DNA of 59,642 nucleotides, counting the filler. It is 6 parts of 6 records of this genome, joined end to end, with 100 filler letters (N's around TTAATTAATTAA, not from the genome) between each part and the next. Parts side by side here need not be neighbours in the genome. Positions count along the whole stretch, not along the records: positions 41,220 to 53,088 come from SRR31156797_883; 5 more parts are not named here. One strand, given 5' to 3'. Within the stretch, counting starts at the first letter, position 1. Each line of letters begins with the position of its first letter. Below, in pieces: positions 1 through 59,642 of the stretch. The notes under the pieces were generated by a model, which saw only the letters and a program-made list of their open reading frames with translations, had not been told where the DNA came from and did not search any database. The position numbers were made by a program, and so were the translations under genes.

Positions 1-27
1 TACAAGCTATCCTTTCCATACCCTTTT

Positions 28-57
28 GGCCATTCAAGAGAGTGGCCTCTTTTTTTA
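28..57 (+). terminator. Rho-independent terminator-like hairpin
   Basis: GGCCATTC-aaga-GAGTGGCC stem followed by a T-run; probably ends a gene upstream of the window. Confidence 0.55.
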
Positions 58-141
58 TGTATTTTTTTTAGTTTTGTGTATTTTATATGAATAAAATATA
101 ATGCTTACATAACGCAATTTAGCATTACTGGCTGCTTAAAG

Positions 142-2307
142 CTATGAATTCTTTATCATTGAGAGTCCTACTCGCTGCTTAACCTTGTCAATGGAAATCA
201 CCCAGACAGTAACTATATCGCCGACTTTCACAACTTCGGATGGATGCTTGATATATCTCTCTGCCATTTTTGAGATGTGTACTAATCCGTCGTGGTGAAC
301 ACCAATATCTACGAATGCTCCGAAGTCGACAACATTTCGTACAGTTCCTTTTAGCTCCATGCCCTCTGTTAATGAGTCGATATCCAGCACATCCTTTCTT
401 AGCATTGGTTTAGGCAGCTCATCTCTAGGATCACGTCCTGGCTTTACTAACTCTGCAACGATATCTTTTAATGTCGGCTCACCCACATCAATATCTGAAG
501 CGATTTTTTTGATTCCTAAATCCTTTACTCTGTCCTGGAGATTTATTATTTTGCTATTGTCTACATCACCTTTGCTGTACCCGCATATAGTGAGAAGATT
601 GTTTGCTGCTTCGTATGATTCAGGATGCACACCTGTATTATCCAGATAGTTTGCACCGCCTGAAACTCGTAGGAAGCCTGCACATTGCTTGAATGCTTTA
701 GGTCCTAATTTTGCTACTTTCAATAATTGCTTACGGCTTGTGAATGTACCATTTTCATTTCTGAATTCAACTATATTCTTTGCAACTGTTGCTCCAATGC
801 CTGAAACATATGACAGAAGTTTCTCCGATGCGGTATTCAGGTCAACTCCTACAGCATTAACGCACGCTTCGACTACACCAGAAAGCGCACCGTCTAGTTT
901 TGACTTTGTAACATCGTGCTGATACTGACCTACTCCGATTGATTTTGGATCGATTTTTACAAGCTCAGCTAATGGATCCTGAAGTCGTCTTGCTATAGAT
1001 ATTGCACTCCTAAGGGTAAGGTCATACTCGGGGAATTCTTTTGCTGCCAATTTTGATGCAGAGTAAACAGATGCACCTGCTTCATTTACTACCATATATG
1101 ATACATCCTGTGGAATTTTTTTAATCAATTCAACTACAAACTCCTCTGATTCACGGCTGGCTGTACCATTTCCTATAGCTATAGTCTGGACATTATGTTC
1201 AGTAATTAATTTGGTAAGAACTTTCTTTGCTTCTTCTATCTTGCTTTGTGGTGGTGTAGGGTAGATAACAGTAGTATCTAGTGCTTTACCTGTGCCGTCT
1301 ACCACTGCTATTTTGCAGCCTGTTCTATATGCAGGATCTAGACCAAGGGTGATTTTGTCCTTTAGAGGTGGCTGCATCAGGAGATTCTTTAGGTTTATTG
1401 AGAATACACCAACTGCGTTATCCTCTGCAAGTTCTGTTAGGTTATTTCGTATTTCACGCTCAATAGATGGAGCTATAAGTCTGCTGTAGCCGTCAAGTGC
1501 AGAACGTGCTACAAGCTCTGCTGTAGGCATCTTTGGCTTGATAGTTTCTCTGTATATTATGCCCATAGCCTGAGTTTGATCTACGTCAATTTTTACCTTT
1601 AGATAGCCTTCCTTCTCTCCCCTATTGATTGCCAGTATTCTATGAGGAGGGATTCTCTTAATTTCTTCGTCATATTCTTTGTACATCTCGTACACGCTGT
1701 TATCTATATCTATTTCGCCTTTTTTAACACCGTCAACCAACAATATACCGTCTTTATTTGTAAATTCACGGATTTTTTTACGAATGACCGCATTGTTAGA
1801 AATATTTGCTGCGATTATATCCATTGCTCCGGCAATAGCATCGTCCGCAGACAGAACCTTTTTCTCTTCGTTAATATATTCCGCAGCAATTTCCATGATA
1901 TTTGTGGTATTTTTGTCCTGAGCAAAGATAATATCAGCCAGAGGCTCTAAGCCCTTTTCAATAGCGATAGTTGCTCTGGTACGCTTTGACTGCTTAAAGG
2001 GCAGATAGATATCGTCCAGCTCAGCATGGGTTTTCGCCTTTTCCAATGCTGATAGGATTTCATCTGTCATCTTTCCCTGTTCGGTAATCTTCTTTTTAAT
2101 ATCTTCTCTTTTCGCAATGAAATTATTAATGCTTGTTAATTTATCGCAGAATTCACGGAGAGTCTGATCATCCATGCTGTTGGTCATTTCTTTTCTGTAT
2201 CGAGCGATAAATGGTATTGTATTGCCTTCATCTACCAAGGATATGATATTGTTTGCTATAGTTACACTTACATTAAATTCATCTGATAGTTTTTTTGCTA
2301 TGTTCAT
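142..2307 (-). CDS. tex: Tex family RNA-binding transcriptional accessory protein
   Basis: GNTIPFIARYRKE N-terminus, YqgF-like LGLDPAYRTGCK, HhH repeats, C-terminal S1 domain (VRNVVDFGAFVDIG). Start moved to ATG 2307, which has a GAGG RBS. Confidence 0.95.
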   Translation of the reverse strand: MNIAKKLSDEFNVSVTIANNIISLVDEGNTIPFIARYRKEMTNSMDDQTLREFCDKLTSINNFIAKREDIKKKITEQGKMTDEILSALEKAKTHAELDDIYLPFKQSKRTRATIAIEKGLEPLADIIFAQDKNTTNIMEIAAEYINEEKKVLSADDAIAGAMDIIAANISNNAVIRKKIREFTNKDGILLVDGVKKGEIDIDNSVYEMYKEYDEEIKRIPPHRILAINRGEKEGYLKVKIDVDQTQAMGIIYRETIKPKMPTAELVARSALDGYSRLIAPSIEREIRNNLTELAEDNAVGVFSINLKNLLMQPPLKDKITLGLDPAYRTGCKIAVVDGTGKALDTTVIYPTPPQSKIEEAKKVLTKLITEHNVQTIAIGNGTASRESEEFVVELIKKIPQDVSYMVVNEAGASVYSASKLAAKEFPEYDLTLRSAISIARRLQDPLAELVKIDPKSIGVGQYQHDVTKSKLDGALSGVVEACVNAVGVDLNTASEKLLSYVSGIGATVAKNIVEFRNENGTFTSRKQLLKVAKLGPKAFKQCAGFLRVSGGANYLDNTGVHPESYEAANNLLTICGYSKGDVDNSKIINLQDRVKDLGIKKIASDIDVGEPTLKDIVAELVKPGRDPRDELPKPMLRKDVLDIDSLTEGMELKGTVRNVVDFGAFVDIGVHHDGLVHISKMAERYIKHPSEVVKVGDIVTVWVISIDKVKQRVGLSMIKNS

Positions 2308-2395
2308 ATATAACCTCTGACTATATTTTCTCGAGCTGATATTATAACATAAAAGGTATATTTTGATAAGCAAAATATGGTTATGAGTTTGGATT

Positions 2396-2433
2396 AAAAA
2401 GCACTACCAGATGGTTAAATATACTGGTAGTGT
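2396..2433 (-). terminator. Terminator after LysM gene
   Basis: CACTACCAG...CTGGTAGTG inverted repeat with an adjacent A5 (U-tract on the minus strand). Confidence 0.55.
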
Positions 2434-2445
2434 TGAGGAATTATA

Positions 2446-3228
2446 TTATGGCTTACAATATGGATGACCGGCTATAAAGTAGCACGGAGGATAGTTAGGA
2501 TTCATTTTTAAGATTTCATCAGGCGTTGTATTGGTCTTTTGTGCTAATTCTTCAATATTGTCGATGCAGTCAGGGATAATACATGAGTTATCACACATTG
2601 GCGTACAAGGGGAAGGAATAACACATAATTTTGTACCTGGAATTATATTGTTTGGATCAAAGTCAGGGTTGGCTGACATCAGTGAATTAAGTGAGACATT
2701 GCAGTTATCAAGGATAGAATACAACGTGTCATCGGATTGTACAGTATAAGTTGTATTCATACCTGCACATGGATAATCTTGAGGAATGCACAGTACTTCG
2801 CCTGCCTGATAATATCTTGGGTCAATATGAGGATTGTTCATAAGAAGTTCATCAACTGTCATAGAGAAACTCATTGCAATAGAGTATAGAGTTTCATTAG
2901 GCTTGATTGTGTAAAAAAAGCCGCTGCATTCAATGTTGATAGGAATGCACAAGTATTCTCCTGCATAGATTATATTTGGATTAGTAATTTGAGGATTGTT
3001 GTATAGAATAAGGTCAACGGTTGTATTATATTTTATTGCCAATGAATACAGTGTCTCATTAGGCTGAATCATGTGTTTTTTGGTTCCATATGGACATGTA
3101 ACAGGATATTGGCTTACAGTATCATTCATATTACCTATCATAGCTCCGTTCATACCCTGCATATATCTGGGATTCTGATGTGGATTATTATTCATACATG
3201 GAGGACGGTTTATTGGGTTGTATCTCAT
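2446..3228 (-). CDS. LysM repeat protein, SafA/SpoVID-like spore coat morphogenetic candidate
   Basis: Three clear LysM repeats (e.g. ETLYSLAIKYNTTVDLILYNNPQI) plus a degenerate fourth; no signal peptide; next to spoVA. Confidence 0.75.
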   Translation of the reverse strand: MRYNPINRPPCMNNNPHQNPRYMQGMNGAMIGNMNDTVSQYPVTCPYGTKKHMIQPNETLYSLAIKYNTTVDLILYNNPQITNPNIIYAGEYLCIPINIECSGFFYTIKPNETLYSIAMSFSMTVDELLMNNPHIDPRYYQAGEVLCIPQDYPCAGMNTTYTVQSDDTLYSILDNCNVSLNSLMSANPDFDPNNIIPGTKLCVIPSPCTPMCDNSCIIPDCIDNIEELAQKTNTTPDEILKMNPNYPPCYFIAGHPYCKP

Positions 3229-3332
3229 ATATATTGCTCCTATAATTAGATTAGTGCAATAGCACTTTTAGTAGCCATCTGGCTATGTATCTAAAAGAGA
3301 GCAAGCACATAAATTATGTACTTCTCTTTTGT

Positions 3333-3359
3333 AATATATGAAGCAATTAACTATGATGT
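3333..3359 (-). promoter_or_regulatory. Possible mother-cell (sigK/sigE-type) promoter
   Basis: Minus strand AC-N17-CATATATT upstream of the LysM gene; short motif in AT-rich DNA. Confidence 0.3.
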
Positions 3360-3367
3360 TACTTTTA

Positions 3368-3724
3368 TTAAGTTTTTGACTTGGATGAGAATATTAATGA
3401 ATAGACAAGTGCGAATGTTATTACGACACCAAGTCCGCCGGCAACTGACTTCATACCGCCGATAAAAGCACCGATAATGCCTTTTTCACCTACTTCGTTT
3501 ATTACGCCCTGAGCCAGCGAATGACCAAAACCTGTCAAAGGAATGGTTGCACCGCATCCTCCGAACTGGACTAAGTATTCATATAAGCCAATAGCAGACA
3601 GAAAAGTGCCAGCAACAACGTATCCTACCAGAATCTTGGCAGGAGGTATATGAAAAATTATCATTAGTATTTCTGCTATGGCGCAGATTATACCGCCTGT
3701 AATAAAAACTTTAATTAGTTCCAT
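3368..3724 (-). CDS. spoVAE: Stage V sporulation protein AE (SpoVAEb-type)
   Basis: GGIICAIAE, GATIPLTGFGHSL motifs; follows spoVAD. Confidence 0.92.
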   Translation of the reverse strand: MELIKVFITGGIICAIAEILMIIFHIPPAKILVGYVVAGTFLSAIGLYEYLVQFGGCGATIPLTGFGHSLAQGVINEVGEKGIIGAFIGGMKSVAGGLGVVITFALVYSLIFSSKSKT

Positions 3725-4724
3725 TAATCTTTTTCTCCTTTCTTTCTATACACACACCGTGTGCAATACCTGGTATGCTTTCGCCTTGTAGGACGCTGTT
3801 AGTTGATAATAGTGCTCCAGTTGCTACATACAGAATTTTGTTTATCTTACCCTCATCCATCTCGTTTAGTATCCTTGCACATATATATAGTGCAGAGCAG
3901 CCGCACCCAGAGCCTCCGCAGGCTCTTTTTTCATCATTTCCAAAGATAGATATACCGCAGTCCAGGTGATTTTTTCTTATGGAAAATCCCTGCTCTGCCA
4001 TTAGGATATACAGCATATCTGTACCGATAATTCCCAAGTCTCCTGTTATGATGTAATCATAGTCATCTATGTCTTCTTTTGATTCATTAAAATAGTTAAT
4101 GATAGTGTCACAAGCTGCAGGAGCCATTGCTGCACCCATATTGGCTGCATCTTTTATTTCATAATCTATTATTTTGCCAATAATAACTCTGGTAACATTG
4201 ATTTCGCATTCTTGGCTGGATAGTATTACGCTCCCAGCACCAGTTACAGTCCATTGAGTAGTTGAAGCCCTCTGATTACCAAATTCCAAAGGATAGCGGA
4301 ACTGCCTCTCCGCAGAAGAGAAGTGAGATGATGTTGCACTGATGGCGTATTTTCCGTAGTTTGACAGAACAAGTGAATTAATCAGAATAGATTCTGCAAA
4401 GGTGGAACAAGCACCGTATATACCCAAAAACGGTATAGCTAAATCTCTGGCTGAGTAGTTGGAGGAGAAAATCTGATTCAGCAAATCACCTCCGGACATG
4501 TAATCTATGTCATCCCTTGTAAGCCCTGCTTTTTCCAGTACACCGTTTACCACGCACTTAAAGAATGCTAATTCGGATTTCTCAAAGGAATTTTCATGCA
4601 TATTATCATGGTCAAATGTCCATTCTATCTTTTGACCTATAGGTCCATGCTTTTCAAGGGGTCCGCCTGCAGAAGTATAAGCCGCAATTCCTATGGGTTT
4701 GATTAATTCTAAGTATTTGCTCAT
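3711..4724 (-). CDS. spoVAD: Stage V sporulation protein AD
   Basis: GDLLNQ, GIYGACST, SHFSSAERQFRYPLEFG, NMGAAMAPAA, GGSGCGCS. Confidence 0.96.
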   Translation of the reverse strand: MSKYLELIKPIGIAAYTSAGGPLEKHGPIGQKIEWTFDHDNMHENSFEKSELAFFKCVVNGVLEKAGLTRDDIDYMSGGDLLNQIFSSNYSARDLAIPFLGIYGACSTFAESILINSLVLSNYGKYAISATSSHFSSAERQFRYPLEFGNQRASTTQWTVTGAGSVILSSQECEINVTRVIIGKIIDYEIKDAANMGAAMAPAACDTIINYFNESKEDIDDYDYIITGDLGIIGTDMLYILMAEQGFSIRKNHLDCGISIFGNDEKRACGGSGCGCSALYICARILNEMDEGKINKILYVATGALLSTNSVLQGESIPGIAHGVCIERKEKKINGTN

Positions 4725-4725
4725 A

Positions 4726-5166
4726 CTAACCTCCCATGGTGAATAAAAAATGTATAAGTCCGACGATTACAGAGGCAGATATACCAAGCACTATTACAGG
4801 ACCTGCTATTGTAAACATTTTTACGCATGTACCCATTAATATGCCTTCCTTTTTATATTCAATAGCTGGGGAGGTAACTGAGTTTGCAAATCCTGTAACA
4901 GGGACTATTGAGCCTGCTCCTGCAAATTCACCAATCTTATCGTATATTCCAAAGCTGGTTAAAGTACAGCCAATAAATATCATAAACATGGTGGTATATC
5001 CGTATGCTTCTTCAATCTTTATATCATTGTTTTTCAGAAGTAAAAAAAACAGCTGTGCCAGTACACAGATAATACCACCGACTATAAATGAGCGTAATAT
5101 GCTTTGACCTATTTTACTCTGGGGGTTTCTTTCCTTTACCAATTTATTATAATCTTTTGTATTCAT
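4726..5166 (-). CDS. spoVAC: Stage V sporulation protein AC
   Basis: GAGSIVPVTGFANS, KMFTIAGPVIV; GGAGG RBS. Confidence 0.95.
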   Translation of the reverse strand: MNTKDYNKLVKERNPQSKIGQSILRSFIVGGIICVLAQLFFLLLKNNDIKIEEAYGYTTMFMIFIGCTLTSFGIYDKIGEFAGAGSIVPVTGFANSVTSPAIEYKKEGILMGTCVKMFTIAGPVIVLGISASVIVGLIHFLFTMGG

Positions 5167-5263
5167 AATTCCTCCTGCAAAAGGTATTGATTATTTCTTT
5201 TACTTAGTTTTTCTTGAAATTAAAAATTTATAATGTGAAATAATTGGATTAAATAAAAATGTG

Positions 5264-5288
5264 AAAAAGAGAGGCGGTTTTACGCCTC
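5264..5288 (-). terminator. Terminator directly after spoIIAB
   Basis: GAGGCG-6nt-CGCCTC stem, followed on the minus strand by TCTTTTT. Confidence 0.6.
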
Positions 5289-5323
5289 AACTTATAAGAG
5301 AAATATAAGAAATGAAAATATTG

Positions 5324-5779
5324 CTATATTGCTTGTGCTGTGTCCTCTTTTGCCCGATTATTTATTGTTTTTGATAATATTACTGTAGTACCTGAGCCAA
5401 GAGTGCTCACTACCTGAACATCGTCCATAAAGGCTTCCATAATTGTAAATCCCATTCCGCTTCTCTCCATATGAGTGCGGGTTGAGAAGAAAGGCTGCTT
5501 GGCTTTTTCGATGTCCTCTATACCACATCCGAAGTCAGTTATATTGATTATCAAAGTGTCTTCATCAACTGTAACCGTAATATCGATGATGTTTCTTTCA
5601 TCATTATCATAGGCATGGACAACCGAATTGGTGACTGATTCGCTGACTGCTGTTTGAATATCGCTTAACTGTTCTAATGTGGGAGAGAGCCTTGCTGCAA
5701 AAGCTCCTACTACTGCTCTGGCAAAACTCTCATTGTTAGGTCTTGCCTCTATGATTAACTGCATTGTTTCTTTATTCAT
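5324..5779 (-). CDS. spoIIAB: Anti-sigma F factor / serine kinase
   Basis: NESFARAVV, ESVTNSVVHAY (N box), DFGCGI, ERSGMGFTIME. Confidence 0.93.
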   Translation of the reverse strand: MNKETMQLIIEARPNNESFARAVVGAFAARLSPTLEQLSDIQTAVSESVTNSVVHAYDNDERNIIDITVTVDEDTLIINITDFGCGIEDIEKAKQPFFSTRTHMERSGMGFTIMEAFMDDVQVVSTLGSGTTVILSKTINNRAKEDTAQAI

Positions 5780-5810
5780 AAATCCTCCGAAGTTAAAACT
5801 TTATCATTTG

Positions 5811-6116
5811 TTATATTATAGTAGCGTATTTATTCACACAAGCTAATTCCAATACTTTCTTCACTCTCTCTGTAGCATTTACTATTCGTATTCTACCGTC
5901 AATCTGATATATCTTTTTTATTCTGCCTAAAATAAACCCAATACCTGCGCTGTCCATGAAGCTGACTGCTGTATAATCCAGCTGCAGAATTTCTGGCTCA
6001 TACCACATAATCAGATCGTCAACGCTCTGTCTGAAAGTATTTATAGTAAAATGATCCATCTCTCCAGACAGGTAAATTATGAGCCTTTTGTTATTGTAAC
6101 TATGACTGAAATTCAT
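5811..6116 (-). CDS. spoIIAA: Anti-sigma F factor antagonist (STAS)
   Basis: LSGEMDH and FMDSAGIGFILGR with the phospho-acceptor Ser; upstream of spoIIAB. Confidence 0.9.
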   Translation of the reverse strand: MNFSHSYNNKRLIIYLSGEMDHFTINTFRQSVDDLIMWYEPEILQLDYTAVSFMDSAGIGFILGRIKKIYQIDGRIRIVNATERVKKVLELACVNKYATII

Positions 6117-6165
6117 TGTGTTAAACCTCCGTTATCATATTGTCATATATTGACTGCCATTTTAT

Positions 6166-6195
6166 TGTCGAGTAATGTTATAATTAATTGTCGAA
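6166..6195 (+). promoter_or_regulatory. Two Spo0A boxes upstream of spoIIAA
   Basis: Perfect TGTCGAA at 6189-6195 and TGTCGAG at 6166-6172; spoIIA is a known Spo0A target. Confidence 0.7.
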
Positions 6196-6297
6196 TAAAA
6201 GGCTATTGATTAATTTTATTATATGCATATAATATTTTTATATACGTGTAATAAACAACAATATTTTTGGATATAATAAGAAAGGCATAAATTACAA

Positions 6298-8874
6298 ATG
6301 GAGATAAAGATGGCAAGAGGCAAGCACAAAAAAGCCAGCAGATTTCAAAAAATAATGACTATTTTATTAGCGGTATTCCTAGTAGGGATTATCGCTTGCT
6401 GTGTTGCTTTTGCCCTATTAGTAGATACGACAAGCTGGGAGAACTTTGACCCGCAATCTATGACAAATGTCAGTCAGACACTCTACGTTTACGATAATAT
6501 GGGACAAGAAGTAGCTGGCTTATATAAGGAAAACAGAACTTATATATCAATTGATGAGATACCAGGACATGTTCAGGATGCATTTATTGCTATTGAGGAT
6601 ACCAGATTCTACAAACACAACGGTATAGATTATAAAAGATTTTTAGGATCATTATTTGCAAATATAAAGAGCAGAAGCTTCGCACAGGGCTTCTCCACAA
6701 TCAGTCAGCAGCTGATAAAGAATACACACCTTACTACAGAAAAGACTATTAATAGAAAAGTACAGGAGATGTATCTGGCAACAAGGCTGGAGAATAAGTA
6801 TACAAAAGATGAGATTATGGAGATGTACCTAAACTACGTTTATTTCGGAAATGGTGCATACGGCATTGAAGCTGCGGCACAGAGCTATTTCGGTAAATCT
6901 GCTAGTGAGCTTACAATTGCAGAGGGAGCTATGCTGGCAGGCGTTATCAACGCTCCTGGTGTTTATGCTCCGCATATTGATCTAGAGAAATCTGTAGAGA
7001 GACGAAATCTAGTAATTTCCCAGATGTATAAATATGAATTAATTTCTCTGGAAGAAAAGGAAGAGAGCCAGAATGAAGAGCCTCTCCTGAATCTATCCAG
7101 ACCAAATAACACTCAGTATGGACAGTTTGTGGATTATGCTGTAGATGAGGCATCAGCTATTCTTGGAATGAGCTATGAAAACATGACATCATCAGGCTAC
7201 AAAATCTATACGACTATGGATACTGAAACTCAATCTTCAGCACAGATGCATTTCTCTAATCCTGAGTTGTTCCCTGACAATGCAGATGACGATACTATTG
7301 TAGAGGGTGCGGCTGTAGTAATAGATTCAACATCTGGTGCTGTTAAGGCTATAATCGGCGGCAGAGAGTATACAGCAAAGGGCTTTAACCGAGCAGTTGA
7401 TATGAGACGTCAGCCGGGTTCTACCATTAAGCCTATACTAGTATACGGACCAGCTATCGACAGAAACGGATATAATGGTGCAACTCTAATTGAGGACAAG
7501 GAGATAAACATAAACGGCTATGCACCGAATAACTATAATAATTCGTTCAGCGGCTGGGTGAGCGCACGTAAAGCAGTAAAATCCTCGCTGAATATTCCTG
7601 CTGTATTAGTACTAAATGATATAGGAGTATCAACAGGTAAGGATTATGCTGAGCGTTCAGGTATTGTATTTGATGAAACAGATAATCACCTATCTTTGGC
7701 ATTAGGCGGCTTTAAATATGGTGTTACTGTAATGGAGTTAGCAGGCAGCTATATGCCATATGCCAATTCAGGTATGTATATTGAGCCATATGTAATAACA
7801 CGGATAGAGGATAGCTACGGTAATGAGGTATATACTCATGAAGTACATATTGAGCAGATTCTTCAATCTTCTTCAGCATTTATTATGACTGATATTTTGG
7901 AGGATACTGCAGAAAGCGGTACAGCACACAGAGCAAATATCAGCGGTATTGATGTAGCTGGTAAAACAGGAACAGTCAGCTATAAAAGCGGTTTAGGGGT
8001 AAATGATGCATGGACTGTAGCATACACAACGGAGGATATTATTGCTGTTTGGAACGGTTTTGATATGCCCAGTGATACTCATACAATGAGCTCATCTGCA
8101 ACTGGCGGCAGATATCCTGCATTGATGATTAATGCAATATTAAGCGATATATATTCCAATCATTCACCAGCGGATTTCCCAAAACATCCTGACGTAGTAA
8201 GCGTGCGTCTGGATTCTGTATTGTATGAGGAATATCAGCAGATAGCATTAGCCACAGAATATACACCAGAGGATAAAGCATTCTATGAGTACTTTAAAGT
8301 GCAAAATCAGCCAGTTAATGTTTCTCCTTATTGGCAGATACCACAGACTGTTACAGACCTGACAGGAAGCCTTAACCAAGATAATCAGCCGGTGCTTAGC
8401 TTTACACCACCGCAGATGTTTATGATATATTCCCTTGTTCGTCAGCAGGATACGGAGGAATTAAGCGATGCAGTACCGATTGCAACCTTTGATGGAGCCA
8501 GTGGAACGGTAAGCTATATAGACACTGATGAATTAGGCGGTAAATACAAATATTTTGTAATACCATATAATCCAAATGTACCTGTAGATGCAGGATATCT
8601 AGCAGGAGAATCAAGCGCATGGGTTGAGGTCAATGTACCTATTGAGAATGATTGGGGCTTTGAAGATGGCTTCGACTTTAGCTGGGACAATGGTGAAGGC
8701 TCATTTTGGCCCTGGAACAACGGAAATAAAGATGATGATAAAGAAGATAACAAAAAAGACGAACAGGTGACACCAACACCTGAAGCATCTCCGTCGCCGA
8801 CACCAACTCTACTGCCTACTGCTACACCTGAGGAAGAGACATCTTCTGATGATTCACAGACGACGGAAAGCTAA
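6298..8874 (+). CDS. Class A penicillin-binding protein (PBP1A family)
   Basis: N-terminal TM; transglycosylase motifs EDTRF, STISQQLIK, RKVQE; transpeptidase STIK, SLN, KTG; Pro/Thr/acidic tail. Confidence 0.93.
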   Translation: MEIKMARGKHKKASRFQKIMTILLAVFLVGIIACCVAFALLVDTTSWENFDPQSMTNVSQTLYVYDNMGQEVAGLYKENRTYISIDEIPGHVQDAFIAIEDTRFYKHNGIDYKRFLGSLFANIKSRSFAQGFSTISQQLIKNTHLTTEKTINRKVQEMYLATRLENKYTKDEIMEMYLNYVYFGNGAYGIEAAAQSYFGKSASELTIAEGAMLAGVINAPGVYAPHIDLEKSVERRNLVISQMYKYELISLEEKEESQNEEPLLNLSRPNNTQYGQFVDYAVDEASAILGMSYENMTSSGYKIYTTMDTETQSSAQMHFSNPELFPDNADDDTIVEGAAVVIDSTSGAVKAIIGGREYTAKGFNRAVDMRRQPGSTIKPILVYGPAIDRNGYNGATLIEDKEININGYAPNNYNNSFSGWVSARKAVKSSLNIPAVLVLNDIGVSTGKDYAERSGIVFDETDNHLSLALGGFKYGVTVMELAGSYMPYANSGMYIEPYVITRIEDSYGNEVYTHEVHIEQILQSSSAFIMTDILEDTAESGTAHRANISGIDVAGKTGTVSYKSGLGVNDAWTVAYTTEDIIAVWNGFDMPSDTHTMSSSATGGRYPALMINAILSDIYSNHSPADFPKHPDVVSVRLDSVLYEEYQQIALATEYTPEDKAFYEYFKVQNQPVNVSPYWQIPQTVTDLTGSLNQDNQPVLSFTPPQMFMIYSLVRQQDTEELSDAVPIATFDGASGTVSYIDTDELGGKYKYFVIPYNPNVPVDAGYLAGESSAWVEVNVPIENDWGFEDGFDFSWDNGEGSFWPWNNGNKDDDKEDNKKDEQVTPTPEASPSPTPTLLPTATPEEETSSDDSQTTES

Positions 8875-9007
8875 TAAATATTCTTTGAGCATTAAGAAAA
8901 TAGCTTTGTTTATTTGTATTAAAGAAATTAATATTGTATAATTAAATGTATGTGATAGTGTGCTTTATCAGGCTGCTATCACATACACTTATTGTGATGA
9001 TTATATT

Positions 9008-10324
9008 ATGAACAAACTTGCCGTAAAACTTATTATTATATTTTGTATACTATCCATATTGGTTTTTGGAGGGTGTACTTTTTTTGCTCTGAATTTGTAT
9101 CATCAGGCGCAGGAAGAACTAGAGAGAGTAAATGCCCAATATGCCGATGAGGAGGTTATAAGGACTTACGAAATCTGGACTAATAATACACCTCTAGCGT
9201 ATACAGATGGTATGTCGGTAAATGATTATCAGGGATACAATGCAATTTATAAATTTAATTCCACCTATTTTGTAAGCTACAGCGAATACTGGGATCAGTC
9301 AAAGCTACATGATTTGGCTATTGAGATGTATAATAATGTCCATGGTGAGGAGATTAACTACGTTGCACGAGTGGAATTAGTGGATGGAGAGACAGAAGCT
9401 TACGCAGGATACCAAACAAGTGAGTATGAGAATTTCAGTGTTCCAATTGCATTATACGGTGCAATGCCATTGTCTATGACTATGGATGTTGTATCTAGGT
9501 TTTCTGTTATCAGGCTGACAGGGGCTGATACCAACACTACAGTTGAAACTATGGCAAGAACATTGAGCCATGAGTATGGACATCATTACACTCAGTATTA
9601 CTTTGGTTTTACAGGAACCAACAATGACCTGCATACTGATTACTATGAAATCAGAAACGAATCAGGGTATGATATATATGCTGTAGCACCATCTGAAGAG
9701 TACTATATGACAAATCATATGTGGCATATACAGGAAATTGCAGCTGAGGATTATGTATACTTTATGGGTTCACCCAATGCACACAATGCAATTGATTATA
9801 AGGACACTGAGGAGCTGGTGGAGGTCTTTTCCAGCAATAATGCACAATACGAGAAACTGGAACAGTTAAATACGTTGAATGCATATAACTCAATACCTCA
9901 TGAGAATCCAGTGCTTAGATCACCAAATGAGGTGACTGGATTAGCACAATATTACTATAGCTTCGTTGGGGAATCACCTCCAGACTATACACAAGTAGTA
10001 ACAAAAGATTTAAATATTCATGTTGAGCCAGATGGTGAATATGGATATAAAATTACATGGTCGCAGTACTACACTGATCCAAGTACGACATATACCCTGC
10101 TTGCATATGATGCAAATGATAATATTATTTGGATTGTTCGTACAACAAATGGGGATGAACCGGGAACTGCTAAAATAGGTAAACAAATCATAGTAAATAG
10201 TATGGCTGAATATTCACTGGATGATGGTATTCCATCCAATGGATATGTCAGATTTCGTGTGGTAACTGTACTGCCGGATTCAACGGCATATTACTCACTT
10301 CCCTACGACGTTAATTTCACCTAA
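9008..10324 (+). CDS. Membrane-anchored putative zinc metallopeptidase
   Basis: N-terminal TM, HEYGH (HExxH) and downstream EIAAED; start taken at ATG 9008. Confidence 0.6.
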   Translation: MNKLAVKLIIIFCILSILVFGGCTFFALNLYHQAQEELERVNAQYADEEVIRTYEIWTNNTPLAYTDGMSVNDYQGYNAIYKFNSTYFVSYSEYWDQSKLHDLAIEMYNNVHGEEINYVARVELVDGETEAYAGYQTSEYENFSVPIALYGAMPLSMTMDVVSRFSVIRLTGADTNTTVETMARTLSHEYGHHYTQYYFGFTGTNNDLHTDYYEIRNESGYDIYAVAPSEEYYMTNHMWHIQEIAAEDYVYFMGSPNAHNAIDYKDTEELVEVFSSNNAQYEKLEQLNTLNAYNSIPHENPVLRSPNEVTGLAQYYYSFVGESPPDYTQVVTKDLNIHVEPDGEYGYKITWSQYYTDPSTTYTLLAYDANDNIIWIVRTTNGDEPGTAKIGKQIIVNSMAEYSLDDGIPSNGYVRFRVVTVLPDSTAYYSLPYDVNFT

Positions 10325-10332
10325 AGGATAGT

Positions 10333-11130
10333 TTGATGAAAAATTGTGCTAAAAAGATAATACTGCTCATTATTCTATGTGTAATTTTAATTTTGTCTGG
10401 ATGTACAAAAGTGACTTTGACAGTGGATATTGACAACCAATACAATACTTCATATTCTTTGGAAGTAATTGTGGATACATCCAAAAGCAATGCACAGGAA
10501 GTCCAAAGCATCTCTTCATCTCTAGGTGAGTTATCTAACTATTATATGGAAAACGGCTATACAACAGATATTACACTAGATAATAATGATCTGAAATTTT
10601 CAGCAATAAAATCCACACAATGCAGTAATTACACAGAGTGTTTTGAGGTACTATATGAGTATATGACGAGTGAGACTTCGCCTCTTCAAGACTACAATTA
10701 TGAGTTGAACCAGCATCATTTCTATTATGAATATGTAATTGATGGTAACGTTAATACCAATAATATTGTCAGTACTTCTGCATATACAGCTCTGCCTAGT
10801 GAGATTAAGTCTGAAGTTGATGAAAAGCTGACCCAAGGGGATTTCAAGCTAGTATTTAATTTGCCCAATCAGACAACCTTAAGTGAGGATGCTAGAAGCA
10901 AGGCAATAACAAATATCAATATACCTTTGAATAAAGTAACAAATTTTCATGTTGAAGGTAAAATCAACAATGAGGAAAATTTATCCGACAGTAAAACGTA
11001 TATTGAGTCTGCTGATTATTATAAGAATTTGGTTATAGTCTTTAGTGTAATCATCGGTATACTTTTAGTAATTATTATTTTTGCGCTTATTAAGTTCTCT
11101 CCTAAGAAAAAAGAATCAGTAAAATACTAA
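10333..11130 (+). CDS. Putative lipoprotein with C-terminal TM anchor (LppM-like)
   Basis: Lipobox LSGC after a hydrophobic leader; C-terminal TM plus basic tail. Confidence 0.6.
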   Translation: MMKNCAKKIILLIILCVILILSGCTKVTLTVDIDNQYNTSYSLEVIVDTSKSNAQEVQSISSSLGELSNYYMENGYTTDITLDNNDLKFSAIKSTQCSNYTECFEVLYEYMTSETSPLQDYNYELNQHHFYYEYVIDGNVNTNNIVSTSAYTALPSEIKSEVDEKLTQGDFKLVFNLPNQTTLSEDARSKAITNINIPLNKVTNFHVEGKINNEENLSDSKTYIESADYYKNLVIVFSVIIGILLVIIIFALIKFSPKKKESVKY

Positions 11131-11230
11131 CATGTTCAAATTCTGTTAAAATGATTACAAATTCGTTAAGATGTGATATAATTATCTGTATTACAGAGAA
11201 ATCAATATTATGTTTTCGAAAGGTAATCAA

Positions 11231-12328
11231 ATGAAATTTTTTGATAGATTTAAGAAAAAGGATCAAGATAACGATCTTAAGTCCATTTTTACAGATTTAG
11301 ATGGTAAAAAGCCAAACCAATCCAAATACAATAATTCTAATAATTTTAAAAGCGAGACAGATAAAGGTAAGAATTCTTTTTCCGATGATAGAGTGAAGTA
11401 CAAGACCTATGATCCATATTCTTCGGATAATCCAGAAGATACAATAGGTGCTGGTGAAGCTGATGTTATTACTGATGATGTAATTAATTCTGTACTAGAC
11501 AGTATTACTAATCAGAATATTGTAAATGAGGCTGATGATTTTGCCGTTGAAGATGAAGCAACTATTATTGATATTAGTGATGACGAGCAAGTAGATTTGG
11601 AATCAGAAGATTCTGATAATGCTTTAGATAAAGATGATGAATCAGAAGGCGTTGAAGTAGAATTCCCCAGTGAAAATGAACAAAACGAAGTAATAGACAT
11701 TACAGATGATATTGTAGAAGAAGAGCAGGAATCTAGTGAGGATAAAGAGATCTATGAGAGTCTCTTTCAGGAAACTACAGTTGTTGGAACTCAGATATTT
11801 ACCAATGATATTGACAATCAGCTAAATGGTTTTAACTATTCAACTGATATTAACTATCGTGTAGGTATGGAGGAAAGCGGTATCGGCTCAATCTTTACAA
11901 TCACAAAGAAAGAGCTGGAAAGTCCAATAAATATTAAGCGTAGTCATACAATTGACGAAATTGAATATTATAATGATTTAGCAGGTATGGGCTATTCATT
12001 TGCGGCAGTCTGCGGTACAAGTGTACAAGGCATTGTCATATGTGAGCCACAATACTGGAATAATACAATGGCTATCAGGCATATTACTGTAGTTAAGGAT
12101 GCAAGAAAGCAGGGAATTGCGAAGCAGCTGCTTCAGAAAATAATTGAAACAGCACAGCATAATGGCTTCCGTGGAATACAGGCTGAGGTCAACTCAAAGA
12201 ACGGTGCAGCTATTGAATTCTTCCTTCACAATTATTTTCATATTACGGGAACTAACACAACATTGTATTCAAACAGCGATTTGCTGAAAAATCAGGTAGG
12301 TATATTTTTGTACAGATCAATTATATAA
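11231..12328 (+). CDS. GNAT N-acetyltransferase with long acidic N-terminal extension
   Basis: C-terminal GNAT motif A (VVKDARKQGIA) and NGAAIEFF; D/E-rich N-terminal half; alternative start 11210. Confidence 0.75.
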   Translation: MKFFDRFKKKDQDNDLKSIFTDLDGKKPNQSKYNNSNNFKSETDKGKNSFSDDRVKYKTYDPYSSDNPEDTIGAGEADVITDDVINSVLDSITNQNIVNEADDFAVEDEATIIDISDDEQVDLESEDSDNALDKDDESEGVEVEFPSENEQNEVIDITDDIVEEEQESSEDKEIYESLFQETTVVGTQIFTNDIDNQLNGFNYSTDINYRVGMEESGIGSIFTITKKELESPINIKRSHTIDEIEYYNDLAGMGYSFAAVCGTSVQGIVICEPQYWNNTMAIRHITVVKDARKQGIAKQLLQKIIETAQHNGFRGIQAEVNSKNGAAIEFFLHNYFHITGTNTTLYSNSDLLKNQVGIFLYRSII

Positions 12329-12355
12329 ACGACGCTATTATATTTGGGAGAAATT

Positions 12356-13240
12356 ATGGAGAAATTTATTGTAAATAACTGCGAAGCGGAATTAGCTGCC
12401 TATAAGTGGTGCGTAGATGAGCCGGTAAGTCAATTGATTATTGTTCACGGCTTAGCAGAACATGCAAAAAGATATGATGATTTTGCTAGATTTCTTAACA
12501 AGAGTAACATTAATGTTTATTCAATGGACTTGCGGGGGCATGGAGAGAGTCTGCCTGAAGGATTGGGTATATTCTCTATAAAAGAGGGCTGGAATGCTGT
12601 AACTGATGATATAGACATACTCTATGATTATGCTAAAGAAGCATATCCTGACCTTGAAATCACTCTGTTTGGTCATTCTATGGGCTCAATATACGCAAGA
12701 GCTTTACTTATGCAAAATCGCAGAGAATACAATAAATGCGTATTGTCAGGTGTAACAGTATCCAAACCTGGGCTTAGAGATATTGCACCATTTATCACTT
12801 CAGTTGTCAGAAAAGATAAGCCATCAAAATGGCTTAATAATATGACATTTGGTGAATACAACAAGGGATTTAAACCTGCTAATACGGACTTTGACTGGCT
12901 TTCACGAGACGAAAAGCAGGTAAAGAAATATGTTGATGATGAACTTTGCGGATTCGTACCAACTGGTTCAATGTTCAAGGATGTTGCAAATCTGCTGCTC
13001 TTTACTCTCAAAAAAGATAATATAAAAAATATGCCAAAGTCAACACCTATATTTATTGTAAGTGGTGCAAAAGACCCAGCCGGAAGCAATGGATATGATG
13101 CAAAATTTCTTTACGATTCATATAGTAAAAATGGTATTGATGTAAAGTATAAATTGTATGAGGACGCAAGGCATGAGCTGGTAAACGAAACAAACAACAA
13201 GGATGTTTACAGCGATATCTTAGAATTTATAGCAGGATAG
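12356..13240 (+). CDS. Alpha/beta hydrolase (lysophospholipase/monoglyceride lipase family)
   Basis: HGLAEH, DLRGHG, GHSMG nucleophile elbow, RHELVNE. Confidence 0.9.
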   Translation: MEKFIVNNCEAELAAYKWCVDEPVSQLIIVHGLAEHAKRYDDFARFLNKSNINVYSMDLRGHGESLPEGLGIFSIKEGWNAVTDDIDILYDYAKEAYPDLEITLFGHSMGSIYARALLMQNRREYNKCVLSGVTVSKPGLRDIAPFITSVVRKDKPSKWLNNMTFGEYNKGFKPANTDFDWLSRDEKQVKKYVDDELCGFVPTGSMFKDVANLLLFTLKKDNIKNMPKSTPIFIVSGAKDPAGSNGYDAKFLYDSYSKNGIDVKYKLYEDARHELVNETNNKDVYSDILEFIAG

Positions 13241-13252
13241 TAAAAGGAACAT

Positions 13253-13528
13253 ATGATAAAAATCTGGGTAAGACTTATAAAACGCAATAAAATATTAAGC
13301 AGTCACATGCTGACTTATGAAAATGAAGAAGCAAGCTTGGAACTATACCTCAATGCTCTGCATGATATTTGCAACACTTTGGATATCGAGAATCCGATTA
13401 TTCTAAAAAAACATGAAATGGATATGGTTAATTTTGGACTGACATCTTTTCTGCCTACAGACTTCATGGACAGAGTAGAATTCGATCGTATGGAGATTGA
13501 AATATTTATTGAAAAGGAAGAGAAATAA
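13253..13528 (+). CDS. Small hypothetical protein
   Basis: AAGGA RBS, co-directional with the hydrolase, resembles small Clostridia proteins. Confidence 0.65.
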   Translation: MIKIWVRLIKRNKILSSHMLTYENEEASLELYLNALHDICNTLDIENPIILKKHEMDMVNFGLTSFLPTDFMDRVEFDRMEIEIFIEKEEK

Positions 13529-13685
13529 ATTATGCTGGTTATTTTTAACGATTTGATTAAAGCCTGCTGTTAGTATATAATACCAGTAATAATGTGACAG
13601 AAGTGTTATGAAAATGTAACAAATATATTATAAAACCTGTGAAATTACAGTGTTATTTTGGGAATATGAGAGGATAATATAGAAA

Positions 13686-14786
13686 ATGCTTAATGGAAAG
13701 ATAAACCACAAGGTTGCAGCAATAAAGACAAAACCAGAAACAGTAATTGAAGACATCAAAAAAGTTATGCGATTGGCAGAGTATGAAAAATACTTTGATA
13801 AGAGTAAAACAGTAATATTAAAGAACAATATTTCATGGCACTTCCCCTTCCCTGGAGCCAATACAACTCCTTGGCAGCTAGAGGGCGTAATACAATGTCT
13901 TAAAGAAGATGGATTCGAAGATATTGTATGTGTACAGAACAAGACAGTTGTTACAAACGCTCACAAAGGTGAACGATTAAACAAATATTTAGGAGTGCTT
14001 GAAAAATATAATGTCCCGATTCTGTATAATTTCAAAGAGGAAGATATGAAATGGGTTGAGTATAAGCCAAAGGCAAAGATGCTTGTGCTTGACAAGGTAT
14101 TCCCAAAGGGAATTATGATATCTGATTACTTCTTTGATAAGAATGTACTGCATCTGCCTACGGTAAAGTGCCATATATATACAACTACAACTGGTTCTAT
14201 GAAGAATGCATTCGGCGGATTATTAGGTACATCCCGGCATTATTGTCATTCTGAAATTCATAAGACTTTGGTCGATTTGCTTAACATTCAGTATGAAATT
14301 CACTCTGGTGTATTTGCCATGATGGATGGCACTACAGCAGGCAATGGACCAGGTCCAAGGACAATGAAACCAGTGAAAAAAGATTATCTGCTGGCATCAG
14401 GCGATCAGGTAGCGATAGATGCAGTTGCTGCACATATGATGGGATTTGACCCAATATCAGATCTGGAATATGTTCGTGAAGGCGATAAAGCCGGATTAGG
14501 CGAGGGCGACTTTGATGATATTGAAATAGTAGGCGACGATGTATCAGGTGAAAGCTGGGGATTTGAAGTTGGTGACAATGTAGCATCATCAGTAGGTGAT
14601 ATGTTCTGGTTCGGACCGCTGAAATTCCTTCAGAGAATAATGTTCCACACTCCGATTGTTAATATATTTATCATTGGTTCTGCTGTGTATCATGACAATA
14701 TTCACTATCCTTTAAAAGGTAAACCAATTGTAAAAAAATGGCTCAATGAGTCACCGTGGGGTCATTTATTTCAAGAGTATAAATAA
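13686..14786 (+). CDS. DUF362 family (Fe-S associated) protein
   Basis: ILKNNISW, LPTVKCH, SMKNAFG, DGTTAGNGPGP, DQVAIDAVAA. Confidence 0.85.
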   Translation: MLNGKINHKVAAIKTKPETVIEDIKKVMRLAEYEKYFDKSKTVILKNNISWHFPFPGANTTPWQLEGVIQCLKEDGFEDIVCVQNKTVVTNAHKGERLNKYLGVLEKYNVPILYNFKEEDMKWVEYKPKAKMLVLDKVFPKGIMISDYFFDKNVLHLPTVKCHIYTTTTGSMKNAFGGLLGTSRHYCHSEIHKTLVDLLNIQYEIHSGVFAMMDGTTAGNGPGPRTMKPVKKDYLLASGDQVAIDAVAAHMMGFDPISDLEYVREGDKAGLGEGDFDDIEIVGDDVSGESWGFEVGDNVASSVGDMFWFGPLKFLQRIMFHTPIVNIFIIGSAVYHDNIHYPLKGKPIVKKWLNESPWGHLFQEYK

Positions 14787-14789
14787 TTT

Positions 14790-15257
14790 ATGAGACGAAA
14801 AGACAAACAATTGACAAAAGAAGATGCCTTGGATATGCTTAAGCAGTCCAAGGTTATTAGTATAGGAATAAATACAGACAAGTATCCATACGTTGTACCG
14901 CTTAATTATGCCTGTGAAATTGTAAATGGAGAGGTGAAACTCTATATCCACTGTGCTAAAGAAGGCAGAAAGATAGAACTGCTAAGACAAAATCCTAATG
15001 TAGGGTTTGTAGTACATAGTGATACAGGATTTACTTATGCAGATGAGACTGCAAAGTGCTCTACGATATATAAAAGCGTTATTGGTACAGGTAAAGTATT
15101 CTTTGTTGAGGATAATGATAAGAAGATATCTGCACTGTCTATACTGATGAAAGAATTAGTGGGCAGAGAAGTAAATCAATTTCCGCAGCAGGTGGTAGAT
15201 AAGACAATGATTCTGGAGATTAAGGTTAATGGATTTGAGGGAAAAGCAAGCAGTTAG
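14790..15257 (+). CDS. Pyridoxamine 5'-phosphate oxidase-like (NimA-like) flavin-binding protein
   Basis: MRRKDK start, YPYVVPLNY, YIHCAKEGRK, YKSVIGTG. Confidence 0.88.
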   Translation: MRRKDKQLTKEDALDMLKQSKVISIGINTDKYPYVVPLNYACEIVNGEVKLYIHCAKEGRKIELLRQNPNVGFVVHSDTGFTYADETAKCSTIYKSVIGTGKVFFVEDNDKKISALSILMKELVGREVNQFPQQVVDKTMILEIKVNGFEGKASS

Positions 15258-15278
15258 ACTTGTATAGAAAGGTAAGAT

Positions 15279-16781
15279 ATGACATTGGATTCAAGTACTG
15301 ATACAAAACCTATTGTTAGGAATCTATATTCCTTCGCAATAGTTATGATGATGATATTTCCAGTCTTTATGAAAGGCATGCTGACAAACGAAGAAACAAG
15401 GATTGGGTTAGCTATTCTGATAGTTACTGCACTAGGTGTGATAGCTGACAAGATAACTAATAAAGATATATCCATTCATATGTCAATATCCAAGCTGGGA
15501 CTAATAATGATGTGCGGAGCATATTTGTTCTCACTAAAAGGAGCAGCAAATAATGTAGACGCTATGTATGAGTGGCTCAAATATGTGGCACTTATAAGTA
15601 TGGTAATAGTATTAAACAATACACATATAAAGCAAAAAACAAAGATGGCTGCACTAAAGGCAATATATTTTGGTGGCGTAATTGCAGCAATAATTGGTGT
15701 GGATACAATATCAACAGGCAAAGCAATAGCTCTGGTAAACTGGATGATGGGCTTTGTTGGTCTAAAGTACGGGACTTTACAGGGAACACTAAATGATTTC
15801 CGTATGTGTTCAATATTCGAGTACTGTAATGTTTATGGCACATTCACCATGATTAGCTTTATGGTTGGTATAATTCTTATTATAAACGAGAAGAAATTAT
15901 TCCCGAAGATGGTAGTTTCATCCCTGCTGTTTATCCAGCTGTACTTATTCACACTTACACTAAGCAGAGGAGCATATCTGGTATGGGGACTGGCACTTAT
16001 AGTATTGCTCTTTACATCAAAAGGTTACAGGCTGAAGATTGTATTTGCTTCGCTTCCTGCATTTTTATCAATGATAGTAATGCTCGCAGTGACTCTTGGA
16101 CAGTATAATGCACACGCATTTCCAATTGACAGAATATGGAGCTATATAATAGTGCTGACTGTGATTTCATTTGTAATGAGTATAGTGCTTCATTTCATCG
16201 AAAAGGGATTGGTAAAGCATGAAACAAAACCATTGTCAAAGGCATTAAGTGCAGTATTTATGGCGGGAAGCGTTCTGGTAATAATAGCTATTATTTTGGT
16301 TGTTACACAAAAGACTATTGGAGACAGGCTTGATACGGTATTTATGGATGATAACTCGGCATACAGAGCCTATTATTATGATACTGCATACAGGATATGG
16401 AGAGCGTATCCGCTCTTTGGTGCCGGTGGTGGAGCATTTGCTGAGCTAAACCAACAGTTTATGGTAAAAGAACATGATGTGGCTACTTATACCCACAGTT
16501 ATTTCTTCCAAGTTCTCGCTGAAAGCGGTTTTGCTGGTATAATTGGATTGGGTGTGCTGATATTTGCCCAGATAAGGGCGATACTTAAGAATTTCAGGAA
16601 GAAATTTACCTCAGTTGAGGATTTCACAGCTTATGCATTTGCAATAACGTCAGGAGGAATGCTGCTTCACAGTATGATGGAATACACATTTAGCTTTTTT
16701 TACATATTCGTAATTTTTATATTGATGCTGACATTTTCAGATAAATCTAAAAAATATGACTTAACACAGAAAAATAAATAA
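15279..16781 (+). CDS. O-antigen ligase family membrane protein
   Basis: Multi-TM; TLSRGA, R...PLFGAGGGAF, THSYFFQVLAESG, LLHS motifs. Confidence 0.85.
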   Translation: MTLDSSTDTKPIVRNLYSFAIVMMMIFPVFMKGMLTNEETRIGLAILIVTALGVIADKITNKDISIHMSISKLGLIMMCGAYLFSLKGAANNVDAMYEWLKYVALISMVIVLNNTHIKQKTKMAALKAIYFGGVIAAIIGVDTISTGKAIALVNWMMGFVGLKYGTLQGTLNDFRMCSIFEYCNVYGTFTMISFMVGIILIINEKKLFPKMVVSSLLFIQLYLFTLTLSRGAYLVWGLALIVLLFTSKGYRLKIVFASLPAFLSMIVMLAVTLGQYNAHAFPIDRIWSYIIVLTVISFVMSIVLHFIEKGLVKHETKPLSKALSAVFMAGSVLVIIAIILVVTQKTIGDRLDTVFMDDNSAYRAYYYDTAYRIWRAYPLFGAGGGAFAELNQQFMVKEHDVATYTHSYFFQVLAESGFAGIIGLGVLIFAQIRAILKNFRKKFTSVEDFTAYAFAITSGGMLLHSMMEYTFSFFYIFVIFILMLTFSDKSKKYDLTQKNK

Positions 16782-16796
16782 TATTAGGAGAATACC

Positions 16797-18734
16797 ATGC
16801 AGTATGTTTACTTAATTATGTTCTTAGTGAGTGGATATTATATATCTACTAGGATAAAAATATCTATTGAACATGGTGTGTTTATGTTTGCATGTTCTTC
16901 TTTTACTGTCTTGTTTTTACTGGGGCTTGCAGGCGCATTACAGGCAGGGGTAGGGTTGATATTTGGCTTTACATTTGTTTCATTTATTTTGTCAATTACT
17001 CATATTGTTAAGAACAAACCAAAATTATCAACAATATTCACTCCGGGTATTGTGATGATAATCATTGTCTTTATCACATATAGTATTGCTACCAATGGTG
17101 CTAGGATGTATCATTGGGATGAGGCAACACACTGGGGTACTACAGTAAAATATATTTATACGACAAATAAACTGTGGACATCTGGTCTACAAACCATTGG
17201 AATGCCGCTATTTAACTATTTAATTACGCAGGTAGCAGGGTACTCAGAGGATTTGCTTTATTTAAGCCAATGGTTCTTTCAGTGGATTTGCTTAAGCCTG
17301 ATAGTATCTCATGTCACATATAAGAATTGGATAAAAATAATAATCTTTGCCGTTGGTTCATATCTAGGCATAGCAACTATGATGTATTCTGGTCAGATAG
17401 CCCTGTATGCAGATATTGCTTTGGGTATAATGTCTGCAGGAATACTACTATCATGGTATTTTTCTAAACATCTTATTGAAAAAAATATTATTTGGTTAAC
17501 TCCTGCACTGTTTATGCTGGCACAGATGAAAAGTGGTACTGGTACGGCATTAAGCATAATTGTGCTAATAATAATTATGATTCTTAGCATGTATAATAAG
17601 ATTGAAAAGAAAAAATTAGTACTCTTATTAATACCAATGTCAATGATCTTTTTATCAGCTATACTTGCAGGCGGATTGTCAGATAGATTTTTGGGAGCAA
17701 TTGAGGGGAGAACAGGCAGCCTTGGGGAGATGCTCTTAGGCAGCAATTGGACTTATATAGCCATTGCTCTGACTATAGTTGCAATTATTTGTACTGGCTT
17801 CTTTCTATACAGGAAATATAAGAAACAGCCTGTAGCAGTTTTATTAGGGATAATTCCAGCAGTAGTATGCTTTATTGCTTGGATAGCAGTGGGAATTGCA
17901 GTTGGCGGTATGCGAGAAGGTATAGACATTCTAATGGTTGGGAGAACATTCCTGGGCTCTTATGGTAATCGGCTGGCCGTGTATATACCTATCTGGTTTA
18001 TGATTTTAAGTATATTTGTCGGCACAGTTTATCAGCTTAGTATAAAAACCGATAAAAAGAAAAATATACTGTTCTATAGTCTAATATGGAGCACAGGAGT
18101 TATCTATACCATTAGTATATTCCTGTCTTATATACTGGTATTTTCAGCCTTTGAAGCGAGCACATGTGCATCATTTGAACGATATATGGCGACAATCCTT
18201 ATATTTCTATTTATTAGCCTGCTGGCAAGTATATTCTTTACAGATGAAGAAAAGAATGTTCAAAAATCCAAGATACTGATGATTGTATTATTAGGGGTAT
18301 TTGCTCTGGTCACACTTATGTATCCCAAGGAGCAGAAAACTAGGTCTCTGGTTGCATATTCTAAGGAATTTACATCAACATTTAGAGATGAGCTGGCATA
18401 CAGTACACGTATTATAAATGAAAGTGTGCCTTTGGATGAAAAGGTATTTATCATAATTCAGGATGATGAGGGGTACTTGTACAATTGGTTTAAGTATGAG
18501 TTAGCACCCAGAAAAATAAATGGGGGTTACTGGAACTTTACAGGCAGTATGCTAAAGGATGACGGTGCCGACTGGCTCCTGGATTTTATGGAAGAGCAAG
18601 AGTACGATTATCTGTATATACATTACAGTTCTCCACAGCTAGAGAAAGCACTTGACAGTATATTTGAACCTGAAGTTATGGAAATCTCGTTTTATAAGCG
18701 TACAAATGATAGATTTGTTTTATACACAAACTGA
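16797..18734 (+). CDS. Polytopic membrane protein, GT-C glycosyltransferase-like
   Basis: More than 12 TM segments; loop motif HWDEATHWG; FERY; soluble C-terminal domain. Confidence 0.6.
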   Translation: MQYVYLIMFLVSGYYISTRIKISIEHGVFMFACSSFTVLFLLGLAGALQAGVGLIFGFTFVSFILSITHIVKNKPKLSTIFTPGIVMIIIVFITYSIATNGARMYHWDEATHWGTTVKYIYTTNKLWTSGLQTIGMPLFNYLITQVAGYSEDLLYLSQWFFQWICLSLIVSHVTYKNWIKIIIFAVGSYLGIATMMYSGQIALYADIALGIMSAGILLSWYFSKHLIEKNIIWLTPALFMLAQMKSGTGTALSIIVLIIIMILSMYNKIEKKKLVLLLIPMSMIFLSAILAGGLSDRFLGAIEGRTGSLGEMLLGSNWTYIAIALTIVAIICTGFFLYRKYKKQPVAVLLGIIPAVVCFIAWIAVGIAVGGMREGIDILMVGRTFLGSYGNRLAVYIPIWFMILSIFVGTVYQLSIKTDKKKNILFYSLIWSTGVIYTISIFLSYILVFSAFEASTCASFERYMATILIFLFISLLASIFFTDEEKNVQKSKILMIVLLGVFALVTLMYPKEQKTRSLVAYSKEFTSTFRDELAYSTRIINESVPLDEKVFIIIQDDEGYLYNWFKYELAPRKINGGYWNFTGSMLKDDGADWLLDFMEEQEYDYLYIHYSSPQLEKALDSIFEPEVMEISFYKRTNDRFVLYTN

Positions 18735-18744
18735 TAGGAGAAGA

Positions 18745-18813
18745 ATGAATACGAAATTACTAAAGAAAATCTGGCTAGAAGAAGAAAAGCAATCTATGAA
18801 AGGCTGGATTTGA
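18745..18813 (+). pseudogene. 5' remnant of a probable class I SAM-dependent methyltransferase
   Basis: AGGAG RBS then MNTKLLKKIWLEEEKQSMKGWI*, resembling the W..EE....GWDF N-terminus of Firmicutes methyltransferases. Confidence 0.45.
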
Positions 18814-19054
18814 TTAATTTTGGTATACGTTTAGTAAATGTCAGGTATGCTAAACAAATACATCCAAATAGTACTAATGTATATAGAGTGAATTTTAAAA
18901 TATTTAATAAACCACCTATGAATAAAATTGAAATAATGGATGAAAAAGTGAAAATTGATATAAATGATCCCTTGATTTTAAGCTTTTCTATTGAAAATAA
19001 TATTAATCCCATTGAAGAGCCAATCAGTAGTAAGTACTTTATAATTCTAATCGT
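18794..19054 (-). pseudogene. 5' remnant of a membrane protein resembling the N-terminus of 16797-18734
   Basis: About 3 TM segments (IIKYLLIGSSMGLILF..KLKIK..FSSIISILFIGGLLNIL) ending abruptly. Confidence 0.4.
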
Positions 19055-19406
19055 TAATACTATACAATTTAACTACCATCATTCTACAATATATTTGTCA
19101 AGTTATAGATTGTTTGGGGCAGCGTTTAAAATATCATATTAAGAACTCCAGCAGAAATTCTTTTATACAGACAATTGTAGTGATATATCTTTTCTAGATA
19201 TACTAACAGCAAGGATTAAAATCTCATTGTTTTTATGTTAAAACTTTGATACTAAAGCATACCATAATAAGCTTATTAAATATATTTCAGAGCTGCATGC
19301 CTATCTCGATTCTCTTGTATAAAAAATAACTTGATTGATGAACAGCAAAATAATATAAGGGGAATTTAGCAAAATCGTAGTTAGATTTGCCTATTATTAG
19401 CTAAAG

Positions 19407-20600
19407 TTACTGAATCAACATATCAGATATGATATTGTATACTTTATCCACTATTGTATAGCTCTTCATCCACTGAGTAGGTCCCAGGACTACACTAAGT
19501 ATACAAGCAATTATTATAATGTATTTGAGAGATTGTATTTTGCTGTTTATTTTGTCTTGGATTTCTTTATCTACAGCATATACTACTAGCAATACTACGA
19601 AGTTATTAATTACGATATATCCTAACCATCTCATAGTATCTACAGCAATCAAATATGCTATAGTAGTTGAGAAACTCAGAAGTATTGTAATAGAGTATGC
19701 ACACTTTTTTTCTCTATTTGAATTGGATATTATACATTTCCACACACTAGCACTTACATATATAGTAGGGATCATCAGAATTATTGTTGCAATCAGATGT
19801 ATTGTTTTATCTAAAGTAAACTTATTTAATGTGTACATGATTTTTTCTGCTATTGGCATATAATATATGCTATAAACGTCATTTGCGGTCACTGCTACTT
19901 CTAATATATTATTGGATACATAGCTATAAAATACTTCTTGGCTTATTGCTGGCTGACCATAATGTATTATTATAATAAAGGTTAATATGCACGGCAGCAA
20001 GAATATAGCTAACTTTCTTGCAGTACTTTTAACTGTATGTTTATTAATTGAAATCACCATCAAAACAGCAAATAGGGTAGGTATAGAATATATTGCATAT
20101 CCCTCATGAATAATCATACCTAAAATCGACAGGATAATAACTACTGGTAAATATATATAGGATTTTAGCTTAAGAGACAGTACAATACATATATAGAACA
20201 GTACATTTAATACTACATCAAGCCTGCCGAACATAGATGATGTTAAATACCATTGTGTTATAAACGACTGGGATACAAATAGAATTAGTAGCAGTAGACC
20301 TGCTTGTGAATTTAGATTTTTCATTATTATAAACATAAAAAGACACAATGAAAGATAATAAATTATAGTTGAAATTGTTCCAATTATTATCATCTCACTG
20401 CTGGTAACACTACCAATAAATGATTGTAATATAGTTCCTAGCAGTCCTCTATATATAAATCCATTGTCATAGTTTACATTCCACTGTAATAGCATCCACG
20501 GATTAGTGTATGTTGGTAGGGTTCTTGGCAAAAATATTAAAATCCCAGCTATTATACATATGCATACGCTCGCTTTTCTAATACTGTTATCATTTCCCAT
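19407..20600 (-). CDS. Polytopic membrane protein, possible GT-C/polymerase-type
   Basis: About 10 TM; GFIYRGLLGT, GRLD, IHEGY motifs; AT-rich. Confidence 0.55.
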   Translation of the reverse strand: MGNDNSIRKASVCICIIAGILIFLPRTLPTYTNPWMLLQWNVNYDNGFIYRGLLGTILQSFIGSVTSSEMIIIGTISTIIYYLSLCLFMFIIMKNLNSQAGLLLLILFVSQSFITQWYLTSSMFGRLDVVLNVLFYICIVLSLKLKSYIYLPVVIILSILGMIIHEGYAIYSIPTLFAVLMVISINKHTVKSTARKLAIFLLPCILTFIIIIHYGQPAISQEVFYSYVSNNILEVAVTANDVYSIYYMPIAEKIMYTLNKFTLDKTIHLIATIILMIPTIYVSASVWKCIISNSNREKKCAYSITILLSFSTTIAYLIAVDTMRWLGYIVINNFVVLLVVYAVDKEIQDKINSKIQSLKYIIIIACILSVVLGPTQWMKSYTIVDKVYNIISDMLIQ

Positions 20601-20779
20601 TTGTACATTGTACCACTATAAGTTTTCAAAGTCTATAATTGATGTTACATTTATCTAATGTTTGAATGATTTGATAATTGCTTGGTAATTGTTTGGAATA
20701 CTCTGATAATATATCATATGGATTCATAGTAAACTGCAATTATATAAAACAAAAGAACCCCATAACGGAGTTCTTCAAT

Positions 20780-20879
20780 NNNNNNNNNNNNNNNNNNNNN
20801 NNNNNNNNNNNNNNNNNNNNNNNTTAATTAATTAANNNNNNNNNNNNNNNNNNNNNNNNNNNNNNNNNNNNNNNNNNNN
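20780..20879. other. Artificial contig linker
   Basis: N44-TTAATTAATTAA-N44 (stops in all six frames). Confidence 0.98.
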
Positions 20880-20893
20880 ATTACTGCGTACAT
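20880..20893 (-). CDS. rplU: 50S ribosomal protein L21, 5' end (partial)
   Basis: ATG TAC GCA GTA AT (MYAVI) with GGAGGTG RBS, leader hairpin and strong promoter. Confidence 0.7.
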
Positions 20894-20914
20894 TGAGTTC
20901 ACCTCCGTATTTTT

Positions 20915-20955
20915 TCGCCAGCAATAGGTTGCTGAATTAGACCTTTGCTGTGCGA
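20915..20955 (-). ncRNA. L21 leader-like hairpin
   Basis: Minus strand TCGC-ACAGCAA-AGGT...ACCT-ATTGCTG-GCGA stem in the rplU 5' UTR. Confidence 0.55.
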
Positions 20956-20979
20956 GCTCCGCTGTTGCGTAGCCGTAGT

Positions 20980-21008
20980 ATAATATCACAAGTTATATTG
21001 TTTGTCAA
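20980..21008 (-). promoter_or_regulatory. Sigma70-type promoter for rplU
   Basis: TTGACA-17 bp-TATTAT with an extended TG. Confidence 0.75.
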
Positions 21009-21029
21009 GGTGTTTTACTTATTTTTTAG

Positions 21030-21575
21030 TTATATTTTAAGCCCCGTAAACCCGAACATAATCATAGCTATAATACTTACACTAAGATAATATACAAATT
21101 CAGGATTTAATTTTTCGGCTTTTGTTTCGATTCTTTCATACAAATCAGATAAAAGAATAAAACTAATAAAAAGAAAAATCCCATTTAGTAATGCAAATAT
21201 CAAACCTTCAAGTATAGTGAGATTATCACCATACAGAAATATATTTAAAAAAATCACGTTTAGTAAAACAAATCTTTTTATCACCTGGAACTCTTTAAAA
21301 AACAATCCTACTAAATAAACTAAAAGTATTATTATCGAAGAGTTTATTATTAGATTCAGATCATCTAATTTAAAAAGAAGCAGAACAAGTTTATCTATAT
21401 AAAAAATTATAGGTACTGTTAACACAAATACAAGCGTTACATACGAAGAAAATCTAAATATTTTTTTAGGTGAGTTTTCCATCATTAAAGGCAATTCCAC
21501 CCCCATAAAAAATTTAAACATAAAATTATTTAATAAAAGAAGATAAAAAAATGATCTAATAATTTCTTTTAGCAT
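21030..21575 (-). CDS. Divergent RnfA-like membrane subunit (no Cys)
   Basis: LLNNFMFKFFMG N-terminus and IIAMIMFGFTGL C-terminus match RnfA; last gene of the rnf cluster. Confidence 0.7.
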   Translation of the reverse strand: MLKEIIRSFFYLLLLNNFMFKFFMGVELPLMMENSPKKIFRFSSYVTLVFVLTVPIIFYIDKLVLLLFKLDDLNLIINSSIIILLVYLVGLFFKEFQVIKRFVLLNVIFLNIFLYGDNLTILEGLIFALLNGIFLFISFILLSDLYERIETKAEKLNPEFVYYLSVSIIAMIMFGFTGLKI

Positions 21576-22095
21576 TTTTCCCCTCCCTCTTTTTCAAATG
21601 ATCTAAAAACGCTAATAGAAGTGTACATGCCAGTAGGCCCCCTGAACTATAATTAAAAAGTAAAATCCCTTCATAATTTTGTAATAACTCAAAAGAAAAA
21701 ACAGAACCAAAAGTTATTAGTTCTCTTATTACTCCTAAGACAATAATTATAGCTCCTGTTTCTAACATGTAAGCGATCTTACTCAGCTTTCCTGCTATTT
21801 TTATTCTTTCCATTACAATATAAATACTCAAAAACATAATGTTAGAGTATTTTATCGGCAGATACCAATCGAAATTCAGATAGTTCAAAGCAAAGTTAAT
21901 AAGTACTATTTGTAATACAAAAATGAAAAATCTTAGAAAAAACAAATTCTCATCTCTCAATAATTTATTAATCAAAAATGAATTAAAAATTAAAGCCATT
22001 GACATTATTAAAGTTAAAATAGCTGATTCTGCATTTCTTGTTCCAAGCACTAAAACTAGCAAAGGATAATATGTATAAATTGATTTTCCAGACAT
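21556..22095 (-). CDS. Divergent RnfE-like membrane subunit
   Basis: GVIRELITFGS motif, about 6 TM, position after rnfG; conserved CP and NC cysteines absent. Confidence 0.7.
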   Translation of the reverse strand: MSGKSIYTYYPLLVLVLGTRNAESAILTLIMSMALIFNSFLINKLLRDENLFFLRFFIFVLQIVLINFALNYLNFDWYLPIKYSNIMFLSIYIVMERIKIAGKLSKIAYMLETGAIIIVLGVIRELITFGSVFSFELLQNYEGILLFNYSSGGLLACTLLLAFLDHLKKREGKNAKRNY

Positions 22096-23693
22096 TATGC
22101 ATCACCAGCTTCACTTTCATCCTCAGCCACTATCTCTTCAGTCTCCAAGTTCTCGACTTCTAAGTCATCATCTTCAAACTCTTCAAAGTCCTCAAAATCA
22201 AATTCATCTAATTCATCCATTAAAACATATTCATAACTCTCAAGTACTGACATAATCTCTTTATAAGCATTTAAGAAAGTAAATGTTGCTCCTGTGTAAG
22301 CATCTACTGATTTATCAAATTCATACGTCAAATCTCTACCCTTCCACAAACTTGTCCATTCTTCACTTTGAACTTGAGCACCTAAACCAAGAGTTTCATT
22401 CTGTTCAAGGACTTTTAATCCGGTGATCACACCATCTAAATCTATTCCCATAATTATTTTTACCATATCAGTTGAGTAACCTTTGCTCTCAAAGATAACT
22501 AAATGCCCCAGTAACTCATCATCTTTATTAATTGGTTGAAAATAATAACCTTCATCACTTAATTTAGCTTCTGATGCTTCCCCCGCTTCAACACCTTCGC
22601 CAAAAAGAAGCTCTAATTTTTCATCTCTGATTTCAGTTTCTTTTTTCACTTCATATTTCTCAATTAACTCATCAATCTCAAAAACTCCATAACTAAGAAC
22701 GAAAACGACTATAATAGTTATAAGAAATATCAAAACTTTTTTCATATTATGTTTCCCTCCAAAACTTCTTGGCAATGTATATTTATTAATCGTTGGTACA
22801 CAAATATTTGCTATTAAAATTGCAAAAGTAACACCTTCAGGTTGTGATGTAAATTTTCTAATAAAATACGTAAAAATTGCAACTAGTACAGAATAAAGTA
22901 TTAGACCTATATTTGTATAAGGTGAAGTAACCATATCAGTAAGCATGTAAACAGCTGCAAAACAAACTCCACCTGTTAATACATATAAAAAAGGCGATTC
23001 TCCACTAATAAAATACATTGTGCCCAAAGTTAGTAATAAAATTATTGGAACTTTAATCTTAATATGTCCCTTTAATTTTAAATAAACAGCTCCTAAAATT
23101 ATCGCTACAAGGGAAACTTCTCCCATTGATCTAATTAACTGACTATTTCCATAAAGCAGGCCTTTATAAAAAGTAGCTTTTCCTCCAAACATATCAAAAA
23201 CAACATCATTCCCAATATATTTAAGTAAAGGAAAGACACTTGCGCCACCTATACCATCAACTTGTGTATAATCATAAACATATTGAGGAAAAGATATCAT
23301 TACAATTAATCTTCCAACAAGTGCAGGGTTAAAAATATTTTTTCCAACTCCCCCAAACAGTATCTTTCCAATTAGTATAGAGGCAACTGATCCCACTATT
23401 ATTACTTTAAAGGGAACTGTTACCGGCAAAGTTAAAGTAAACAGCACTGTTGTAACTATACCACTTCCGTCAAAGCTTTGATTCTCTAATCCCAATGCCT
23501 TAGAGCTAATATATTCTGTTAGCAAACCACTTAAAACAGCTGTGATAAGCAACAAGGCTACTCTATACCCATAGATAATTATTGACATAATTATCACAGG
23601 CAACAATGCAATTACCACATCATACATGGTGCTTTCCATTGTAAAAAGTGTTCTAATATGTGGTGAAACACCTACTGTTTTTTTACTCAACAT
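22095..23693 (-). CDS. RnfD-RnfG fusion protein
   Basis: RnfD motifs (SPHIR, FGGVGKNIFNPALVGR, TDMVTSP, PEGVTFAILIAN) followed in frame by a TM anchor and FMN-binding domain (KGYS, NETLGLG, DAYTGAT); acidic tail. Confidence 0.88.
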   Translation of the reverse strand: MLSKKTVGVSPHIRTLFTMESTMYDVVIALLPVIIMSIIIYGYRVALLLITAVLSGLLTEYISSKALGLENQSFDGSGIVTTVLFTLTLPVTVPFKVIIVGSVASILIGKILFGGVGKNIFNPALVGRLIVMISFPQYVYDYTQVDGIGGASVFPLLKYIGNDVVFDMFGGKATFYKGLLYGNSQLIRSMGEVSLVAIILGAVYLKLKGHIKIKVPIILLLTLGTMYFISGESPFLYVLTGGVCFAAVYMLTDMVTSPYTNIGLILYSVLVAIFTYFIRKFTSQPEGVTFAILIANICVPTINKYTLPRSFGGKHNMKKVLIFLITIIVVFVLSYGVFEIDELIEKYEVKKETEIRDEKLELLFGEGVEAGEASEAKLSDEGYYFQPINKDDELLGHLVIFESKGYSTDMVKIIMGIDLDGVITGLKVLEQNETLGLGAQVQSEEWTSLWKGRDLTYEFDKSVDAYTGATFTFLNAYKEIMSVLESYEYVLMDELDEFDFEDFEEFEDDDLEVENLETEEIVAEDESEAGDA

Positions 23694-23714
23694 ATCTCCT
23701 CCCGAAGCTTTTAT

Positions 23715-25004
23715 CTATTTTTTAAGAGTAGAGAATCCAAACCAGATAGCCTCCATCATCGGTTGATTCACCGGACAAATATATTGACAGCTACTGCAAC
23801 GAATACATTTCCTTAACTCAAATTTTTCCATCTCACTAAATTTTTTAGTCTTAAATAACTCTACATATTTTAGAGGAACCAGTCCCATCGGGCAAACATC
23901 TAAACATTTTCCGCACGAGATACACTCTTTACTCCGATAAGGTTTAACATCTTTTTCGGTCAAGCCTAATAAACCGTTAGTTCCTTTGATAACAACTTCA
24001 TTTTCATCTGAAATTGCAAAACCCATCATAGGTCCTCCAAGAATCATCTTATATAACTCTTCTCTATCAACTTCACAATAATCTAAAATGTCTTTAACAG
24101 ATGTTCCTAATTTCACTTTTAAATTTTTAGGATTCCCCACTGCATTTCCTGCGACAGTTACAATTCTTTCGATTAAAGGTTTCCCAAGCTGAACTGCTTC
24201 GTAAATTGCAGAACATGTAGCAACATTTAAAACTAATATTCCATAGTCAATTGGTAAAGCACTCATCTCTTTGTTAAAGATACTTTGAAGCATTTGCTTC
24301 TCTCCACCCTGCGGGTACTTAGTATGAAGTTTTGCTATTCCTATACTCTCGTCTTGAGATACTCTTCCTTTTAATTCTTCAATAGCCTGAGTTTTATTAT
24401 CTTCAACAGCTATTATCACTTTAGGGATATTAAACACATTCTGAATAAGTTTTATTCCCTTAAGCAGTAGGCTCGCATTTTCAAGCATAAGCCTGTTATC
24501 TGCATTTAAATAGGGTTCACACTCCACTCCGTTAATTACAAGCGTTTTTACAGATTTATTCTCCGGGATTGCCAATTTTTTATATGTTGGGAACATCGCC
24601 CCACCCATCCCTACAATTCCGGCTTCTTGAATAATTCTTAAAAACTCTTTTTTACTTAAGTTTTCAATTTTTTTTCTTTCATGATAATTTATATGCTTAA
24701 ATCGCTTATCATTTTTTATAACAACTCCCGTTATATGAGAGCCTGTTCTATTTAGCCTTATATCTACTTTTTCAACATTACCCGAAATGCTCGAATGAAT
24801 CCATGGAGCGTTTTCAGATTTTGCAATTACTTGACCCGCTTTAACATACTCCCCCTCTTCAACACAAACAACAGCTTCCTCACCGATATGTTGTCTCAGA
24901 GGGATAAAAACATCATTAAAATTTTGAAATTCCTCTATTTTTAATTTCTCTGTTTGTCGTTTTCTATCAGGTGGATGAACTCCTCCTCTAAACTTCCTAA
25001 ACAT
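23715..25004 (-). CDS. rnfC: Electron transport complex subunit RnfC
   Basis: FRGGVHP, GIVGMGGAMFPT, NGVECEPYL, KYPQGGEK, two CxxCxxCxxxCP motifs. Confidence 0.95.
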   Translation of the reverse strand: MFRKFRGGVHPPDRKRQTEKLKIEEFQNFNDVFIPLRQHIGEEAVVCVEEGEYVKAGQVIAKSENAPWIHSSISGNVEKVDIRLNRTGSHITGVVIKNDKRFKHINYHERKKIENLSKKEFLRIIQEAGIVGMGGAMFPTYKKLAIPENKSVKTLVINGVECEPYLNADNRLMLENASLLLKGIKLIQNVFNIPKVIIAVEDNKTQAIEELKGRVSQDESIGIAKLHTKYPQGGEKQMLQSIFNKEMSALPIDYGILVLNVATCSAIYEAVQLGKPLIERIVTVAGNAVGNPKNLKVKLGTSVKDILDYCEVDREELYKMILGGPMMGFAISDENEVVIKGTNGLLGLTEKDVKPYRSKECISCGKCLDVCPMGLVPLKYVELFKTKKFSEMEKFELRKCIRCSSCQYICPVNQPMMEAIWFGFSTLKK

Positions 25005-25020
25005 TATGTCCTCCTACACG

Positions 25021-26196
25021 CTACAATCTATGTAGCAACATCTCTTCCAAATCTGAATCGGATAAATCTATCGGATTATTTTTATTCCCGGTTTTTTTGA
25101 TTATTTTATTAAGATCTTTTTTCTTCACACCATATTTAGATAATTTTGGAATTCCCAAAGATTTTAACATTTTATCTACTTCTAATTCCAAAGCCTTACA
25201 CGCAGCGCTGATACCTAAATCCTCTTCACCAGAGAATAACTTACCTACTTCAGAATATTTGTGCAGATACTTGCTATATTTACCCGGTGATTTTTCCATT
25301 TTCTTAACATTAATTTTTATCCATTCACCTATCAAAGTTCCACAGACTACACCGTGAGGAATATCTACGAAACTCCCTATAGAGGCTGCAAAACCATGAA
25401 CTGTTGCTAAACCTGCATTTGCAAGAACAATTCCTGAAAGATATGCCGCGTAAGCCATTTTTGCTCTGGCTTCAATATCATTTCCTTCATTATAAGTTTT
25501 TAGCAAAGCTTCCTTTACACACTTTAACCCTTCAAGTGCTAAAGCATCAGTAAACTCATTAGAAGAAGTTGATAGATACCCCTCTAACAGCTGTGCAAAG
25601 GTATCCATTCCACTAGCTGCAGTTATACTTTTAGGACATTTTATTATTAATTTCGGATCAATTATCGCACATTCCGGTACAAATTTTTCATGCCTTAGAG
25701 ACTTCTTAAAACCATCTGAACCAATTTCACTAATTACAGCATTTTTTGTAGCTTCACTTCCTGTTCCGGATGTTGTCGGGACAGCAATAAAGGGAATTTT
25801 TTCCCCATCATGTGTTTTACTACCTACAACTTCCAAATACTCTTTTACTGATTCCCCTTGCTTAGGAAGCATTGCTGAAACAGCTTTCCCTGCATCAAGT
25901 ACGCTTCCTCCACCTATTGCTACAACAACTTCAACTATTGTATCCTGATAATTAGAAGTTATTCTATCAATCACTTCCGGTGAAGGTTCAGTTTTTATAT
26001 TTTCCACATTCATTATTATTCCGGCTGTTCTAAATATATCTTTTAATTTATCAAAATTTTTACTCTTTTGAAAGGATTCTCCTCCAACAATAAGCAATAT
26101 TTTATTACCATATTTTAATACCTCTTTGTCTATTTCATCAAAACTGCCCTCTCCGAAATGCAGTTTTGGTATTCTTGAAATCGTAAAACTCTTCAA
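25021..26196 (-). CDS. Iron-containing alcohol dehydrogenase
   Basis: GGGSVLDAGK, PTTSGTGSE, HGFA...HG metal ligands; TTG start with GGAGGG RBS. Confidence 0.9.
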   Translation of the reverse strand: MKSFTISRIPKLHFGEGSFDEIDKEVLKYGNKILLIVGGESFQKSKNFDKLKDIFRTAGIIMNVENIKTEPSPEVIDRITSNYQDTIVEVVVAIGGGSVLDAGKAVSAMLPKQGESVKEYLEVVGSKTHDGEKIPFIAVPTTSGTGSEATKNAVISEIGSDGFKKSLRHEKFVPECAIIDPKLIIKCPKSITAASGMDTFAQLLEGYLSTSSNEFTDALALEGLKCVKEALLKTYNEGNDIEARAKMAYAAYLSGIVLANAGLATVHGFAASIGSFVDIPHGVVCGTLIGEWIKINVKKMEKSPGKYSKYLHKYSEVGKLFSGEEDLGISAACKALELEVDKMLKSLGIPKLSKYGVKKKDLNKIIKKTGNKNNPIDLSDSDLEEMLLHRL

Positions 26197-26370
26197 GCCA
26201 ATCCCTCCAATCATTTTATTCAAACTTCTATTTCAGTCTACCATAATTTATTCATCATTTCAATTTATAGTGAACTATTACTAAATACTGTTCACCTTTA
26301 ATTCTTTGGTTTTTACTAATATTGTGTTACTATTATCTTGCCTAAAAAAAATAATTAGAGGTGAAAATTT

Positions 26371-27237
26371 ATGATATATAAAAAATTGGGAAAGTCAGAC
26401 TTAAATGTGTCTGTATTAGGTTTTGGATGTTGGGCCACTGCAAAGCATGGCTGGAAAGATGTTAATCAAGAAGAAGCAATTAAAACTCTTGAAAAAGGAT
26501 ATGAAAACGGAATAAATTTCTTTGATACTGCTCCAATTTATGGTTTTGGAAAATCTGAAGAGATACTTGGAGAAGTCTTTGGCAGTGTGAGAAATAAAGT
26601 ATATATTGCAACCAAAGCTGGGCTTCGTTGGAATGATTATGGAAAGGTAACACATAATTTAAAGAAAGACAGTATTTTATTTGAAGTTGAAAATAGTTTG
26701 AAAAGACTAAAAACTGATTATATCGACCTGTATCAAATTCACTGGCCGGATAATCAAACTCCTATCGAAGAATCAGTAGAGGTTCTGCTTAAACTAAAAA
26801 AAGAGGGGATTATTAAAAACATTGGTGTTTCTAATTTCTCTTTAAATTTATTAAATAAAGTTAAAAATGAAATTGTCTCAACTCAGGACCAGTATAACAT
26901 GCTACAAAACTCTGTAGAAAACGAAATTTTGCCATTTTGTGACGAGAATAATTTAGGTTTTATAGCATATAGTCCACTGGCACAAGGTTTATTATCCGGA
27001 AAAGTTAAAAGAGACTATACTTTTGGAAAAGGTGATATTAGAAGATTCAATCAATTATTCAAAGACAAGAAACTATTTGATAAAATTGAAGCAATTGAGA
27101 AACCTCTTGTTAAAACATCTATGGAATATCTGTTAAAGAACAAAAATGTTACTTCTATTTTAACAAGTATGACAAAAGAAAAACACTTAATAGAAAACAT
27201 AAAAATAATTGAAAATTATATGAATAGCAAGATTTAA
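26371..27237 (+). CDS. Aldo/keto reductase
   Basis: FFDTAPIYG, ATKAG, DYIDLYQIHWP, IGVSNF, AYSPLAQG. Confidence 0.93.
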   Translation: MIYKKLGKSDLNVSVLGFGCWATAKHGWKDVNQEEAIKTLEKGYENGINFFDTAPIYGFGKSEEILGEVFGSVRNKVYIATKAGLRWNDYGKVTHNLKKDSILFEVENSLKRLKTDYIDLYQIHWPDNQTPIEESVEVLLKLKKEGIIKNIGVSNFSLNLLNKVKNEIVSTQDQYNMLQNSVENEILPFCDENNLGFIAYSPLAQGLLSGKVKRDYTFGKGDIRRFNQLFKDKKLFDKIEAIEKPLVKTSMEYLLKNKNVTSILTSMTKEKHLIENIKIIENYMNSKI

Positions 27238-27247
27238 TTTTACAAAA

Positions 27248-27283
27248 AATAACAAGATCCGCCGGATGGCGGATCCAGTTATT
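27248..27283. terminator. GC-rich hairpin after AKR (terminator or REP-like)
   Basis: AATAAC-aa-GATCCGCC-ggat-GGCGGATC-ca-GTTATT. Confidence 0.55.
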
Positions 27284-27307
27284 AAAGAGAAGTTAATAAA
27301 GGGATTA

Positions 27308-27407
27308 NNNNNNNNNNNNNNNNNNNNNNNNNNNNNNNNNNNNNNNNNNNNTTAATTAATTAANNNNNNNNNNNNNNNNNNNNNNNNNNNNNNNNNNNNN
27401 NNNNNNN
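27308..27407. other. Artificial contig linker
   Basis: Same N/TTAATTAATTAA/N linker. Confidence 0.98.
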
Positions 27408-27408
27408 A

Positions 27409-27501
27409 GTTCCTGGAACAGATAAAACTGTTAAAGTTCCTGCAACAACTGTAGCAAAATTCAAAGTTGGTAAAGCTTTAAAAGAAGCTGTAGCTAAGTA
27501 A
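27409..27501 (+). CDS. hup: HU family DNA-binding protein, 3' end (partial)
   Basis: Translates to VPGTDKTVKVPATTVAKFKVGKALKEAVAK*; not in the ORF track. Confidence 0.85.
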   Translation, partial: VPGTDKTVKVPATTVAKFKVGKALKEAVAK

Positions 27502-27524
27502 TTTTACTTTCTATTCAACTTATG

Positions 27525-27555
27525 AAGGGTTCATCTTCTGATGGACCCTTTTTTT
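27525..27555 (+). terminator. Terminator after hup
   Basis: AAGGGTTCATC-ttct-GATGGACCCTT plus T-run. Confidence 0.8.
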
Positions 27556-27689
27556 ATGCCTAAATTTCACTCTTTCTAAAAAATTATTTTATTTATTCTA
27601 TTTCTATTTTTACTCTTTTTTAATTTATCACTTCACACTTTTAAAATAACTTCTATTTTCATAAAAAATATTAAATTATATAGATATAT

Positions 27690-27741
27690 TATAGTTTTAT
27701 ATAAGTTTAATAATAGTTACTATATAGTTTTATATAAGTTT
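27690..27741 (+). repeat. 19-bp direct repeat x2
   Basis: TATAGTTTTATATAAGTTT at 27690-27708 and 27723-27741 (33-bp period), just upstream of ORF 27762. Confidence 0.7.
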
Positions 27742-27761
27742 TAATTAAAAAAGAAGTAAAA

Positions 27762-28697
27762 ATGAATGATAAAGAAAAGATTTTTAATGACTTAGTTTCA
27801 TGTTTAGATACTGAACACACCCTGTTTTCAAAGAAAGATAGATTCCTTCAAAACCTTAATTATGTAAAAAAACTATTATTTTCTGGATTATCAACTAAAA
27901 AACAAATAGAACTTTATTCAAAAGAGATTGAAGAGATTTCAAGAAGTGCCTATGAAAACTATTGTAAAAAATATTTAAAAGAAGAGTATGAAAAAGGTTT
28001 ATTGAATACCCTACTTTTTAGAAATATAAAATCTATTGCTCATTATTTAACACAAGAAGAGAAACCAACTTCAACTAAACTTTACAATATATTATTAGAA
28101 AGTGGTTCTTTAAAACAAGCTAGAAATAAAAAAGATTCATCAATTGATTATAAGACATTTGAAGAATTGCTAAAAGAGTTTTTAAAAAACAAAGGTTATG
28201 AAAACATAATAGAGTTTGATAAAGAAAAAACTCAAATAAATATAGAAAATACAAATGAAAGTACACCAGTTCAAAATACACAAGAAGAAGAAAAGGAAGT
28301 AAAAATTGAACTTGTAGATGGAACTTACAAATATTATGATAAAAATCTTTTAAAGACAGAGTTTATTGAGTTTGAAAATAGTTATATTGATAACAATATT
28401 AAAGAAACCAACGTTTACTATATTCAAGCAAGATATATAGATAAAGAGTATAGTTTTGAGAAATTTAAAGAAGTTATAAAAACTAATAATCTAATAGAAA
28501 ACTATTCAATTATAGTACACAATAATTCAAATGTTGATACAAGATTATATATTTATAGATTTATTGATAATAAACTTATTATGCTAAAAAGTCTTGATGC
28601 AGCCTCTTGTGTCTTTGAATTAGATGAACTAATAAGAAGAGGAAGAACAAACTTTTTTGAAAAACTAGATGAGCATATTCACTACATTACAAATTAA
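27762..28697 (+). CDS. Hypothetical protein, possible TraK/StbA-like DNA-binding N-terminus
   Basis: 311-aa ORF; family resemblance is by eye only. Confidence 0.6.
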   Translation: MNDKEKIFNDLVSCLDTEHTLFSKKDRFLQNLNYVKKLLFSGLSTKKQIELYSKEIEEISRSAYENYCKKYLKEEYEKGLLNTLLFRNIKSIAHYLTQEEKPTSTKLYNILLESGSLKQARNKKDSSIDYKTFEELLKEFLKNKGYENIIEFDKEKTQINIENTNESTPVQNTQEEEKEVKIELVDGTYKYYDKNLLKTEFIEFENSYIDNNIKETNVYYIQARYIDKEYSFEKFKEVIKTNNLIENYSIIVHNNSNVDTRLYIYRFIDNKLIMLKSLDAASCVFELDELIRRGRTNFFEKLDEHIHYITN

Positions 28698-28781
28698 CTT
28701 TAGATTAAATTTATAAATTTATTATATTTTTTACTTATTTTAATGATATTTCTTGTTATTATATTTAACAAGGAGTTTATT

Positions 28782-30902
28782 ATGTCTTATATTACTTCTA
28801 TTAGAAAAAACACTTTCCTTTTTTTACTTACTATAGGTATTATTAACACAGTTTTAGCAATCATCGTATTTTTATATATCCAAAACAAGCAAAATGAATT
28901 GCTTTATTACTCAAAACTAGATATTGCAAAAACTGAATTTAAAGAAACAAATAAAAAAATAAACTCTGAAATAATCCATTACAAGTTAGTTTTAAACACT
29001 ATTAAAGACAATAAAGACTTAATAAGATTTCTAAATGGTGAAAAAAATATCATAAAATATTTAAGTGAAGACCTAAGTGATTTTGTTAAAGCAAATGGAA
29101 ATATCTTTCAATTAAGATTTATCAATAAAGATGGAAATGAAATAATTAGAATTGATAAAGAGAATGGAATTACAATAATTGCTGAGAAATTACAGAACAA
29201 AGCTAAAAGATACTACTTTAAAAAAACTATGAATCTAAAGGAAGGAGAGTTTTATATCTCCAATTTTGATTTAAATATTGAACATGGGAAAATAGAGGTT
29301 CCTTTTAAACCTACAATTAGAATTTCTACACCAATATACAGAAATAATTCCTTTGAGGGAATTATTATTATAAATTTTTTAGCAAATGATTTAATTGCTA
29401 GTATTAAAGACAAAGAATCCTTTGATGTTTACTTCATGGACAATAAAAACAATTTTCTATTACACCCAGATGAAAACAAAAGTTGGAGTACACAAAGAGG
29501 AACAAACTATAAAGTAAAAGATGAAATACCAAATATATATAAACTAATAGAAAATGAAAATACTAAGGTTTCAGATAAAAAACTGCTTTATTATATAAAC
29601 TCTATTGATATAACGGATAATAAGTTTTATATAATCTATTCTATAAAAGAGCAATTATATGATGCCTATATAGAAGAAGCAACTAGAAATATAATTCTTT
29701 TCTTTGTTGTAATCTTTTTATTTTCTATTCCTTTTGTTTTCATAGGAGCATATTTCCAATCTATAAGAATGGAAATACTTGATAGATTAATTAATAATAT
29801 CCCCTTCCCTATCTGTTTAAAAGATAAAAATGGAGTATTTTTATTAGTAAATGAGTCATTAATTAAACTATATGGATGTACTTCAAAAAAACAACTTATT
29901 GGTAAAAAATCTTATGAGTTTACCCATAGAAGTCTTCCTTATACATCAAAAGAGAAAGACAATGATGTCTTAAAAAAACAAAAAATAAAATTTGTAGATA
30001 CAATAACACTTAAAAACAATAAAAAACTTTACTATGATACAAGAATTATAAAAATCTCTTTCTTTGGACTTTTTAATAAAACATATATTTTAGGTATAGC
30101 CATTGATATCACTGCAATGAAAACTCTTAATGAACAACTACAGAAAAAAGTAGATGAAGAATTAGAAAAAAGATTAGAAGCTGAAAGAATATTAGCACAA
30201 AAAGCTAAACTTGCAGAAATGGGAAATATGATTGATAATATAATTCATCAGTGGAAACAGCCACTAAGTATTATTAAAGTTACTTCACAAGCCCTTGAAA
30301 TGAACTTAGAAATGAAAAATCTATCAGAAGAACAAAGAGAATACTATATTAAAACTATTATAGAAAATGTAGACTTTATGAGTGATACGGCAAATGATTT
30401 TAGATCTTTTTTATCTCCTGATAAGATTAAAAGTGAATTTTCTATAAAAGACTGTACTAATAAGATTTTAAAAATCCTATTCTTACGCTTTAGAAAACAA
30501 AAAGTTGAAGTAATAAACAATGTTGAAGAAGATATTAGAATTTATGGATACAAAAGTGAATTATGCCAAGTGCTTTTAAATATTTTCAATAATGCCCTTG
30601 ATGAATTTAATGAAAAAAATAACACAGAAGATAGCAGTATTACAATAAGTACTTATAAAAAAGAAGGTTTAATAGTTATAGAAATTGAAGATACAGCTGG
30701 TGGAATCAAAGAAGAATATATAAATAAAATATTTGAAGATAGATTTACTACAAAAAACAATGAAGGAACAGGTATTGGATTGACAATATCAAAGAGAATT
30801 ATTCAAGAAAGTTTCAACGGTACAATCAAAGTAGAAAATAAAAATAAAGGAGCATGTTTCATCATAAAGCTTCCCCAAGAAGTCAACACTCTAGAAAACT
30901 AA
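28782..30902 (+). CDS. Cache-PAS sensor histidine kinase
   Basis: 2 TM, Cache (QNKAKRYYF, DLNIEHG), PAS, H-box IIHQWKQPL, N box, DTAGGI, GTGIGL; ATG 28782 with AGGAG. Confidence 0.9.
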   Translation: MSYITSIRKNTFLFLLTIGIINTVLAIIVFLYIQNKQNELLYYSKLDIAKTEFKETNKKINSEIIHYKLVLNTIKDNKDLIRFLNGEKNIIKYLSEDLSDFVKANGNIFQLRFINKDGNEIIRIDKENGITIIAEKLQNKAKRYYFKKTMNLKEGEFYISNFDLNIEHGKIEVPFKPTIRISTPIYRNNSFEGIIIINFLANDLIASIKDKESFDVYFMDNKNNFLLHPDENKSWSTQRGTNYKVKDEIPNIYKLIENENTKVSDKKLLYYINSIDITDNKFYIIYSIKEQLYDAYIEEATRNIILFFVVIFLFSIPFVFIGAYFQSIRMEILDRLINNIPFPICLKDKNGVFLLVNESLIKLYGCTSKKQLIGKKSYEFTHRSLPYTSKEKDNDVLKKQKIKFVDTITLKNNKKLYYDTRIIKISFFGLFNKTYILGIAIDITAMKTLNEQLQKKVDEELEKRLEAERILAQKAKLAEMGNMIDNIIHQWKQPLSIIKVTSQALEMNLEMKNLSEEQREYYIKTIIENVDFMSDTANDFRSFLSPDKIKSEFSIKDCTNKILKILFLRFRKQKVEVINNVEEDIRIYGYKSELCQVLLNIFNNALDEFNEKNNTEDSSITISTYKKEGLIVIEIEDTAGGIKEEYINKIFEDRFTTKNNEGTGIGLTISKRIIQESFNGTIKVENKNKGACFIIKLPQEVNTLEN

Positions 30903-31229
30903 AGTTTTTTCCATTAAGAATGGATAAGAGATATCAGCTTTACTACTTTTTTTAAAACCAAACTTTTTATAAAAAGATATAAGTTTTTCTAGATTTAAGC
31001 CATTTGAATCTAAAGGCAAAGGATTTAAATAAATCTTTTTATATTTACTCTGTTTTGAAATATATTTTAAAATACCTTTTAGGGTTTCAGTTCCATACTT
31101 TAGGTTTCTAAAAGCAGGTAGAGTTTTTATTATTTCTAAAGTCAATGTATCATTATCAATACTAACATTGCCAAATGAAATATCATTATTATTAAACAAC
31201 ATTTTATCTTTCTTTTTTAACACTTTCAT
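30891..31229 (-). CDS. Small GNAT family protein
   Basis: FRNLKYGT motif A and LISFYKKFGF; convergent with the kinase (12-bp overlap). Confidence 0.75.
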   Translation of the reverse strand: MKVLKKKDKMLFNNNDISFGNVSIDNDTLTLEIIKTLPAFRNLKYGTETLKGILKYISKQSKYKKIYLNPLPLDSNGLNLEKLISFYKKFGFKKSSKADISYPFLMEKTLVF

Positions 31230-31423
31230 ACTAAGTCCTTCAATTAGTACCACAATAGTATCATTTTATAATATATTTTAACTAAATATAGTTTTATTAA
31301 AGTTATTTTTTAATTTATATATCAGCTTATTATAAAATTATTTTTAAAGAACTAGTTCTTAGACTTAATTTTACTTTAAACAAAGGAGTAATACAATTTG
31401 TTATATACCGTAAGGAGGTAGTT

Positions 31424-32251
31424 ATGCAAATCAATAATGTACAACTTGACCAATCGCCTTATTTAAATTTAAATCAGTCACTAAATAAAATCTCTTCAGG
31501 TAAAGAGATTAATAGTGCAGCAGATGATGCTTCTTCTTTATCTATATCTGATAAACTAAGAACAGAAGCAAGTGGACTAACTCAATCTATTGATAATGTA
31601 AATAGTGGTTTAGCTTCACTTCAAATTGCTGATAAATCTATTAGTGAGCAATCTAATATTTTAGATACAGTAAAAGAGAAACTATTACAAGCATCTACTG
31701 ATACTACTTCTCAACAAGGAAGAGATCAAATATTAACAGAAATCAACGACTTGTTACAAAACTTTGATGATATTGCTTCTAGCACTAATTATAATGAACA
31801 AACTTTGTTACAAAACGCTAGTGAAGATAAAGCAGCAAGTCAAAGTCAACAGTTTCAAGTAGGAACATCTTCTGAAGATATAATTGAAACAGACTCTATT
31901 CAATCAAATACAGTAGGAGTTGGCTTAGAAAGTCTAGTTAATCAAGACCCTTCTTCTTTTGATGCAAGTACTGCAAGAGCTTATTTAGGAGATGTAGATG
32001 AAGCATTAACTAAATTAAATGATTATAGAGGAGATTTAGGTTCTGTTCAAAATCAGCTTCAAAGTTCAGGAAGAAACTTATTTACACAAGTTACATCTAC
32101 AAGAGAAGCTGGTTCAACAATTGCCGATTTAGATTATTCTAAAGAGATAAGTGATTTTAACAAACAAAATATTTTAGCTCAAATAGGAGCTTATGGAGCA
32201 GCTCAATCAAGCAATATAAATCAAAATATTGTTACTAGATTACTTACATAA
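31424..32251 (+). CDS. Short flagellin-family protein
   Basis: ISSGKEINSAADDAS, FQVG, RGDLGSVQNQL, IADLDYSKE; AGGAGG RBS. Confidence 0.88.
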   Translation: MQINNVQLDQSPYLNLNQSLNKISSGKEINSAADDASSLSISDKLRTEASGLTQSIDNVNSGLASLQIADKSISEQSNILDTVKEKLLQASTDTTSQQGRDQILTEINDLLQNFDDIASSTNYNEQTLLQNASEDKAASQSQQFQVGTSSEDIIETDSIQSNTVGVGLESLVNQDPSSFDASTARAYLGDVDEALTKLNDYRGDLGSVQNQLQSSGRNLFTQVTSTREAGSTIADLDYSKEISDFNKQNILAQIGAYGAAQSSNINQNIVTRLLT

Positions 32252-32276
32252 AGCTAGGGATACTCCCTTAGCTTTA
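32249..32276. terminator. Bidirectional terminator
   Basis: TAAAGCT-AGGGA-tac-TCCCT-t-AGCTTTA between convergent genes. Confidence 0.65.
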
Positions 32277-32801
32277 AAAACTTATTGAGTGAGTGATTCT
32301 AATTCTTTTTTTAGGTCTTTTTGTAACTTTATAGTGTTCTACACCATTGTAAACAAAGTAGTTTTTGTATCCAGTTATAACTTTTCTTTCAACATTTTTA
32401 TAAGTATCATAGCATTCTGTTCTTGTTACATATCTATAATCTGCATTAGATGAAGAGTTATAGTTATTTCTAATCTCATGGGCAACTTTACCACCTAAAA
32501 GACCACCAACTATTTGAGCTGCTACTCTACCATTACCTTTCCCAACTTGACTTCCTAGAACTGCCCCAGCTGCTACACCAACTAATGTATCAATTCCAAG
32601 ACTATCATTTCTTACATGTGAACCCTGATCATAATGTCTAACTCTTTTTCTTACCTTATCACATTGTCTTTGAGGCTCTTGTTCATATACATATTCATAA
32701 ACTGGTTCAGAATATCTTACTTTTGCAAAATCATGAAATCTATCACCACCTGCAAAAAGTGAACTTACTAAAAGTGTTGTTGCTAATACTAACTTTTTCA
32801 T
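32274..32801 (-). CDS. Secreted glycine-zipper 2TM protein (YcfJ-like)
   Basis: Signal peptide; GVAAGAVLGSQVGKGNGRVAAQIVGGLLGG. Confidence 0.85.
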   Translation of the reverse strand: MKKLVLATTLLVSSLFAGGDRFHDFAKVRYSEPVYEYVYEQEPQRQCDKVRKRVRHYDQGSHVRNDSLGIDTLVGVAAGAVLGSQVGKGNGRVAAQIVGGLLGGKVAHEIRNNYNSSSNADYRYVTRTECYDTYKNVERKVITGYKNYFVYNGVEHYKVTKRPKKRIRITHSISF

Positions 32802-32840
32802 AATAAAACCTTTTTAAGACCTAAAATAAACTTTAGGTCT

Positions 32841-33143
32841 CTATTTTAAGCTACTGATATGTTCAGCAACTGCTTTAATATCTGCGTCTGAAAGTCTTGT
32901 AACTTGACCTTTCATTACACCTTTCATTGGTCCTCCATAAGAACCATCTTTGTATCCTTTTAAAGCTGCGACAGTTTTTTCTACATCCCAACCTTTAATA
33001 ACAGCAGATTTTCCTAAAGCTGCTTTTTCACCATTTGCACCATGACACCCTGCACATGAATTATAAATTTTAGCTCCATCACTTGCAAATAAAGATGTTC
33101 CTGCGATTACTGCTAAGCTCATTAAGATTTTTGTAGTTTTCAT
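32841..33143 (-). CDS. Cytochrome c553-like
   Basis: Signal peptide, CAGCH haem motif, GPMKGVM axial Met region. Confidence 0.9.
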   Translation of the reverse strand: MKTTKILMSLAVIAGTSLFASDGAKIYNSCAGCHGANGEKAALGKSAVIKGWDVEKTVAALKGYKDGSYGGPMKGVMKGQVTRLSDADIKAVAEHISSLK

Positions 33144-33214
33144 ATCATACTCCTTAATTTTTATAGAAGAAGTATAAAAGTTAATCGTGAAGTGATTGTG
33201 AAGATTTTATTTTA

Positions 33215-33547
33215 CTATTTTAGTTTCCCAAATACTTTATATTTATCCCAATAAATATCTAAAGCTTTATCAAGTTGTTCTTCATTTAATTTTGTAGTTT
33301 TTTTTACTCCAAACCTCTTTATAAAGGCTTCTGGCATAATAGTAGTCTCTTTAGTCGGATTATTTAAATAAGTTGTCATAGCCTCTTTTACACTACGTTC
33401 ACTACTATATTTTAAAAGATATCTATAAAAGTATTTATCAATTGATACAGGCAAATTTTTATGACAAGATACACAATTGTTTTCGTAAATATCATTTGCA
33501 TTTAAAAATAAGGCTAAAGAAAAAAGAGTAAAAACTATTTTTGCCAT
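33215..33547 (-). CDS. Monohaem cytochrome c-like protein
   Basis: Signal peptide and CVSCH; overlaps the kinase 3' end. Confidence 0.75.
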   Translation of the reverse strand: MAKIVFTLFSLALFLNANDIYENNCVSCHKNLPVSIDKYFYRYLLKYSSERSVKEAMTTYLNNPTKETTIMPEAFIKRFGVKKTTKLNEEQLDKALDIYWDKYKVFGKLK

Positions 33548-34710
33548 GTTACTTCCATTTTTGTTCCAATTTTCTCTTGAGATTGAACATTTATTTTAAG
33601 ATTATACTCTTTTGCTATCATTGAGACAATATTTAAGCCTATTCCAAAGCCCCCTACACTCTTATCAAATCTTGTATACCTCTCAAATAGTTGCTCAACT
33701 TGAGTTTGGCTCATGCCTTTTCCACTATCTTCAATTATTAATCTATTTTCTTGTAAAGAGACTTTTATTTGCCCTTTTACCTTATTATATTTTATTGCAT
33801 TTGAAAGAAGATTATCTATTAGTTTTGATATTTTTTTATTATCACAAAAAATAAATATATCTTCTTTTATAGAAGTTTTTATCTCTATTTTTTTAACATC
33901 TGCAAGGGTTTTAAAGTAATCAACCCTTTGTCTTACTATTTTTGAAAGATTTATATTCTCATCTTGAGAAATGATTTTATTATTTAATGTAAGATAGGTT
34001 AAGTCTTCATAGATATTAGAAATAGTTTTAGCTCCTGTATCTATTCTTTTTATTTTTCTAGCTAACTTTTCATCTAAAGATTCAATATCTATCATCTCTA
34101 CATTTGTAATTACAGCAGAAACAGGAGTATTAAGTTCATGGGTTGTATCTTTGATAAATCTATCAAGCAAGTGTAATGCATCTCTCATTGGTTTTAAAAA
34201 TAGCTTTAATAAAAAATACCCAAAAAAGACCATAAAAGCGAAAGCTATTAAAATAAATAGTGCAATCTCTTTTTTTAAGTTCGCAAACCAAAGTAAATCA
34301 TCTTTGATTTCTAAGACCACATATTTTGCTCCTAAATAGTATGATTCAGGTTGCTCAACAAAGTGTATTTTAGAATCAGTTGTATAAACTTCACTATTAA
34401 AATCTACATTTTGAGACTCTAAAGTTGAGAAAATAAGTTTTCTATCACTATCATAAATAGCAGAATTAAAATTTTCATCCCTTGGATAAAACTTATATTT
34501 ATCAAAGTTGATATGTAAATCTTTTAATCTAAATATTAATTCACTAGAATAATCTTGCATTGAAGCTCTTTTTTGTTGAAGCATCAAGTCTTTTTGAAAG
34601 GAGTAATACAAAAATGAAATAAATAGTAATATAACTATTGTAAAAAAAGAGTATAAAGTTAAGAAGCCTAAAAGTGTCTTCTTCTCACTTTGAGTTAAAT
34701 CTATATCCAA
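33535..34710 (-). CDS. Sensor histidine kinase (OmpR-partner type), start at contig edge
   Basis: 2 TM, DTTHELNTP H box, NLLSNAIKY, DSGKG, GFGIGL. Confidence 0.9.
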   Translation of the reverse strand: MDIDLTQSEKKTLLGFLTLYSFFTIVILLFISFLYYSFQKDLMLQQKRASMQDYSSELIFRLKDLHINFDKYKFYPRDENFNSAIYDSDRKLIFSTLESQNVDFNSEVYTTDSKIHFVEQPESYYLGAKYVVLEIKDDLLWFANLKKEIALFILIAFAFMVFFGYFLLKLFLKPMRDALHLLDRFIKDTTHELNTPVSAVITNVEMIDIESLDEKLARKIKRIDTGAKTISNIYEDLTYLTLNNKIISQDENINLSKIVRQRVDYFKTLADVKKIEIKTSIKEDIFIFCDNKKISKLIDNLLSNAIKYNKVKGQIKVSLQENRLIIEDSGKGMSQTQVEQLFERYTRFDKSVGGFGIGLNIVSMIAKEYNLKINVQSQEKIGTKMEVTWQK

Positions 34711-34711
34711 G

Positions 34712-34811
34712 NNNNNNNNNNNNNNNNNNNNNNNNNNNNNNNNNNNNNNNNNNNNTTAATTAATTAANNNNNNNNNNNNNNNNNNNNNNNNNNNNNNNNN
34801 NNNNNNNNNNN
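34712..34811. other. Artificial contig linker
   Basis: Same linker. Confidence 0.98.
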
Positions 34812-34813
34812 GA

Positions 34814-35224
34814 TTTGCTGTAGTTGCTGGGGAGGTTAGAAACTTAGCAAGTAGGTCAGCTGAAGCAGCAGATGAGATCAAAGCTTTGGTAGAAAATGCT
34901 ACTAGTAAAGCAAATATAGGAAAGAGTATAGCCAATAAAATGATAATGGGATATAATCAGTTAAATACAAATATTAGCAGTACTATTGAAATCATTTCTA
35001 ATGTAGAAAATGCAAGTAAAGAACAACAAAGAGGAATATTGCAAATAAATGATGCGATCAATTCTTTAGATAAACAAACACAACAAAATGCCAATATCGC
35101 ATCTGAGTCAAACCAAATTGCAGTTGAAACAGATATGATCGCAAAGCTAGTTGTTTCTAATGCAAATGAAAAAGAGTTTAATGGAAAAGATCAAGTCAAA
35201 GCTAAAATTGGAATTATTGCTTAA
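34814..35224 (+). CDS. Methyl-accepting chemotaxis protein, 3' part
   Basis: In frame from the contig edge: FAVVAGEVRNLASRSAEAA signalling hairpin; TQQNA methylation helix. Confidence 0.92.
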   Translation, partial: FAVVAGEVRNLASRSAEAADEIKALVENATSKANIGKSIANKMIMGYNQLNTNISSTIEIISNVENASKEQQRGILQINDAINSLDKQTQQNANIASESNQIAVETDMIAKLVVSNANEKEFNGKDQVKAKIGIIA

Positions 35225-35346
35225 ATCAAATATAATAAAAGTTTATAAAATAATGGTTATTTAGATATACTTATATTAAGAGAAAATATTATTATATAAA
35301 TATTACAAAAGTCTTAAGAGTATAGGATGCATTATAGAGGTTTAAA

Positions 35347-36255
35347 GTTGAAGAGAAACAATTTAAAATACTTATAACAGATGATAATCATAAAAATATA
35401 CAGATCGCTGCAAATATATTGCAATGCGATCATTATAAACTATGGTATGCAAAAAGCGGAGAAGATACTCTTAAAAAAATAGAAGATACGATTTTTGATA
35501 TTATATTATTAGATATTATGATGCCAGGCATTGATGGCTTTGAGACTGCAAAACGTATAAAAGAAAAAGATGAATATAAAGATGTCCCTATTATTTTTGT
35601 TACAGCAAAAGATGCAGGAGAAGATATTTTAGAGGGATTTAATAGTGGAGGGGTGGATTATATAACAAAACCCTATAAAGCTATTGAACTCAAACTAAGA
35701 GTACAAACACATCTAAAGATAGCTTCTCAAACAAAAGAGCTAAAGATCATGAATGACAAATTAGAATTTATGGCAAAAAAAGATTTTTTAACGAAGGTTA
35801 ATAATAGAGGAAACTTCTTTCACCTAGGTGAAGAGTTTTATAAAAAACAGAATAATAAAAACATCTATGTGGTGATGCTTGATATTGATAAGTTTAAAAA
35901 TCTCAATGATACCTATGGACATAAACTTGGAGACATCGCTTTACAAGAGTTTACTAAAGAGGTTGAAAAACACCTTGATCAAGAGGATATTTTTGGAAGA
36001 TTAGGTGGAGAAGAGTTTGCTGTACTTATCAGTTGTGATGATAAAACTCAAGTGATGGAAAAACTTGAACAGATCAGACTAGGTGTTGCAAATATAAAAA
36101 TAGAACATGAAAATAGTTTTGTACAATTTACTGTAAGTATGGGGATGACCCAAAGACATGAAAATGAAAAACTTGATACAAGTCTGGAAAGAGCAGATTA
36201 TGCTTTATATGAAGCAAAAAATAGTGGACGAAATAGATTGGAGTTTCGTCATTAA
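35347..36255 (+). CDS. Response regulator diguanylate cyclase (REC-GGDEF); start anomalous
   Basis: KILITDD, LLDIMMP, FVTAK, KP receiver motifs; GRLGGEEF; no RxxD I-site; the first canonical in-frame start (35419) lies inside REC. Confidence 0.85.
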   Translation, partial: VEEKQFKILITDDNHKNIQIAANILQCDHYKLWYAKSGEDTLKKIEDTIFDIILLDIMMPGIDGFETAKRIKEKDEYKDVPIIFVTAKDAGEDILEGFNSGGVDYITKPYKAIELKLRVQTHLKIASQTKELKIMNDKLEFMAKKDFLTKVNNRGNFFHLGEEFYKKQNNKNIYVVMLDIDKFKNLNDTYGHKLGDIALQEFTKEVEKHLDQEDIFGRLGGEEFAVLISCDDKTQVMEKLEQIRLGVANIKIEHENSFVQFTVSMGMTQRHENEKLDTSLERADYALYEAKNSGRNRLEFRH

Positions 36256-36280
36256 AAGTAAGCGGTAATGCTTACTTTTA
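36253..36280. terminator. Bidirectional terminator
   Basis: TAAAAGTAAGC-ggtaat-GCTTACTTTTA. Confidence 0.75.
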
Positions 36281-36281
36281 T

Positions 36282-37175
36282 TTAGTGGTTTTTTACTTCC
36301 CAGATCTTCTCATATTCATCCTTAGAGAGTTTGACTATTTTAAGCTCTTCTAAAAACTGCCAAAGCTCATACCATCTTTTATCATCAGCTTTAATATCTG
36401 TATCAAATCTTTTGATTGTATCTTCAATAATACGATCCATTAGCTCACTTGGTTCCTCTTTTGAATAGGAATAATAAGATTTTTTTGCAAACTCTAGATC
36501 ATCTTGAAGTCGTTTTACTATGGAGTTTGTAAGTTCGATAAACTTACATAGAGCTTCCCCTTTTTGGGAGATAATAGAATCTGTAGTCATAAACTCCAAG
36601 GCACTGAAATTAGGATAAGGAGACTTGTGTGTATCGATGAATAGATTAGAAAAAATTTCATATTCAGCTTCGATTCCTTCGAAATTGTAAAAGCATAGCC
36701 ACGCACCATCATAGTCCCCCTCTTGCATATTTTTTATATGGTAAAAATCTGTTTGAATAAACTCTACATTTTTTTCTTCAAGTCTAAAACCTTCTTTATC
36801 AGCATATCTTTTTAATATCTCAAAGCCTATTGTATTTGTCACTTCATTTGAAGCAGGTGTTGTAATCTTGAGAGGTTGATTATTGCGAAGTTTTTCAATA
36901 CTGTCGGTTTTAATCATCACACCTCCATCAGTTTCAAAAAAACAACCCATTGATTTCAATCCATCAAAATAGTGTTCAAATAGGTGAAGTGGTTCATTAC
37001 AATGGATATCAATCTCTCCACGTTTTAAATACTCAAAGCCATCATAATGCTCATCAGGAGCAATAAGCTCCACCTCTATATCATTTTCTTTATAAAGTCC
37101 ACTTTGTATCCCTGCGATCATTGGAAGATGATCAGGGTTTAAAAACCATTCTAATGCTATTGTTAATTGTGTCAT
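36282..37175 (-). CDS. NMT1/THI5/ThiY-like protein without signal peptide
   Basis: LEWFLNPDH N-terminal motif, FYNFEGIE; downstream of thiD-thiE. Confidence 0.8.
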   Translation of the reverse strand: MTQLTIALEWFLNPDHLPMIAGIQSGLYKENDIEVELIAPDEHYDGFEYLKRGEIDIHCNEPLHLFEHYFDGLKSMGCFFETDGGVMIKTDSIEKLRNNQPLKITTPASNEVTNTIGFEILKRYADKEGFRLEEKNVEFIQTDFYHIKNMQEGDYDGAWLCFYNFEGIEAEYEIFSNLFIDTHKSPYPNFSALEFMTTDSIISQKGEALCKFIELTNSIVKRLQDDLEFAKKSYYSYSKEEPSELMDRIIEDTIKRFDTDIKADDKRWYELWQFLEELKIVKLSKDEYEKIWEVKNH

Positions 37176-37189
37176 AAATCTTTTTCTCC

Positions 37190-37816
37190 TTATTGTAGTT
37201 TTGTAGCATATGATCTTGCTTTTACTTGTATAGTGTCACTTCCCCAGATATCACTGATAAGACAGATCATATCGGGCTCATACTCTAATATCTCATCCAC
37301 ATTATTACTATTGATCCCACCGATTGCACAAATAGGGATATCTAGATGTTTTTTGGCATGTTTTAAAACTTCCAGTGGCACAATATTTGAAGTTGGTTTA
37401 GTAGGTGATCTAAAAAAAGATCCAAATGCTACATAATCAGCCCCTTTATCTTGAAAGCTCTTGGCTAATTTAATATCCCCATAACAACTCACTCCAATGA
37501 TCCCTTGAAAGTTTTGTCGAATCTCTTCAAATCTGTGATGATCAGATTTCCCTATATGTAAGCCATCACATTGAAGCTTTATACTTAAATCTATCTCATC
37601 ATTTAAAACAAACAAAGCATCATATGAGTGGCACAGCTCTTGAAGCTCTTTTACTTGATCTCTTATAATCTCTATAGAATCTGTTTTATTTCTAAGCTGT
37701 ACAAGTTTAGCTCCACCTTGTAAAGCTTGTTCTACTTGGTTTTTCATAGTATTTGATGGTGTTAAAATATCATCTGTGATTACATAAAGACCATTTAGCT
37801 GTTTTTGATATGACAT
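37190..37816 (-). CDS. thiE: Thiamine phosphate synthase
   Basis: LYVITD, VQLRNK, LND, GLHIGKSD, GVSCY, SPTK, AIGGI. Confidence 0.95.
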   Translation of the reverse strand: MSYQKQLNGLYVITDDILTPSNTMKNQVEQALQGGAKLVQLRNKTDSIEIIRDQVKELQELCHSYDALFVLNDEIDLSIKLQCDGLHIGKSDHHRFEEIRQNFQGIIGVSCYGDIKLAKSFQDKGADYVAFGSFFRSPTKPTSNIVPLEVLKHAKKHLDIPICAIGGINSNNVDEILEYEPDMICLISDIWGSDTIQVKARSYATKLQ

Positions 37817-38589
37817 ATTTCCCCTCCTATTTTATGTGCAATTGGACCTTTCCCATGCCCTATATTTGGAGCATTTTTGATGCTTAAATAGATAAATTTT
37901 TTAGCTATTTGTATTGACTCTTCTAAGCTCTTTCCAAGAGCAAGATTTGCAGCGATACAACTACTATAGCTACAACCAGTTCCATGGGTATTAGAGCTTT
38001 GTAGATATGGTGTATCAAAACTTTTCCCTCCATCTTTTGTGTAGAGGATATCTACACTTCTTTGATGATCATTTATAGTTTGGATGTGGTTTTTTATCAC
38101 CACAGGACAAGGGAAGTTATAGTTTTCATGGATGGTACCCTTATGTAACTCTTCATATCCAAACATCTCTTTTGCTTCGAAAAGATTTGGTGTGGCTATA
38201 GTACAGTAAGGTAGAAGGGTTTTCATATTTTCTATTGCATCAACGCTAAGAAGTTTTGAGCCAGCCTTCGAGATAAAAACAGGATCAAAAACGATAGGGA
38301 TATGAAGTGGTTTTATAAACTCTCTTACTGTATCTATGATCTCATTTGAAAAAAGCATCCCTATTTTTATAGCATCTATTTGAAGATCATCAAAAATCGC
38401 TTCTAATTGTTTTTGAATAAACTCTGGACTAACAGGATAGATATCACTTACCCCTTTTGTATTTTGGGCTGTTAAGACAGTGATAACTGAAGTTCCAAAC
38501 ACTCCAAAAGCTTCAAAGCTTTTTAGATCAGCTTGTATACCTGCCCCACCACTACTATCACTTCCAGCTATTGTCAATACTGTTTTCAT
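37795..38589 (-). CDS. thiD: Hydroxymethylpyrimidine/phosphomethylpyrimidine kinase
   Basis: [38 protein letters not shown]. Confidence 0.96.
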
Positions 38590-38655
38590 TTGACTCCTTT
38601 ATTTTATGGTAGTTTATCAGCTAAAGTGATCTTTTTGTATAAAGATACTGTAAGT

Positions 38656-39516
38656 TTATAAACCTACAATATCTTCTATAGCTGATTTGATATCTTTATG
38701 TTTGAATTGGAAACCACATTCTAAGAGTCTTTGTGGAACTACTTTTTGTCCATCAGTTAAAACCTTTGCACCCTCTCCAAAGATCAGATTTAATACAAAT
38801 TCTGGCACAGGTAAAAGAGTAGGGCGATGTAAAACATCTCCTAAGGTTTTTGTTAACTCATAGTTTGTAGTAGGAGTTGGAGCTGTAAGATTAAAAGCTC
38901 CTCTTAGATTGATATTTTCTATTAAAAACTCATAAGCTTTTAAAAGATCCTCTATATGGATAAAAGAGAAAGCTTGACTTCCATCCCCTATGGTACCTCC
39001 AACTCCTAGTTTAAATGGAGTCAACATCTTATTTAGTGCTCCACCATTTTCACCTAAAACTATCCCAAATCTAAATATAGCTGTTCTAATACCTAGATCT
39101 TCAGCTTTAAGAGCTTCATTTTCCCAGTCTTGACAAAGATTTGCTAAAAAGTCATTTGCATATTCATACTCATCTTCACTTTGCTCTTGTGCATTTGAAT
39201 AGATACCAACTGCTGAAGTTGAGATAAAAAGCTCAGGTTTTTTTTCTGCTTTTTCAAATGCTTTGATAAGTGAACTAGTGGTATCAAGTCTACTTGAATA
39301 AAGAAGTTTTTTATACTCTTCGCTCCATCTATTGATGATATTCGCTCCAGCTAGATTGATCACAATATCGGATGAGCCAACTATATGGCTAAGTGTCTCT
39401 ATATCTTTTAATTGTGATCTTTGTATCTTTGTTATTTCATACCCAAGTGCTTCAAAGTGTTTTGTAAGACTTGTCCCTACAAAACCACTTGCACCTGTTA
39501 TTGCTATTTGTTTCAT
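38656..39516 (-). CDS. TIGR01777/YfcH-like NAD-dependent epimerase family oxidoreductase
   Basis: ITGASGFVG, INLAGANI, SAVGIY, CQDWE, LHRP. Confidence 0.9.
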   Translation of the reverse strand: MKQIAITGASGFVGTSLTKHFEALGYEITKIQRSQLKDIETLSHIVGSSDIVINLAGANIINRWSEEYKKLLYSSRLDTTSSLIKAFEKAEKKPELFISTSAVGIYSNAQEQSEDEYEYANDFLANLCQDWENEALKAEDLGIRTAIFRFGIVLGENGGALNKMLTPFKLGVGGTIGDGSQAFSFIHIEDLLKAYEFLIENINLRGAFNLTAPTPTTNYELTKTLGDVLHRPTLLPVPEFVLNLIFGEGAKVLTDGQKVVPQRLLECGFQFKHKDIKSAIEDIVGL

Positions 39517-39757
39517 ACTATCCTCCTTTTGAGGTATTCATTCATATTATAATTCTATCAAAATTATAAAAGGTTTATAGATTAAAAATGTTATTTAATG
39601 TGATAAAAATGGAATATTTTAAATTTTGTATCAAAAAGGTAGTATATATAGGAAGTTTTTACTTATTCGTCACAATTAAAACAATTATTTTTTTCTTTTT
39701 TCTTAACTTTTAAGTCTATTTGTATAAAATAAACTAAATGTAAAATTTGGAGATACT

Positions 39758-41119
39758 TTGAAAATATTTAATACTCAATATACTGATAAAGATACTTTGA
39801 TCCAATTTATTCAAAACAATAATATTCCAAATACTCCTAAAGTCTTACTTCAAATCTTTACTGGAGTATTGGATAAAGAGTATATCGATACTTTATTACG
39901 CTCTATAAACACACAACTGCCAAATATTCATATCATAGGAGCTACTACAGATGGAGAGATACTTGAAGATCAAGTGTTAACTCACTCCACAGTGCTTTCT
40001 TTTATGGTTTTTGAAACAACAGAGATCAAGATATACCAAACTACTCCCCAGCGATCAGATTTTCAAACAGGGAAAACTCTTCTTCAAAAGTTTGATGACC
40101 TTCAAAATGCAAGATTAGCAATCGCCTTTGCTGATGGATTACATACCAATGGGGAAGTGTTTTTAAAAGCATTTTATAAGTATGCTCCACATCTCAAAGT
40201 TGCTGGTGGACTTGCTGGAGATAATGCAAGCTTTTTTAAAACATACCTTTTTACCAAAGATGGTATCATGGATTCTGGAGCAATTGCAGCAGTTTTATAT
40301 AACCCAAACTTGATCATCAATACCGCTTTTAGCTTTGGTTGGGATAAGATAGGAAAAGAGCTAATAGTGACACGTGCTATAGAAAATGTGGTTTATAGTA
40401 TAGATAATATGACTCCAACGCAAGTGTATAAAAAATATCTTGGCTCAGAGATAGAGAAAAAACTTCCAGCCACTGGGATAGAGTTTCCTTTGATCCTTGA
40501 AAAAAATGGACAAAAAGTAGCAAGAGCTGTGATCAATAAAAATCAAGATGGCTCATTAGTTTTTGCAGGAAATATCAAAACAGGAGATAAGGTATATCTA
40601 GGATATGGAAATATTGATCATATCTTAGAGAATAGATTTTATCTTTATGAACACTTATCAAAAAGCCCAATTGAGGGGATACTGATCTATTCATGTATGG
40701 CAAGAAAAAGGCTTTTAGCAGAAGAGGTTTTAAATGAAACAATCCCTTTAGCAAAAGTAGCTCCAACTGCAGGGTTTTTTACCTATGGGGAGTTTTACTA
40801 TCTTAATACAGATGAAGAGAAACGAAATAATAACCTACTGAATGAAACCATGACAGTTCTTACTCTTAGTGAAAGTGAAACAGCAGTTATAAATATCAAA
40901 GACAAAAGTAAACAGAATACTACGGAAAATATTCAAACTGTACGAGCACTTTCCCATCTTATCTCCCAAACCTCAAAAGAGCTAAATGAGCTTAATAAAA
41001 CCCTCTCAGATCAAGTTCAAGAACAAATCGAAGAGATAAGAAAAAAAAAGATGGTTTTATATGAACAATCAAAAAATGCAGCCATAGGAGAGATGATAGG
41101 AAATATCGCCCACCAATGG
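39758..41119 (+). CDS. FIST-domain sensor histidine kinase (3' truncated)
   Basis: GATTDGEI, GGLAGD, YSCMAR, GFFTYGE, LNET FIST motifs; ends in GNIAHQW H-box at the contig edge. Confidence 0.88.
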
Positions 41120-41219
41120 NNNNNNNNNNNNNNNNNNNNNNNNNNNNNNNNNNNNNNNNNNNNTTAATTAATTAANNNNNNNNNNNNNNNNNNNNNNNNN
41201 NNNNNNNNNNNNNNNNNNN
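41120..41219. other. Artificial contig linker
   Basis: Same linker. Confidence 0.98.
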
Positions 41220-41309
<90 letters not shown>

Positions 41310-41344
41310 CTCTCAAGTCAATTAGTCTCTTAAGTCTTAAAAAA

Positions 41345-41971
41345 CTAATACCCCCCTTGCAATGCTTCCATTGTGGTCATCTCATAACCTTCAGGAATTA
41401 CAAATAAAGTAACAGATAGCGATTTTTTCTCCACTACAGTTGCCACAAGCTCAACATCAATTCCACTATTTTTTGCGGTATATTGAAGAGGCAGACCTTT
41501 CACATAATTCAAATCTTTGTTCACATTAGGAATTTCCTCCGTAAAATATAATTCTGATGTTACTTTATTACCATCCATATCTAAAGTAATAACAGTAGCC
41601 TTTTGGCACTTGTAACCGGCAATGGTTTTGTACTCCTCATGATAGGTAACTTCAGGGGTACTTATTTGAGCATCTTCTTTCGCAATTTTTACAGCTTTAC
41701 GCATACCCATCATATCCATAAGCATAATATACTCTGAAGCATTTTGATCAATTAGAAATGCCTGTGTACCCATAGCCATAGGCGTTTCTATGCGACTCTT
41801 AGCACCTTTAATATAAATGATAGTTTGCTTTGGTAGCATAGCAGAAAACTGCTGCATTTCCGTCGGAATATTTGAATAGGTCATATCGTAAGTAATAGTA
41901 CCTTCAAAATCATCTTGTGCAAATAGCGAGAACGATATCAAAGCCATTAAGGCAAATAGTAAATTTTTCAT
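41345..41971 (-). CDS. Secreted DUF4412/GLPGLI-like protein
   Basis: Signal peptide ending FAQ, FEGTITY, KTIAGYKCQKA, GLPL, FVIPEGY; typical of Bacteroidota. Confidence 0.75.
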   Translation of the reverse strand: MKNLLFALMALISFSLFAQDDFEGTITYDMTYSNIPTEMQQFSAMLPKQTIIYIKGAKSRIETPMAMGTQAFLIDQNASEYIMLMDMMGMRKAVKIAKEDAQISTPEVTYHEEYKTIAGYKCQKATVITLDMDGNKVTSELYFTEEIPNVNKDLNYVKGLPLQYTAKNSGIDVELVATVVEKKSLSVTLFVIPEGYEMTTMEALQGGY

Positions 41972-42123
41972 TTTTTGAGTATTAAGGTTGTTGCCAACTG
42001 ATTTTTAAAACTTAAAAATATAAATTTTAATTGAATGGGTTGCGGATATGTGTAAAATCAATTTGTTGAGTCTACTCGCGCAAAAAAACATTTCGGCACG
42101 GTCCAGTTTAGCGTAGGTAAGGT

Positions 42124-42216
42124 GCACGGATTACAACCGATCCGCCAGTTGGCGGAGAGCTTAACGAAGCTAACCGACTGAAAGGAGCTCGACGAAGTCA
42201 AATCCGCTCGAACGGG
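42124..42216. repeat. GC-rich composite REP-like element
   Basis: Outer CGGATT...AATCCG arms; TCCGCC-agtt-GGCGGA hairpin; two AACCGA...GAGCT..ACGAAG units. Confidence 0.55.
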
Positions 42217-42675
42217 TTATTCATTTAGCAAATCCTCAATAAATATATTATGCTCATAAAAATAGTCTGGGTCTTTATCTAATTTCCGGCTAATTATTTC
42301 AAAACCACCATTAGCATATTCATCAATAATTCTTGTAATATCATTACATTTCTCAATAAGCCCCATATCGTCTTGGATATTTTTATTAAACTTTCCGATT
42401 GCCATTACAATTAACGACTTTAAAATGTCAGGAGCTTGATTATTAATTACACTATACCTAAAAACATCAGAATCATAAGCTTCTGTTATTGGTTCACGCC
42501 TGTCATTAACAAAACCAATTATTGTTGCCCATGCAAAAGGTTGCCAGTATTGATTAAAGAATTTTCGGTCACCACCTTCCTCTGCCTGTTTTCTACTTAA
42601 CTTTTCAATAATTTTTTCCTTGTAATCTTTTCTGATTTTAGGACTATAAGAAATAATATCGTTAATTATGCTCAT
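42217..42675 (-). CDS. PbeD-like / dnd-associated small protein
   Basis: FAWATIIGF and DEYANGGFEII motifs; last gene after the ATPase. Confidence 0.7.
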   Translation of the reverse strand: MSIINDIISYSPKIRKDYKEKIIEKLSRKQAEEGGDRKFFNQYWQPFAWATIIGFVNDRREPITEAYDSDVFRYSVINNQAPDILKSLIVMAIGKFNKNIQDDMGLIEKCNDITRIIDEYANGGFEIISRKLDKDPDYFYEHNIFIEDLLNE

Positions 42676-42676
42676 A

Positions 42677-44830
42677 TTAAATGATTTTCTTTAAACTACT
42701 ATATGAATTTGATTCTGTTAAATCTGATGTTGCACCATCTTTTTCAATAATGTAAACATTTTTAAAATCAAACTCTTTTAATGAAGATTTATCTACAATG
42801 TTTTGACCGTCTTTATAAGTAAATAAATCTTTAGTCATCACAATGCTTTGCTCAAACTCTTCATCAAGAATTTTATAATACAGTTTTGTAGTACCATCAT
42901 CTAATGCGGATGTAGGTGCATCAGAAATAAAAGGATAGGATTTATTTTTATACTCGTTAGATATAAGAACAATAGCATTGATTATGCACATCTTCATAAG
43001 AGTAACATGACCTGTGTTTATATCACGATTGTTGTTTTCATTGTCTAAATCAATAAGTTTTATAATATAACTATCTCTATCAATTAATATCCTTCCATTG
43101 ATTACTTTGTTTGCTTTAGTTGTTTTAGCCAATATCTCATTTGCTTTATCTTCTATTCTAGTAATCAATTTATTAAACTCGGTTTCTTTGGTTTTGATAT
43201 AAATATCTTGAATTTCATATAAGTAAGTTAGAATCTTTTCTTCCTTATATTCTTTATTTGTTTTTGTTGGTATTTTATCTAATTCTTCCTTTTTACGCTT
43301 TAAATCCTGTTTGTGCCGATAAATATTATCATTTAAGTTTTTTATTTTGCTTTTGATAATATCCTTTTCTTTGATATTGTAATTGTACTTATTCTTCTCT
43401 AAAGAAAAACTATCGATTATTTTATTACCATGCTTTTCCTGAAGTAAAGTTATTTCATCATTTAGCTCATTGATTTTAGCCAAAATTTCATTTTTTCTGT
43501 TGTTAAGTTCCTTGTTTTTCTGAAGGTTATTAACGATATCTGATTTAATTGATTTAACCTTTGCTAGTAAAGTTGGTTTATTTGAAAGAATATCAACTAC
43601 TTTATTGTTAATTGCTAGCTGTTCTCTGTTTTTTTGTCTAAATTCTTCAATTTCACCAGTCGCTATTTTATATCTATTCTGTATATTTTTAAATGCATCA
43701 CTTTCTTTATCAAATTTTTCCCCACAAATATAGCATTCCAAATTGTCTAACATTTCTTTTAAATATTTTGGGTCTGGTATGTTATATGGAAGACCAGTAG
43801 GATTATTATTCTGATTTTCCTCAAACCACTTTTGGAAAGAGTGCAATTTATCAAAACCAGCATTCATTAATGCATCAGTTCCAAACAATACCCAATGTTT
43901 AGAGAATAAATTGCTTACATTTTTGTCATAAGACTCAATCTCTTCGAAAACAAATTTTCTTTCTCTCTCTAACCTGTCCTTTTTATTTTTTAATTCGATG
44001 AACTCATTAATATCGTCAAGCCTTTTGTCAATATCATCAATAACTTTTTCTATTTGTTGTAACTCTGTATTCGCATTATCTAAATTCTCCTGGAATTCGG
44101 GGAGCTTCCTTTCGAGATTGTCAATTTCATAGCTTATTCTATTAAACTCCCTTTCGTTAGAAGTATCTCTTTTTTTCTCCTTTCTTAAAGTCTTTTCAAT
44201 TTTATCAATTAATTGCTCAACAATCGTAATGTTTTTATCATAGTAGCCAATATATGAGATGTAGTTAATTGCATCTTTAAAAGACTTCCCATTACTTATA
44301 TCTATCAATTCATTTAAAGTCTCACCTTGAAACCAGATGTATTTACTTATTTCTTTTGGAAGAAGCTTTTTTACAATATAATCTCTCGCCTCAAAATGGT
44401 TGTCAATATTAATTCTGTTGCCTTCAGAATTATCGAATGAAACAATTAATTCCTCATTTAAGAATTGCCAATTCTTTTCTGAGTTGTAATCTTCGTCATT
44501 CTTTTTCTTGATTTCAAAACACCTACAAACAGTGTAGTCCTTATCACTTTTTACATTTAGTACAACTTCAGCTTTAACTTTGTTATTTTCTAATGCATCC
44601 TTTAAAGATTTCTTATTAAATATTGAAAGGAAGTTAGAAGAATCAATACTGCACCAACCGTTTTCAGTCCTGTATATTTCCCCAAAAAAGTTCCAATAAA
44701 ATGCATTAAATAATTTTGATTTGCCAGCACCGATTGTGCCTAATAATAAATTTAGGTTCTTATTTAAATTTATTGAACTTCGGTCAAAATATGATTGAAA
44801 GTTTTCAATAGTTATTTTAGTCAAATGCAT
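42677..44830 (-). CDS. PbeC-like SMC/Rad50-type ATPase
   Basis: ITIENFQSY, Walker A GTIGAGKS, FQGE Q-loop, coiled coils, CYICG hook, Walker B ISDAP. Confidence 0.85.
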   Translation of the reverse strand: MHLTKITIENFQSYFDRSSINLNKNLNLLLGTIGAGKSKLFNAFYWNFFGEIYRTENGWCSIDSSNFLSIFNKKSLKDALENNKVKAEVVLNVKSDKDYTVCRCFEIKKKNDEDYNSEKNWQFLNEELIVSFDNSEGNRINIDNHFEARDYIVKKLLPKEISKYIWFQGETLNELIDISNGKSFKDAINYISYIGYYDKNITIVEQLIDKIEKTLRKEKKRDTSNEREFNRISYEIDNLERKLPEFQENLDNANTELQQIEKVIDDIDKRLDDINEFIELKNKKDRLERERKFVFEEIESYDKNVSNLFSKHWVLFGTDALMNAGFDKLHSFQKWFEENQNNNPTGLPYNIPDPKYLKEMLDNLECYICGEKFDKESDAFKNIQNRYKIATGEIEEFRQKNREQLAINNKVVDILSNKPTLLAKVKSIKSDIVNNLQKNKELNNRKNEILAKINELNDEITLLQEKHGNKIIDSFSLEKNKYNYNIKEKDIIKSKIKNLNDNIYRHKQDLKRKKEELDKIPTKTNKEYKEEKILTYLYEIQDIYIKTKETEFNKLITRIEDKANEILAKTTKANKVINGRILIDRDSYIIKLIDLDNENNNRDINTGHVTLMKMCIINAIVLISNEYKNKSYPFISDAPTSALDDGTTKLYYKILDEEFEQSIVMTKDLFTYKDGQNIVDKSSLKEFDFKNVYIIEKDGATSDLTESNSYSSLKKII

Positions 44831-44839
44831 ATTCTAAAA

Positions 44840-45034
44840 TTATTTGGTAAATAAGTCGTAAAGTTTATTTTCAACATAGTTAATAGCGTCTCTGTCTGTT
44901 TTTTCATTATCAAATGCTCTTACAGATTGATAGACTATCAGCTTATTTATTTGACTAAGTTTTTTATTATCCAGGTTATCTTTTTCTTGAAACAAATTGC
45001 TTATTTCTTGAATGATTTTTTCCTCTATTTCCAT
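44840..45034 (-). CDS. PbeB-like small protein
   Basis: 64 aa between helicase and ATPase with 4- and 9-bp gaps; assigned by synteny. Confidence 0.6.
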   Translation of the reverse strand: MEIEEKIIQEISNLFQEKDNLDNKKLSQINKLIVYQSVRAFDNEKTDRDAINYVENKLYDLFTK

Positions 45035-45038
45035 ATCG

Positions 45039-47288
45039 TTATTGGTTACAAATATTGTCAATGTTCAAATTGTCTTCAATGAGAGAGATTAAATCGATAC
45101 TATATTTAATTGCAAGCTCGCCCAATTTCCCATTTAAGACCTGATGTCTATTTTCAGCTGCATAAAGAAAATTCGCTACTCTTCGTAATTCATTTTGGAA
45201 GATTCTAATCTCCATGTCTTTTAAATCCTGTGGGAGAGAATCAATAAAACTTTCTTGAGGGGCAACAATAATATCATAAATATTAGCATAGTTCTTACCT
45301 TCAGACTTTCTTAGTACACGACCTCTTCTTTGGATGTACTGTCTTGGATTGCCTGTACTTGCACAAAAAATTGCATTTTTTGTAACTGGTATATCAACAC
45401 CCTCATCTAAAATTTTCATAGCAAGTAGTACATCAATTTTTCCATTCGCAAATTGGTTAAGCACTCGTTCTCTATTGGGAGTACCTGATAATAATTCATG
45501 AGTCGAATACCCAAATGCCCTTATCGCTTCACCATATTTCCTAATCAATCTTCTTTCATCATTGTCATATGAGATTATATCTGCACTAGAAAAATCAGTA
45601 TCCTGACCTTCTGGAACATATACGAATGTGTATTTAAGATTCTTCTCCTTATTATTAACATCTATAAAAATATCTTGAAGAATTTTGATTTTATTTTCCG
45701 CTTTATTGATTATTCTTTTTCGTTCTATTAAAAGCCTTTTCCCATAATCATTAAATTCTCCTTTCTTTGAGTCATAATTAAGAATTAATTTTTCAGATAT
45801 TGTTTTGTAATCAATCAACTCTTCTTCGTTAAGAGAAGCAAAATAAGGATAGTAATAGTATTGAACTAAACTTGCATGTTCAGCATTTATCGCTTTATAC
45901 ATTGAGTATGAATAGGTATAACATGGAGGATATGAATTAAAATATTCATATATTTTGTCAGAGCCATAATCATCATAGATTCTTTCCGGGGTAGCAGATA
46001 AGCCTATTCTCTTGTTGATTTTACCTGGAAGGTTTTTTAAACTTTGAGATGCTCCCAAATTATGAGCTTCGTCCGCAATAAGTATAAAATTCTCCCAACC
46101 CTTTTTCTTAGAAAGTTTTCTAAATTTATTACCGTTGTAACTTTGATAAGTAGAAATGAATATCAAGCTATCATTTAATCCTAATTGTATATTTAAAAAA
46201 TGATTACTTAAGATGTTAAACCATTCCTTTTCTTGAGTTGAATGAATATTTTGAAAGTTAAACTTATTTACTTCACTAATCCACTGTGAAACTAAGGCTC
46301 TAGTGGGGACTAAAACTAATACATTATAGTTCCCAGATTTTTTAAATTCTTCAAGAACACAATTTAAAGATGTAATTGTCTTTCCTGTGCCAGTTGCCAT
46401 AGCAAAAATACCTTGGCAGTTATTTTTTGTCCAATTCTCGTAAGCTTTATTCTGATAATCTCTAGGACCTTGTGAGAATGGAAATTTTGGTGATAAATTC
46501 TTCTTGTTCAACTTGTTATGAATTTCAGCAACTTTTATTTTAATGCTTTCAGGATATTCCGATGATTCTTCACTTAATTCTTTCATCTCATCAAGTAAAT
46601 CAAATGAATTATTAACTGAGAATGAATCCCGAATGGTGGTTTTGACTTTACTTATAGGGATTATTTTAATGTTCTTAGCTTCACCAGTCCATGCTTTTAG
46701 AAATACATTTTCAAAATATTCTAGCCTTTCGGTGTCGCTCTTACTACTAGACCAAGATTTGTAACAGCTTATTGACTCAATATTATTTAGTAAAGCATTG
46801 CGTGAAAAATTGGCAGAGCCATTAAATACAACTTTATTATTTGCCTCGTCTGTAAATACTCCAAATTTGTTATGAGCAATTCCTCCTTTTTCATTTGATG
46901 GTATTGTCGCAATAAATTCAATTCTATTCTTTGAAATTAAATAAGATAAACATTTAAAAAAATGAGTATTGCGTTTTGAAAATGTTTTGGTTAATGTATT
47001 TAAGTCAGATAAAACATTTTTTTCTATCGTATCAACTTCATTTTTAATCCCCTTTTCAATAGCTTTTTTATCTTCAGGAGATAATACATCATTAATAATG
47101 ATTCTCATTTTGCCTCCCCGATGAATAAAATAAGCAAAACCAGCACTTAAAACATTTATCGCAGATGAACTAAAATAACCTAATCCCAAATCGAAACTTA
47201 TGCTTTCCATAAGAGCATCGAAGAAAAACTCAATGGGTTCGTTTTCTCCCGTGGAATAGACTATATGAAATGGGATGTCTTTTAGCAT
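45039..47288 (-). CDS. PbeA-like PLD-nuclease/SF2 helicase (phosphorothioation-associated restriction component)
   Basis: GYFSSS, PLD HNK...GSAN, MATGTGKT, DEAH, SAT, LDEGVDIP, QRRGRVLR. Confidence 0.88.
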   Translation of the reverse strand: MLKDIPFHIVYSTGENEPIEFFFDALMESISFDLGLGYFSSSAINVLSAGFAYFIHRGGKMRIIINDVLSPEDKKAIEKGIKNEVDTIEKNVLSDLNTLTKTFSKRNTHFFKCLSYLISKNRIEFIATIPSNEKGGIAHNKFGVFTDEANNKVVFNGSANFSRNALLNNIESISCYKSWSSSKSDTERLEYFENVFLKAWTGEAKNIKIIPISKVKTTIRDSFSVNNSFDLLDEMKELSEESSEYPESIKIKVAEIHNKLNKKNLSPKFPFSQGPRDYQNKAYENWTKNNCQGIFAMATGTGKTITSLNCVLEEFKKSGNYNVLVLVPTRALVSQWISEVNKFNFQNIHSTQEKEWFNILSNHFLNIQLGLNDSLIFISTYQSYNGNKFRKLSKKKGWENFILIADEAHNLGASQSLKNLPGKINKRIGLSATPERIYDDYGSDKIYEYFNSYPPCYTYSYSMYKAINAEHASLVQYYYYPYFASLNEEELIDYKTISEKLILNYDSKKGEFNDYGKRLLIERKRIINKAENKIKILQDIFIDVNNKEKNLKYTFVYVPEGQDTDFSSADIISYDNDERRLIRKYGEAIRAFGYSTHELLSGTPNRERVLNQFANGKIDVLLAMKILDEGVDIPVTKNAIFCASTGNPRQYIQRRGRVLRKSEGKNYANIYDIIVAPQESFIDSLPQDLKDMEIRIFQNELRRVANFLYAAENRHQVLNGKLGELAIKYSIDLISLIEDNLNIDNICNQ

Positions 47289-48643
47289 TAATTATCTTGT
47301 TCTTTAATGTTAATACTGTTCCATTCTTTGTATTCTTTTAGATATTTTTCTTTAAAAGTTTCCTCAAAAACAGAATATGATGTACAATCAAAGAATGAAA
47401 TTCCTTCAATAAATGCCTCTTTTATTTTAGAAATACTTCCAGCACTTCCTTGTCCACTAAATGGTTCTAGGTCAACGTTCTCTATTCCTTCTAAATATGA
47501 TTTTAAACTATCCTTATCCAATTTAATTAACTTGGCAGCATCTTTTTCAAATTTCTCAATAAAAAGTATTGGGAATAATAGTTGTAGAGCTTTAATCAAT
47601 GCAGCAACTCCCATTCCTTTAGATAAAATACTTTCATTTGGTTCATTCCAATCATCTCGTAGCTCTTTTACAGCATTAAAAAAGCGCATGATAAATTTTA
47701 CAATTTCAATTTGTAAATCTTTGTGTATGAAGTAATATAGGAAGCAAGGTTGGTATAAGCTATTGATCGACTTTTTGGATATTGTTTTAATTAATTCATC
47801 AATAATAAATGCTTGCGAAATAGAATATAAATAACGACCCTCTGCATTTTTAGGTATTTTGCCTAGCATTTTAATTCTATGGTGAAATGGACTCTTTTCA
47901 TATTCATTCAGAAGTCTAGTGAAATTGTGTAAAACAGTAATCTCATCAATTTCATCACTAAACTCACCCATCAGGTGATATAAAATAGATTTATTTACTG
48001 GTTTTTGTTCATAGTTAATTGTGTAAAATTGTTGGGCGACAATAGCTCGATCAAATCCAATGAATAGTGATAATAAGATTTCATATTCAAAATTATCATC
48101 ATTTTCAACAGTCTTAAAATACTCCTTTAATCCTTCTAATCTATGTTGCCCATCAATAACTAAAATTGACTTTCCAACGATAGGTATAAAAACGTGTTGC
48201 TTATTCTCTAATTGAACAAAATAAGAGGCAGTTGTACTTTCATTTCCTGAGTTTGAAGTTATGAAATCTCCAATTTCTTCATCTTCTGGTATTTCGATAC
48301 ATTCTATTGTACAGATAATTGTATTTGGGAAGAATGCATATTCATTAGTATTTATATAATCTTTAATCTTTTTTACCCGGCTTGTATCTTTATCCCTTTG
48401 AAAATCAGTTTGCTTTTTTTTATTCCTTACAATAGTATCATAATAGTCTTTTTCATCAATATTTTTCTCAGCTAATTCCGAATACTTCTTAATATCATAC
48501 TCAGCTGGACTCACAGTAAACATTTCTACTATCTGCTTCGCTGGTGCTTTTGCAATATGAAAAAAATGTTCTTTTTGATTTACTTTTATTATTTCTAATG
48601 AAAGAAAATTGACTCCATTTATATTTAATATTTTGCTATTCAT
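47288..48643 (-). CDS. DGQHR-domain (DndB-related) protein
   Basis: FQR, FPNTII, VIDGQHRL, FYTINYEQKPV. Confidence 0.9.
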   Translation of the reverse strand: MNSKILNINGVNFLSLEIIKVNQKEHFFHIAKAPAKQIVEMFTVSPAEYDIKKYSELAEKNIDEKDYYDTIVRNKKKQTDFQRDKDTSRVKKIKDYINTNEYAFFPNTIICTIECIEIPEDEEIGDFITSNSGNESTTASYFVQLENKQHVFIPIVGKSILVIDGQHRLEGLKEYFKTVENDDNFEYEILLSLFIGFDRAIVAQQFYTINYEQKPVNKSILYHLMGEFSDEIDEITVLHNFTRLLNEYEKSPFHHRIKMLGKIPKNAEGRYLYSISQAFIIDELIKTISKKSINSLYQPCFLYYFIHKDLQIEIVKFIMRFFNAVKELRDDWNEPNESILSKGMGVAALIKALQLLFPILFIEKFEKDAAKLIKLDKDSLKSYLEGIENVDLEPFSGQGSAGSISKIKEAFIEGISFFDCTSYSVFEETFKEKYLKEYKEWNSINIKEQDN

Positions 48644-49148
48644 CTTCTTCTTTTACTTTAATAAAAAACTCATTGTATGCATTAGTCTGCTTAATAGATT
48701 GTATCATTTTTTGCTGATGTTTCTTGTCACTTGAAATATCTTTATCAGCATTAGCAATTATCCAAATAATTATAGAAATAATAAAACCAGAAATAGCTGG
48801 GAGTAACGATATTGAACTACTTAATAAAACAGATAATGCAAATAAAATTAATACTATTAGTAGAGATAAAATTGCATAGACAATTAAACTTGCCCTATTA
48901 AGAAAACTATATGATAATTGCAGATCTATTGTAGAAGCAACAATTGTTGCAATAAAAAATGTAGATAAAGAAATTGATATGCTCTGAATATAACCAGAAG
49001 AAATTTTTAAAAGCGGAACAATCACTGCAATAGCAACTAATAATAACAATAATATGAATAAACCTATAAACACGGATTGTTTCCATGGTGTTGTGAGTTT
49101 ATCCTTAACCTCACTCCAAAAACTATTATTCTTTTTTTGCTTATCCAT
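48636..49148 (-). CDS. Uncharacterised 4-TM membrane protein
   Basis: Four hydrophobic segments, charged termini; 4-bp gap from dndE, 8-bp overlap with the DGQHR gene. Confidence 0.8.
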   Translation of the reverse strand: MDKQKKNNSFWSEVKDKLTTPWKQSVFIGLFILLLLLVAIAVIVPLLKISSGYIQSISISLSTFFIATIVASTIDLQLSYSFLNRASLIVYAILSLLIVLILFALSVLLSSSISLLPAISGFIISIIIWIIANADKDISSDKKHQQKMIQSIKQTNAYNEFFIKVKEEDE

Positions 49149-49152
49149 GCTA

Positions 49153-49545
49153 TTATATTTTATTTAATCCTTCTTCTATTTTTTCAATAACAAAATCAAA
49201 TCCATCCAAATTTGGGTTTTCTTCTAATTCTTCATTTATCAATTCTAAACCATCATCAATATGCATCTTGATATATTTCGGAATGTCCTTATCCGTTTTA
49301 TATAAACCATAATGAACACATGCCAAAGAAACATAATAAGGAAGGTTGTTGCCAAAAAGAACAGCCTTACTATATTCTTTGCCTTGTGAATTTTTTATTT
49401 CAGATAAATCCAAAATTCTTTCCCGAGACAATGAATATGTATATGCAATTCTGGCAATTATATTTTCAGTTCCCAGATTAAGTTTCCTGGTAAGTTTTGA
49501 TACCAGTTCCCGATTTTCTTTTGAGGTTTTAATGTGTGTGAACAT
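49153..49545 (-). CDS. dndE: DNA sulfur modification protein DndE
   Basis: ENIIARIAYTYSL, GKEY, HIDDGL; follows dndD. Confidence 0.85.
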   Translation of the reverse strand: MFTHIKTSKENRELVSKLTRKLNLGTENIIARIAYTYSLSRERILDLSEIKNSQGKEYSKAVLFGNNLPYYVSLACVHYGLYKTDKDIPKYIKMHIDDGLELINEELEENPNLDGFDFVIEKIEEGLNKI

Positions 49546-51616
49546 TACCAGTTTTTTCTATTTCGTTAAACAATTGAGAAGAATCGCATTTTGAAATTGT
49601 TGATTTGCCTTCTTTATTTTGGATAATAAAAGTCAATGCTGTGTTTGGTAACAGCATAGTATATTCTTTTTCCGTTAGTTCTTTCTCAAGAAGCGGAAAC
49701 AAAATGACTTGTTTAGATATTGAAGGATAAAATTCTGTAATAATATTTTTTGAATGACGCTTATCAAATTTTTGCAGAGGGCTATCAATGAATATTGGAA
49801 ATTGAATCCCAGATTCGTCAACTAATGATTTTAGTAAGGCTGTTGCATAAAGCTGTTGTTCTCCTTTTGATAAAGTTTCCTTTTCTATCAAATTGCCATT
49901 TTTGTCAAGTAAATGAATATCAATAATGTCTTCAGTTATTTCAACTAACACATCAGCAATAAAGTCTTCTTTATGCATTAGTCTTAATAATTCCTTTTTG
50001 ATACGTTTTTGTAATGAATGTTTCTTTTCTGATTTGAATTTCAAAATAAATTCAGAAAGCTCATCAATCAATCGACTTGTTACTTTATCTTTCTTATCAT
50101 CCATTTCATCCAGACTAACTGTTTTGGTTAATTCAGAAATCATTTTTGATTTTGTAGCCAGTTCTTGCTGATAAGCACCAATTTCCTCATGCAACTTATT
50201 TTGTTCTGAGATTAAATCAGTAATTCTACTATCAATTTTTGCTTTTTCAGATTTGTATTTTTTTGCTAGAATGTCAGAATCTTTTGATTCAGCATTAGCA
50301 ATTTTTTTCATTGTTTTAGCTAAGAAAATTCTATTATTTCTTTCTTCTTTGACTATCTGTTTGAATAGTATACTATATGAATGTTTCAAATTCTCATATA
50401 AGGATAGAAATTCATTCGATTGTTCTGATGTTAAGTCTAATAATATTTTGTCAATTCCAGTTTTTTGTCCTTCAAAATCTGAATGAAATGCCTCTGATAA
50501 GATGTTCGAAACGTCTTTTTTTATCATATCAGGAATTTTTTTAGCTTCTAGTTGTTTTTCAACAATACTATTTATCTTAATAAATCTCTGAATTATGAAA
50601 TCATTATCAATCTGTTTTTGTTTATTTTGAAGTTCTGCATTTACCTGCTGTTGAAGTTTCTTTGTCTTATTTCCTGCTATTGCAAATGGCGCAAGTTCTA
50701 ATAATTCTTTAAGTTTTGCTTTTACCTCAATACCTTGTTGTTTAAGTGTATCCCTCAATTTTTTTTGTCGAATTAAGTCGTCAACGGTCATACTGTTGCC
50801 TTCTCGAATTAATTTTTCTTGGTAATGTTCAGACTGATTCCTTGCTCTTTCGATCTCTCCACTATTAGTTGTAATTTTAGATTCATTATGAGCAATTAAT
50901 TTTTCTAGTTTAACTACTTCCTCTTGTAATTTATTTAGCTTGTTTCTATCAGTAAGGCTTGCTGACTTCTTCCTTAACTTAATTCTTAGATTTTCTAAAT
51001 TCCGTTTTAGGCTCTCATATTTGCTGATGCCTAATACTTCTGAATATGCTTTGCTTAAATTTCGCTTTTCATGTGTTGTTTTTATCTCAGCAAGTGAAAC
51101 AATTTTTTCAGCATCGAACAAAAAGAATTTAGCTATTTCTCTTGGTAAAATAAAGTCATTTATAAAAATATCAGAACCAACCTCTTTTGTGAGTTCATTC
51201 TCAAACCCATCAATTAAAATACTCGATTTTTCTTTTTCTTCATCTATGTTATATTCTCTTTTTATAATAATCTTTCGACAAGGAACTGATGGGATATAAA
51301 TATCTGATATTTCAATCTCAACACTAAATTCTTTTATTGCTTGGTCATTTGTTTTTACTTCTCTATTTAAAATTGAGTTTACGTATCTTTTATATCCTCC
51401 TGATTCGGAAATTTCCCTTTTGTATTTTTCATCTACTTCGGAAATGAGTTTCCCATAAAATCCCCAAACCAGTGCAGTTAGAAAAGTTGTTTTTCCAAAA
51501 CCATTTTGACCTGCAATGATTGTAATGTTTTTATTATCATAATCAGCGTTGAGAGCCAAATTATTTTGACCTTTGTAAATTCTGAAATTATTTAAAGATA
51601 TCCGATTAATCTTCAT
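49529..51616 (-). CDS. dndD: DNA sulfur modification protein DndD (SMC-like ATPase)
   Basis: NFRIYKG, GQNGFGKTT, FFLFDAEKI, LSKGEQQ, FIDSPLQKFD; start at ATG 51616. Confidence 0.95.
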   Translation of the reverse strand: MKINRISLNNFRIYKGQNNLALNADYDNKNITIIAGQNGFGKTTFLTALVWGFYGKLISEVDEKYKREISESGGYKRYVNSILNREVKTNDQAIKEFSVEIEISDIYIPSVPCRKIIIKREYNIDEEKEKSSILIDGFENELTKEVGSDIFINDFILPREIAKFFLFDAEKIVSLAEIKTTHEKRNLSKAYSEVLGISKYESLKRNLENLRIKLRKKSASLTDRNKLNKLQEEVVKLEKLIAHNESKITTNSGEIERARNQSEHYQEKLIREGNSMTVDDLIRQKKLRDTLKQQGIEVKAKLKELLELAPFAIAGNKTKKLQQQVNAELQNKQKQIDNDFIIQRFIKINSIVEKQLEAKKIPDMIKKDVSNILSEAFHSDFEGQKTGIDKILLDLTSEQSNEFLSLYENLKHSYSILFKQIVKEERNNRIFLAKTMKKIANAESKDSDILAKKYKSEKAKIDSRITDLISEQNKLHEEIGAYQQELATKSKMISELTKTVSLDEMDDKKDKVTSRLIDELSEFILKFKSEKKHSLQKRIKKELLRLMHKEDFIADVLVEITEDIIDIHLLDKNGNLIEKETLSKGEQQLYATALLKSLVDESGIQFPIFIDSPLQKFDKRHSKNIITEFYPSISKQVILFPLLEKELTEKEYTMLLPNTALTFIIQNKEGKSTISKCDSSQLFNEIEKTGNVHTH

Positions 51617-52967
51617 TTTCAACCTCCTTTTTAACAAAATCTTCAATCCTTTTTTCAATATCGTTTTGCAAACCGTAGCTTGTCAATAACAATGTTTTGC
51701 TGTGTTGAAGCGTAAGCAAATTGTTTATTAACTCATAGTCGGTTCTATTATTAGAGCAAACTGATTTTAAAAGTCGTTTTTCAATTGAGTTCTCAATATT
51801 TGCATTTTCTGTTTCAATATCTCTACCATAGATTTTTGCAAATATTTCACCCACTTTAAAATCGAATATTCCATCTCGATACCAGTAAACTTGTATTGCA
51901 ATTAGCTCTTGATTAGTAATTAATTCAGTTAATGGTTTTGTTTTTTGTATTTCTTTTTGAAGTTCAAGCAATTCTCTCAATTTTCTAGCTCTGTAGTGAG
52001 GTTCGTAGCTTCCTTGCCTATGTCCGTCTTCAGTAACAGCTCTTGTCCCATCTCGCCTCTTATCCATTCTGTTTTCAGAAATATTCCTTTCTTTTTCAAG
52101 GTTATCTCTAAAATTCAAAAGTGGGTCCATCCAATCTTCACCGTTCTTTATAAGAGCAGACATCGATTTATCTTCTTTAACTACAGTACACGTCCAGCAT
52201 CCAAACCGGCTTTGTCCACAAGAAGTATGGCTTTTATCTGTTACAACTGTAGGGCATTCATAATCGTCAGCACTGGCATTGGCATAAATTTGAAATAATT
52301 TTGAATTGTCATAATTCCAAGGTGAAGGTAAAGCATTAATGATGTACCAGATTTCTTCCAACATTAAGTCTTTAATAGGAGAATAAACAAGTGTATTATG
52401 ATGATTTGGATGCTTTGTTAAACGTTTTCCTTTAATTTCATATTTTTTAATAGAACGTGCTCTATTTGCACTTTCTGAACTTCTGGCACCAATTAAAATT
52501 ATTGCTTCTCCTTTTTCATCTACTTGTTCAGTAATAAATGATGATGTTGGTCTTATTTTCAATTTATCAGTACACCAACGAAATGAATTATTTGGTACTG
52601 GGTATCCTTTACCAAGTACATTTACCCAAAATGTTTCTTCAATTTTAGGTATTGTTTTTTCAACAAAAATTGGTAAATCTTGATCTCTGGCTTCCTTAGC
52701 TATTTTAGATAAAACATCATCAACATACTCTGAAATTATTGGATTTTCAACCATCGTATCATTGCAAACTACATAAACCTTTCTTCGCAATTGAAAGGGG
52801 AAAGGCATCTCTTTTTTAATTTTCTCTAATGCTTTCCAAACTAAGGTAAGTAAAACTGTTGAATCTTTTCCCCCGCTGAATCCAATAATCCAAGGCCTTT
52901 CACTTTTATCTCCATATGTATACTGGTCAACAAGTTCGTCAATAATATTTTCTATCCGTTTGTTCAT
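51606..52967 (-). CDS. dndC: DNA phosphorothioation sulfurtransferase DndC
   Basis: PWIIGFSGGKDS PP-loop, DTMVENP, FRWCTDKLKI, CGQSRFGCWTCTVV. Confidence 0.96.
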   Translation of the reverse strand: MNKRIENIIDELVDQYTYGDKSERPWIIGFSGGKDSTVLLTLVWKALEKIKKEMPFPFQLRRKVYVVCNDTMVENPIISEYVDDVLSKIAKEARDQDLPIFVEKTIPKIEETFWVNVLGKGYPVPNNSFRWCTDKLKIRPTSSFITEQVDEKGEAIILIGARSSESANRARSIKKYEIKGKRLTKHPNHHNTLVYSPIKDLMLEEIWYIINALPSPWNYDNSKLFQIYANASADDYECPTVVTDKSHTSCGQSRFGCWTCTVVKEDKSMSALIKNGEDWMDPLLNFRDNLEKERNISENRMDKRRDGTRAVTEDGHRQGSYEPHYRARKLRELLELQKEIQKTKPLTELITNQELIAIQVYWYRDGIFDFKVGEIFAKIYGRDIETENANIENSIEKRLLKSVCSNNRTDYELINNLLTLQHSKTLLLTSYGLQNDIEKRIEDFVKKEVENED

Positions 52968-53024
52968 TTTATTTTATTTGATGTGCAACAAAAATAATCA
53001 ATTTCGGCGTTCCGCATTGGCAAA

Positions 53025-53087
53025 ATTGCACTCATTTGCAAATTTTGGTCTGTGTATGAGCCTGTGCGATTTGCAAATGTGTGCAAT
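53025..53087. repeat. 19-bp inverted repeat upstream of dndC
   Basis: ATTGCACTCATTTGCAAAT ... ATTTGCAAATGTGTGCAAT, one mismatch, 25-nt spacer. Confidence 0.75.
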
Positions 53088-53088
53088 G

Positions 53089-53188
53089 NNNNNNNNNNNN
53101 NNNNNNNNNNNNNNNNNNNNNNNNNNNNNNNNTTAATTAATTAANNNNNNNNNNNNNNNNNNNNNNNNNNNNNNNNNNNNNNNNNNNN
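53089..53188. other. Artificial contig linker
   Basis: Same linker. Confidence 0.98.
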
Positions 53189-53190
53189 CC

Positions 53191-54273
53191 TTACTTAAAA
53201 CACTTGAAGAACCTCCTGCTCATGTACTTTTTATCCTTGCGACTACAGAGCCGGATAAAATTCTGGATACAATTATATCAAGATGTCAGAGATATGATTT
53301 TTTACCAATTTCAAGTGATGATTCTATTAAGAGATTACAAGTAATTTCAGATAGTGAAAATTTATCAATAGATCAAGAGAGTTTGCAGCTTATTTATGAA
53401 AAATCGGGCGGTAGTATGAGAGATGCTATCTCTATTTTAGAGAAAGTAGCATCAACATACTTTGAAGAAGATATAAATCTTGATAAAACAGAGAAAGCGC
53501 TTGGAGTAATTCCTAAAAATAAAATTATTGAATTCTTTGAAATTATGAAAGAAAATAGTGTAACTGAGGGAGTTACTTTCCTGGATGAACTGTGGGAATA
53601 CGGAATCAATGTTGAAGAGTTTTTTAGAGATTTTGCATATTATCTTAAAGATATGATGATAAAAGGTGAAGGCGGAATCAGCTTATCAAAATGTGTAGAA
53701 ACTATTGAAATAATCTTTGAAGTTATTAATAAATTTAAATATGAAGAAGATAAAAGACTTTTGGGTTATATAATTTTATATAAAATAACAGAGATAAAAA
53801 TTGAAGCTGTACAGACAAAAACTGTATATATTGAAAAACCGGTTCCTGTTCAACAAAACGTAATAGCAGAAGCTCCTGCGGCGCCAATATCTGCACAGCC
53901 AGTGCAAGCAGCTGTAGAACCCGGAGCACCAGTTACAGATATGCAGTCTATTATGGCTATATGGGAAGATGTATTGAATGAAGCCTACGCAGTTAAGGCA
54001 CCTCTTAAAGCATTTATGATGTATGCAAAACCTAAAAACATAGAAGGGAATATTTTAACTGTAATTTTCCCTGATGATTTTAGATATCATAAAGATATGA
54101 TGGAGAAATCAAACTATGGTGGAGTGATAGAGGAGATTTTACAAGAGAAAACAAAATTAAATATAAAAATTAGATATGATGTTAATATGGGTAAACAAAT
54201 TGAGAGTGAGAGCGGTCAGGAAGAAGACTTTGTAGACAAAATTGTTAATTTTTTTGATGGTGAAATTATTTAA
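53191..54273 (+). CDS. dnaX: DNA polymerase III subunit gamma/tau (5' truncated)
   Basis: In frame from the edge: LLKTLEEPP, FILATTE, SRCQ, GSMRDA. Confidence 0.95.
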   Translation, partial: LLKTLEEPPAHVLFILATTEPDKILDTIISRCQRYDFLPISSDDSIKRLQVISDSENLSIDQESLQLIYEKSGGSMRDAISILEKVASTYFEEDINLDKTEKALGVIPKNKIIEFFEIMKENSVTEGVTFLDELWEYGINVEEFFRDFAYYLKDMMIKGEGGISLSKCVETIEIIFEVINKFKYEEDKRLLGYIILYKITEIKIEAVQTKTVYIEKPVPVQQNVIAEAPAAPISAQPVQAAVEPGAPVTDMQSIMAIWEDVLNEAYAVKAPLKAFMMYAKPKNIEGNILTVIFPDDFRYHKDMMEKSNYGGVIEEILQEKTKLNIKIRYDVNMGKQIESESGQEEDFVDKIVNFFDGEII

Positions 54274-54287
54274 AGGAGTGGTCAAAA

Positions 54288-55952
54288 GTGTCTATGTATC
54301 ATGAGTATCTTTATATTGAAAAACTGGGAAGAACTATTAGTGAAGAAGAAAAAGTTCAGGCGATTAATGAGCTTGGAAAGCTAAAAAGTGTTAAAGCAAA
54401 AGAGCAATTAACTAAACTGGCGATAGATGATGAAGCTAGTAGAGCAATTAGAAGTAAAAGTATACTGGCACTGACTGAGATTGGTGATAAAGATTTTATT
54501 GAGAAATTAAAGCCATTCAATGAAATAGATGATGATGATATTATTGAATTAATAGTATATTCAATAAAAAAATTAAGCGCTGTAGAGTATTTGGATGAAT
54601 TTAAATCATTTTTAGGATCAGAGAACTTAGAGTTAAAAAAAGATATTTTAGATTGCTTAAATACTATTCACACTGAAGAAGCGATTAAATTAATGATCAA
54701 GTTTTATAATGATAAAACAAAAGGAATCAAAAATATTATTAAACTTTATTTAAAAGATTCTTCATTATTTAAGAGTTATATGGAGAATATGCATGAAGAT
54801 GAACTTTTAAATATTTTAGGTCTTATTCCTGAGGAAAAAGCTGAAATAGCATTAAGTAAATTAATAGATGAAGTAAAAGACGATAAAATCATCAGAGTAA
54901 TTATTTCAAGTATATCTGATTTAAATTTAAAGGATTTTAAAGAAATTATAGAAAAACTATATAGTAAACTGGACTCAAAAGAGATGAAACTATATATGAT
55001 AGAGAGCCTGGAAGAACTTCAAGGGGAATCTAAGAAGCAGTTTTTAATAGAACTTCTTAATAGTGAAGACAGAGATATAAGAGCTAAAGCTCTTAGTGCT
55101 CTTTATAATTTAACCTCTGATGAAGAAGTAATGGAAAAAGTAAAAATGCTTGCATTTATTCCTGATGAATGGTGGTTAATTAAAAAATTTGCTGTAATAA
55201 TGCTTGCAAAATCTGAAACAGAAAGTTATTTGAGAGAATTAACTGCTTTACTCAGCATGGAAGAGGATGAAAGAGTACTGCGAACAATTATTACCGAACT
55301 TGGTAATATAGGAACTAAGGAAACTCAAGAAGATTTGATAACATATCTAGATCATCCTAAAACAGAGCTTAAAAAAGTTGCAATGGAAGCCTTAGCAAAA
55401 TTAGGTTATGAGAAAATACTTGATAGTGCCTTAAAAGAAGCAGTGTTTATAAAAGATGTAAAAGTTGATACCCTAAGAATTTTAGTTAACTTTGAAAATG
55501 AAAAAGTTGCTTCAATTGTTGAAGGTGTATTAAATGAGAGAAGAGATAATAAAGAACTTCTGGAAGTAGCTGTTGCAAGTTTAAAAAGAATAGCAGTTCC
55601 TTTTGAAGCCGTTAAGAATTTGATTCTGGATGAAAGTGTAAAAAGAGAAATAAGAGCTAAGAGTGTTATACATTTAGAAAATTTTCCAAATGAAAATATA
55701 GGATTAATTATTGAAAAAATTCTTAAAAATGAGAATGAATGGTGGATGTTGAGAAAAATGCTTCTTATATTAGCTGAGGATCTTAAAGTTTATAATATAT
55801 TAGATACTGTTTTAAATTATTGTAATAATCTGGATGAAAGATTATCAAAAACTGCAAGAGAAACAGCTAAATCATTTTATAAAAATCTTTTAATTAGTAA
55901 ATTAGAGGGTAAAGATAAAATACTTGCAGAGAAGTATTTGGAAATAATGTAG
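54288..55952 (+). CDS. HEAT-repeat protein
   Basis: Repeated LLNSEDRDIRAKALSAL-type units; internal duplication (EWWLIKK / EWWMLRK); GTG start with AGGAG. Confidence 0.8.
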   Translation: MSMYHEYLYIEKLGRTISEEEKVQAINELGKLKSVKAKEQLTKLAIDDEASRAIRSKSILALTEIGDKDFIEKLKPFNEIDDDDIIELIVYSIKKLSAVEYLDEFKSFLGSENLELKKDILDCLNTIHTEEAIKLMIKFYNDKTKGIKNIIKLYLKDSSLFKSYMENMHEDELLNILGLIPEEKAEIALSKLIDEVKDDKIIRVIISSISDLNLKDFKEIIEKLYSKLDSKEMKLYMIESLEELQGESKKQFLIELLNSEDRDIRAKALSALYNLTSDEEVMEKVKMLAFIPDEWWLIKKFAVIMLAKSETESYLRELTALLSMEEDERVLRTIITELGNIGTKETQEDLITYLDHPKTELKKVAMEALAKLGYEKILDSALKEAVFIKDVKVDTLRILVNFENEKVASIVEGVLNERRDNKELLEVAVASLKRIAVPFEAVKNLILDESVKREIRAKSVIHLENFPNENIGLIIEKILKNENEWWMLRKMLLILAEDLKVYNILDTVLNYCNNLDERLSKTARETAKSFYKNLLISKLEGKDKILAEKYLEIM

Positions 55953-55999
55953 ACTTATTACGAAACTGATGTTGCATAATGGAAAAGGAAGGGTTAATT

Positions 56000-57589
56000 A
56001 TGGAGAATAGCCTTGAATTAGAAAATCTAAAAAAGGAATATCAAGAACTGAAAACTAAATATTCCGAACGAAGTTTTAAAATAATGGCAATTAACCAATT
56101 AACGTCTACACTTGCGATGGAAAAAGATGTGGAAAGCCTGAAGCATATTATTAGTGATATGTTTTTTGAAGTAAATTTAGTTAGAAAAGCAGCTGCGTTT
56201 GAGGTTCGATCTGATTCGGCCCTGATGATAAATGAAAAAGATTGTAATCTTACAGTTGATGGAATATCAATTGAATCAAGATCAAAAGAATTTAAATATT
56301 TGTTAGAGAATAAAGTAGTTCCAATCAAAGACTTGAAAAATAAAGATTATTTACCTGAAATTTTTGATCAATTTCGCAATGGTTATTGCATAACCTTTGA
56401 TGTTTCCGGAGAAAAAGATAGTGATTTATTTATTATTGTAATTGGGGACAAGGCGCTTGGAAAATACAGTGAAGTAGATGATGAGTTTCTTGAAACTATC
56501 TCAGGACAAATAAGACTTATTTTAGAGAATGCAATTTACAATAATATGGTTGAGCAAAAAAATAAGGAACTTAATGAAACTATATTTAATCTACAGGTTT
56601 TAAATTATTCTTCGAATCTTCTAAATACAACGCTTGAAATTACAGACCTTCTGAAATATACAGCGGATATTTTCTTTGAAATATATAATGTAGATAAATT
56701 CATGATCTTTAACTTTACTGAGGAGAAAAATGCTTTTAGTATCTACTCGAGTACCGGATATGAATTTGATAATGAGGACATAGAGATATCAGTAAATGAA
56801 ATATATAAATTTAGATTGTTATCTAATTCTGAAATTCAGCGATGTCGTGATATGAGAAATGATTATATACTTGATACAATGAAGCGCACTATTGATTTAG
56901 ATGAAGATACTTATTTGCTGCCCTTTGTATCACAGCATAGTATAGTTGGAGCGGCAATTGTACATACGAAAAAACAGATAACGAAAGAGTTTTATAATAC
57001 GCTTAAAATACAAATAACAACAGCCATGAATAATGCTAAACTTTATGCTGCTGCAATAACTGATGGTTTGACACAAGTATATAATCACATGTATTTTAAA
57101 CGAAAATTAAAAGCAGAGATGTTTAGGCACCTGAATACATCTGTTATACTGCTTGATATAGATCACTTTAAGAAATTTAATGATAAATACGGTCATACAA
57201 CGGGAGACGAAGTACTTCGTGAAGTATCAGCAATTCTTAAAAAAGGTGTTAGAAAAAATGATCTTGTGGCAAGATATGGAGGAGAGGAGTTCGCAATATT
57301 ATTGCCTGACACGAAACTTCATGATGCAGAATCACTTGCCGAAAGACTGCGTATTATGATTGAAGAAAATATTGTTGATTATAAGAATGAAAAGTTAAGA
57401 ATTACTTCTAGTTTTGGAGTAGGTGAATATAATAAATCAGAGCTGTTAACATTAAATGGATTTGTTGATACAGTAGATAAAGCGCTTTATAAATCAAAAG
57501 AAACAGGTAGAAATAAGGTTTCGGTTTATAGGTCGTTAAAGAAAAAAGAGAAAGTAACTATTCATCAGAAGGAGCACGAAAATGAATAA
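56000..57589 (+). CDS. Tandem GAF-like domain diguanylate cyclase
   Basis: Two similar GAF-type repeats ending ENA/NNA; DGLT, DIDHFK, RKND I-site, RYGGEEF. Confidence 0.9.
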   Translation: MENSLELENLKKEYQELKTKYSERSFKIMAINQLTSTLAMEKDVESLKHIISDMFFEVNLVRKAAAFEVRSDSALMINEKDCNLTVDGISIESRSKEFKYLLENKVVPIKDLKNKDYLPEIFDQFRNGYCITFDVSGEKDSDLFIIVIGDKALGKYSEVDDEFLETISGQIRLILENAIYNNMVEQKNKELNETIFNLQVLNYSSNLLNTTLEITDLLKYTADIFFEIYNVDKFMIFNFTEEKNAFSIYSSTGYEFDNEDIEISVNEIYKFRLLSNSEIQRCRDMRNDYILDTMKRTIDLDEDTYLLPFVSQHSIVGAAIVHTKKQITKEFYNTLKIQITTAMNNAKLYAAAITDGLTQVYNHMYFKRKLKAEMFRHLNTSVILLDIDHFKKFNDKYGHTTGDEVLREVSAILKKGVRKNDLVARYGGEEFAILLPDTKLHDAESLAERLRIMIEENIVDYKNEKLRITSSFGVGEYNKSELLTLNGFVDTVDKALYKSKETGRNKVSVYRSLKKKEKVTIHQKEHENE

Positions 57590-58667
57590 AATTACTGACA
57601 AAAAAGAAGAAGATATTTTAAGTCATATAATTGAACTGGTAAGATTGTCTTCTCAAGAAAATTCTGAACTTTTAAAAGCTAGATATATTCAGAATATGTT
57701 TTACGAAATTGGATATAAAGACACTTATATGGATTGTTCAGGAAATGTTATAGCTAAATTAGAAAAAGAGTCTTCGAGAAAATCAATTGTGATTTGCGCG
57801 AATCTTGATAGTGAAAAAGTTCAAGGAGATGTTTCTTTAACTTTTAAAAATATGGTTGGAGAAGGTGTCGGTGAAGCCGGAGTAAGTCTCTATTCCCTTA
57901 TATTTTTAGCTGAATTATTAAAAGAACATTACTTAGAGAAATCGATATACTTTGTAGCTACTTCCGGATCAAAACAAGGAAATAAAGGCCTGAAAGGTTT
58001 TCTTGATAGAGTGAAAACCAAACCTGAAGCTTTAGTAAATATTGAAGGTTTAGGACTTGGAGAAGTAAATAAAAAAAATGTTAATATGGTAAGATATTCA
58101 ATTGAGTATAAAGGAGCCGGAGGGCATGCCTGGAAAGATATCGGAGGAGGAAATCCAATATTTGCTATGTCAGGGACAATATGCCAATTAAAAGAGCTGG
58201 TAAAAGATGATAAGATAGTTCTTAACATAGCTTCCGTAAATGCTAATTCTCCGTTTGATATGATACCTGTTAACTCTAAATTAGTAATCGATATAAGAGG
58301 GTTTGATATTGAAAAATTAGAGATGACCTCTGAGAAGATAAAAAAAATAGCCACTGCATGTGCAGCAAGTGAAGAGGTTGAAATAGAGATAGAAGAAGTA
58401 TTAAGAATAGTAGATGACTTCCCAATGAGAGAGAGTAAATTGGAAAAAGTATTTTTGGAAATGAATAAATTCTTAAATATTTCAACTTATTCCAGCTCAT
58501 CATGCTTTGAAATAGCCCCGGCTCTCGCCAAAGAAATTGATGCAGTTTCAGTAGGAGTTGCAAATGGAGGAAGAATAGGTACTGTTGAAGAGTATGCAGT
58601 GATAAGCTCTATTTACAAGGGAATGGATCAGCTGTATAAATCAGTTTTAAAATATGACAAAGAGTAA
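57582..58667 (+). CDS. M20/M28-fold peptidase homologue, metal ligands degenerate
   Basis: GNVIA, GAGGHAW dimerisation domain, IDIRG; ANLD, SK and GGRIG replace the usual AHxD, EE and C-terminal H. Confidence 0.75.
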   Translation: MNKITDKKEEDILSHIIELVRLSSQENSELLKARYIQNMFYEIGYKDTYMDCSGNVIAKLEKESSRKSIVICANLDSEKVQGDVSLTFKNMVGEGVGEAGVSLYSLIFLAELLKEHYLEKSIYFVATSGSKQGNKGLKGFLDRVKTKPEALVNIEGLGLGEVNKKNVNMVRYSIEYKGAGGHAWKDIGGGNPIFAMSGTICQLKELVKDDKIVLNIASVNANSPFDMIPVNSKLVIDIRGFDIEKLEMTSEKIKKIATACAASEEVEIEIEEVLRIVDDFPMRESKLEKVFLEMNKFLNISTYSSSSCFEIAPALAKEIDAVSVGVANGGRIGTVEEYAVISSIYKGMDQLYKSVLKYDKE

Positions 58668-58732
58668 TTTGAACAGTAGAAAATTATATAAGAGAGAAGT
58701 TTGAGAAAGTAACTTAAGAAAGTAGGAAACAA

Positions 58733-59554
58733 ATGATTTTAAGTATTTTATTGGCAGTAGTATTCTTTTATACAGGAATGTTTTTATCATTAGCAGGATT
58801 TTTATTCCCTGTACATATGATAAGAGTTATGGTGCAAAAAAATAAAAAAGAGTCAGCTATTGTTCATTTAATAGTTTATCTGATATTGTTATTGGCAACA
58901 TTATCAATGGGTGAGGACAAAATTTTGATGATGATATTCATAGGGGTTTATGCTATAATAGAACTAATATACTTCGTATTTAAGAAATTAAACTGGCTGG
59001 GGACATTTGATAAAATGTTTATAACTAGTTTAGTTGCATTAGCTTTTATTTTATTAGTATATTTTCTAAATATCGAGTTGTTTAAAGGGTACTTGGAGAT
59101 AATCAAAGTATTTAATAAAGAGCAATTACAGTTACCTGATGATTTTTTAGTTGTTTATAATAAGACAATATTGGAACAAAGTATTTATATACTATTTACT
59201 TATCTGTTTATAATTACAGGAGTAATATATATGTATTTTGACAGGAAGAATATATTAAAATGGGAGATGTCTTATCTGTATTTAATTCCATATATAACAG
59301 CGGTTGTTATGCAGGATATCTTCAAAATTGATAATGTTTATTTGAATAATTTGGTATTATCATTAAGATTTGTATATATAGCTTATGGTGTTAAAGTTGC
59401 ATTTATTTATTTAAGAAAAAAAGTCAGATATAATGTGTTAACAACAATAATAGTAGTTGTTATAACGAGAGCATTTCCAATAGCTACGTTTGTAGTGGGA
59501 GCGATAAGAAGTTTCGACCTAAAACTTAGTTTAGGTAAAGCAAGTAGTAATTAG
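58733..59554 (+). CDS. YybS/DUF2232-like membrane protein
   Basis: Multi-TM protein immediately upstream of rplI, the usual YybS position. Confidence 0.6.
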   Translation: MILSILLAVVFFYTGMFLSLAGFLFPVHMIRVMVQKNKKESAIVHLIVYLILLLATLSMGEDKILMMIFIGVYAIIELIYFVFKKLNWLGTFDKMFITSLVALAFILLVYFLNIELFKGYLEIIKVFNKEQLQLPDDFLVVYNKTILEQSIYILFTYLFIITGVIYMYFDRKNILKWEMSYLYLIPYITAVVMQDIFKIDNVYLNNLVLSLRFVYIAYGVKVAFIYLRKKVRYNVLTTIIVVVITRAFPIATFVVGAIRSFDLKLSLGKASSN

Positions 59555-59625
59555 TTATTAATTAAAATATAAATTAGGAAATTAATTCAAATGCTAGATT
59601 TGAATGCTGGGAGGAGAAGATAGAT

Positions 59626-59642
59626 ATGGCTAAAATTCAAGT
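59626..59642 (+). CDS. rplI: 50S ribosomal protein L9, 5' end (partial)
   Basis: MAKIQV start, as recalled for Fusobacteriota L9; GGAGGAG RBS; synteny with yybS. Confidence 0.6.

Follow-up and report, generated by a model that had tools for sequence, protein, structure and literature searches.

The locus described here probably codes for a working paralogue of Rnf, termed 'half-Rnf', in which just the NAD(H) side of the electron path would remain and the RnfE- and RnfA-derived proteins would be kept as a cofactor-less scaffold. From sequence comparisons, we give this reading a probability of about 60%. The analyzed DNA (the window) is a 59.6-kb stretch of draft contigs chained by N44-TTAATTAATTAA-N44 linkers, in which the cluster lies on a 6.4-kb contig (20880-27307) that ends 150 nt past rnfA'. 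Positions 21030-25004 carry, on the minus strand, rnfC, a fused rnfD-rnfG gene and very divergent genes for RnfE-like and RnfA-like proteins, with primes marking the half-Rnf versions:

25021..26223, minus strand, Fe-dependent alcohol dehydrogenase (Fe-ADH; PF00465, 144 bits; PF25137, 121 bits)
23715..25004, minus strand, rnfC', NADH/FMN-binding subunit with two [4Fe-4S] motifs (429 aa; ORF call and profile matches)
22095..23693, minus strand, rnfD'::rnfG' fusion (532 aa; ORF call and profile matches)
21556..22095, minus strand, rnfE', RnfE-derived membrane protein without both cluster cysteines (179 aa)
21030..21575, minus strand, rnfA', RnfA-derived membrane protein with no Cys (181 aa; stop at 21030-21032)
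20980..21008, minus strand, promoter-like site for rplU, TTGACA-17-TATTAT with TG extension (11/12, the contig's best)
20880..20893, minus strand, first 14 nt of rplU (MYAVI...), cut by the contig end (ATG at 20893)

The four genes are tightly packed. A gap of 21 nt separates rnfC' from rnfD'::rnfG', which starts without overlap; the start of rnfE' shares 1 nt with the stop of the fusion, and rnfA' and rnfE' overlap by 20 nt, which suggests translational coupling. Fe-ADH is encoded on this strand too, separated by 16 nt from the rnfC' start that it precedes, and is possibly co-transcribed with the cluster; its adjacency is not kept, with different upstream genes in every relative examined. In agreement with the original prediction, a promoter-like site for rplU follows the cluster; this 11/12 site begins 22 nt past the rnfA' stop and is followed by the start of rplU. 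As a class, promoter-like sites were not more common than in shuffled sequences (31 versus 29.8). Four genomes (G004, G005, G105 and G106) share the order rnfA'-rplU-ysxB-rpmA and have the same rnfA'-rplU junction as the window.

Reading of the locus revealed no rnfB adjacent to rnfA' or in front of rnfC', and a tblastn search with canonical RnfB gave no match within the 59.6-kb window. ORFs and tblastn thus bear out the predicted absence of rnfB between Fe-ADH and the promoter-like site of rplU, and the RnfB polyferredoxin that characterizes Rnf is encoded neither at the locus nor in the window as a whole. The half-Rnf loci of 18 relatives likewise contained no rnfB. This absence is established at the level of the locus, not of the genome, and an RnfB acting in trans, or a different input module, may be encoded elsewhere. 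Canonical rnf genes co-occur in all 18 relatives with the C'-D'::G' core, including a full rnfCDGEAB set in the 13 read through and rnfB itself in the 14 whose canonical locus was read.

RnfC' has the features of a canonical RnfC. It passes TIGR01945 (490.9 bits, cut-off 245.95), matches the Pfam families Complex1_51K, RnfC_N, Fer4 and SLBB, and aligns to chain 7zc6_C with 340 bits over residues 4-425, with both CxxCxxCxxxCP motifs kept. RnfC' accordingly has a NADH/FMN domain of the NuoF type together with two [4Fe-4S] motifs, and the prediction that both motifs are intact held in this alignment. The fusion protein is organized as follows:

fusion aa 7-312, RnfD membrane domain (PF03116, 269 bits)
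23238..23258, minus strand, aa 146-152, flavinylation-type motif DGIGGAS of the RnfD part (motif scan)
between the RnfD and FMN_bind domains, one linking transmembrane helix
fusion aa 410-473, periplasmic FMN_bind domain (PF04205, 40.7 bits, cut-off 22)
22284..22304, minus strand, aa 464-470, flavinylation motif DAYTGAT of the RnfG part (motif scan, inside the FMN_bind match)
22098..22277, minus strand, acidic C-terminal tail of the RnfG part (60 aa, 43% Asp+Glu, ending ...ESEAGDA)

Its RnfD part passes TIGR01946 (224.5 versus 207.05 bits), and the NCBIfam rnfG model scores 47.6, under its cut-off of 102. Against solved structures, the fusion scored 159 bits with 7zc6_D and 31 bits with 9eri_G, and two homologues that are likewise fused, P0024 and P0025, share 67-71% identity with it. 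DGIGGAS aligns with 'ldgvttat' of 7zc6_D, with Ser where Thr is usual; under the flavinylation rule D-x-x-[S/T]-G-A-[S/T] given in PMC12052999, this residue would be the FMN carrier. Judged by sequence, the fusion therefore joins a membrane-embedded RnfD that has a flavinylation motif to an RnfG that combines an FMN_bind domain with an [S/T]GA[S/T] site; the predicted DAYTGAT was recovered by the motif scan. The window's acidic tail contained no flavinylation motif in that scan. D'::G' tails of 14 of 19 family members carry one to three DG.GGA[TS] motifs; the tail of G096 has none, and a divergently transcribed secreted protein there has two. Only 4 of 637 other ORFs contain the motif, all of them flavinylation-related. 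No periplasmic partner gene is present on the window's 6.4-kb contig. With neither an extra tail motif nor a partner in the window, the link to a periplasmic acceptor rests on the relatives.

E' and A' are far more divergent. RnfA' scores below cut-offs in NCBIfam (19.3 versus 229.3) and Pfam (22.9 versus 23.8), and RnfE' reaches 17.4 versus 213.4 in NCBIfam, with a match in the C-terminal part only. Profile comparison with hhalign nevertheless connected A' to canonical RnfA (probability 97.8, E 1e-12, 182 columns) and E' to canonical RnfE (probability 90.8, E 1.2e-6, the C-terminal 62 columns); E' gave no match to RnfA. For an AlphaFold model of E' of moderate confidence (pLDDT 66.4), the top 11 hits in Foldseek were all RnfE/NqrD chains (7zc6_E: E 2e-3, TMq 0.66), and the next match had an E value >1.5.

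None of the four [2Fe-2S] ligand cysteines is present in E' and A', and three of the four ligand segments are deleted or replaced. RnfA' contains no Cys; aligned to solved RnfA (7zc6_A, E 4.7e-7), it has 'GVELPLL' opposite 'GICPFLG' and a gap at the Cys of 'TTNCAVLG'. The single Cys of RnfE' is residue 157 of 179, near the C-terminus, so both cysteine counts of the original prediction were correct. In a MAFFT alignment with canonical Fusobacteriota RnfA and RnfE, site 1 of A' is substituted and its site-2 half-helix is deleted (9-13 residues), while the site-1 stretch of E' is deleted (7 residues) and its site-2 stretch deleted or replaced. Loss of all four cysteines, which had been predicted, was thereby confirmed and extends to partial deletion of the segments. 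It is shared by all 11 Fusobacteriota copies having E'/A', and the database proteins P0001, P0002 and P0004 (A') and P0003 (E') also lack these positions. Over the 11 copies, the site-1 residue of A' varies between E, T, N, D and G, with Glu replacing the first Cys in the window's clade and G096. The cluster consequently has no RnfA/RnfE pair with two [2Fe-2S]-ligating cysteines each. Rnf cofactors have been called strictly conserved (PMC12174285). For Acetobacterium woodii, the four cysteines are reported as the cluster ligands, with mutants losing both ferredoxin-dependent NAD+ reduction and growth, and the Na+ site is modeled as built by the TM4a/b loops, the half-helix loops that also hold the cluster (10.1101/2024.06.21.599731).

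Among 190 Fusobacteriota species genomes, 18 contain the C'-D'::G' core and 10 contain C', D'::G', E' and A' without B. We defined the half-Rnf family of Fusobacteriota as C' followed by D'::G', with Cys-less E'/A' or none, without rnfB and beside canonical rnf; at the level of the locus, the window belongs to it, having rnfC', fused rnfD'::rnfG', Cys-less E'/A' and no rnfB. Eight genomes keep C'-D'::G' without E'/A', which are dispensable for this core. In five of these, a thioredoxin-like [2Fe-2S] NuoE-type gene replaces E'/A' (in G001, the first 54 aa before the contig end), and three have nothing at that position. Two to three small secreted proteins are encoded upstream in the three NuoE-type genomes with the upstream flank read, and two of three scanned match FMN_bind weakly. 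In the RnfC tree, which was midpoint-rooted, C' of the window and C' of G096 are sisters (100/99) inside a group of 18 paralogues, and the branch joining the 18 half-Rnf RnfC' sequences has 82/62 support.

Syntenic copies allowed selection to be assessed in unsaturated orthologue pairs of relatives, outside the window's own lineage. The dN/dS values were 0.08-0.17 for E', 0.10-0.13 for A', 0.08-0.11 for D'G' and 0.05-0.08 for C', indicating purifying selection on E'/A' in these relatives rather than neutral evolution. In the window's lineage, A' is 64-65% and E' 56-57% identical, with identical lengths, and D'G' is 67-71% identical. Each of the 11 copies has four undisrupted reading frames, and the architecture persists in lineages with D'G' just 36-52% identical to that of the window. 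In six pairs of genomes from different genera, canonical RnfA and RnfE are 75-87% and 63-72% identical, whereas A' and E' of the same pairs share 20-34% and 22-34%. This reversed rank, with E'/A' the least and canonical E/A the most conserved, fits the loss of a cofactor site.

Similar loci were present on Bacillota-type metagenome contigs (L038-L041 and L043) with the order rnfC-rnfD::G::FMN_bind(n)-E-A. Residue by residue, all four cysteines are substituted in L040 (LGLCP to IGLVP, VNC to VNG, GICP to GIYA and NCA to NSA), and a regex scan found both Cys motifs missing in L038, L039, L041 and L043. No rnfB occurred within 8 kb in L040, L041 and L043. The Bacillota-type sequences fall outside the Fusobacteriota clade of the RnfC tree, and forcing them together with Fusobacteriota half-Rnf was rejected (AU p 0.011, for a group chosen after inspection of the tree). 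This rejection points to an independent origin, and RnfB and the cluster cysteines were apparently lost independently of Fusobacteriota.

We infer from these comparisons that half-Rnf acts as a one-way conduit from NAD(H) to periplasmic flavin through RnfC-D-G. Electrons would move between NAD(H) in the cytoplasm and RnfC' (FMN and two [4Fe-4S] clusters), between RnfC' and a putative covalent FMN of the RnfD' domain, from there to or from a likewise putative covalent FMN on RnfG', the periplasmic domain of the fusion, and between the RnfG' flavin and a periplasmic partner. The ferredoxin-side path appears to be gone, with no RnfB and with E'/A' lacking the four cysteines and half-helix loops for [2Fe-2S]; ion pumping is probably absent as well. 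E'/A' may be retained as a membrane scaffold without cofactors, or in another non-redox role, for D'::G'. The scaffold idea alone leaves the selection on E'/A' without explanation. Every comparative result is consistent with the original proposal of a complex incapable of canonical ferredoxin:NAD+ transfer, linking NAD(H) to an extracytoplasmic partner with A/E as scaffold.

The favoured direction is from NADH outward. A periplasmic donor, such as a reduced flavoprotein or small reductant, could instead feed electrons through RnfG'-RnfD'-RnfC' to NAD+. Nothing in the analysis fixes the direction, forward flow in canonical Rnf runs from G via D and C to NAD+ (PMC12174285), and the NuoE-type gene beside RnfC' in five relatives recalls reversible NuoEF-type modules. 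We nevertheless consider this reversal fairly unlikely, because few if any periplasmic donors come to mind whose potential would be low enough for NAD+ reduction without an energy supply, the cluster-gated alternating-access element, a potential source of coupling, is deleted, and the precedent of partial NQR/RNF systems was proposed to run from NAD(P)H outward (PMC8238504).

E'/A' could also have gained a new non-redox function, such as a channel for ions or small molecules or the export of flavin to the periplasmic sites, driven or gated by RnfC-D-G flow; the operon would then owe its retention to E'/A'. Purifying selection despite absent cofactor ligands would agree with this, as would conserved charged residues in predicted membrane segments (for example, 'LEY' and 'MER' in E'); the idea is unlikely given that just a few Gly, Asn and Phe, and no motif, are conserved over all 11 copies and that eight genomes live without E'/A'. 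That the complex is still a ferredoxin:NAD+ oxidoreductase, borrowing RnfB from the canonical operon and holding an E'/A' metal centre through non-cysteine ligands, is very unlikely. The borrowing would be feasible given that each of the 18 relatives has canonical rnf genes (rnfB in the 14 with the locus read), and the Glu at the first A' Cys in the window's clade and G096 might serve as a ligand; against this, the deletion or replacement of three of four ligand-bearing segments goes beyond substitution, no alternative ligand is conserved over the 11 copies, the eight genomes without E'/A' still keep C'-D'::G', and E'/A' are the least rather than the most conserved subunits. Of the originally considered decaying paralogue, paralogy stands, with canonical rnf in 18/18 relatives, while decay toward loss is highly improbable: E' and A' under every family threshold, their disappearance from some lineages and the window's apparently degenerate tail motif would fit it, but not the 11 intact copies with equal lengths among close homologues, a dN/dS of ~0.1 in relatives, overlaps suggestive of translational coupling, an architecture kept at 36-52% D'G' identity or the similar end state in another phylum.

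No description of half-Rnf was found in the searchable text of published papers. The half-Rnf reading can be set against four known types of system. Canonical Rnf (RnfCDGEAB; 7zc6, 9eri and 8ahx) shares the NADH/FMN and two [4Fe-4S] motifs of RnfC, flavinylation motifs in RnfD and RnfG, the gene order C-D-G-E-A and, by sequence profile and fold, homology of RnfE/RnfA to E'/A'. Half-Rnf differs by lacking rnfB, all four [2Fe-2S] cysteines and the half-helix loops, by the fusion of D and G, and by having in E'/A' its fastest-evolving subunits, whereas E/A are the slowest in canonical Rnf.

Multi-flavinylated RnfG clusters likewise have extra periplasmic flavin sites, read as a branch to extracytosolic acceptors (PMC8238504), and L038-L043 similarly place more FMN_bind domains after RnfG. 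In that study (Meheust et al. 2021), RnfB presence defined RNF clusters and the extra path was a bifurcation of complete Rnf; half-Rnf lacks RnfB and the A/E cluster, and in Fusobacteriota the acidic tail supplies the extra sites as short linear motifs rather than FMN_bind domains. NQR/RNF-like two-subunit systems, for which one-way electron transfer from NAD(P)H to an FMN domain outside the cytosol has been proposed (PMC8238504; 10.1101/2024.03.13.584918), are also partial Rnf/Nqr complexes with a single path (Meheust et al. 2021; Huang et al. 2024). As described there, they occur mostly in Actinobacteria and CPR, fuse an RnfD-like domain to an NqrF-type NAD-binding domain (PF00175), have no RnfC or A/E and do not conserve the flavinylation Thr of the RnfD-like part. 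In contrast, half-Rnf has RnfC' as input, a kept motif in the RnfD part, a D::G fusion and degenerate E'/A'. Identity with these systems was rejected, as Pfam found PF03116 and PF04205 alone in the fusion and no PF00175 in the cluster.

Na+-NQR is described as the descendant of an rnf operon duplicated and then deprived of rnfB (Reyes-Prieto et al. 2014, PMC4014512). The cluster is not itself Na+-NQR, with scores of 51.1 versus 321 for nqrA and 99.3 versus 350 for nqrB, kept Fe-S motifs in RnfC' and no NqrF-like gene among Pfam and NCBIfam profile matches. A duplicated rnfCDGEA without rnfB is, however, exactly the nqr intermediate postulated in that account. From this point, Na+-NQR kept the NqrD/E cysteines and their cluster, has a cofactor-less NqrA (the RnfC homologue) and recruited NqrF, whereas half-Rnf kept the cofactor motifs of RnfC' and lost the cluster of E'/A'.

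The window concatenates at least six draft contigs and is not one piece of genome. N44-TTAATTAATTAA-N44 linkers, which carry stops in all six frames, lie at 20780-20879, 27308-27407, 34712-34811, 41120-41219 and 53089-53188; because of this joining, two genes separated by a linker need not be genomic neighbors. The half-Rnf cluster, our name for an rnfC'-rnfD'::rnfG' paralogue without rnfB and with or without genes for Cys-less RnfE-like (E') and RnfA-like (A') proteins, sits on a 6.4-kb contig (window 20880-27307) with the following genes:

25021-26223, minus strand: Fe-dependent alcohol dehydrogenase (Fe-ADH), first in transcription order
23715-25004, minus strand: rnfC', 429 aa
22095-23693, minus strand: rnfD'::rnfG' fusion (D'::G'), 532 aa
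21556-22095, minus strand: rnfE' (RnfE-like), 179 aa
21030-21575, minus strand: rnfA' (RnfA-like), 181 aa

From Fe-ADH to rnfA', the junctions (gaps of 16 and 21 nt, then overlaps of 1 and 20 nt) make these genes look like a single operon; an aldo/keto reductase lies upstream on the opposite strand. The contig's best promoter-like site of its kind (TTGACA-17-TATTAT with extended TG) starts 22 nt past the rnfA' stop and is followed, after a ~90-nt leader, by the rplU ATG (MYAVI...), with rplU cut by the contig end after 14 nt. Among sequencing runs, one DNA run and no RNA run contained this stretch, as a 6428-base contig identical to window 20880-27307; being probably the source of the sequence, that run gives no independent support. 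Both flanks named in the original prediction, the upstream Fe-ADH and the rplU promoter, were thereby located. At gathering thresholds, the window contained no Rfam match, including none to an L21 leader, and the sequence between promoter-like site and rplU start (20894-20979) could be a ribosomal-protein leader of a type still absent from Rfam. Elsewhere, the contig preceding the rnf contig encodes two large polytopic membrane proteins without Pfam match (16797-18734, plus strand, 645 aa; 19407-20600, minus strand, 397 aa), and the contig at 41220-53088 carries a DNA phosphorothioation defense neighborhood (42677-51658, minus strand):

49529-51658, minus strand: DndD-like protein (243 bits, just below the cut-off of 245.85)
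45039-47288, minus strand: Dnd-system restriction enzyme domain (389 bits)
42677-44830, minus strand: SMC-like ATPase

By its sequence, RnfC' is a full Rnf subunit. It scored 490.9 bits against its family (cut-off 245.95) and aligned over residues 4-425 to chain C of the solved canonical Rnf structure 7zc6 (340 bits), with both CxxCxxCxxxCP motifs present, in agreement with the two intact 4Fe-4S motifs predicted. In D'::G', one transmembrane linker joins a complete RnfD domain (224.5 bits versus 207.05; 159 bits to 7zc6_D) to an FMN_bind domain (40.7 bits versus a cut-off of 22), and an acidic 60-residue tail follows the RnfG part. Flavinylation-type motifs are present in the RnfD part (DGIGGAS, aa 146-152) and in the RnfG part (DAYTGAT, aa 464-470), where the site had been expected to be intact. 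A' fell below all family thresholds (rnfA, 19.3 versus 229.3; Pfam Rnf-Nqr, 22.9 versus 23.8), as did E' (rnfE, 17.4 versus 213.4, C-terminus only). Profile-profile comparison matched A' over its full length to canonical Fusobacteriota RnfA (probability 97.8, E 1e-12) and E' over the last 62 columns to canonical RnfE (probability 90.8, E 1.2e-6), with no match between E' and canonical RnfA. For the AlphaFold model of E' (pLDDT 66.4), the 11 best Foldseek matches were all RnfE/NqrD chains (7zc6_E: E 2e-3, TMq 0.66), the first match after them having E > 1.5; as a lead only, an atlas look-up placed E' with Rnf-Nqr clusters (score 0.92). A complex prediction run without alignments paired A' with E' (score 0.52, best of three controls 0.00; at least 85% of contacts agreeing between runs, partner pLDDT at least 72), but an RnfA/E-like complex has already been solved, so the pass may reflect likeness, and we set it aside. 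In calibration, 51 of the 78 solved complexes reached the mark, as did 2 of the 108 mismatched pairs, and scores of 0.60 or below took in only five of the 78 together with all four mismatches that passed.

The loss of cluster ligands proved as complete as predicted: A' has no cysteine, while the single cysteine of E', residue 157 near the C-terminus, is distant from the ligand positions. Against solved RnfA, ‘GVELPLL’ of A' stands opposite ‘GICPFLG’ and the cysteine of ‘TTNCAVLG’ opposite a gap. Alignment to canonical RnfA and RnfE from two Fusobacteriota genomes revealed that three of the four ligand segments are themselves deleted or replaced: A' lacks the second (9-13 residues), and E' lacks the first (7 residues) and has the second deleted or replaced. 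No alternative metal ligand is conserved, with site 1 of A' being E, T, N, D or G depending on the copy. In A. woodii Rnf, as described in the available part of a preprint (10.1101/2024.06.21.599731), C25 and C113 of RnfA together with C25 and C108 of RnfE ligate the cluster, mutating these four cysteines abolishes ferredoxin-dependent NAD+ reduction and growth, and the Na+ site is formed by loops between TM4a and TM4b. An excerpt of a 2025 review calls the membrane-subunit cofactors ‘strictly conserved’ (PMC12174285), and Rnf/Nqr reviews, in their available parts, extend this to the four membrane subunits themselves and make the A-E [2Fe-2S] cluster central to electron gating and, in one model, to Na+ pumping.

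The electron path in Rnf, according to the same review excerpt, leads from ferredoxin through RnfB, the A/E [2Fe-2S] cluster, the RnfG FMN, the RnfD FMN and riboflavin, and the RnfC Fe-S clusters and FMN to NAD+ (PMC12174285). Because everything before RnfG is missing from the locus and the stretch from RnfG to NAD(H) looks intact, half-Rnf would connect only NAD(H) with the periplasmic RnfG' flavin and a docking partner. Since oxidizing NADH and exporting the electrons through RnfC', RnfD' and RnfG' would need no energy input, and since the coupling element is gone, we favor this direction and consider reverse flow, from a periplasmic donor through RnfG' to NAD+, less likely. Ion pumping as proposed for A/E is unlikely. 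E' and A' would probably anchor D'::G' in the membrane, acting as a scaffold without cofactors, which is the weakest point of the proposal.

Close relatives of the window's proteins are rare. Among 5.8 billion clustered proteins, A' had two close homologues (181 aa each, cysteine-free, 65% and 64% identical) and E' one (179 aa, cysteine-free, 57% identical by BLASTP and 56% when aligned), while fused D'::G' homologues were 67-71% identical. An A' profile retrieved only 21 matches at E ≤ 1e-3 from 1.84 billion representatives. Of the more distant matches, 18 entered an alignment that left out database proteins P0019 and P0023; judged by eye there, 11 lacked cysteine at both sites, two at one site and five at neither, in a sample biased by the Cys-less query. 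The window's D'::G' found no relative among genome contigs, and the database proteins P0028-P0030 hit one 2.9-kb contig labeled as a Fusobacteriaceae metagenome-assembled genome, which provided entry into Fusobacteriota genomes.

RnfD matches (E ≤ 1e-60) occurred in 111 of 190 Fusobacteriota species genomes, and 18 of the 190 encoded a fused D'::G' that read through without a stop. All 18 loci have rnfC' immediately upstream and no rnfB. Ten continue with E' and A' as in the window (G096, G004, G005, G097-G101, G105 and G106), four of them (G004, G005, G105 and G106) also sharing rplU-ysxB-rpmA after A'. In five others (G001, G124, G125, G129 and G133), a thioredoxin-like [2Fe-2S] NuoE-type gene replaces E'/A' (PF01257, 107 bits as scanned in G125; in G001, the contig ends after its first 54 aa), and the remaining three (G102-G104) have neither. 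The replacement is a further reduced half-Rnf form:

L030:8527-8979, with equivalents in loci L031, L032, L033 and L037: NuoE-type gene in place of E'/A'

Upstream of rnfC' in G124, G125 and G129, whose flanks were read, are two or three small secreted paralogous proteins; of three scanned, two had weak FMN_bind scores (22.7 and 17.7 bits versus a cut-off of 22) and one had none. On the rnf contig, the cytoplasmic Fe-ADH is the only gene upstream of the cluster on its strand. Because upstream genes differ in every relative examined, we rejected Fe-ADH as a conserved half-Rnf partner. Canonical rnf genes exist elsewhere in all 18 genomes, as a second RnfD match in 17 and, in G001, as an incomplete rnfD and then rnfGEAB on a different contig. 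The 17 canonical loci that were read through (16 plus that of G096; 13 from half-Rnf carriers) all had the order rnfCDGEAB, and their A and E proteins each carry both Cys motifs.

The original prediction had allowed that the locus might instead be a decaying paralogue, but the syntenic C'-D'::G'-E'-A' copies in 10 of 190 genomes argue against this: none of the 11 copies has a broken E' or A' frame, and dN/dS in relatives is 0.08-0.17 for E' and 0.10-0.13 for A' beside 0.05-0.08 for C' and 0.08-0.11 for D'::G' (Nei-Gojobori on orthologues from eight pairs of relatives, quoting pairs with dS below ~1 since distant ones are saturated). Across six inter-genus genome pairs, canonical RnfA and RnfE are 75-87% and 63-72% identical, compared with 20-34% for A' and 22-34% for E'. 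This conservation order, reversed relative to canonical Rnf, fits loss of the cofactor site with looser remaining constraint, and together with dN/dS does not agree with neutral decay. In the lineage of the window itself, the sign of constraint is indirect: E'/A' keep equal lengths and are 56-65% identical, beside 67-71% for D'::G'.

A second lineage came from metagenome contigs around database protein P0074, which one source assigns to a ‘Firmicutes bacterium’. Its loci L038-L041 and L043, which L045 resembles, are ordered rnfC, rnfD::rnfG with further FMN_bind domains (677-802 aa), RnfE-like and RnfA-like. In L040 (6613-11167), read residue by residue, each ligand cysteine is substituted within a retained motif (LGLCP to IGLVP, VNC to VNG, GICP to GIYA and NCA to NSA, that is, by V, G, Y and S); in the other four, a regex scan found neither Cys motif. 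In L040, L041 and L043, the 8 kb to each side of the cluster contain no rnfB. All remaining scanned loci holding both A and E genes scored as canonical RnfA/E; most have the Cys motifs, many have rnfB, and where neither motif was seen the called ORF was over-long, making the position-limited scan inapplicable.

In a midpoint-rooted tree of 47 RnfC sequences, all Fusobacteriota sequences group (100/99), and within them a branch sets the canonical copies (99/92) apart from the 18 paralogues (82/62, not decisive); G096 is the window's sister (100/99). The Bacillota-type copies fall outside, with other phyla (94/93). Forcing both half-Rnf kinds into a single clade cost 33.7 log-likelihood units (AU p 0.011, for a group named after the tree was seen). 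We read this as one early duplication in Fusobacteriota, with later E'/A' loss in some branches, and apparently an independent origin in the Bacillota-type lineage. Evolution appears to have reached the RnfB-less, cluster-less state at least twice.

In 14 of 19 D'::G' proteins (13 by one scan, the three motifs of G100 coming from another), the periplasmic tail that follows the RnfG domain has one to three DG.GGA[TS] motifs, with three DGEGGAT copies each in G097, G100 and G101. The proteins of the window, G096 and G102-G104 lack them. Of 637 further ORFs in these loci and the window, only four contain the motif: a canonical RnfD, a canonical RnfG, a small G133 protein at the position of the secreted FMN_bind-like paralogues of G124, G125 and G129, and a divergently transcribed secreted 181-aa G096 protein without Pfam match (L019:5157-5702, minus strand, 175 nt upstream of rnfC'). 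The latter has two DGLGGAS motifs, one directly after the signal peptide, and is a candidate small flavinylated partner in a genome without D'::G' tail motifs. The window's tail ends in ...DESEAGDA (22098-22120), similar to TGDA and TGDV in database proteins P0024 and P0025, where the related tails of G004, G005, G105 and G106 end in DGEAG[AS][ST]; the window's ending resembles a terminal flavinylation motif that has degenerated and lost its Ser/Thr acceptor. ApbE recognizes the seven-residue D-x-x-[S/T]-G-A-[S/T], tolerates Ser and attaches flavin most efficiently when such tags sit at a protein terminus, according to the available part of the source (PMC12052999), and we infer that natural half-Rnf tails may be flavinylated.

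Taken together, we tentatively propose, with a probability of about 0.4, that half-Rnf is a distinct, recurrently evolved, RnfB-independent and probably non-pumping NADH:periplasmic-flavin oxidoreductase. Its output end would be the RnfG domain and, in most members, a disordered acidic tail whose seven-residue ‘flavin tags’ form a flexible multi-flavin arm to periplasmic acceptors. Cys-less E' and A' would be the first example of D/E-type subunits in Rnf or Nqr that are retained for a task other than redox chemistry, and half-Rnf as a whole would be a present-day counterpart of the rnfCDGEA intermediate from which Na+-NQR has been postulated to arise. That a paralogue lacking both the A/E cluster and RnfB is conserved and under selection indicates that the NAD(H)-side half (C-D-G) can be a stand-alone module; here nature has separated the two half-paths of Rnf, which lets one ask what A and E do beyond holding the cluster. 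Half-Rnf is also a candidate link from NADH to periplasmic or cell-surface redox chemistry in Fusobacteriota and the Bacillota-type lineage, may offer natural short flavinylation tags in a disordered tail and would be an actual case resembling the rnfB-less duplicate from which Na+-NQR is proposed to descend. When genomes are annotated for metabolic reconstruction, clusters of this kind should not be entered as ferredoxin:NAD+ oxidoreductases.

In the literature searched, as far as its available text extends, we found no published account of an Rnf that lacks RnfB and has A/E without the cysteines; the gene-cluster tables in the supplement of PMC8238504 may list such clusters unremarked. The available parts of Meheust et al. 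2021 (PMC8238504) and Huang et al. 2024 (10.1101/2024.03.13.584918) describe ‘NQR/RNF-like’ systems, in which a fusion of RnfD-like and NqrF-type NAD-binding domains accompanies an RnfG-like protein and one-way flow from NAD(P)H to the outside is proposed; they also note RNF clusters with multi-flavinylated RnfG, RNF clusters there being defined by the presence of RnfB. For nqr, an origin from a duplicated rnf operon that lost rnfB has been postulated (Reyes-Prieto et al. 2014, PMC4014512, available part). Compared with both, to the extent that these sources describe them, half-Rnf follows the logic of the ‘NQR/RNF-like’ systems without having the features that define them, and shares the history of the postulated nqr ancestor without those that define Na+-NQR.

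Follow-up and report, generated by a model that had tools for sequence, protein, structure and literature searches.

On the minus strand of the window (the whole stretch of DNA analysed, 59,642 nucleotides including filler), two genes are located between the two halves of an operon that combines phosphorothioate (PT) modification (DndCDE) with restriction (PbeABCD). One encodes a small protein with four transmembrane (TM) helices, here called TM4, and the other a protein with a DGQHR motif. The question raised by this locus is whether the pair serves one of the flanking modules, arrived in the slot by chance or forms a functional module of its own.

Organization of the operon

The ORF calls gave the order dndC-dndD-dndE, the four-TM gene, the DGQHR gene and pbeA-B-C-D (Table 1). 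According to PADLOC, NCBIfam and Pfam, with pbeB assigned by position, the flanking genes have the composition and order of a DndCDE-PbeABCD system. The dndD product scored slightly below the cut-off of TIGR03185 (243.2 vs. 245.85 bits), and the true start of the gene is probably the ATG at 51616 because family alignments start only at residue 15. In the pbeA product, the Pfam domains PLDc_2, ResIII and Helicase_C were detected together with a TIGR04095 score of 388.7 bits, under the cut-off of 600. The pbeB-like protein matched no family in Pfam, PADLOC or NCBIfam, and a homologue of it is present in the related locus L002. Within the Pbe module, the pbeD product is the counterpart of DndE, and it has homologues in related loci. 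No TGT domain or DpdA was found with Pfam among the nine operon proteins.

Table 1. Position of the operon genes in the window and the evidence for their assignment
Gene	Coordinates	Strand	Evidence
dndC, PT sulfurtransferase, operon gene 1	51606..52967	(-)	TIGR03183 421.8 bits (cut-off 290.4); PADLOC DndC 474
dndD, ABC-type ATPase	49529..51658	(-)	PADLOC PbeC model 468 bits, DndD 277 bits
dndE	49153..49545	(-)	Pfam DndE 83.9 bits (cut-off 25)
TM4, 170 aa, upstream member of the pair	48636..49148	(-)	ORF call, hydropathy, AF2
DGQHR protein, 451 aa	47288..48643	(-)	ORF call; TIGR03187, PF14072
pbeA, PLD/HKD nuclease-SF2 helicase fusion	45039..47288	(-)	PADLOC PbeA 807.5 bits
pbeB-like, small protein (73-aa ORF call)	44840..45061	(-)	PbeB position only
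pbeC-like coiled-coil ABC ATPase, CYIC motif mid-protein	42677..44830	(-)	PADLOC PbeC 148.8 bits
pbeD / dnd_assoc_4, last operon gene	42217..42675	(-)	TIGR04062 36.3 bits (below cut-off 74.25)

The presence of two extra genes between dndE and the PLD-helicase gene, coding for a 170-aa four-TM protein and a 451-aa DGQHR protein, had been proposed in the original prediction and was confirmed by the ORF calls, and the tight junctions described there were all read in the DNA. The TAA of dndE is followed by four bases (TAGC) and the ATG of TM4; the TM4 stop and the DGQHR start share an 8-base overlap (ATGAATAG); and the DGQHR gene joins pbeA in the sequence TAATG, with one base common to the DGQHR stop codon and the pbeA ATG. 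The genes of the pair are real and translationally coupled.

The DGQHR protein and its membrane partner

The DGQHR protein passed the cut-offs of TIGR03187 DGQHR (127.4 vs. 58.85 bits) and Pfam DndB PF14072 (38.2 vs. 29.1 bits), and because of these matches it was assigned to the ParB/Srx family. Its AF2 model (pLDDT 83.3) and the protein as a whole have a two-domain build, with a ParB/Srx-like DGQHR domain at the N-terminus (residues ~20-215) and a helical C-terminal domain (217-451). The DGQHR motif occupies residues 164-168, and an alignment of 30 sequences had 58 invariant columns, including D164, G165, Q166, H167 and R168 as well as F81, R83, P106 and N107. For residues ~25-215, VIA-align returned PadC (ParB-like, Z 5.8), sulfiredoxin (5.2), KorB (4.3) and SspE (6jiv, 3.8), all with low Z values, and Foldseek gave no match at E ≤ 0.001, with Noc structures among the top weak rows. 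The C-terminal domain had no clear structural match in VIA-align, only weak helical ones, and no nuclease, HEPN or other effector motif was recognised in it, which counts against an effector function.

Several described classes were considered for this protein and rejected. No HEPN family match (Pfam) and no invariant Rx4-6H (30-sequence alignment) was found, so it is not the HEPN-containing form of DndB; a 768-aa relative in locus L012 does match HEPN_Swt1. The suggestion that it is not a canonical DndB held: it did not match DndB proper (TIGR03233, cut-off 328 bits) at E ≤ 0.01, five further members of its clade did not do so at E ≤ 0.001, and its gene lies downstream of dndE. DpdB was likewise discarded (NF041060, 64.9 bits vs. 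cut-off 300), as was membership of TIGR04172 (102.9 bits vs. cut-off 450), the curated NCBIfam family 'DNA phosphorothioation-associated DGQHR protein 1' (DGQHR_dnd_1). The only PADLOC v2.0 matches were DpdB (75 bits) and PDC-M02B (E = 0.0056).

A hydropathy scan and AF2 secondary structure placed the hydrophobic helices of TM4 at residues 25-46, 53-79, 85-108 and 112-133, with an additional N-terminal helix (2-23) and C-terminal helix (142-169) in an AF2 model of low confidence (pLDDT 55). The C-terminal helix is charged. Lysines are abundant in both tails, and the positive-inside rule, applied to the sequence, then suggests an N-in/C-in topology with a cytosolic N-terminal helix. Three close homologues (45-98% identity) were found. 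No Pfam family reached its curated cut-off (three sub-threshold matches, E 0.0035-0.0061) and no PADLOC or NCBIfam family was matched; neither protein of the pair had a Kwa match in PADLOC. In an alignment of TM proteins from three subfamilies, no residue was conserved across all of them, and homology between the subfamilies was sought and could not be demonstrated. This gives no indication of a conserved channel or pore, and anchoring may be all that the TM protein does. No description of the membrane half of the pair was found in the literature searched.

Conservation and genomic contexts of the pair

Orthologous DGQHR loci were gathered into 72 non-redundant clusters, 62 of which had enough upstream DNA (at least 480 bp). 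In 61 of the 62, the DGQHR gene was preceded by an abutting ORF (150 aa or more, 3-5 TM helices), and in the last one a TM-HMM-positive ORF overlapped an over-long DGQHR ORF call. Full-length partner ORFs encoded 157-244 aa. The distance from the TM stop to the DGQHR start was at no time above +5; its values included -4 (22 clusters), -1 (10) and -8 (5). All 75 TM-HMM matches in the fetched loci adjoined a DGQHR gene. An upstream ORF with at least three TM helices was found for none of 24 long DGQHR forms (DndB-HEPN, at least 600 aa) and for none of 12 forms from viral contigs. Nearly all members of this DGQHR clade are thus paired and the other DGQHR forms examined are not, and the TM-DGQHR pair is a conserved module, more than a chance arrangement, as the claim of a separate linked module had implied. 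No fused TM-DGQHR protein was found, which is weak evidence against the pair acting as a sensor and effector.

Tabulation of the neighbours revealed the pair outside dnd loci as well, since 33 of the 72 clusters contained a gene for a CxxxCxxC radical-SAM protein rather than dnd genes. The TM-DGQHR-radical-SAM trio was the commonest context, with the three genes kept and the flanks varying; from such a self-contained cassette it follows that the pair must do more than regulate transcription. The dnd/pbe-linked DGQHR proteins formed one clade (25 rows, SH-aLRT 92), which indicates that the pair was inherited with the system and not repeatedly dropped in.

Among 16 other DndC-positive Bacteroidota genomes, four carried a divergent TM-DGQHR pair and nine had no DGQHR protein whatever. 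The module is therefore optional, and this counts against a role as sensor and effector.

Possible functions of the pair

The explanation that we favour, tentatively, is that the pair is a membrane-anchored NTP switch of the ParB/DndB class, working as a sensor/effector arm linked to modification. TM4 and the DGQHR protein would bind each other as one obligate two-protein module, in which the small four-helix partner would hold a nucleotide-binding, DndB-class protein of putative ParB/Srx fold on the cytoplasmic side of the membrane. It would be a third functional module beside DndCDE and PbeABCD. In favour of this reading are the translational coupling, the pairing and its restriction to this clade, the TM partners of TIGR04172 genes and the divergent pairs of other Bacteroidota, the constant company of dnd/pbe or radical-SAM genes, the radical-SAM cassette, the differences from DndB and the precedents of SspE, DpdB and Kiwa. 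Loci with dnd genes alone, L005 among them, add to this: their scanned neighbours included no recognisable nuclease, which leaves the pair as the one additional component observed. The DGQHR protein may resemble its relatives DpdB, SspE and ParB in dimerising on DNA under NTP control, and may read the modification state of the DNA near the membrane and signal to or through its partner. The output could be the holding or interception of incoming unmodified DNA at the envelope (compare KwaA/KwaB of Kiwa) or the opening of the membrane as a last resort (compare RexAB). The abortive-infection or membrane-effector role suggested in the original prediction may also apply. Such logic would be that of SspE with the nuclease domain replaced by a membrane protein. 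A foreign insertion and a classical DndB repressor were both set aside for the pair under this explanation.

Known systems offer partial parallels. In the RexAB system of phage lambda, a DNA-sensing partner triggers RexB, a channel of small size with four TM helices; homology to RexAB is not demonstrated. Noc, a CTP switch of the ParB family, tethers DNA to the membrane via its own helix and has no separate TM protein, whereas such a protein is present in the window pair. Kiwa is described as a supercomplex in the membrane, built of KwaA tetramers and KwaB dimers; there too the gene for a small membrane protein precedes that for a cytosolic one, and the products form a membrane-embedded defence complex. 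The window pair is, however, not a member of that family and has no sequence relation to it by PADLOC, and no link of Kiwa to DNA modification is known. SspE, the NTPase-nickase of SspABCD-SspE, requires a DGQQR motif and senses PT according to PMC10164549. Its ParB-like NTPase domain belongs to a PT-dependent effector with a C-terminal nuclease domain, whereas the window protein has a weak N-terminal fold match to it (6jiv), no recognisable nuclease domain and a TM partner instead.

The main rival, somewhat unlikely in our estimate, is that the pair governs or helps modification in the manner of DndB or DpdB. NTP binding or hydrolysis would then limit or target DndCDE or load the modifying enzyme on DNA, with the same role for the radical-SAM enzyme in the sister clades, and the TM protein would only tether or sequester. 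The nearest characterised relatives are reported to work in this way: DndB represses dndBCDE and limits the PT level (PMC4507180), and DpdB, a dimeric, DNA-stimulated ParB-like ATPase of the 7-deazaguanine Dpd system, powers DpdA (PMC10164549). That such relatives beside modification genes act on the modification side also counts against the sensor/effector reading. The window protein has the DGQHR motif, a ParB-superfamily domain by its PF14072 match and the dnd-locus location in common with DndB, and a similar build of ParB-like N-terminal and helical C-terminal domains beside a DNA-modifying enzyme in common with DpdB. Moreover, the pair is constantly accompanied by an enzyme of modification type, either DndC or the radical-SAM protein, and the DGQHR clades on the tree follow the type of this partner. 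In all four isolate genomes with dndCDE and the pair, the DGQHR protein was the sole PF14072 match and could fill the DndB slot, canonical DndB being above the cut-off in none of 301 sampled Bacteroidota genomes. What this explanation leaves unaccounted for is the obligate, coupled polytopic membrane partner (61-62 of 62 clusters), which DndB lacks, as does DpdB, a carrier of DGQQR, as reported in PMC10164549. The gene follows dndE, or pbeD (L059, L062), away from the promoter, whereas dndB stands upstream of dndC at the head of dndBCDE, and the protein fails the curated DndB and DpdB models. DndCDE functions without a DGQHR protein in many genomes, as in the nine of 16 above, and haloarchaeal DndCDEA systems are DndB-less (PMC6459918). 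Finally, the independently spreading three-gene cassette would have to be modification-only.

It is quite improbable that the pair belongs as an auxiliary to the Pbe restriction module (CxC ABC ATPase), sensing or regulating PbeABCD and not Dnd. This would agree with the TAATG junction that couples the pair directly to pbeA in the window and with the position of pbeA directly after the pair in L001, L002, L003, L040, L042, L045 and L174. Also in its favour, L048 and L063 contained pbeA/pbeC followed by the pair and lacked dnd genes in the DNA examined, and on a Pontibrevibacter plasmid a TIGR04172 pair and pbeDCBA face each other in a stretch whose 7-kb flanks on each side have no annotated dndC. 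On the other hand, dndCDE and the pair occurred without pbe genes in L005 (10 kb on either side) and in L054 and L068 (DNA examined), and only L051 among the 33 radical-SAM clusters had pbe-like genes beyond an isolated PbeA-type helicase match. Where pbe genes were present, their placement relative to the pair was inconsistent (before, after or divergent).

Defence genes cluster, and small pairs of a TM protein with a sensor exist. The pair could on these grounds be an unrelated self-sufficient two-gene defence system, or chance ORFs, in a permissive slot between the operon halves, and TM4 matching no family at cut-off would fit; we find this hardly credible. The stand-alone system at a hotspot that had been suggested earlier finds no support in the contexts, as dnd/pbe or radical-SAM genes were present in 18 of the 18 clusters with at least 5 kb of DNA on both sides, the pair never being alone, or in the single dnd/pbe-linked clade. 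Both ORFs are conserved across phyla, and searches of viral contigs and PLSDB plasmids yielded no orthologue (best identity 23-32%).

An extension of the favoured sensor/effector reading, which we regard as unlikely in its full breadth, is that TM-DGQHR is the sensor/effector core common to a family of immune systems, so far undescribed, that are anchored in the membrane and based on modification. In the dnd branch the core would read the phosphorothioate made by DndCDE and, in the window, provide a second restriction layer beside PbeABCD. In the larger branch the core and a novel radical-SAM enzyme would form a self-contained three-gene system that installs a new radical-SAM-dependent DNA mark or makes an antiviral nucleotide. 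Interception of DNA entering at the envelope, or killing of the infected cell, would fall to the membrane protein.

The premise that a DGQHR-dnd link had gone unnoticed was too strong, as NCBIfam already curates TIGR04172, for which no experimental study was found in the literature searched. Both TIGR04172 and the window protein are DGQHR domain proteins encoded beside dnd/pbe genes. The window protein, however, is ~45 aa longer, shares 24-32% identity with them and aligns with the family model over its first ~290 residues only, and the TIGR04172 proteins, of which the true members L145 and L146 scored 463.7 and 489.7 bits, lie on a long separate branch of the tree. On three alphaproteobacterial plasmids each TIGR04172 gene is preceded by a TM ORF of 171-176 aa with a 4-bp overlap. 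These TM partners are annotated only as hypothetical and lie outside the curated family. One of the three, from a plasmid of Rhizobium phaseoli, was demonstrably homologous to TM4 (hhalign 95.5%, E = 1.6e-8, 131 columns).

The dnd–pbe operon and the products of its two additional genes

Nine ORFs, as called, run head to tail on the minus strand from 52967 to 42217, with the phosphorothioate (PT) modification genes dndCDE at one end, the restriction genes pbeABCD at the other and two further genes between them, encoding a membrane protein (TM4) and a DndB-like DGQHR protein.

Features of the operon in the window
Feature	Position	Strand	Supporting match
dndC	52967-51606	-	TIGR03183, 421.8 bits (cut-off 290.4)
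dndD	51658-49529	-	PADLOC DndD, 277 bits
dndE	49545-49153	-	Pfam, 83.9 bits
TM4, 170 aa	49148-48636	-	no family
DGQHR protein, 451 aa	48643-47288	-	TIGR03187, 127.4 bits
pbeA (PLD + SF2 helicase)	47288-45039	-	PADLOC, 807.5 bits
small ORF, 73 aa	45061-44840	-	pbeB by position
pbeC-like ABC ATPase	44830-42677	-	PADLOC, 148.8 bits
dnd_assoc_4 / pbeD	42675-42217	-	TIGR04062, 36.3 bits (under the cut-off of 74.25)

The reading of the DNA confirmed the junctions of the original prediction, namely a 4-base gap between dndE and TM4, an 8-base overlap of TM4 with the DGQHR gene (ATGAATAG) and TAATG at the DGQHR/pbeA boundary. A scan for sigma-70 promoters and terminators across the operon gave counts equal to those of shuffled sequences. 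Ordinary chromosomal genes flank the operon. To one side lie genes for a DnaX_C-domain protein and for proteins with HEAT repeats or GGDEF, to the other genes for DUF4412 and FIST proteins, with Rnf, flagellin and histidine kinases located farther away. The nearest record, the Ignavibacteriaceae MAG contig L001, has an identical gene order and a DGQHR protein 94% identical to that of the window.

Three minor features of the window were recorded. Since family alignments of DndD first cover residue 15 of the ORF as called, the TTG start (51658) was probably over-called. A CYIC motif lies in the middle of the PbeC-like ATPase, where Rakesh et al. (PMC10853773) place a cysteine-based Zn hook. The stretch between 27001 and 31000 is of very low G+C content (21-26% relative to about 30-40% elsewhere); it contains an ORF of 311 aa that matches no family and the gene of a Cache/PAS histidine kinase, with a flagellin gene adjoining.

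The DGQHR protein passed the DGQHR domain model TIGR03187 (cut-off 58.85 bits) and Pfam DndB (PF14072; 38.2 bits against 29.1). It scored under the cut-offs of TIGR04172, 'DNA phosphorothioation-associated DGQHR protein 1' (102.9 bits against 450), and DpdB (64.9 against 300), and gave no match whatever to the DndB model TIGR03233, in agreement with the earlier view that it is not a canonical DndB. On sequence scores, it fails every narrower curated family. Its AF2 model (pLDDT 83.3) consists of two domains. The best structural neighbours of the N-terminal domain were ParB/Srx-fold proteins with modest Z scores (PadC 5.8, sulfiredoxin 5.2, KorB 4.3 and SspE 3.8), and the helical C-terminal domain (217-451) gave no clear structural match and no HEPN match or motif. 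Foldseek of the model against the PDB returned nothing at E<=0.001; the sole match of a sequence search with the DGQHR profile was a designed PDB protein (E 0.015), rejected as spurious. Thirty homologues shared 58 invariant columns, including DGQHR (164-168), F81, R83, P106 and N107, so the nucleotide-site motif is kept. The protein has homologues of about 450 aa in the hundreds, and 238 of the candidates that were scored reached E<=0.001.

TM4 never reached a curated Pfam cut-off (three sub-threshold matches, E 0.0035-0.0061) and had zero family matches in PADLOC and NCBIfam. A word search found only three relatives, and the ESM Atlas returned just unnamed clusters at 0.90-0.91, offering no lead. 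Hydropathy and an AF2 model of low confidence (pLDDT 55) agree on a layout of an N-terminal helix, hydrophobic helices at 25-46, 53-79, 85-108 and 112-133 and a charged helix at the C terminus; the sequence, Lys-rich at both ends, suggests that both termini are cytoplasmic. The predicted complex of TM4 with the DGQHR protein scored 0.14 (mark 0.34), which speaks neither for nor against binding.

Conservation of the pair and its companion genes

Scans of genome and metagenome contigs gave 83 loci (designated by L-numbers) with an orthologous DGQHR gene, grouped into 72 clusters at 95% identity. A TM ORF on the same strand, of at least 150 aa and with at least three predicted TM helices, ended at the DGQHR start in 61 of the 62 clusters having at least 480 bp upstream; in the 62nd (L086), a TM-profile-positive ORF overlaps an over-long DGQHR ORF call. 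The earlier proposal of a separate linked module is thereby upheld. From the TM stop to the DGQHR start, 22 clusters showed a distance of -4, ten one of -1 and five one of -8, and none went beyond +5. Among other DGQHR forms in the same scans, an upstream TM ORF accompanied 0/24 long (at least 600 aa), 0/12 viral-contig and 3/11 intermediate ones. The pair is an obligate, co-inherited and translationally coupled module restricted to one DGQHR superclade. In two MAG contigs (L002:4512-5861 and L016:9953-11331) the DGQHR gene was split into two ORF fragments with the TM gene intact, which may reflect decay or an assembly error.

The TM proteins form three subfamilies. Lengths are 167-170 aa in the subfamily of the window protein and 220-244 aa in the longest, and the remaining subfamily has a median of 174 aa. 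Comparisons of their profiles were not significant (TMa with TMb, 72% over 36 columns; TMb with TMc, 2%). Thus, across the whole clade, position, size and architecture are conserved and sequence is not, homology of the subfamilies being unsupported by profiles. The TMb-profile search for TM-DGQHR fusions, limited to longer proteins, found none, which is weak evidence, and the TMc profile gave three marginal matches in 401 Bacteroidota genomes (two in 1019-aa frames, one in an 87-aa frame) and no true relatives.

The strict DGQHR clade was present in one of the 401 sampled Bacteroidota genomes, the centre genome of the analysis itself. In an independent sample, DndC scored above the cut-off in 15/401 Bacteroidota genomes. 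A DGQHR search of the 14 of these other than the centre genome and of two just below the cut-off found a DGQHR-domain protein in 7/16 and none in 9/16; the seven comprised four divergent pairs of a small TM and a DGQHR protein and three other forms without a TM ORF. No orthologue of the DGQHR protein was found in PLSDB plasmids (best identity 28%). Three plasmid genes annotated as TIGR04172, of which the products of two were checked against the model (463.7 and 489.7 bits), are each preceded with a 4-bp overlap by a hypothetical ORF of 171-176 aa, and all three ORFs encode polytopic membrane proteins. The one from a Rhizobium phaseoli plasmid is homologous to the TM4 family of the window (hhalign 95.5%, E 1.6e-8, 131 columns).

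Neighbours were counted over the 72 clusters with profiles made from the window and recurrent neighbours. Of these, 23 had dndC/D/E and 24 had dnd or pbeC/D. A gene of the radical-SAM superfamily was present in 33, as the immediate downstream neighbour of the DGQHR gene in 26 and together with dnd in only one, which bears out the expectation that the pair also exists outside dnd loci. Sixteen clusters had neither dnd, pbeC/D nor radical SAM, nearly all of them on short contigs. In all 18 clusters flanked by 5 kb or more in both directions, a tally made by eye from the per-cluster table with cluster members pooled, a dnd/pbe or radical-SAM partner was found. Given such flanks, the pair always adjoins a modification-type module, and the suggestion of a stand-alone two-gene system using a hotspot did not hold.

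The commonest context of the DGQHR clade is a trio of a small TM protein, a DGQHR protein of about 455 aa and a radical-SAM protein (L080:9456-13000, also L081, L084, L091, L064, L073 and others), whose three genes are kept while the flanks vary. Within dnd/pbe loci, the pair lies between dndE and pbeA (the window, L001-L003, L040, L042 and L045), after pbeD (L059 and L062), after dndE with pbe divergent downstream (L004 and L013) or after dndE with no pbe whatever (L005, L054 and L068).

Sixty-three rows entered a quick IQ-TREE, namely the window protein, three TIGR04172 proteins and 59 cluster representatives with a length of 400 aa or more; the thirteen clusters known from shorter fragments were excluded. 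The DGQHR proteins linked to dnd/pbe formed one 25-row clade (SH-aLRT 92; 98 for an inner 24-row clade), those linked to radical SAM fell in other clades and TIGR04172 lay on a long branch. The TM subfamily tracked the DGQHR clades, which, with the single dnd/pbe clade, indicates inheritance of the pair with its partner system and not repeated insertion. As judged from curated HMM cut-offs, the window protein appears set apart from bona fide DndB and DpdB. In four isolate genomes with dndCDE and the pair, the TM-linked DGQHR protein was the sole PF14072 match, and TIGR03233 scored above its cut-off in 0/301 sampled Bacteroidota genomes. An E. coli record (H38) with a weak DGQHR match, considered as a DndB reference, was unannotated with fragmented ORFs and was dropped.

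Several dnd loci had additional features. In L068, of the order dndCDE-TM-DGQHR, a gene for an Mrr_cat restriction endonuclease (L068:11359-12186) overlaps the end of the DGQHR gene. In Parapedobacter defluvii (L009), of the order pbeA-C-D, TM, DGQHR, 965-aa protein gene and dndCDE, the 965-aa protein (L009:11381-14278) combines HNH, a STAND/NB-ARC NTPase and TPR. DndE is fused to a HerA/FtsK-like P-loop ATPase of 520-523 aa in L005:7682-9244, L047:458-2029 and L068:7746-9308, the domain scan being that of the L005 protein; these loci carry the long TM subfamily (220-244 aa).

Possible roles of the pair

The DndB-class role in PT systems is disputed, with repressor, NTPase, nuclease and backup effector all listed as possibilities in PMC10853773. 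Our tentative preference is that the pair forms a membrane-anchored NTP switch, which would serve as a sensor/effector arm linked to modification. The radical-SAM trio acts like a self-contained cassette, and some dnd-only loci show no extra component besides the pair; both favour such an arm. Precedents are SspE, a ParB-like PT-sensing effector, and Kiwa, in which, according to its abstract, a small membrane protein and a cytosolic partner form a defence complex. The main rival, a DndB/DpdB-like governor or helper of modification, is somewhat less probable: characterised relatives behave in this way and the constant companion of the pair is a modifying enzyme, but it is difficult to see why a repressor or loader should need an obligate polytopic partner, which again favours the sensor/effector arm. 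The neighbourhood data fit less well with an accessory specific to Pbe, which is unlikely, or with an unrelated stand-alone insertion, which is very improbable.

As a DndB-class accessory, the pair belongs to a known kind; what is new is the membrane partner, undescribed in the literature searched. Neither this partner of a DndB-like protein nor the DGQHR-radical-SAM cassette appears in the text portions consulted of Rakesh, Aravind and Krishnan 2024 (PMC10853773), Xiong et al. 2019 (PMC6459918), He et al. 2015 (PMC4507180), the Dpd reconstitution (PMC10164549), Makarova et al. 2013 (PMC3632139), ProPhylo (PMC3226654), the BREX survey (PMC12839542) and the Kiwa abstract. A targeted literature search found nothing on a DndB-like protein with a membrane partner or on DGQHR/ParB-like proteins with radical SAM. 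Such neighbourhoods may be tabulated in the 2020 ABC-ATPase survey that Rakesh et al. cite, or in the supplementary material of PMC10853773 and PMC6459918. A clade with an obligate membrane partner and a DndCDE or radical-SAM companion offers a clean experimental handle on the DndB-class role. Should the pair set the PT level, it would represent a novel type of regulator tied to the membrane; should it set the outcome of infection, PT systems would have a membrane-linked arm undescribed in the literature found.

The radical-SAM cassette and variant loci

The radical-SAM protein of the trio is 465-536 aa long when complete, with an invariant CxxxCxxC motif. It scored 21-33 bits on Pfam Radical_SAM, two of the five proteins tested being above the cut-off, and had no match in PADLOC, NCBIfam or PDB sequences. 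The trio may represent a new modification or defence system.

In L012:60-7859, L060, L069 and L096, the pair faces divergent genes for HATPase_c_3, radical-SAM and 768-aa DndB-domain proteins. The last of these has a C-terminal HEPN_Swt1 domain, so such loci have two different DGQHR proteins each. In L010:3668-10074 and L006:11971-17195 (the same as L055), the pair is followed by genes for several ParB_N-like paralogues of about 350 aa, for a protein of 135 aa, for a ZorD/DpdE-like SNF2 helicase and for the radical-SAM protein. The L011 homologue of the ParB_N-like proteins matched the PADLOC candidate PDC-M38A with 128 bits.
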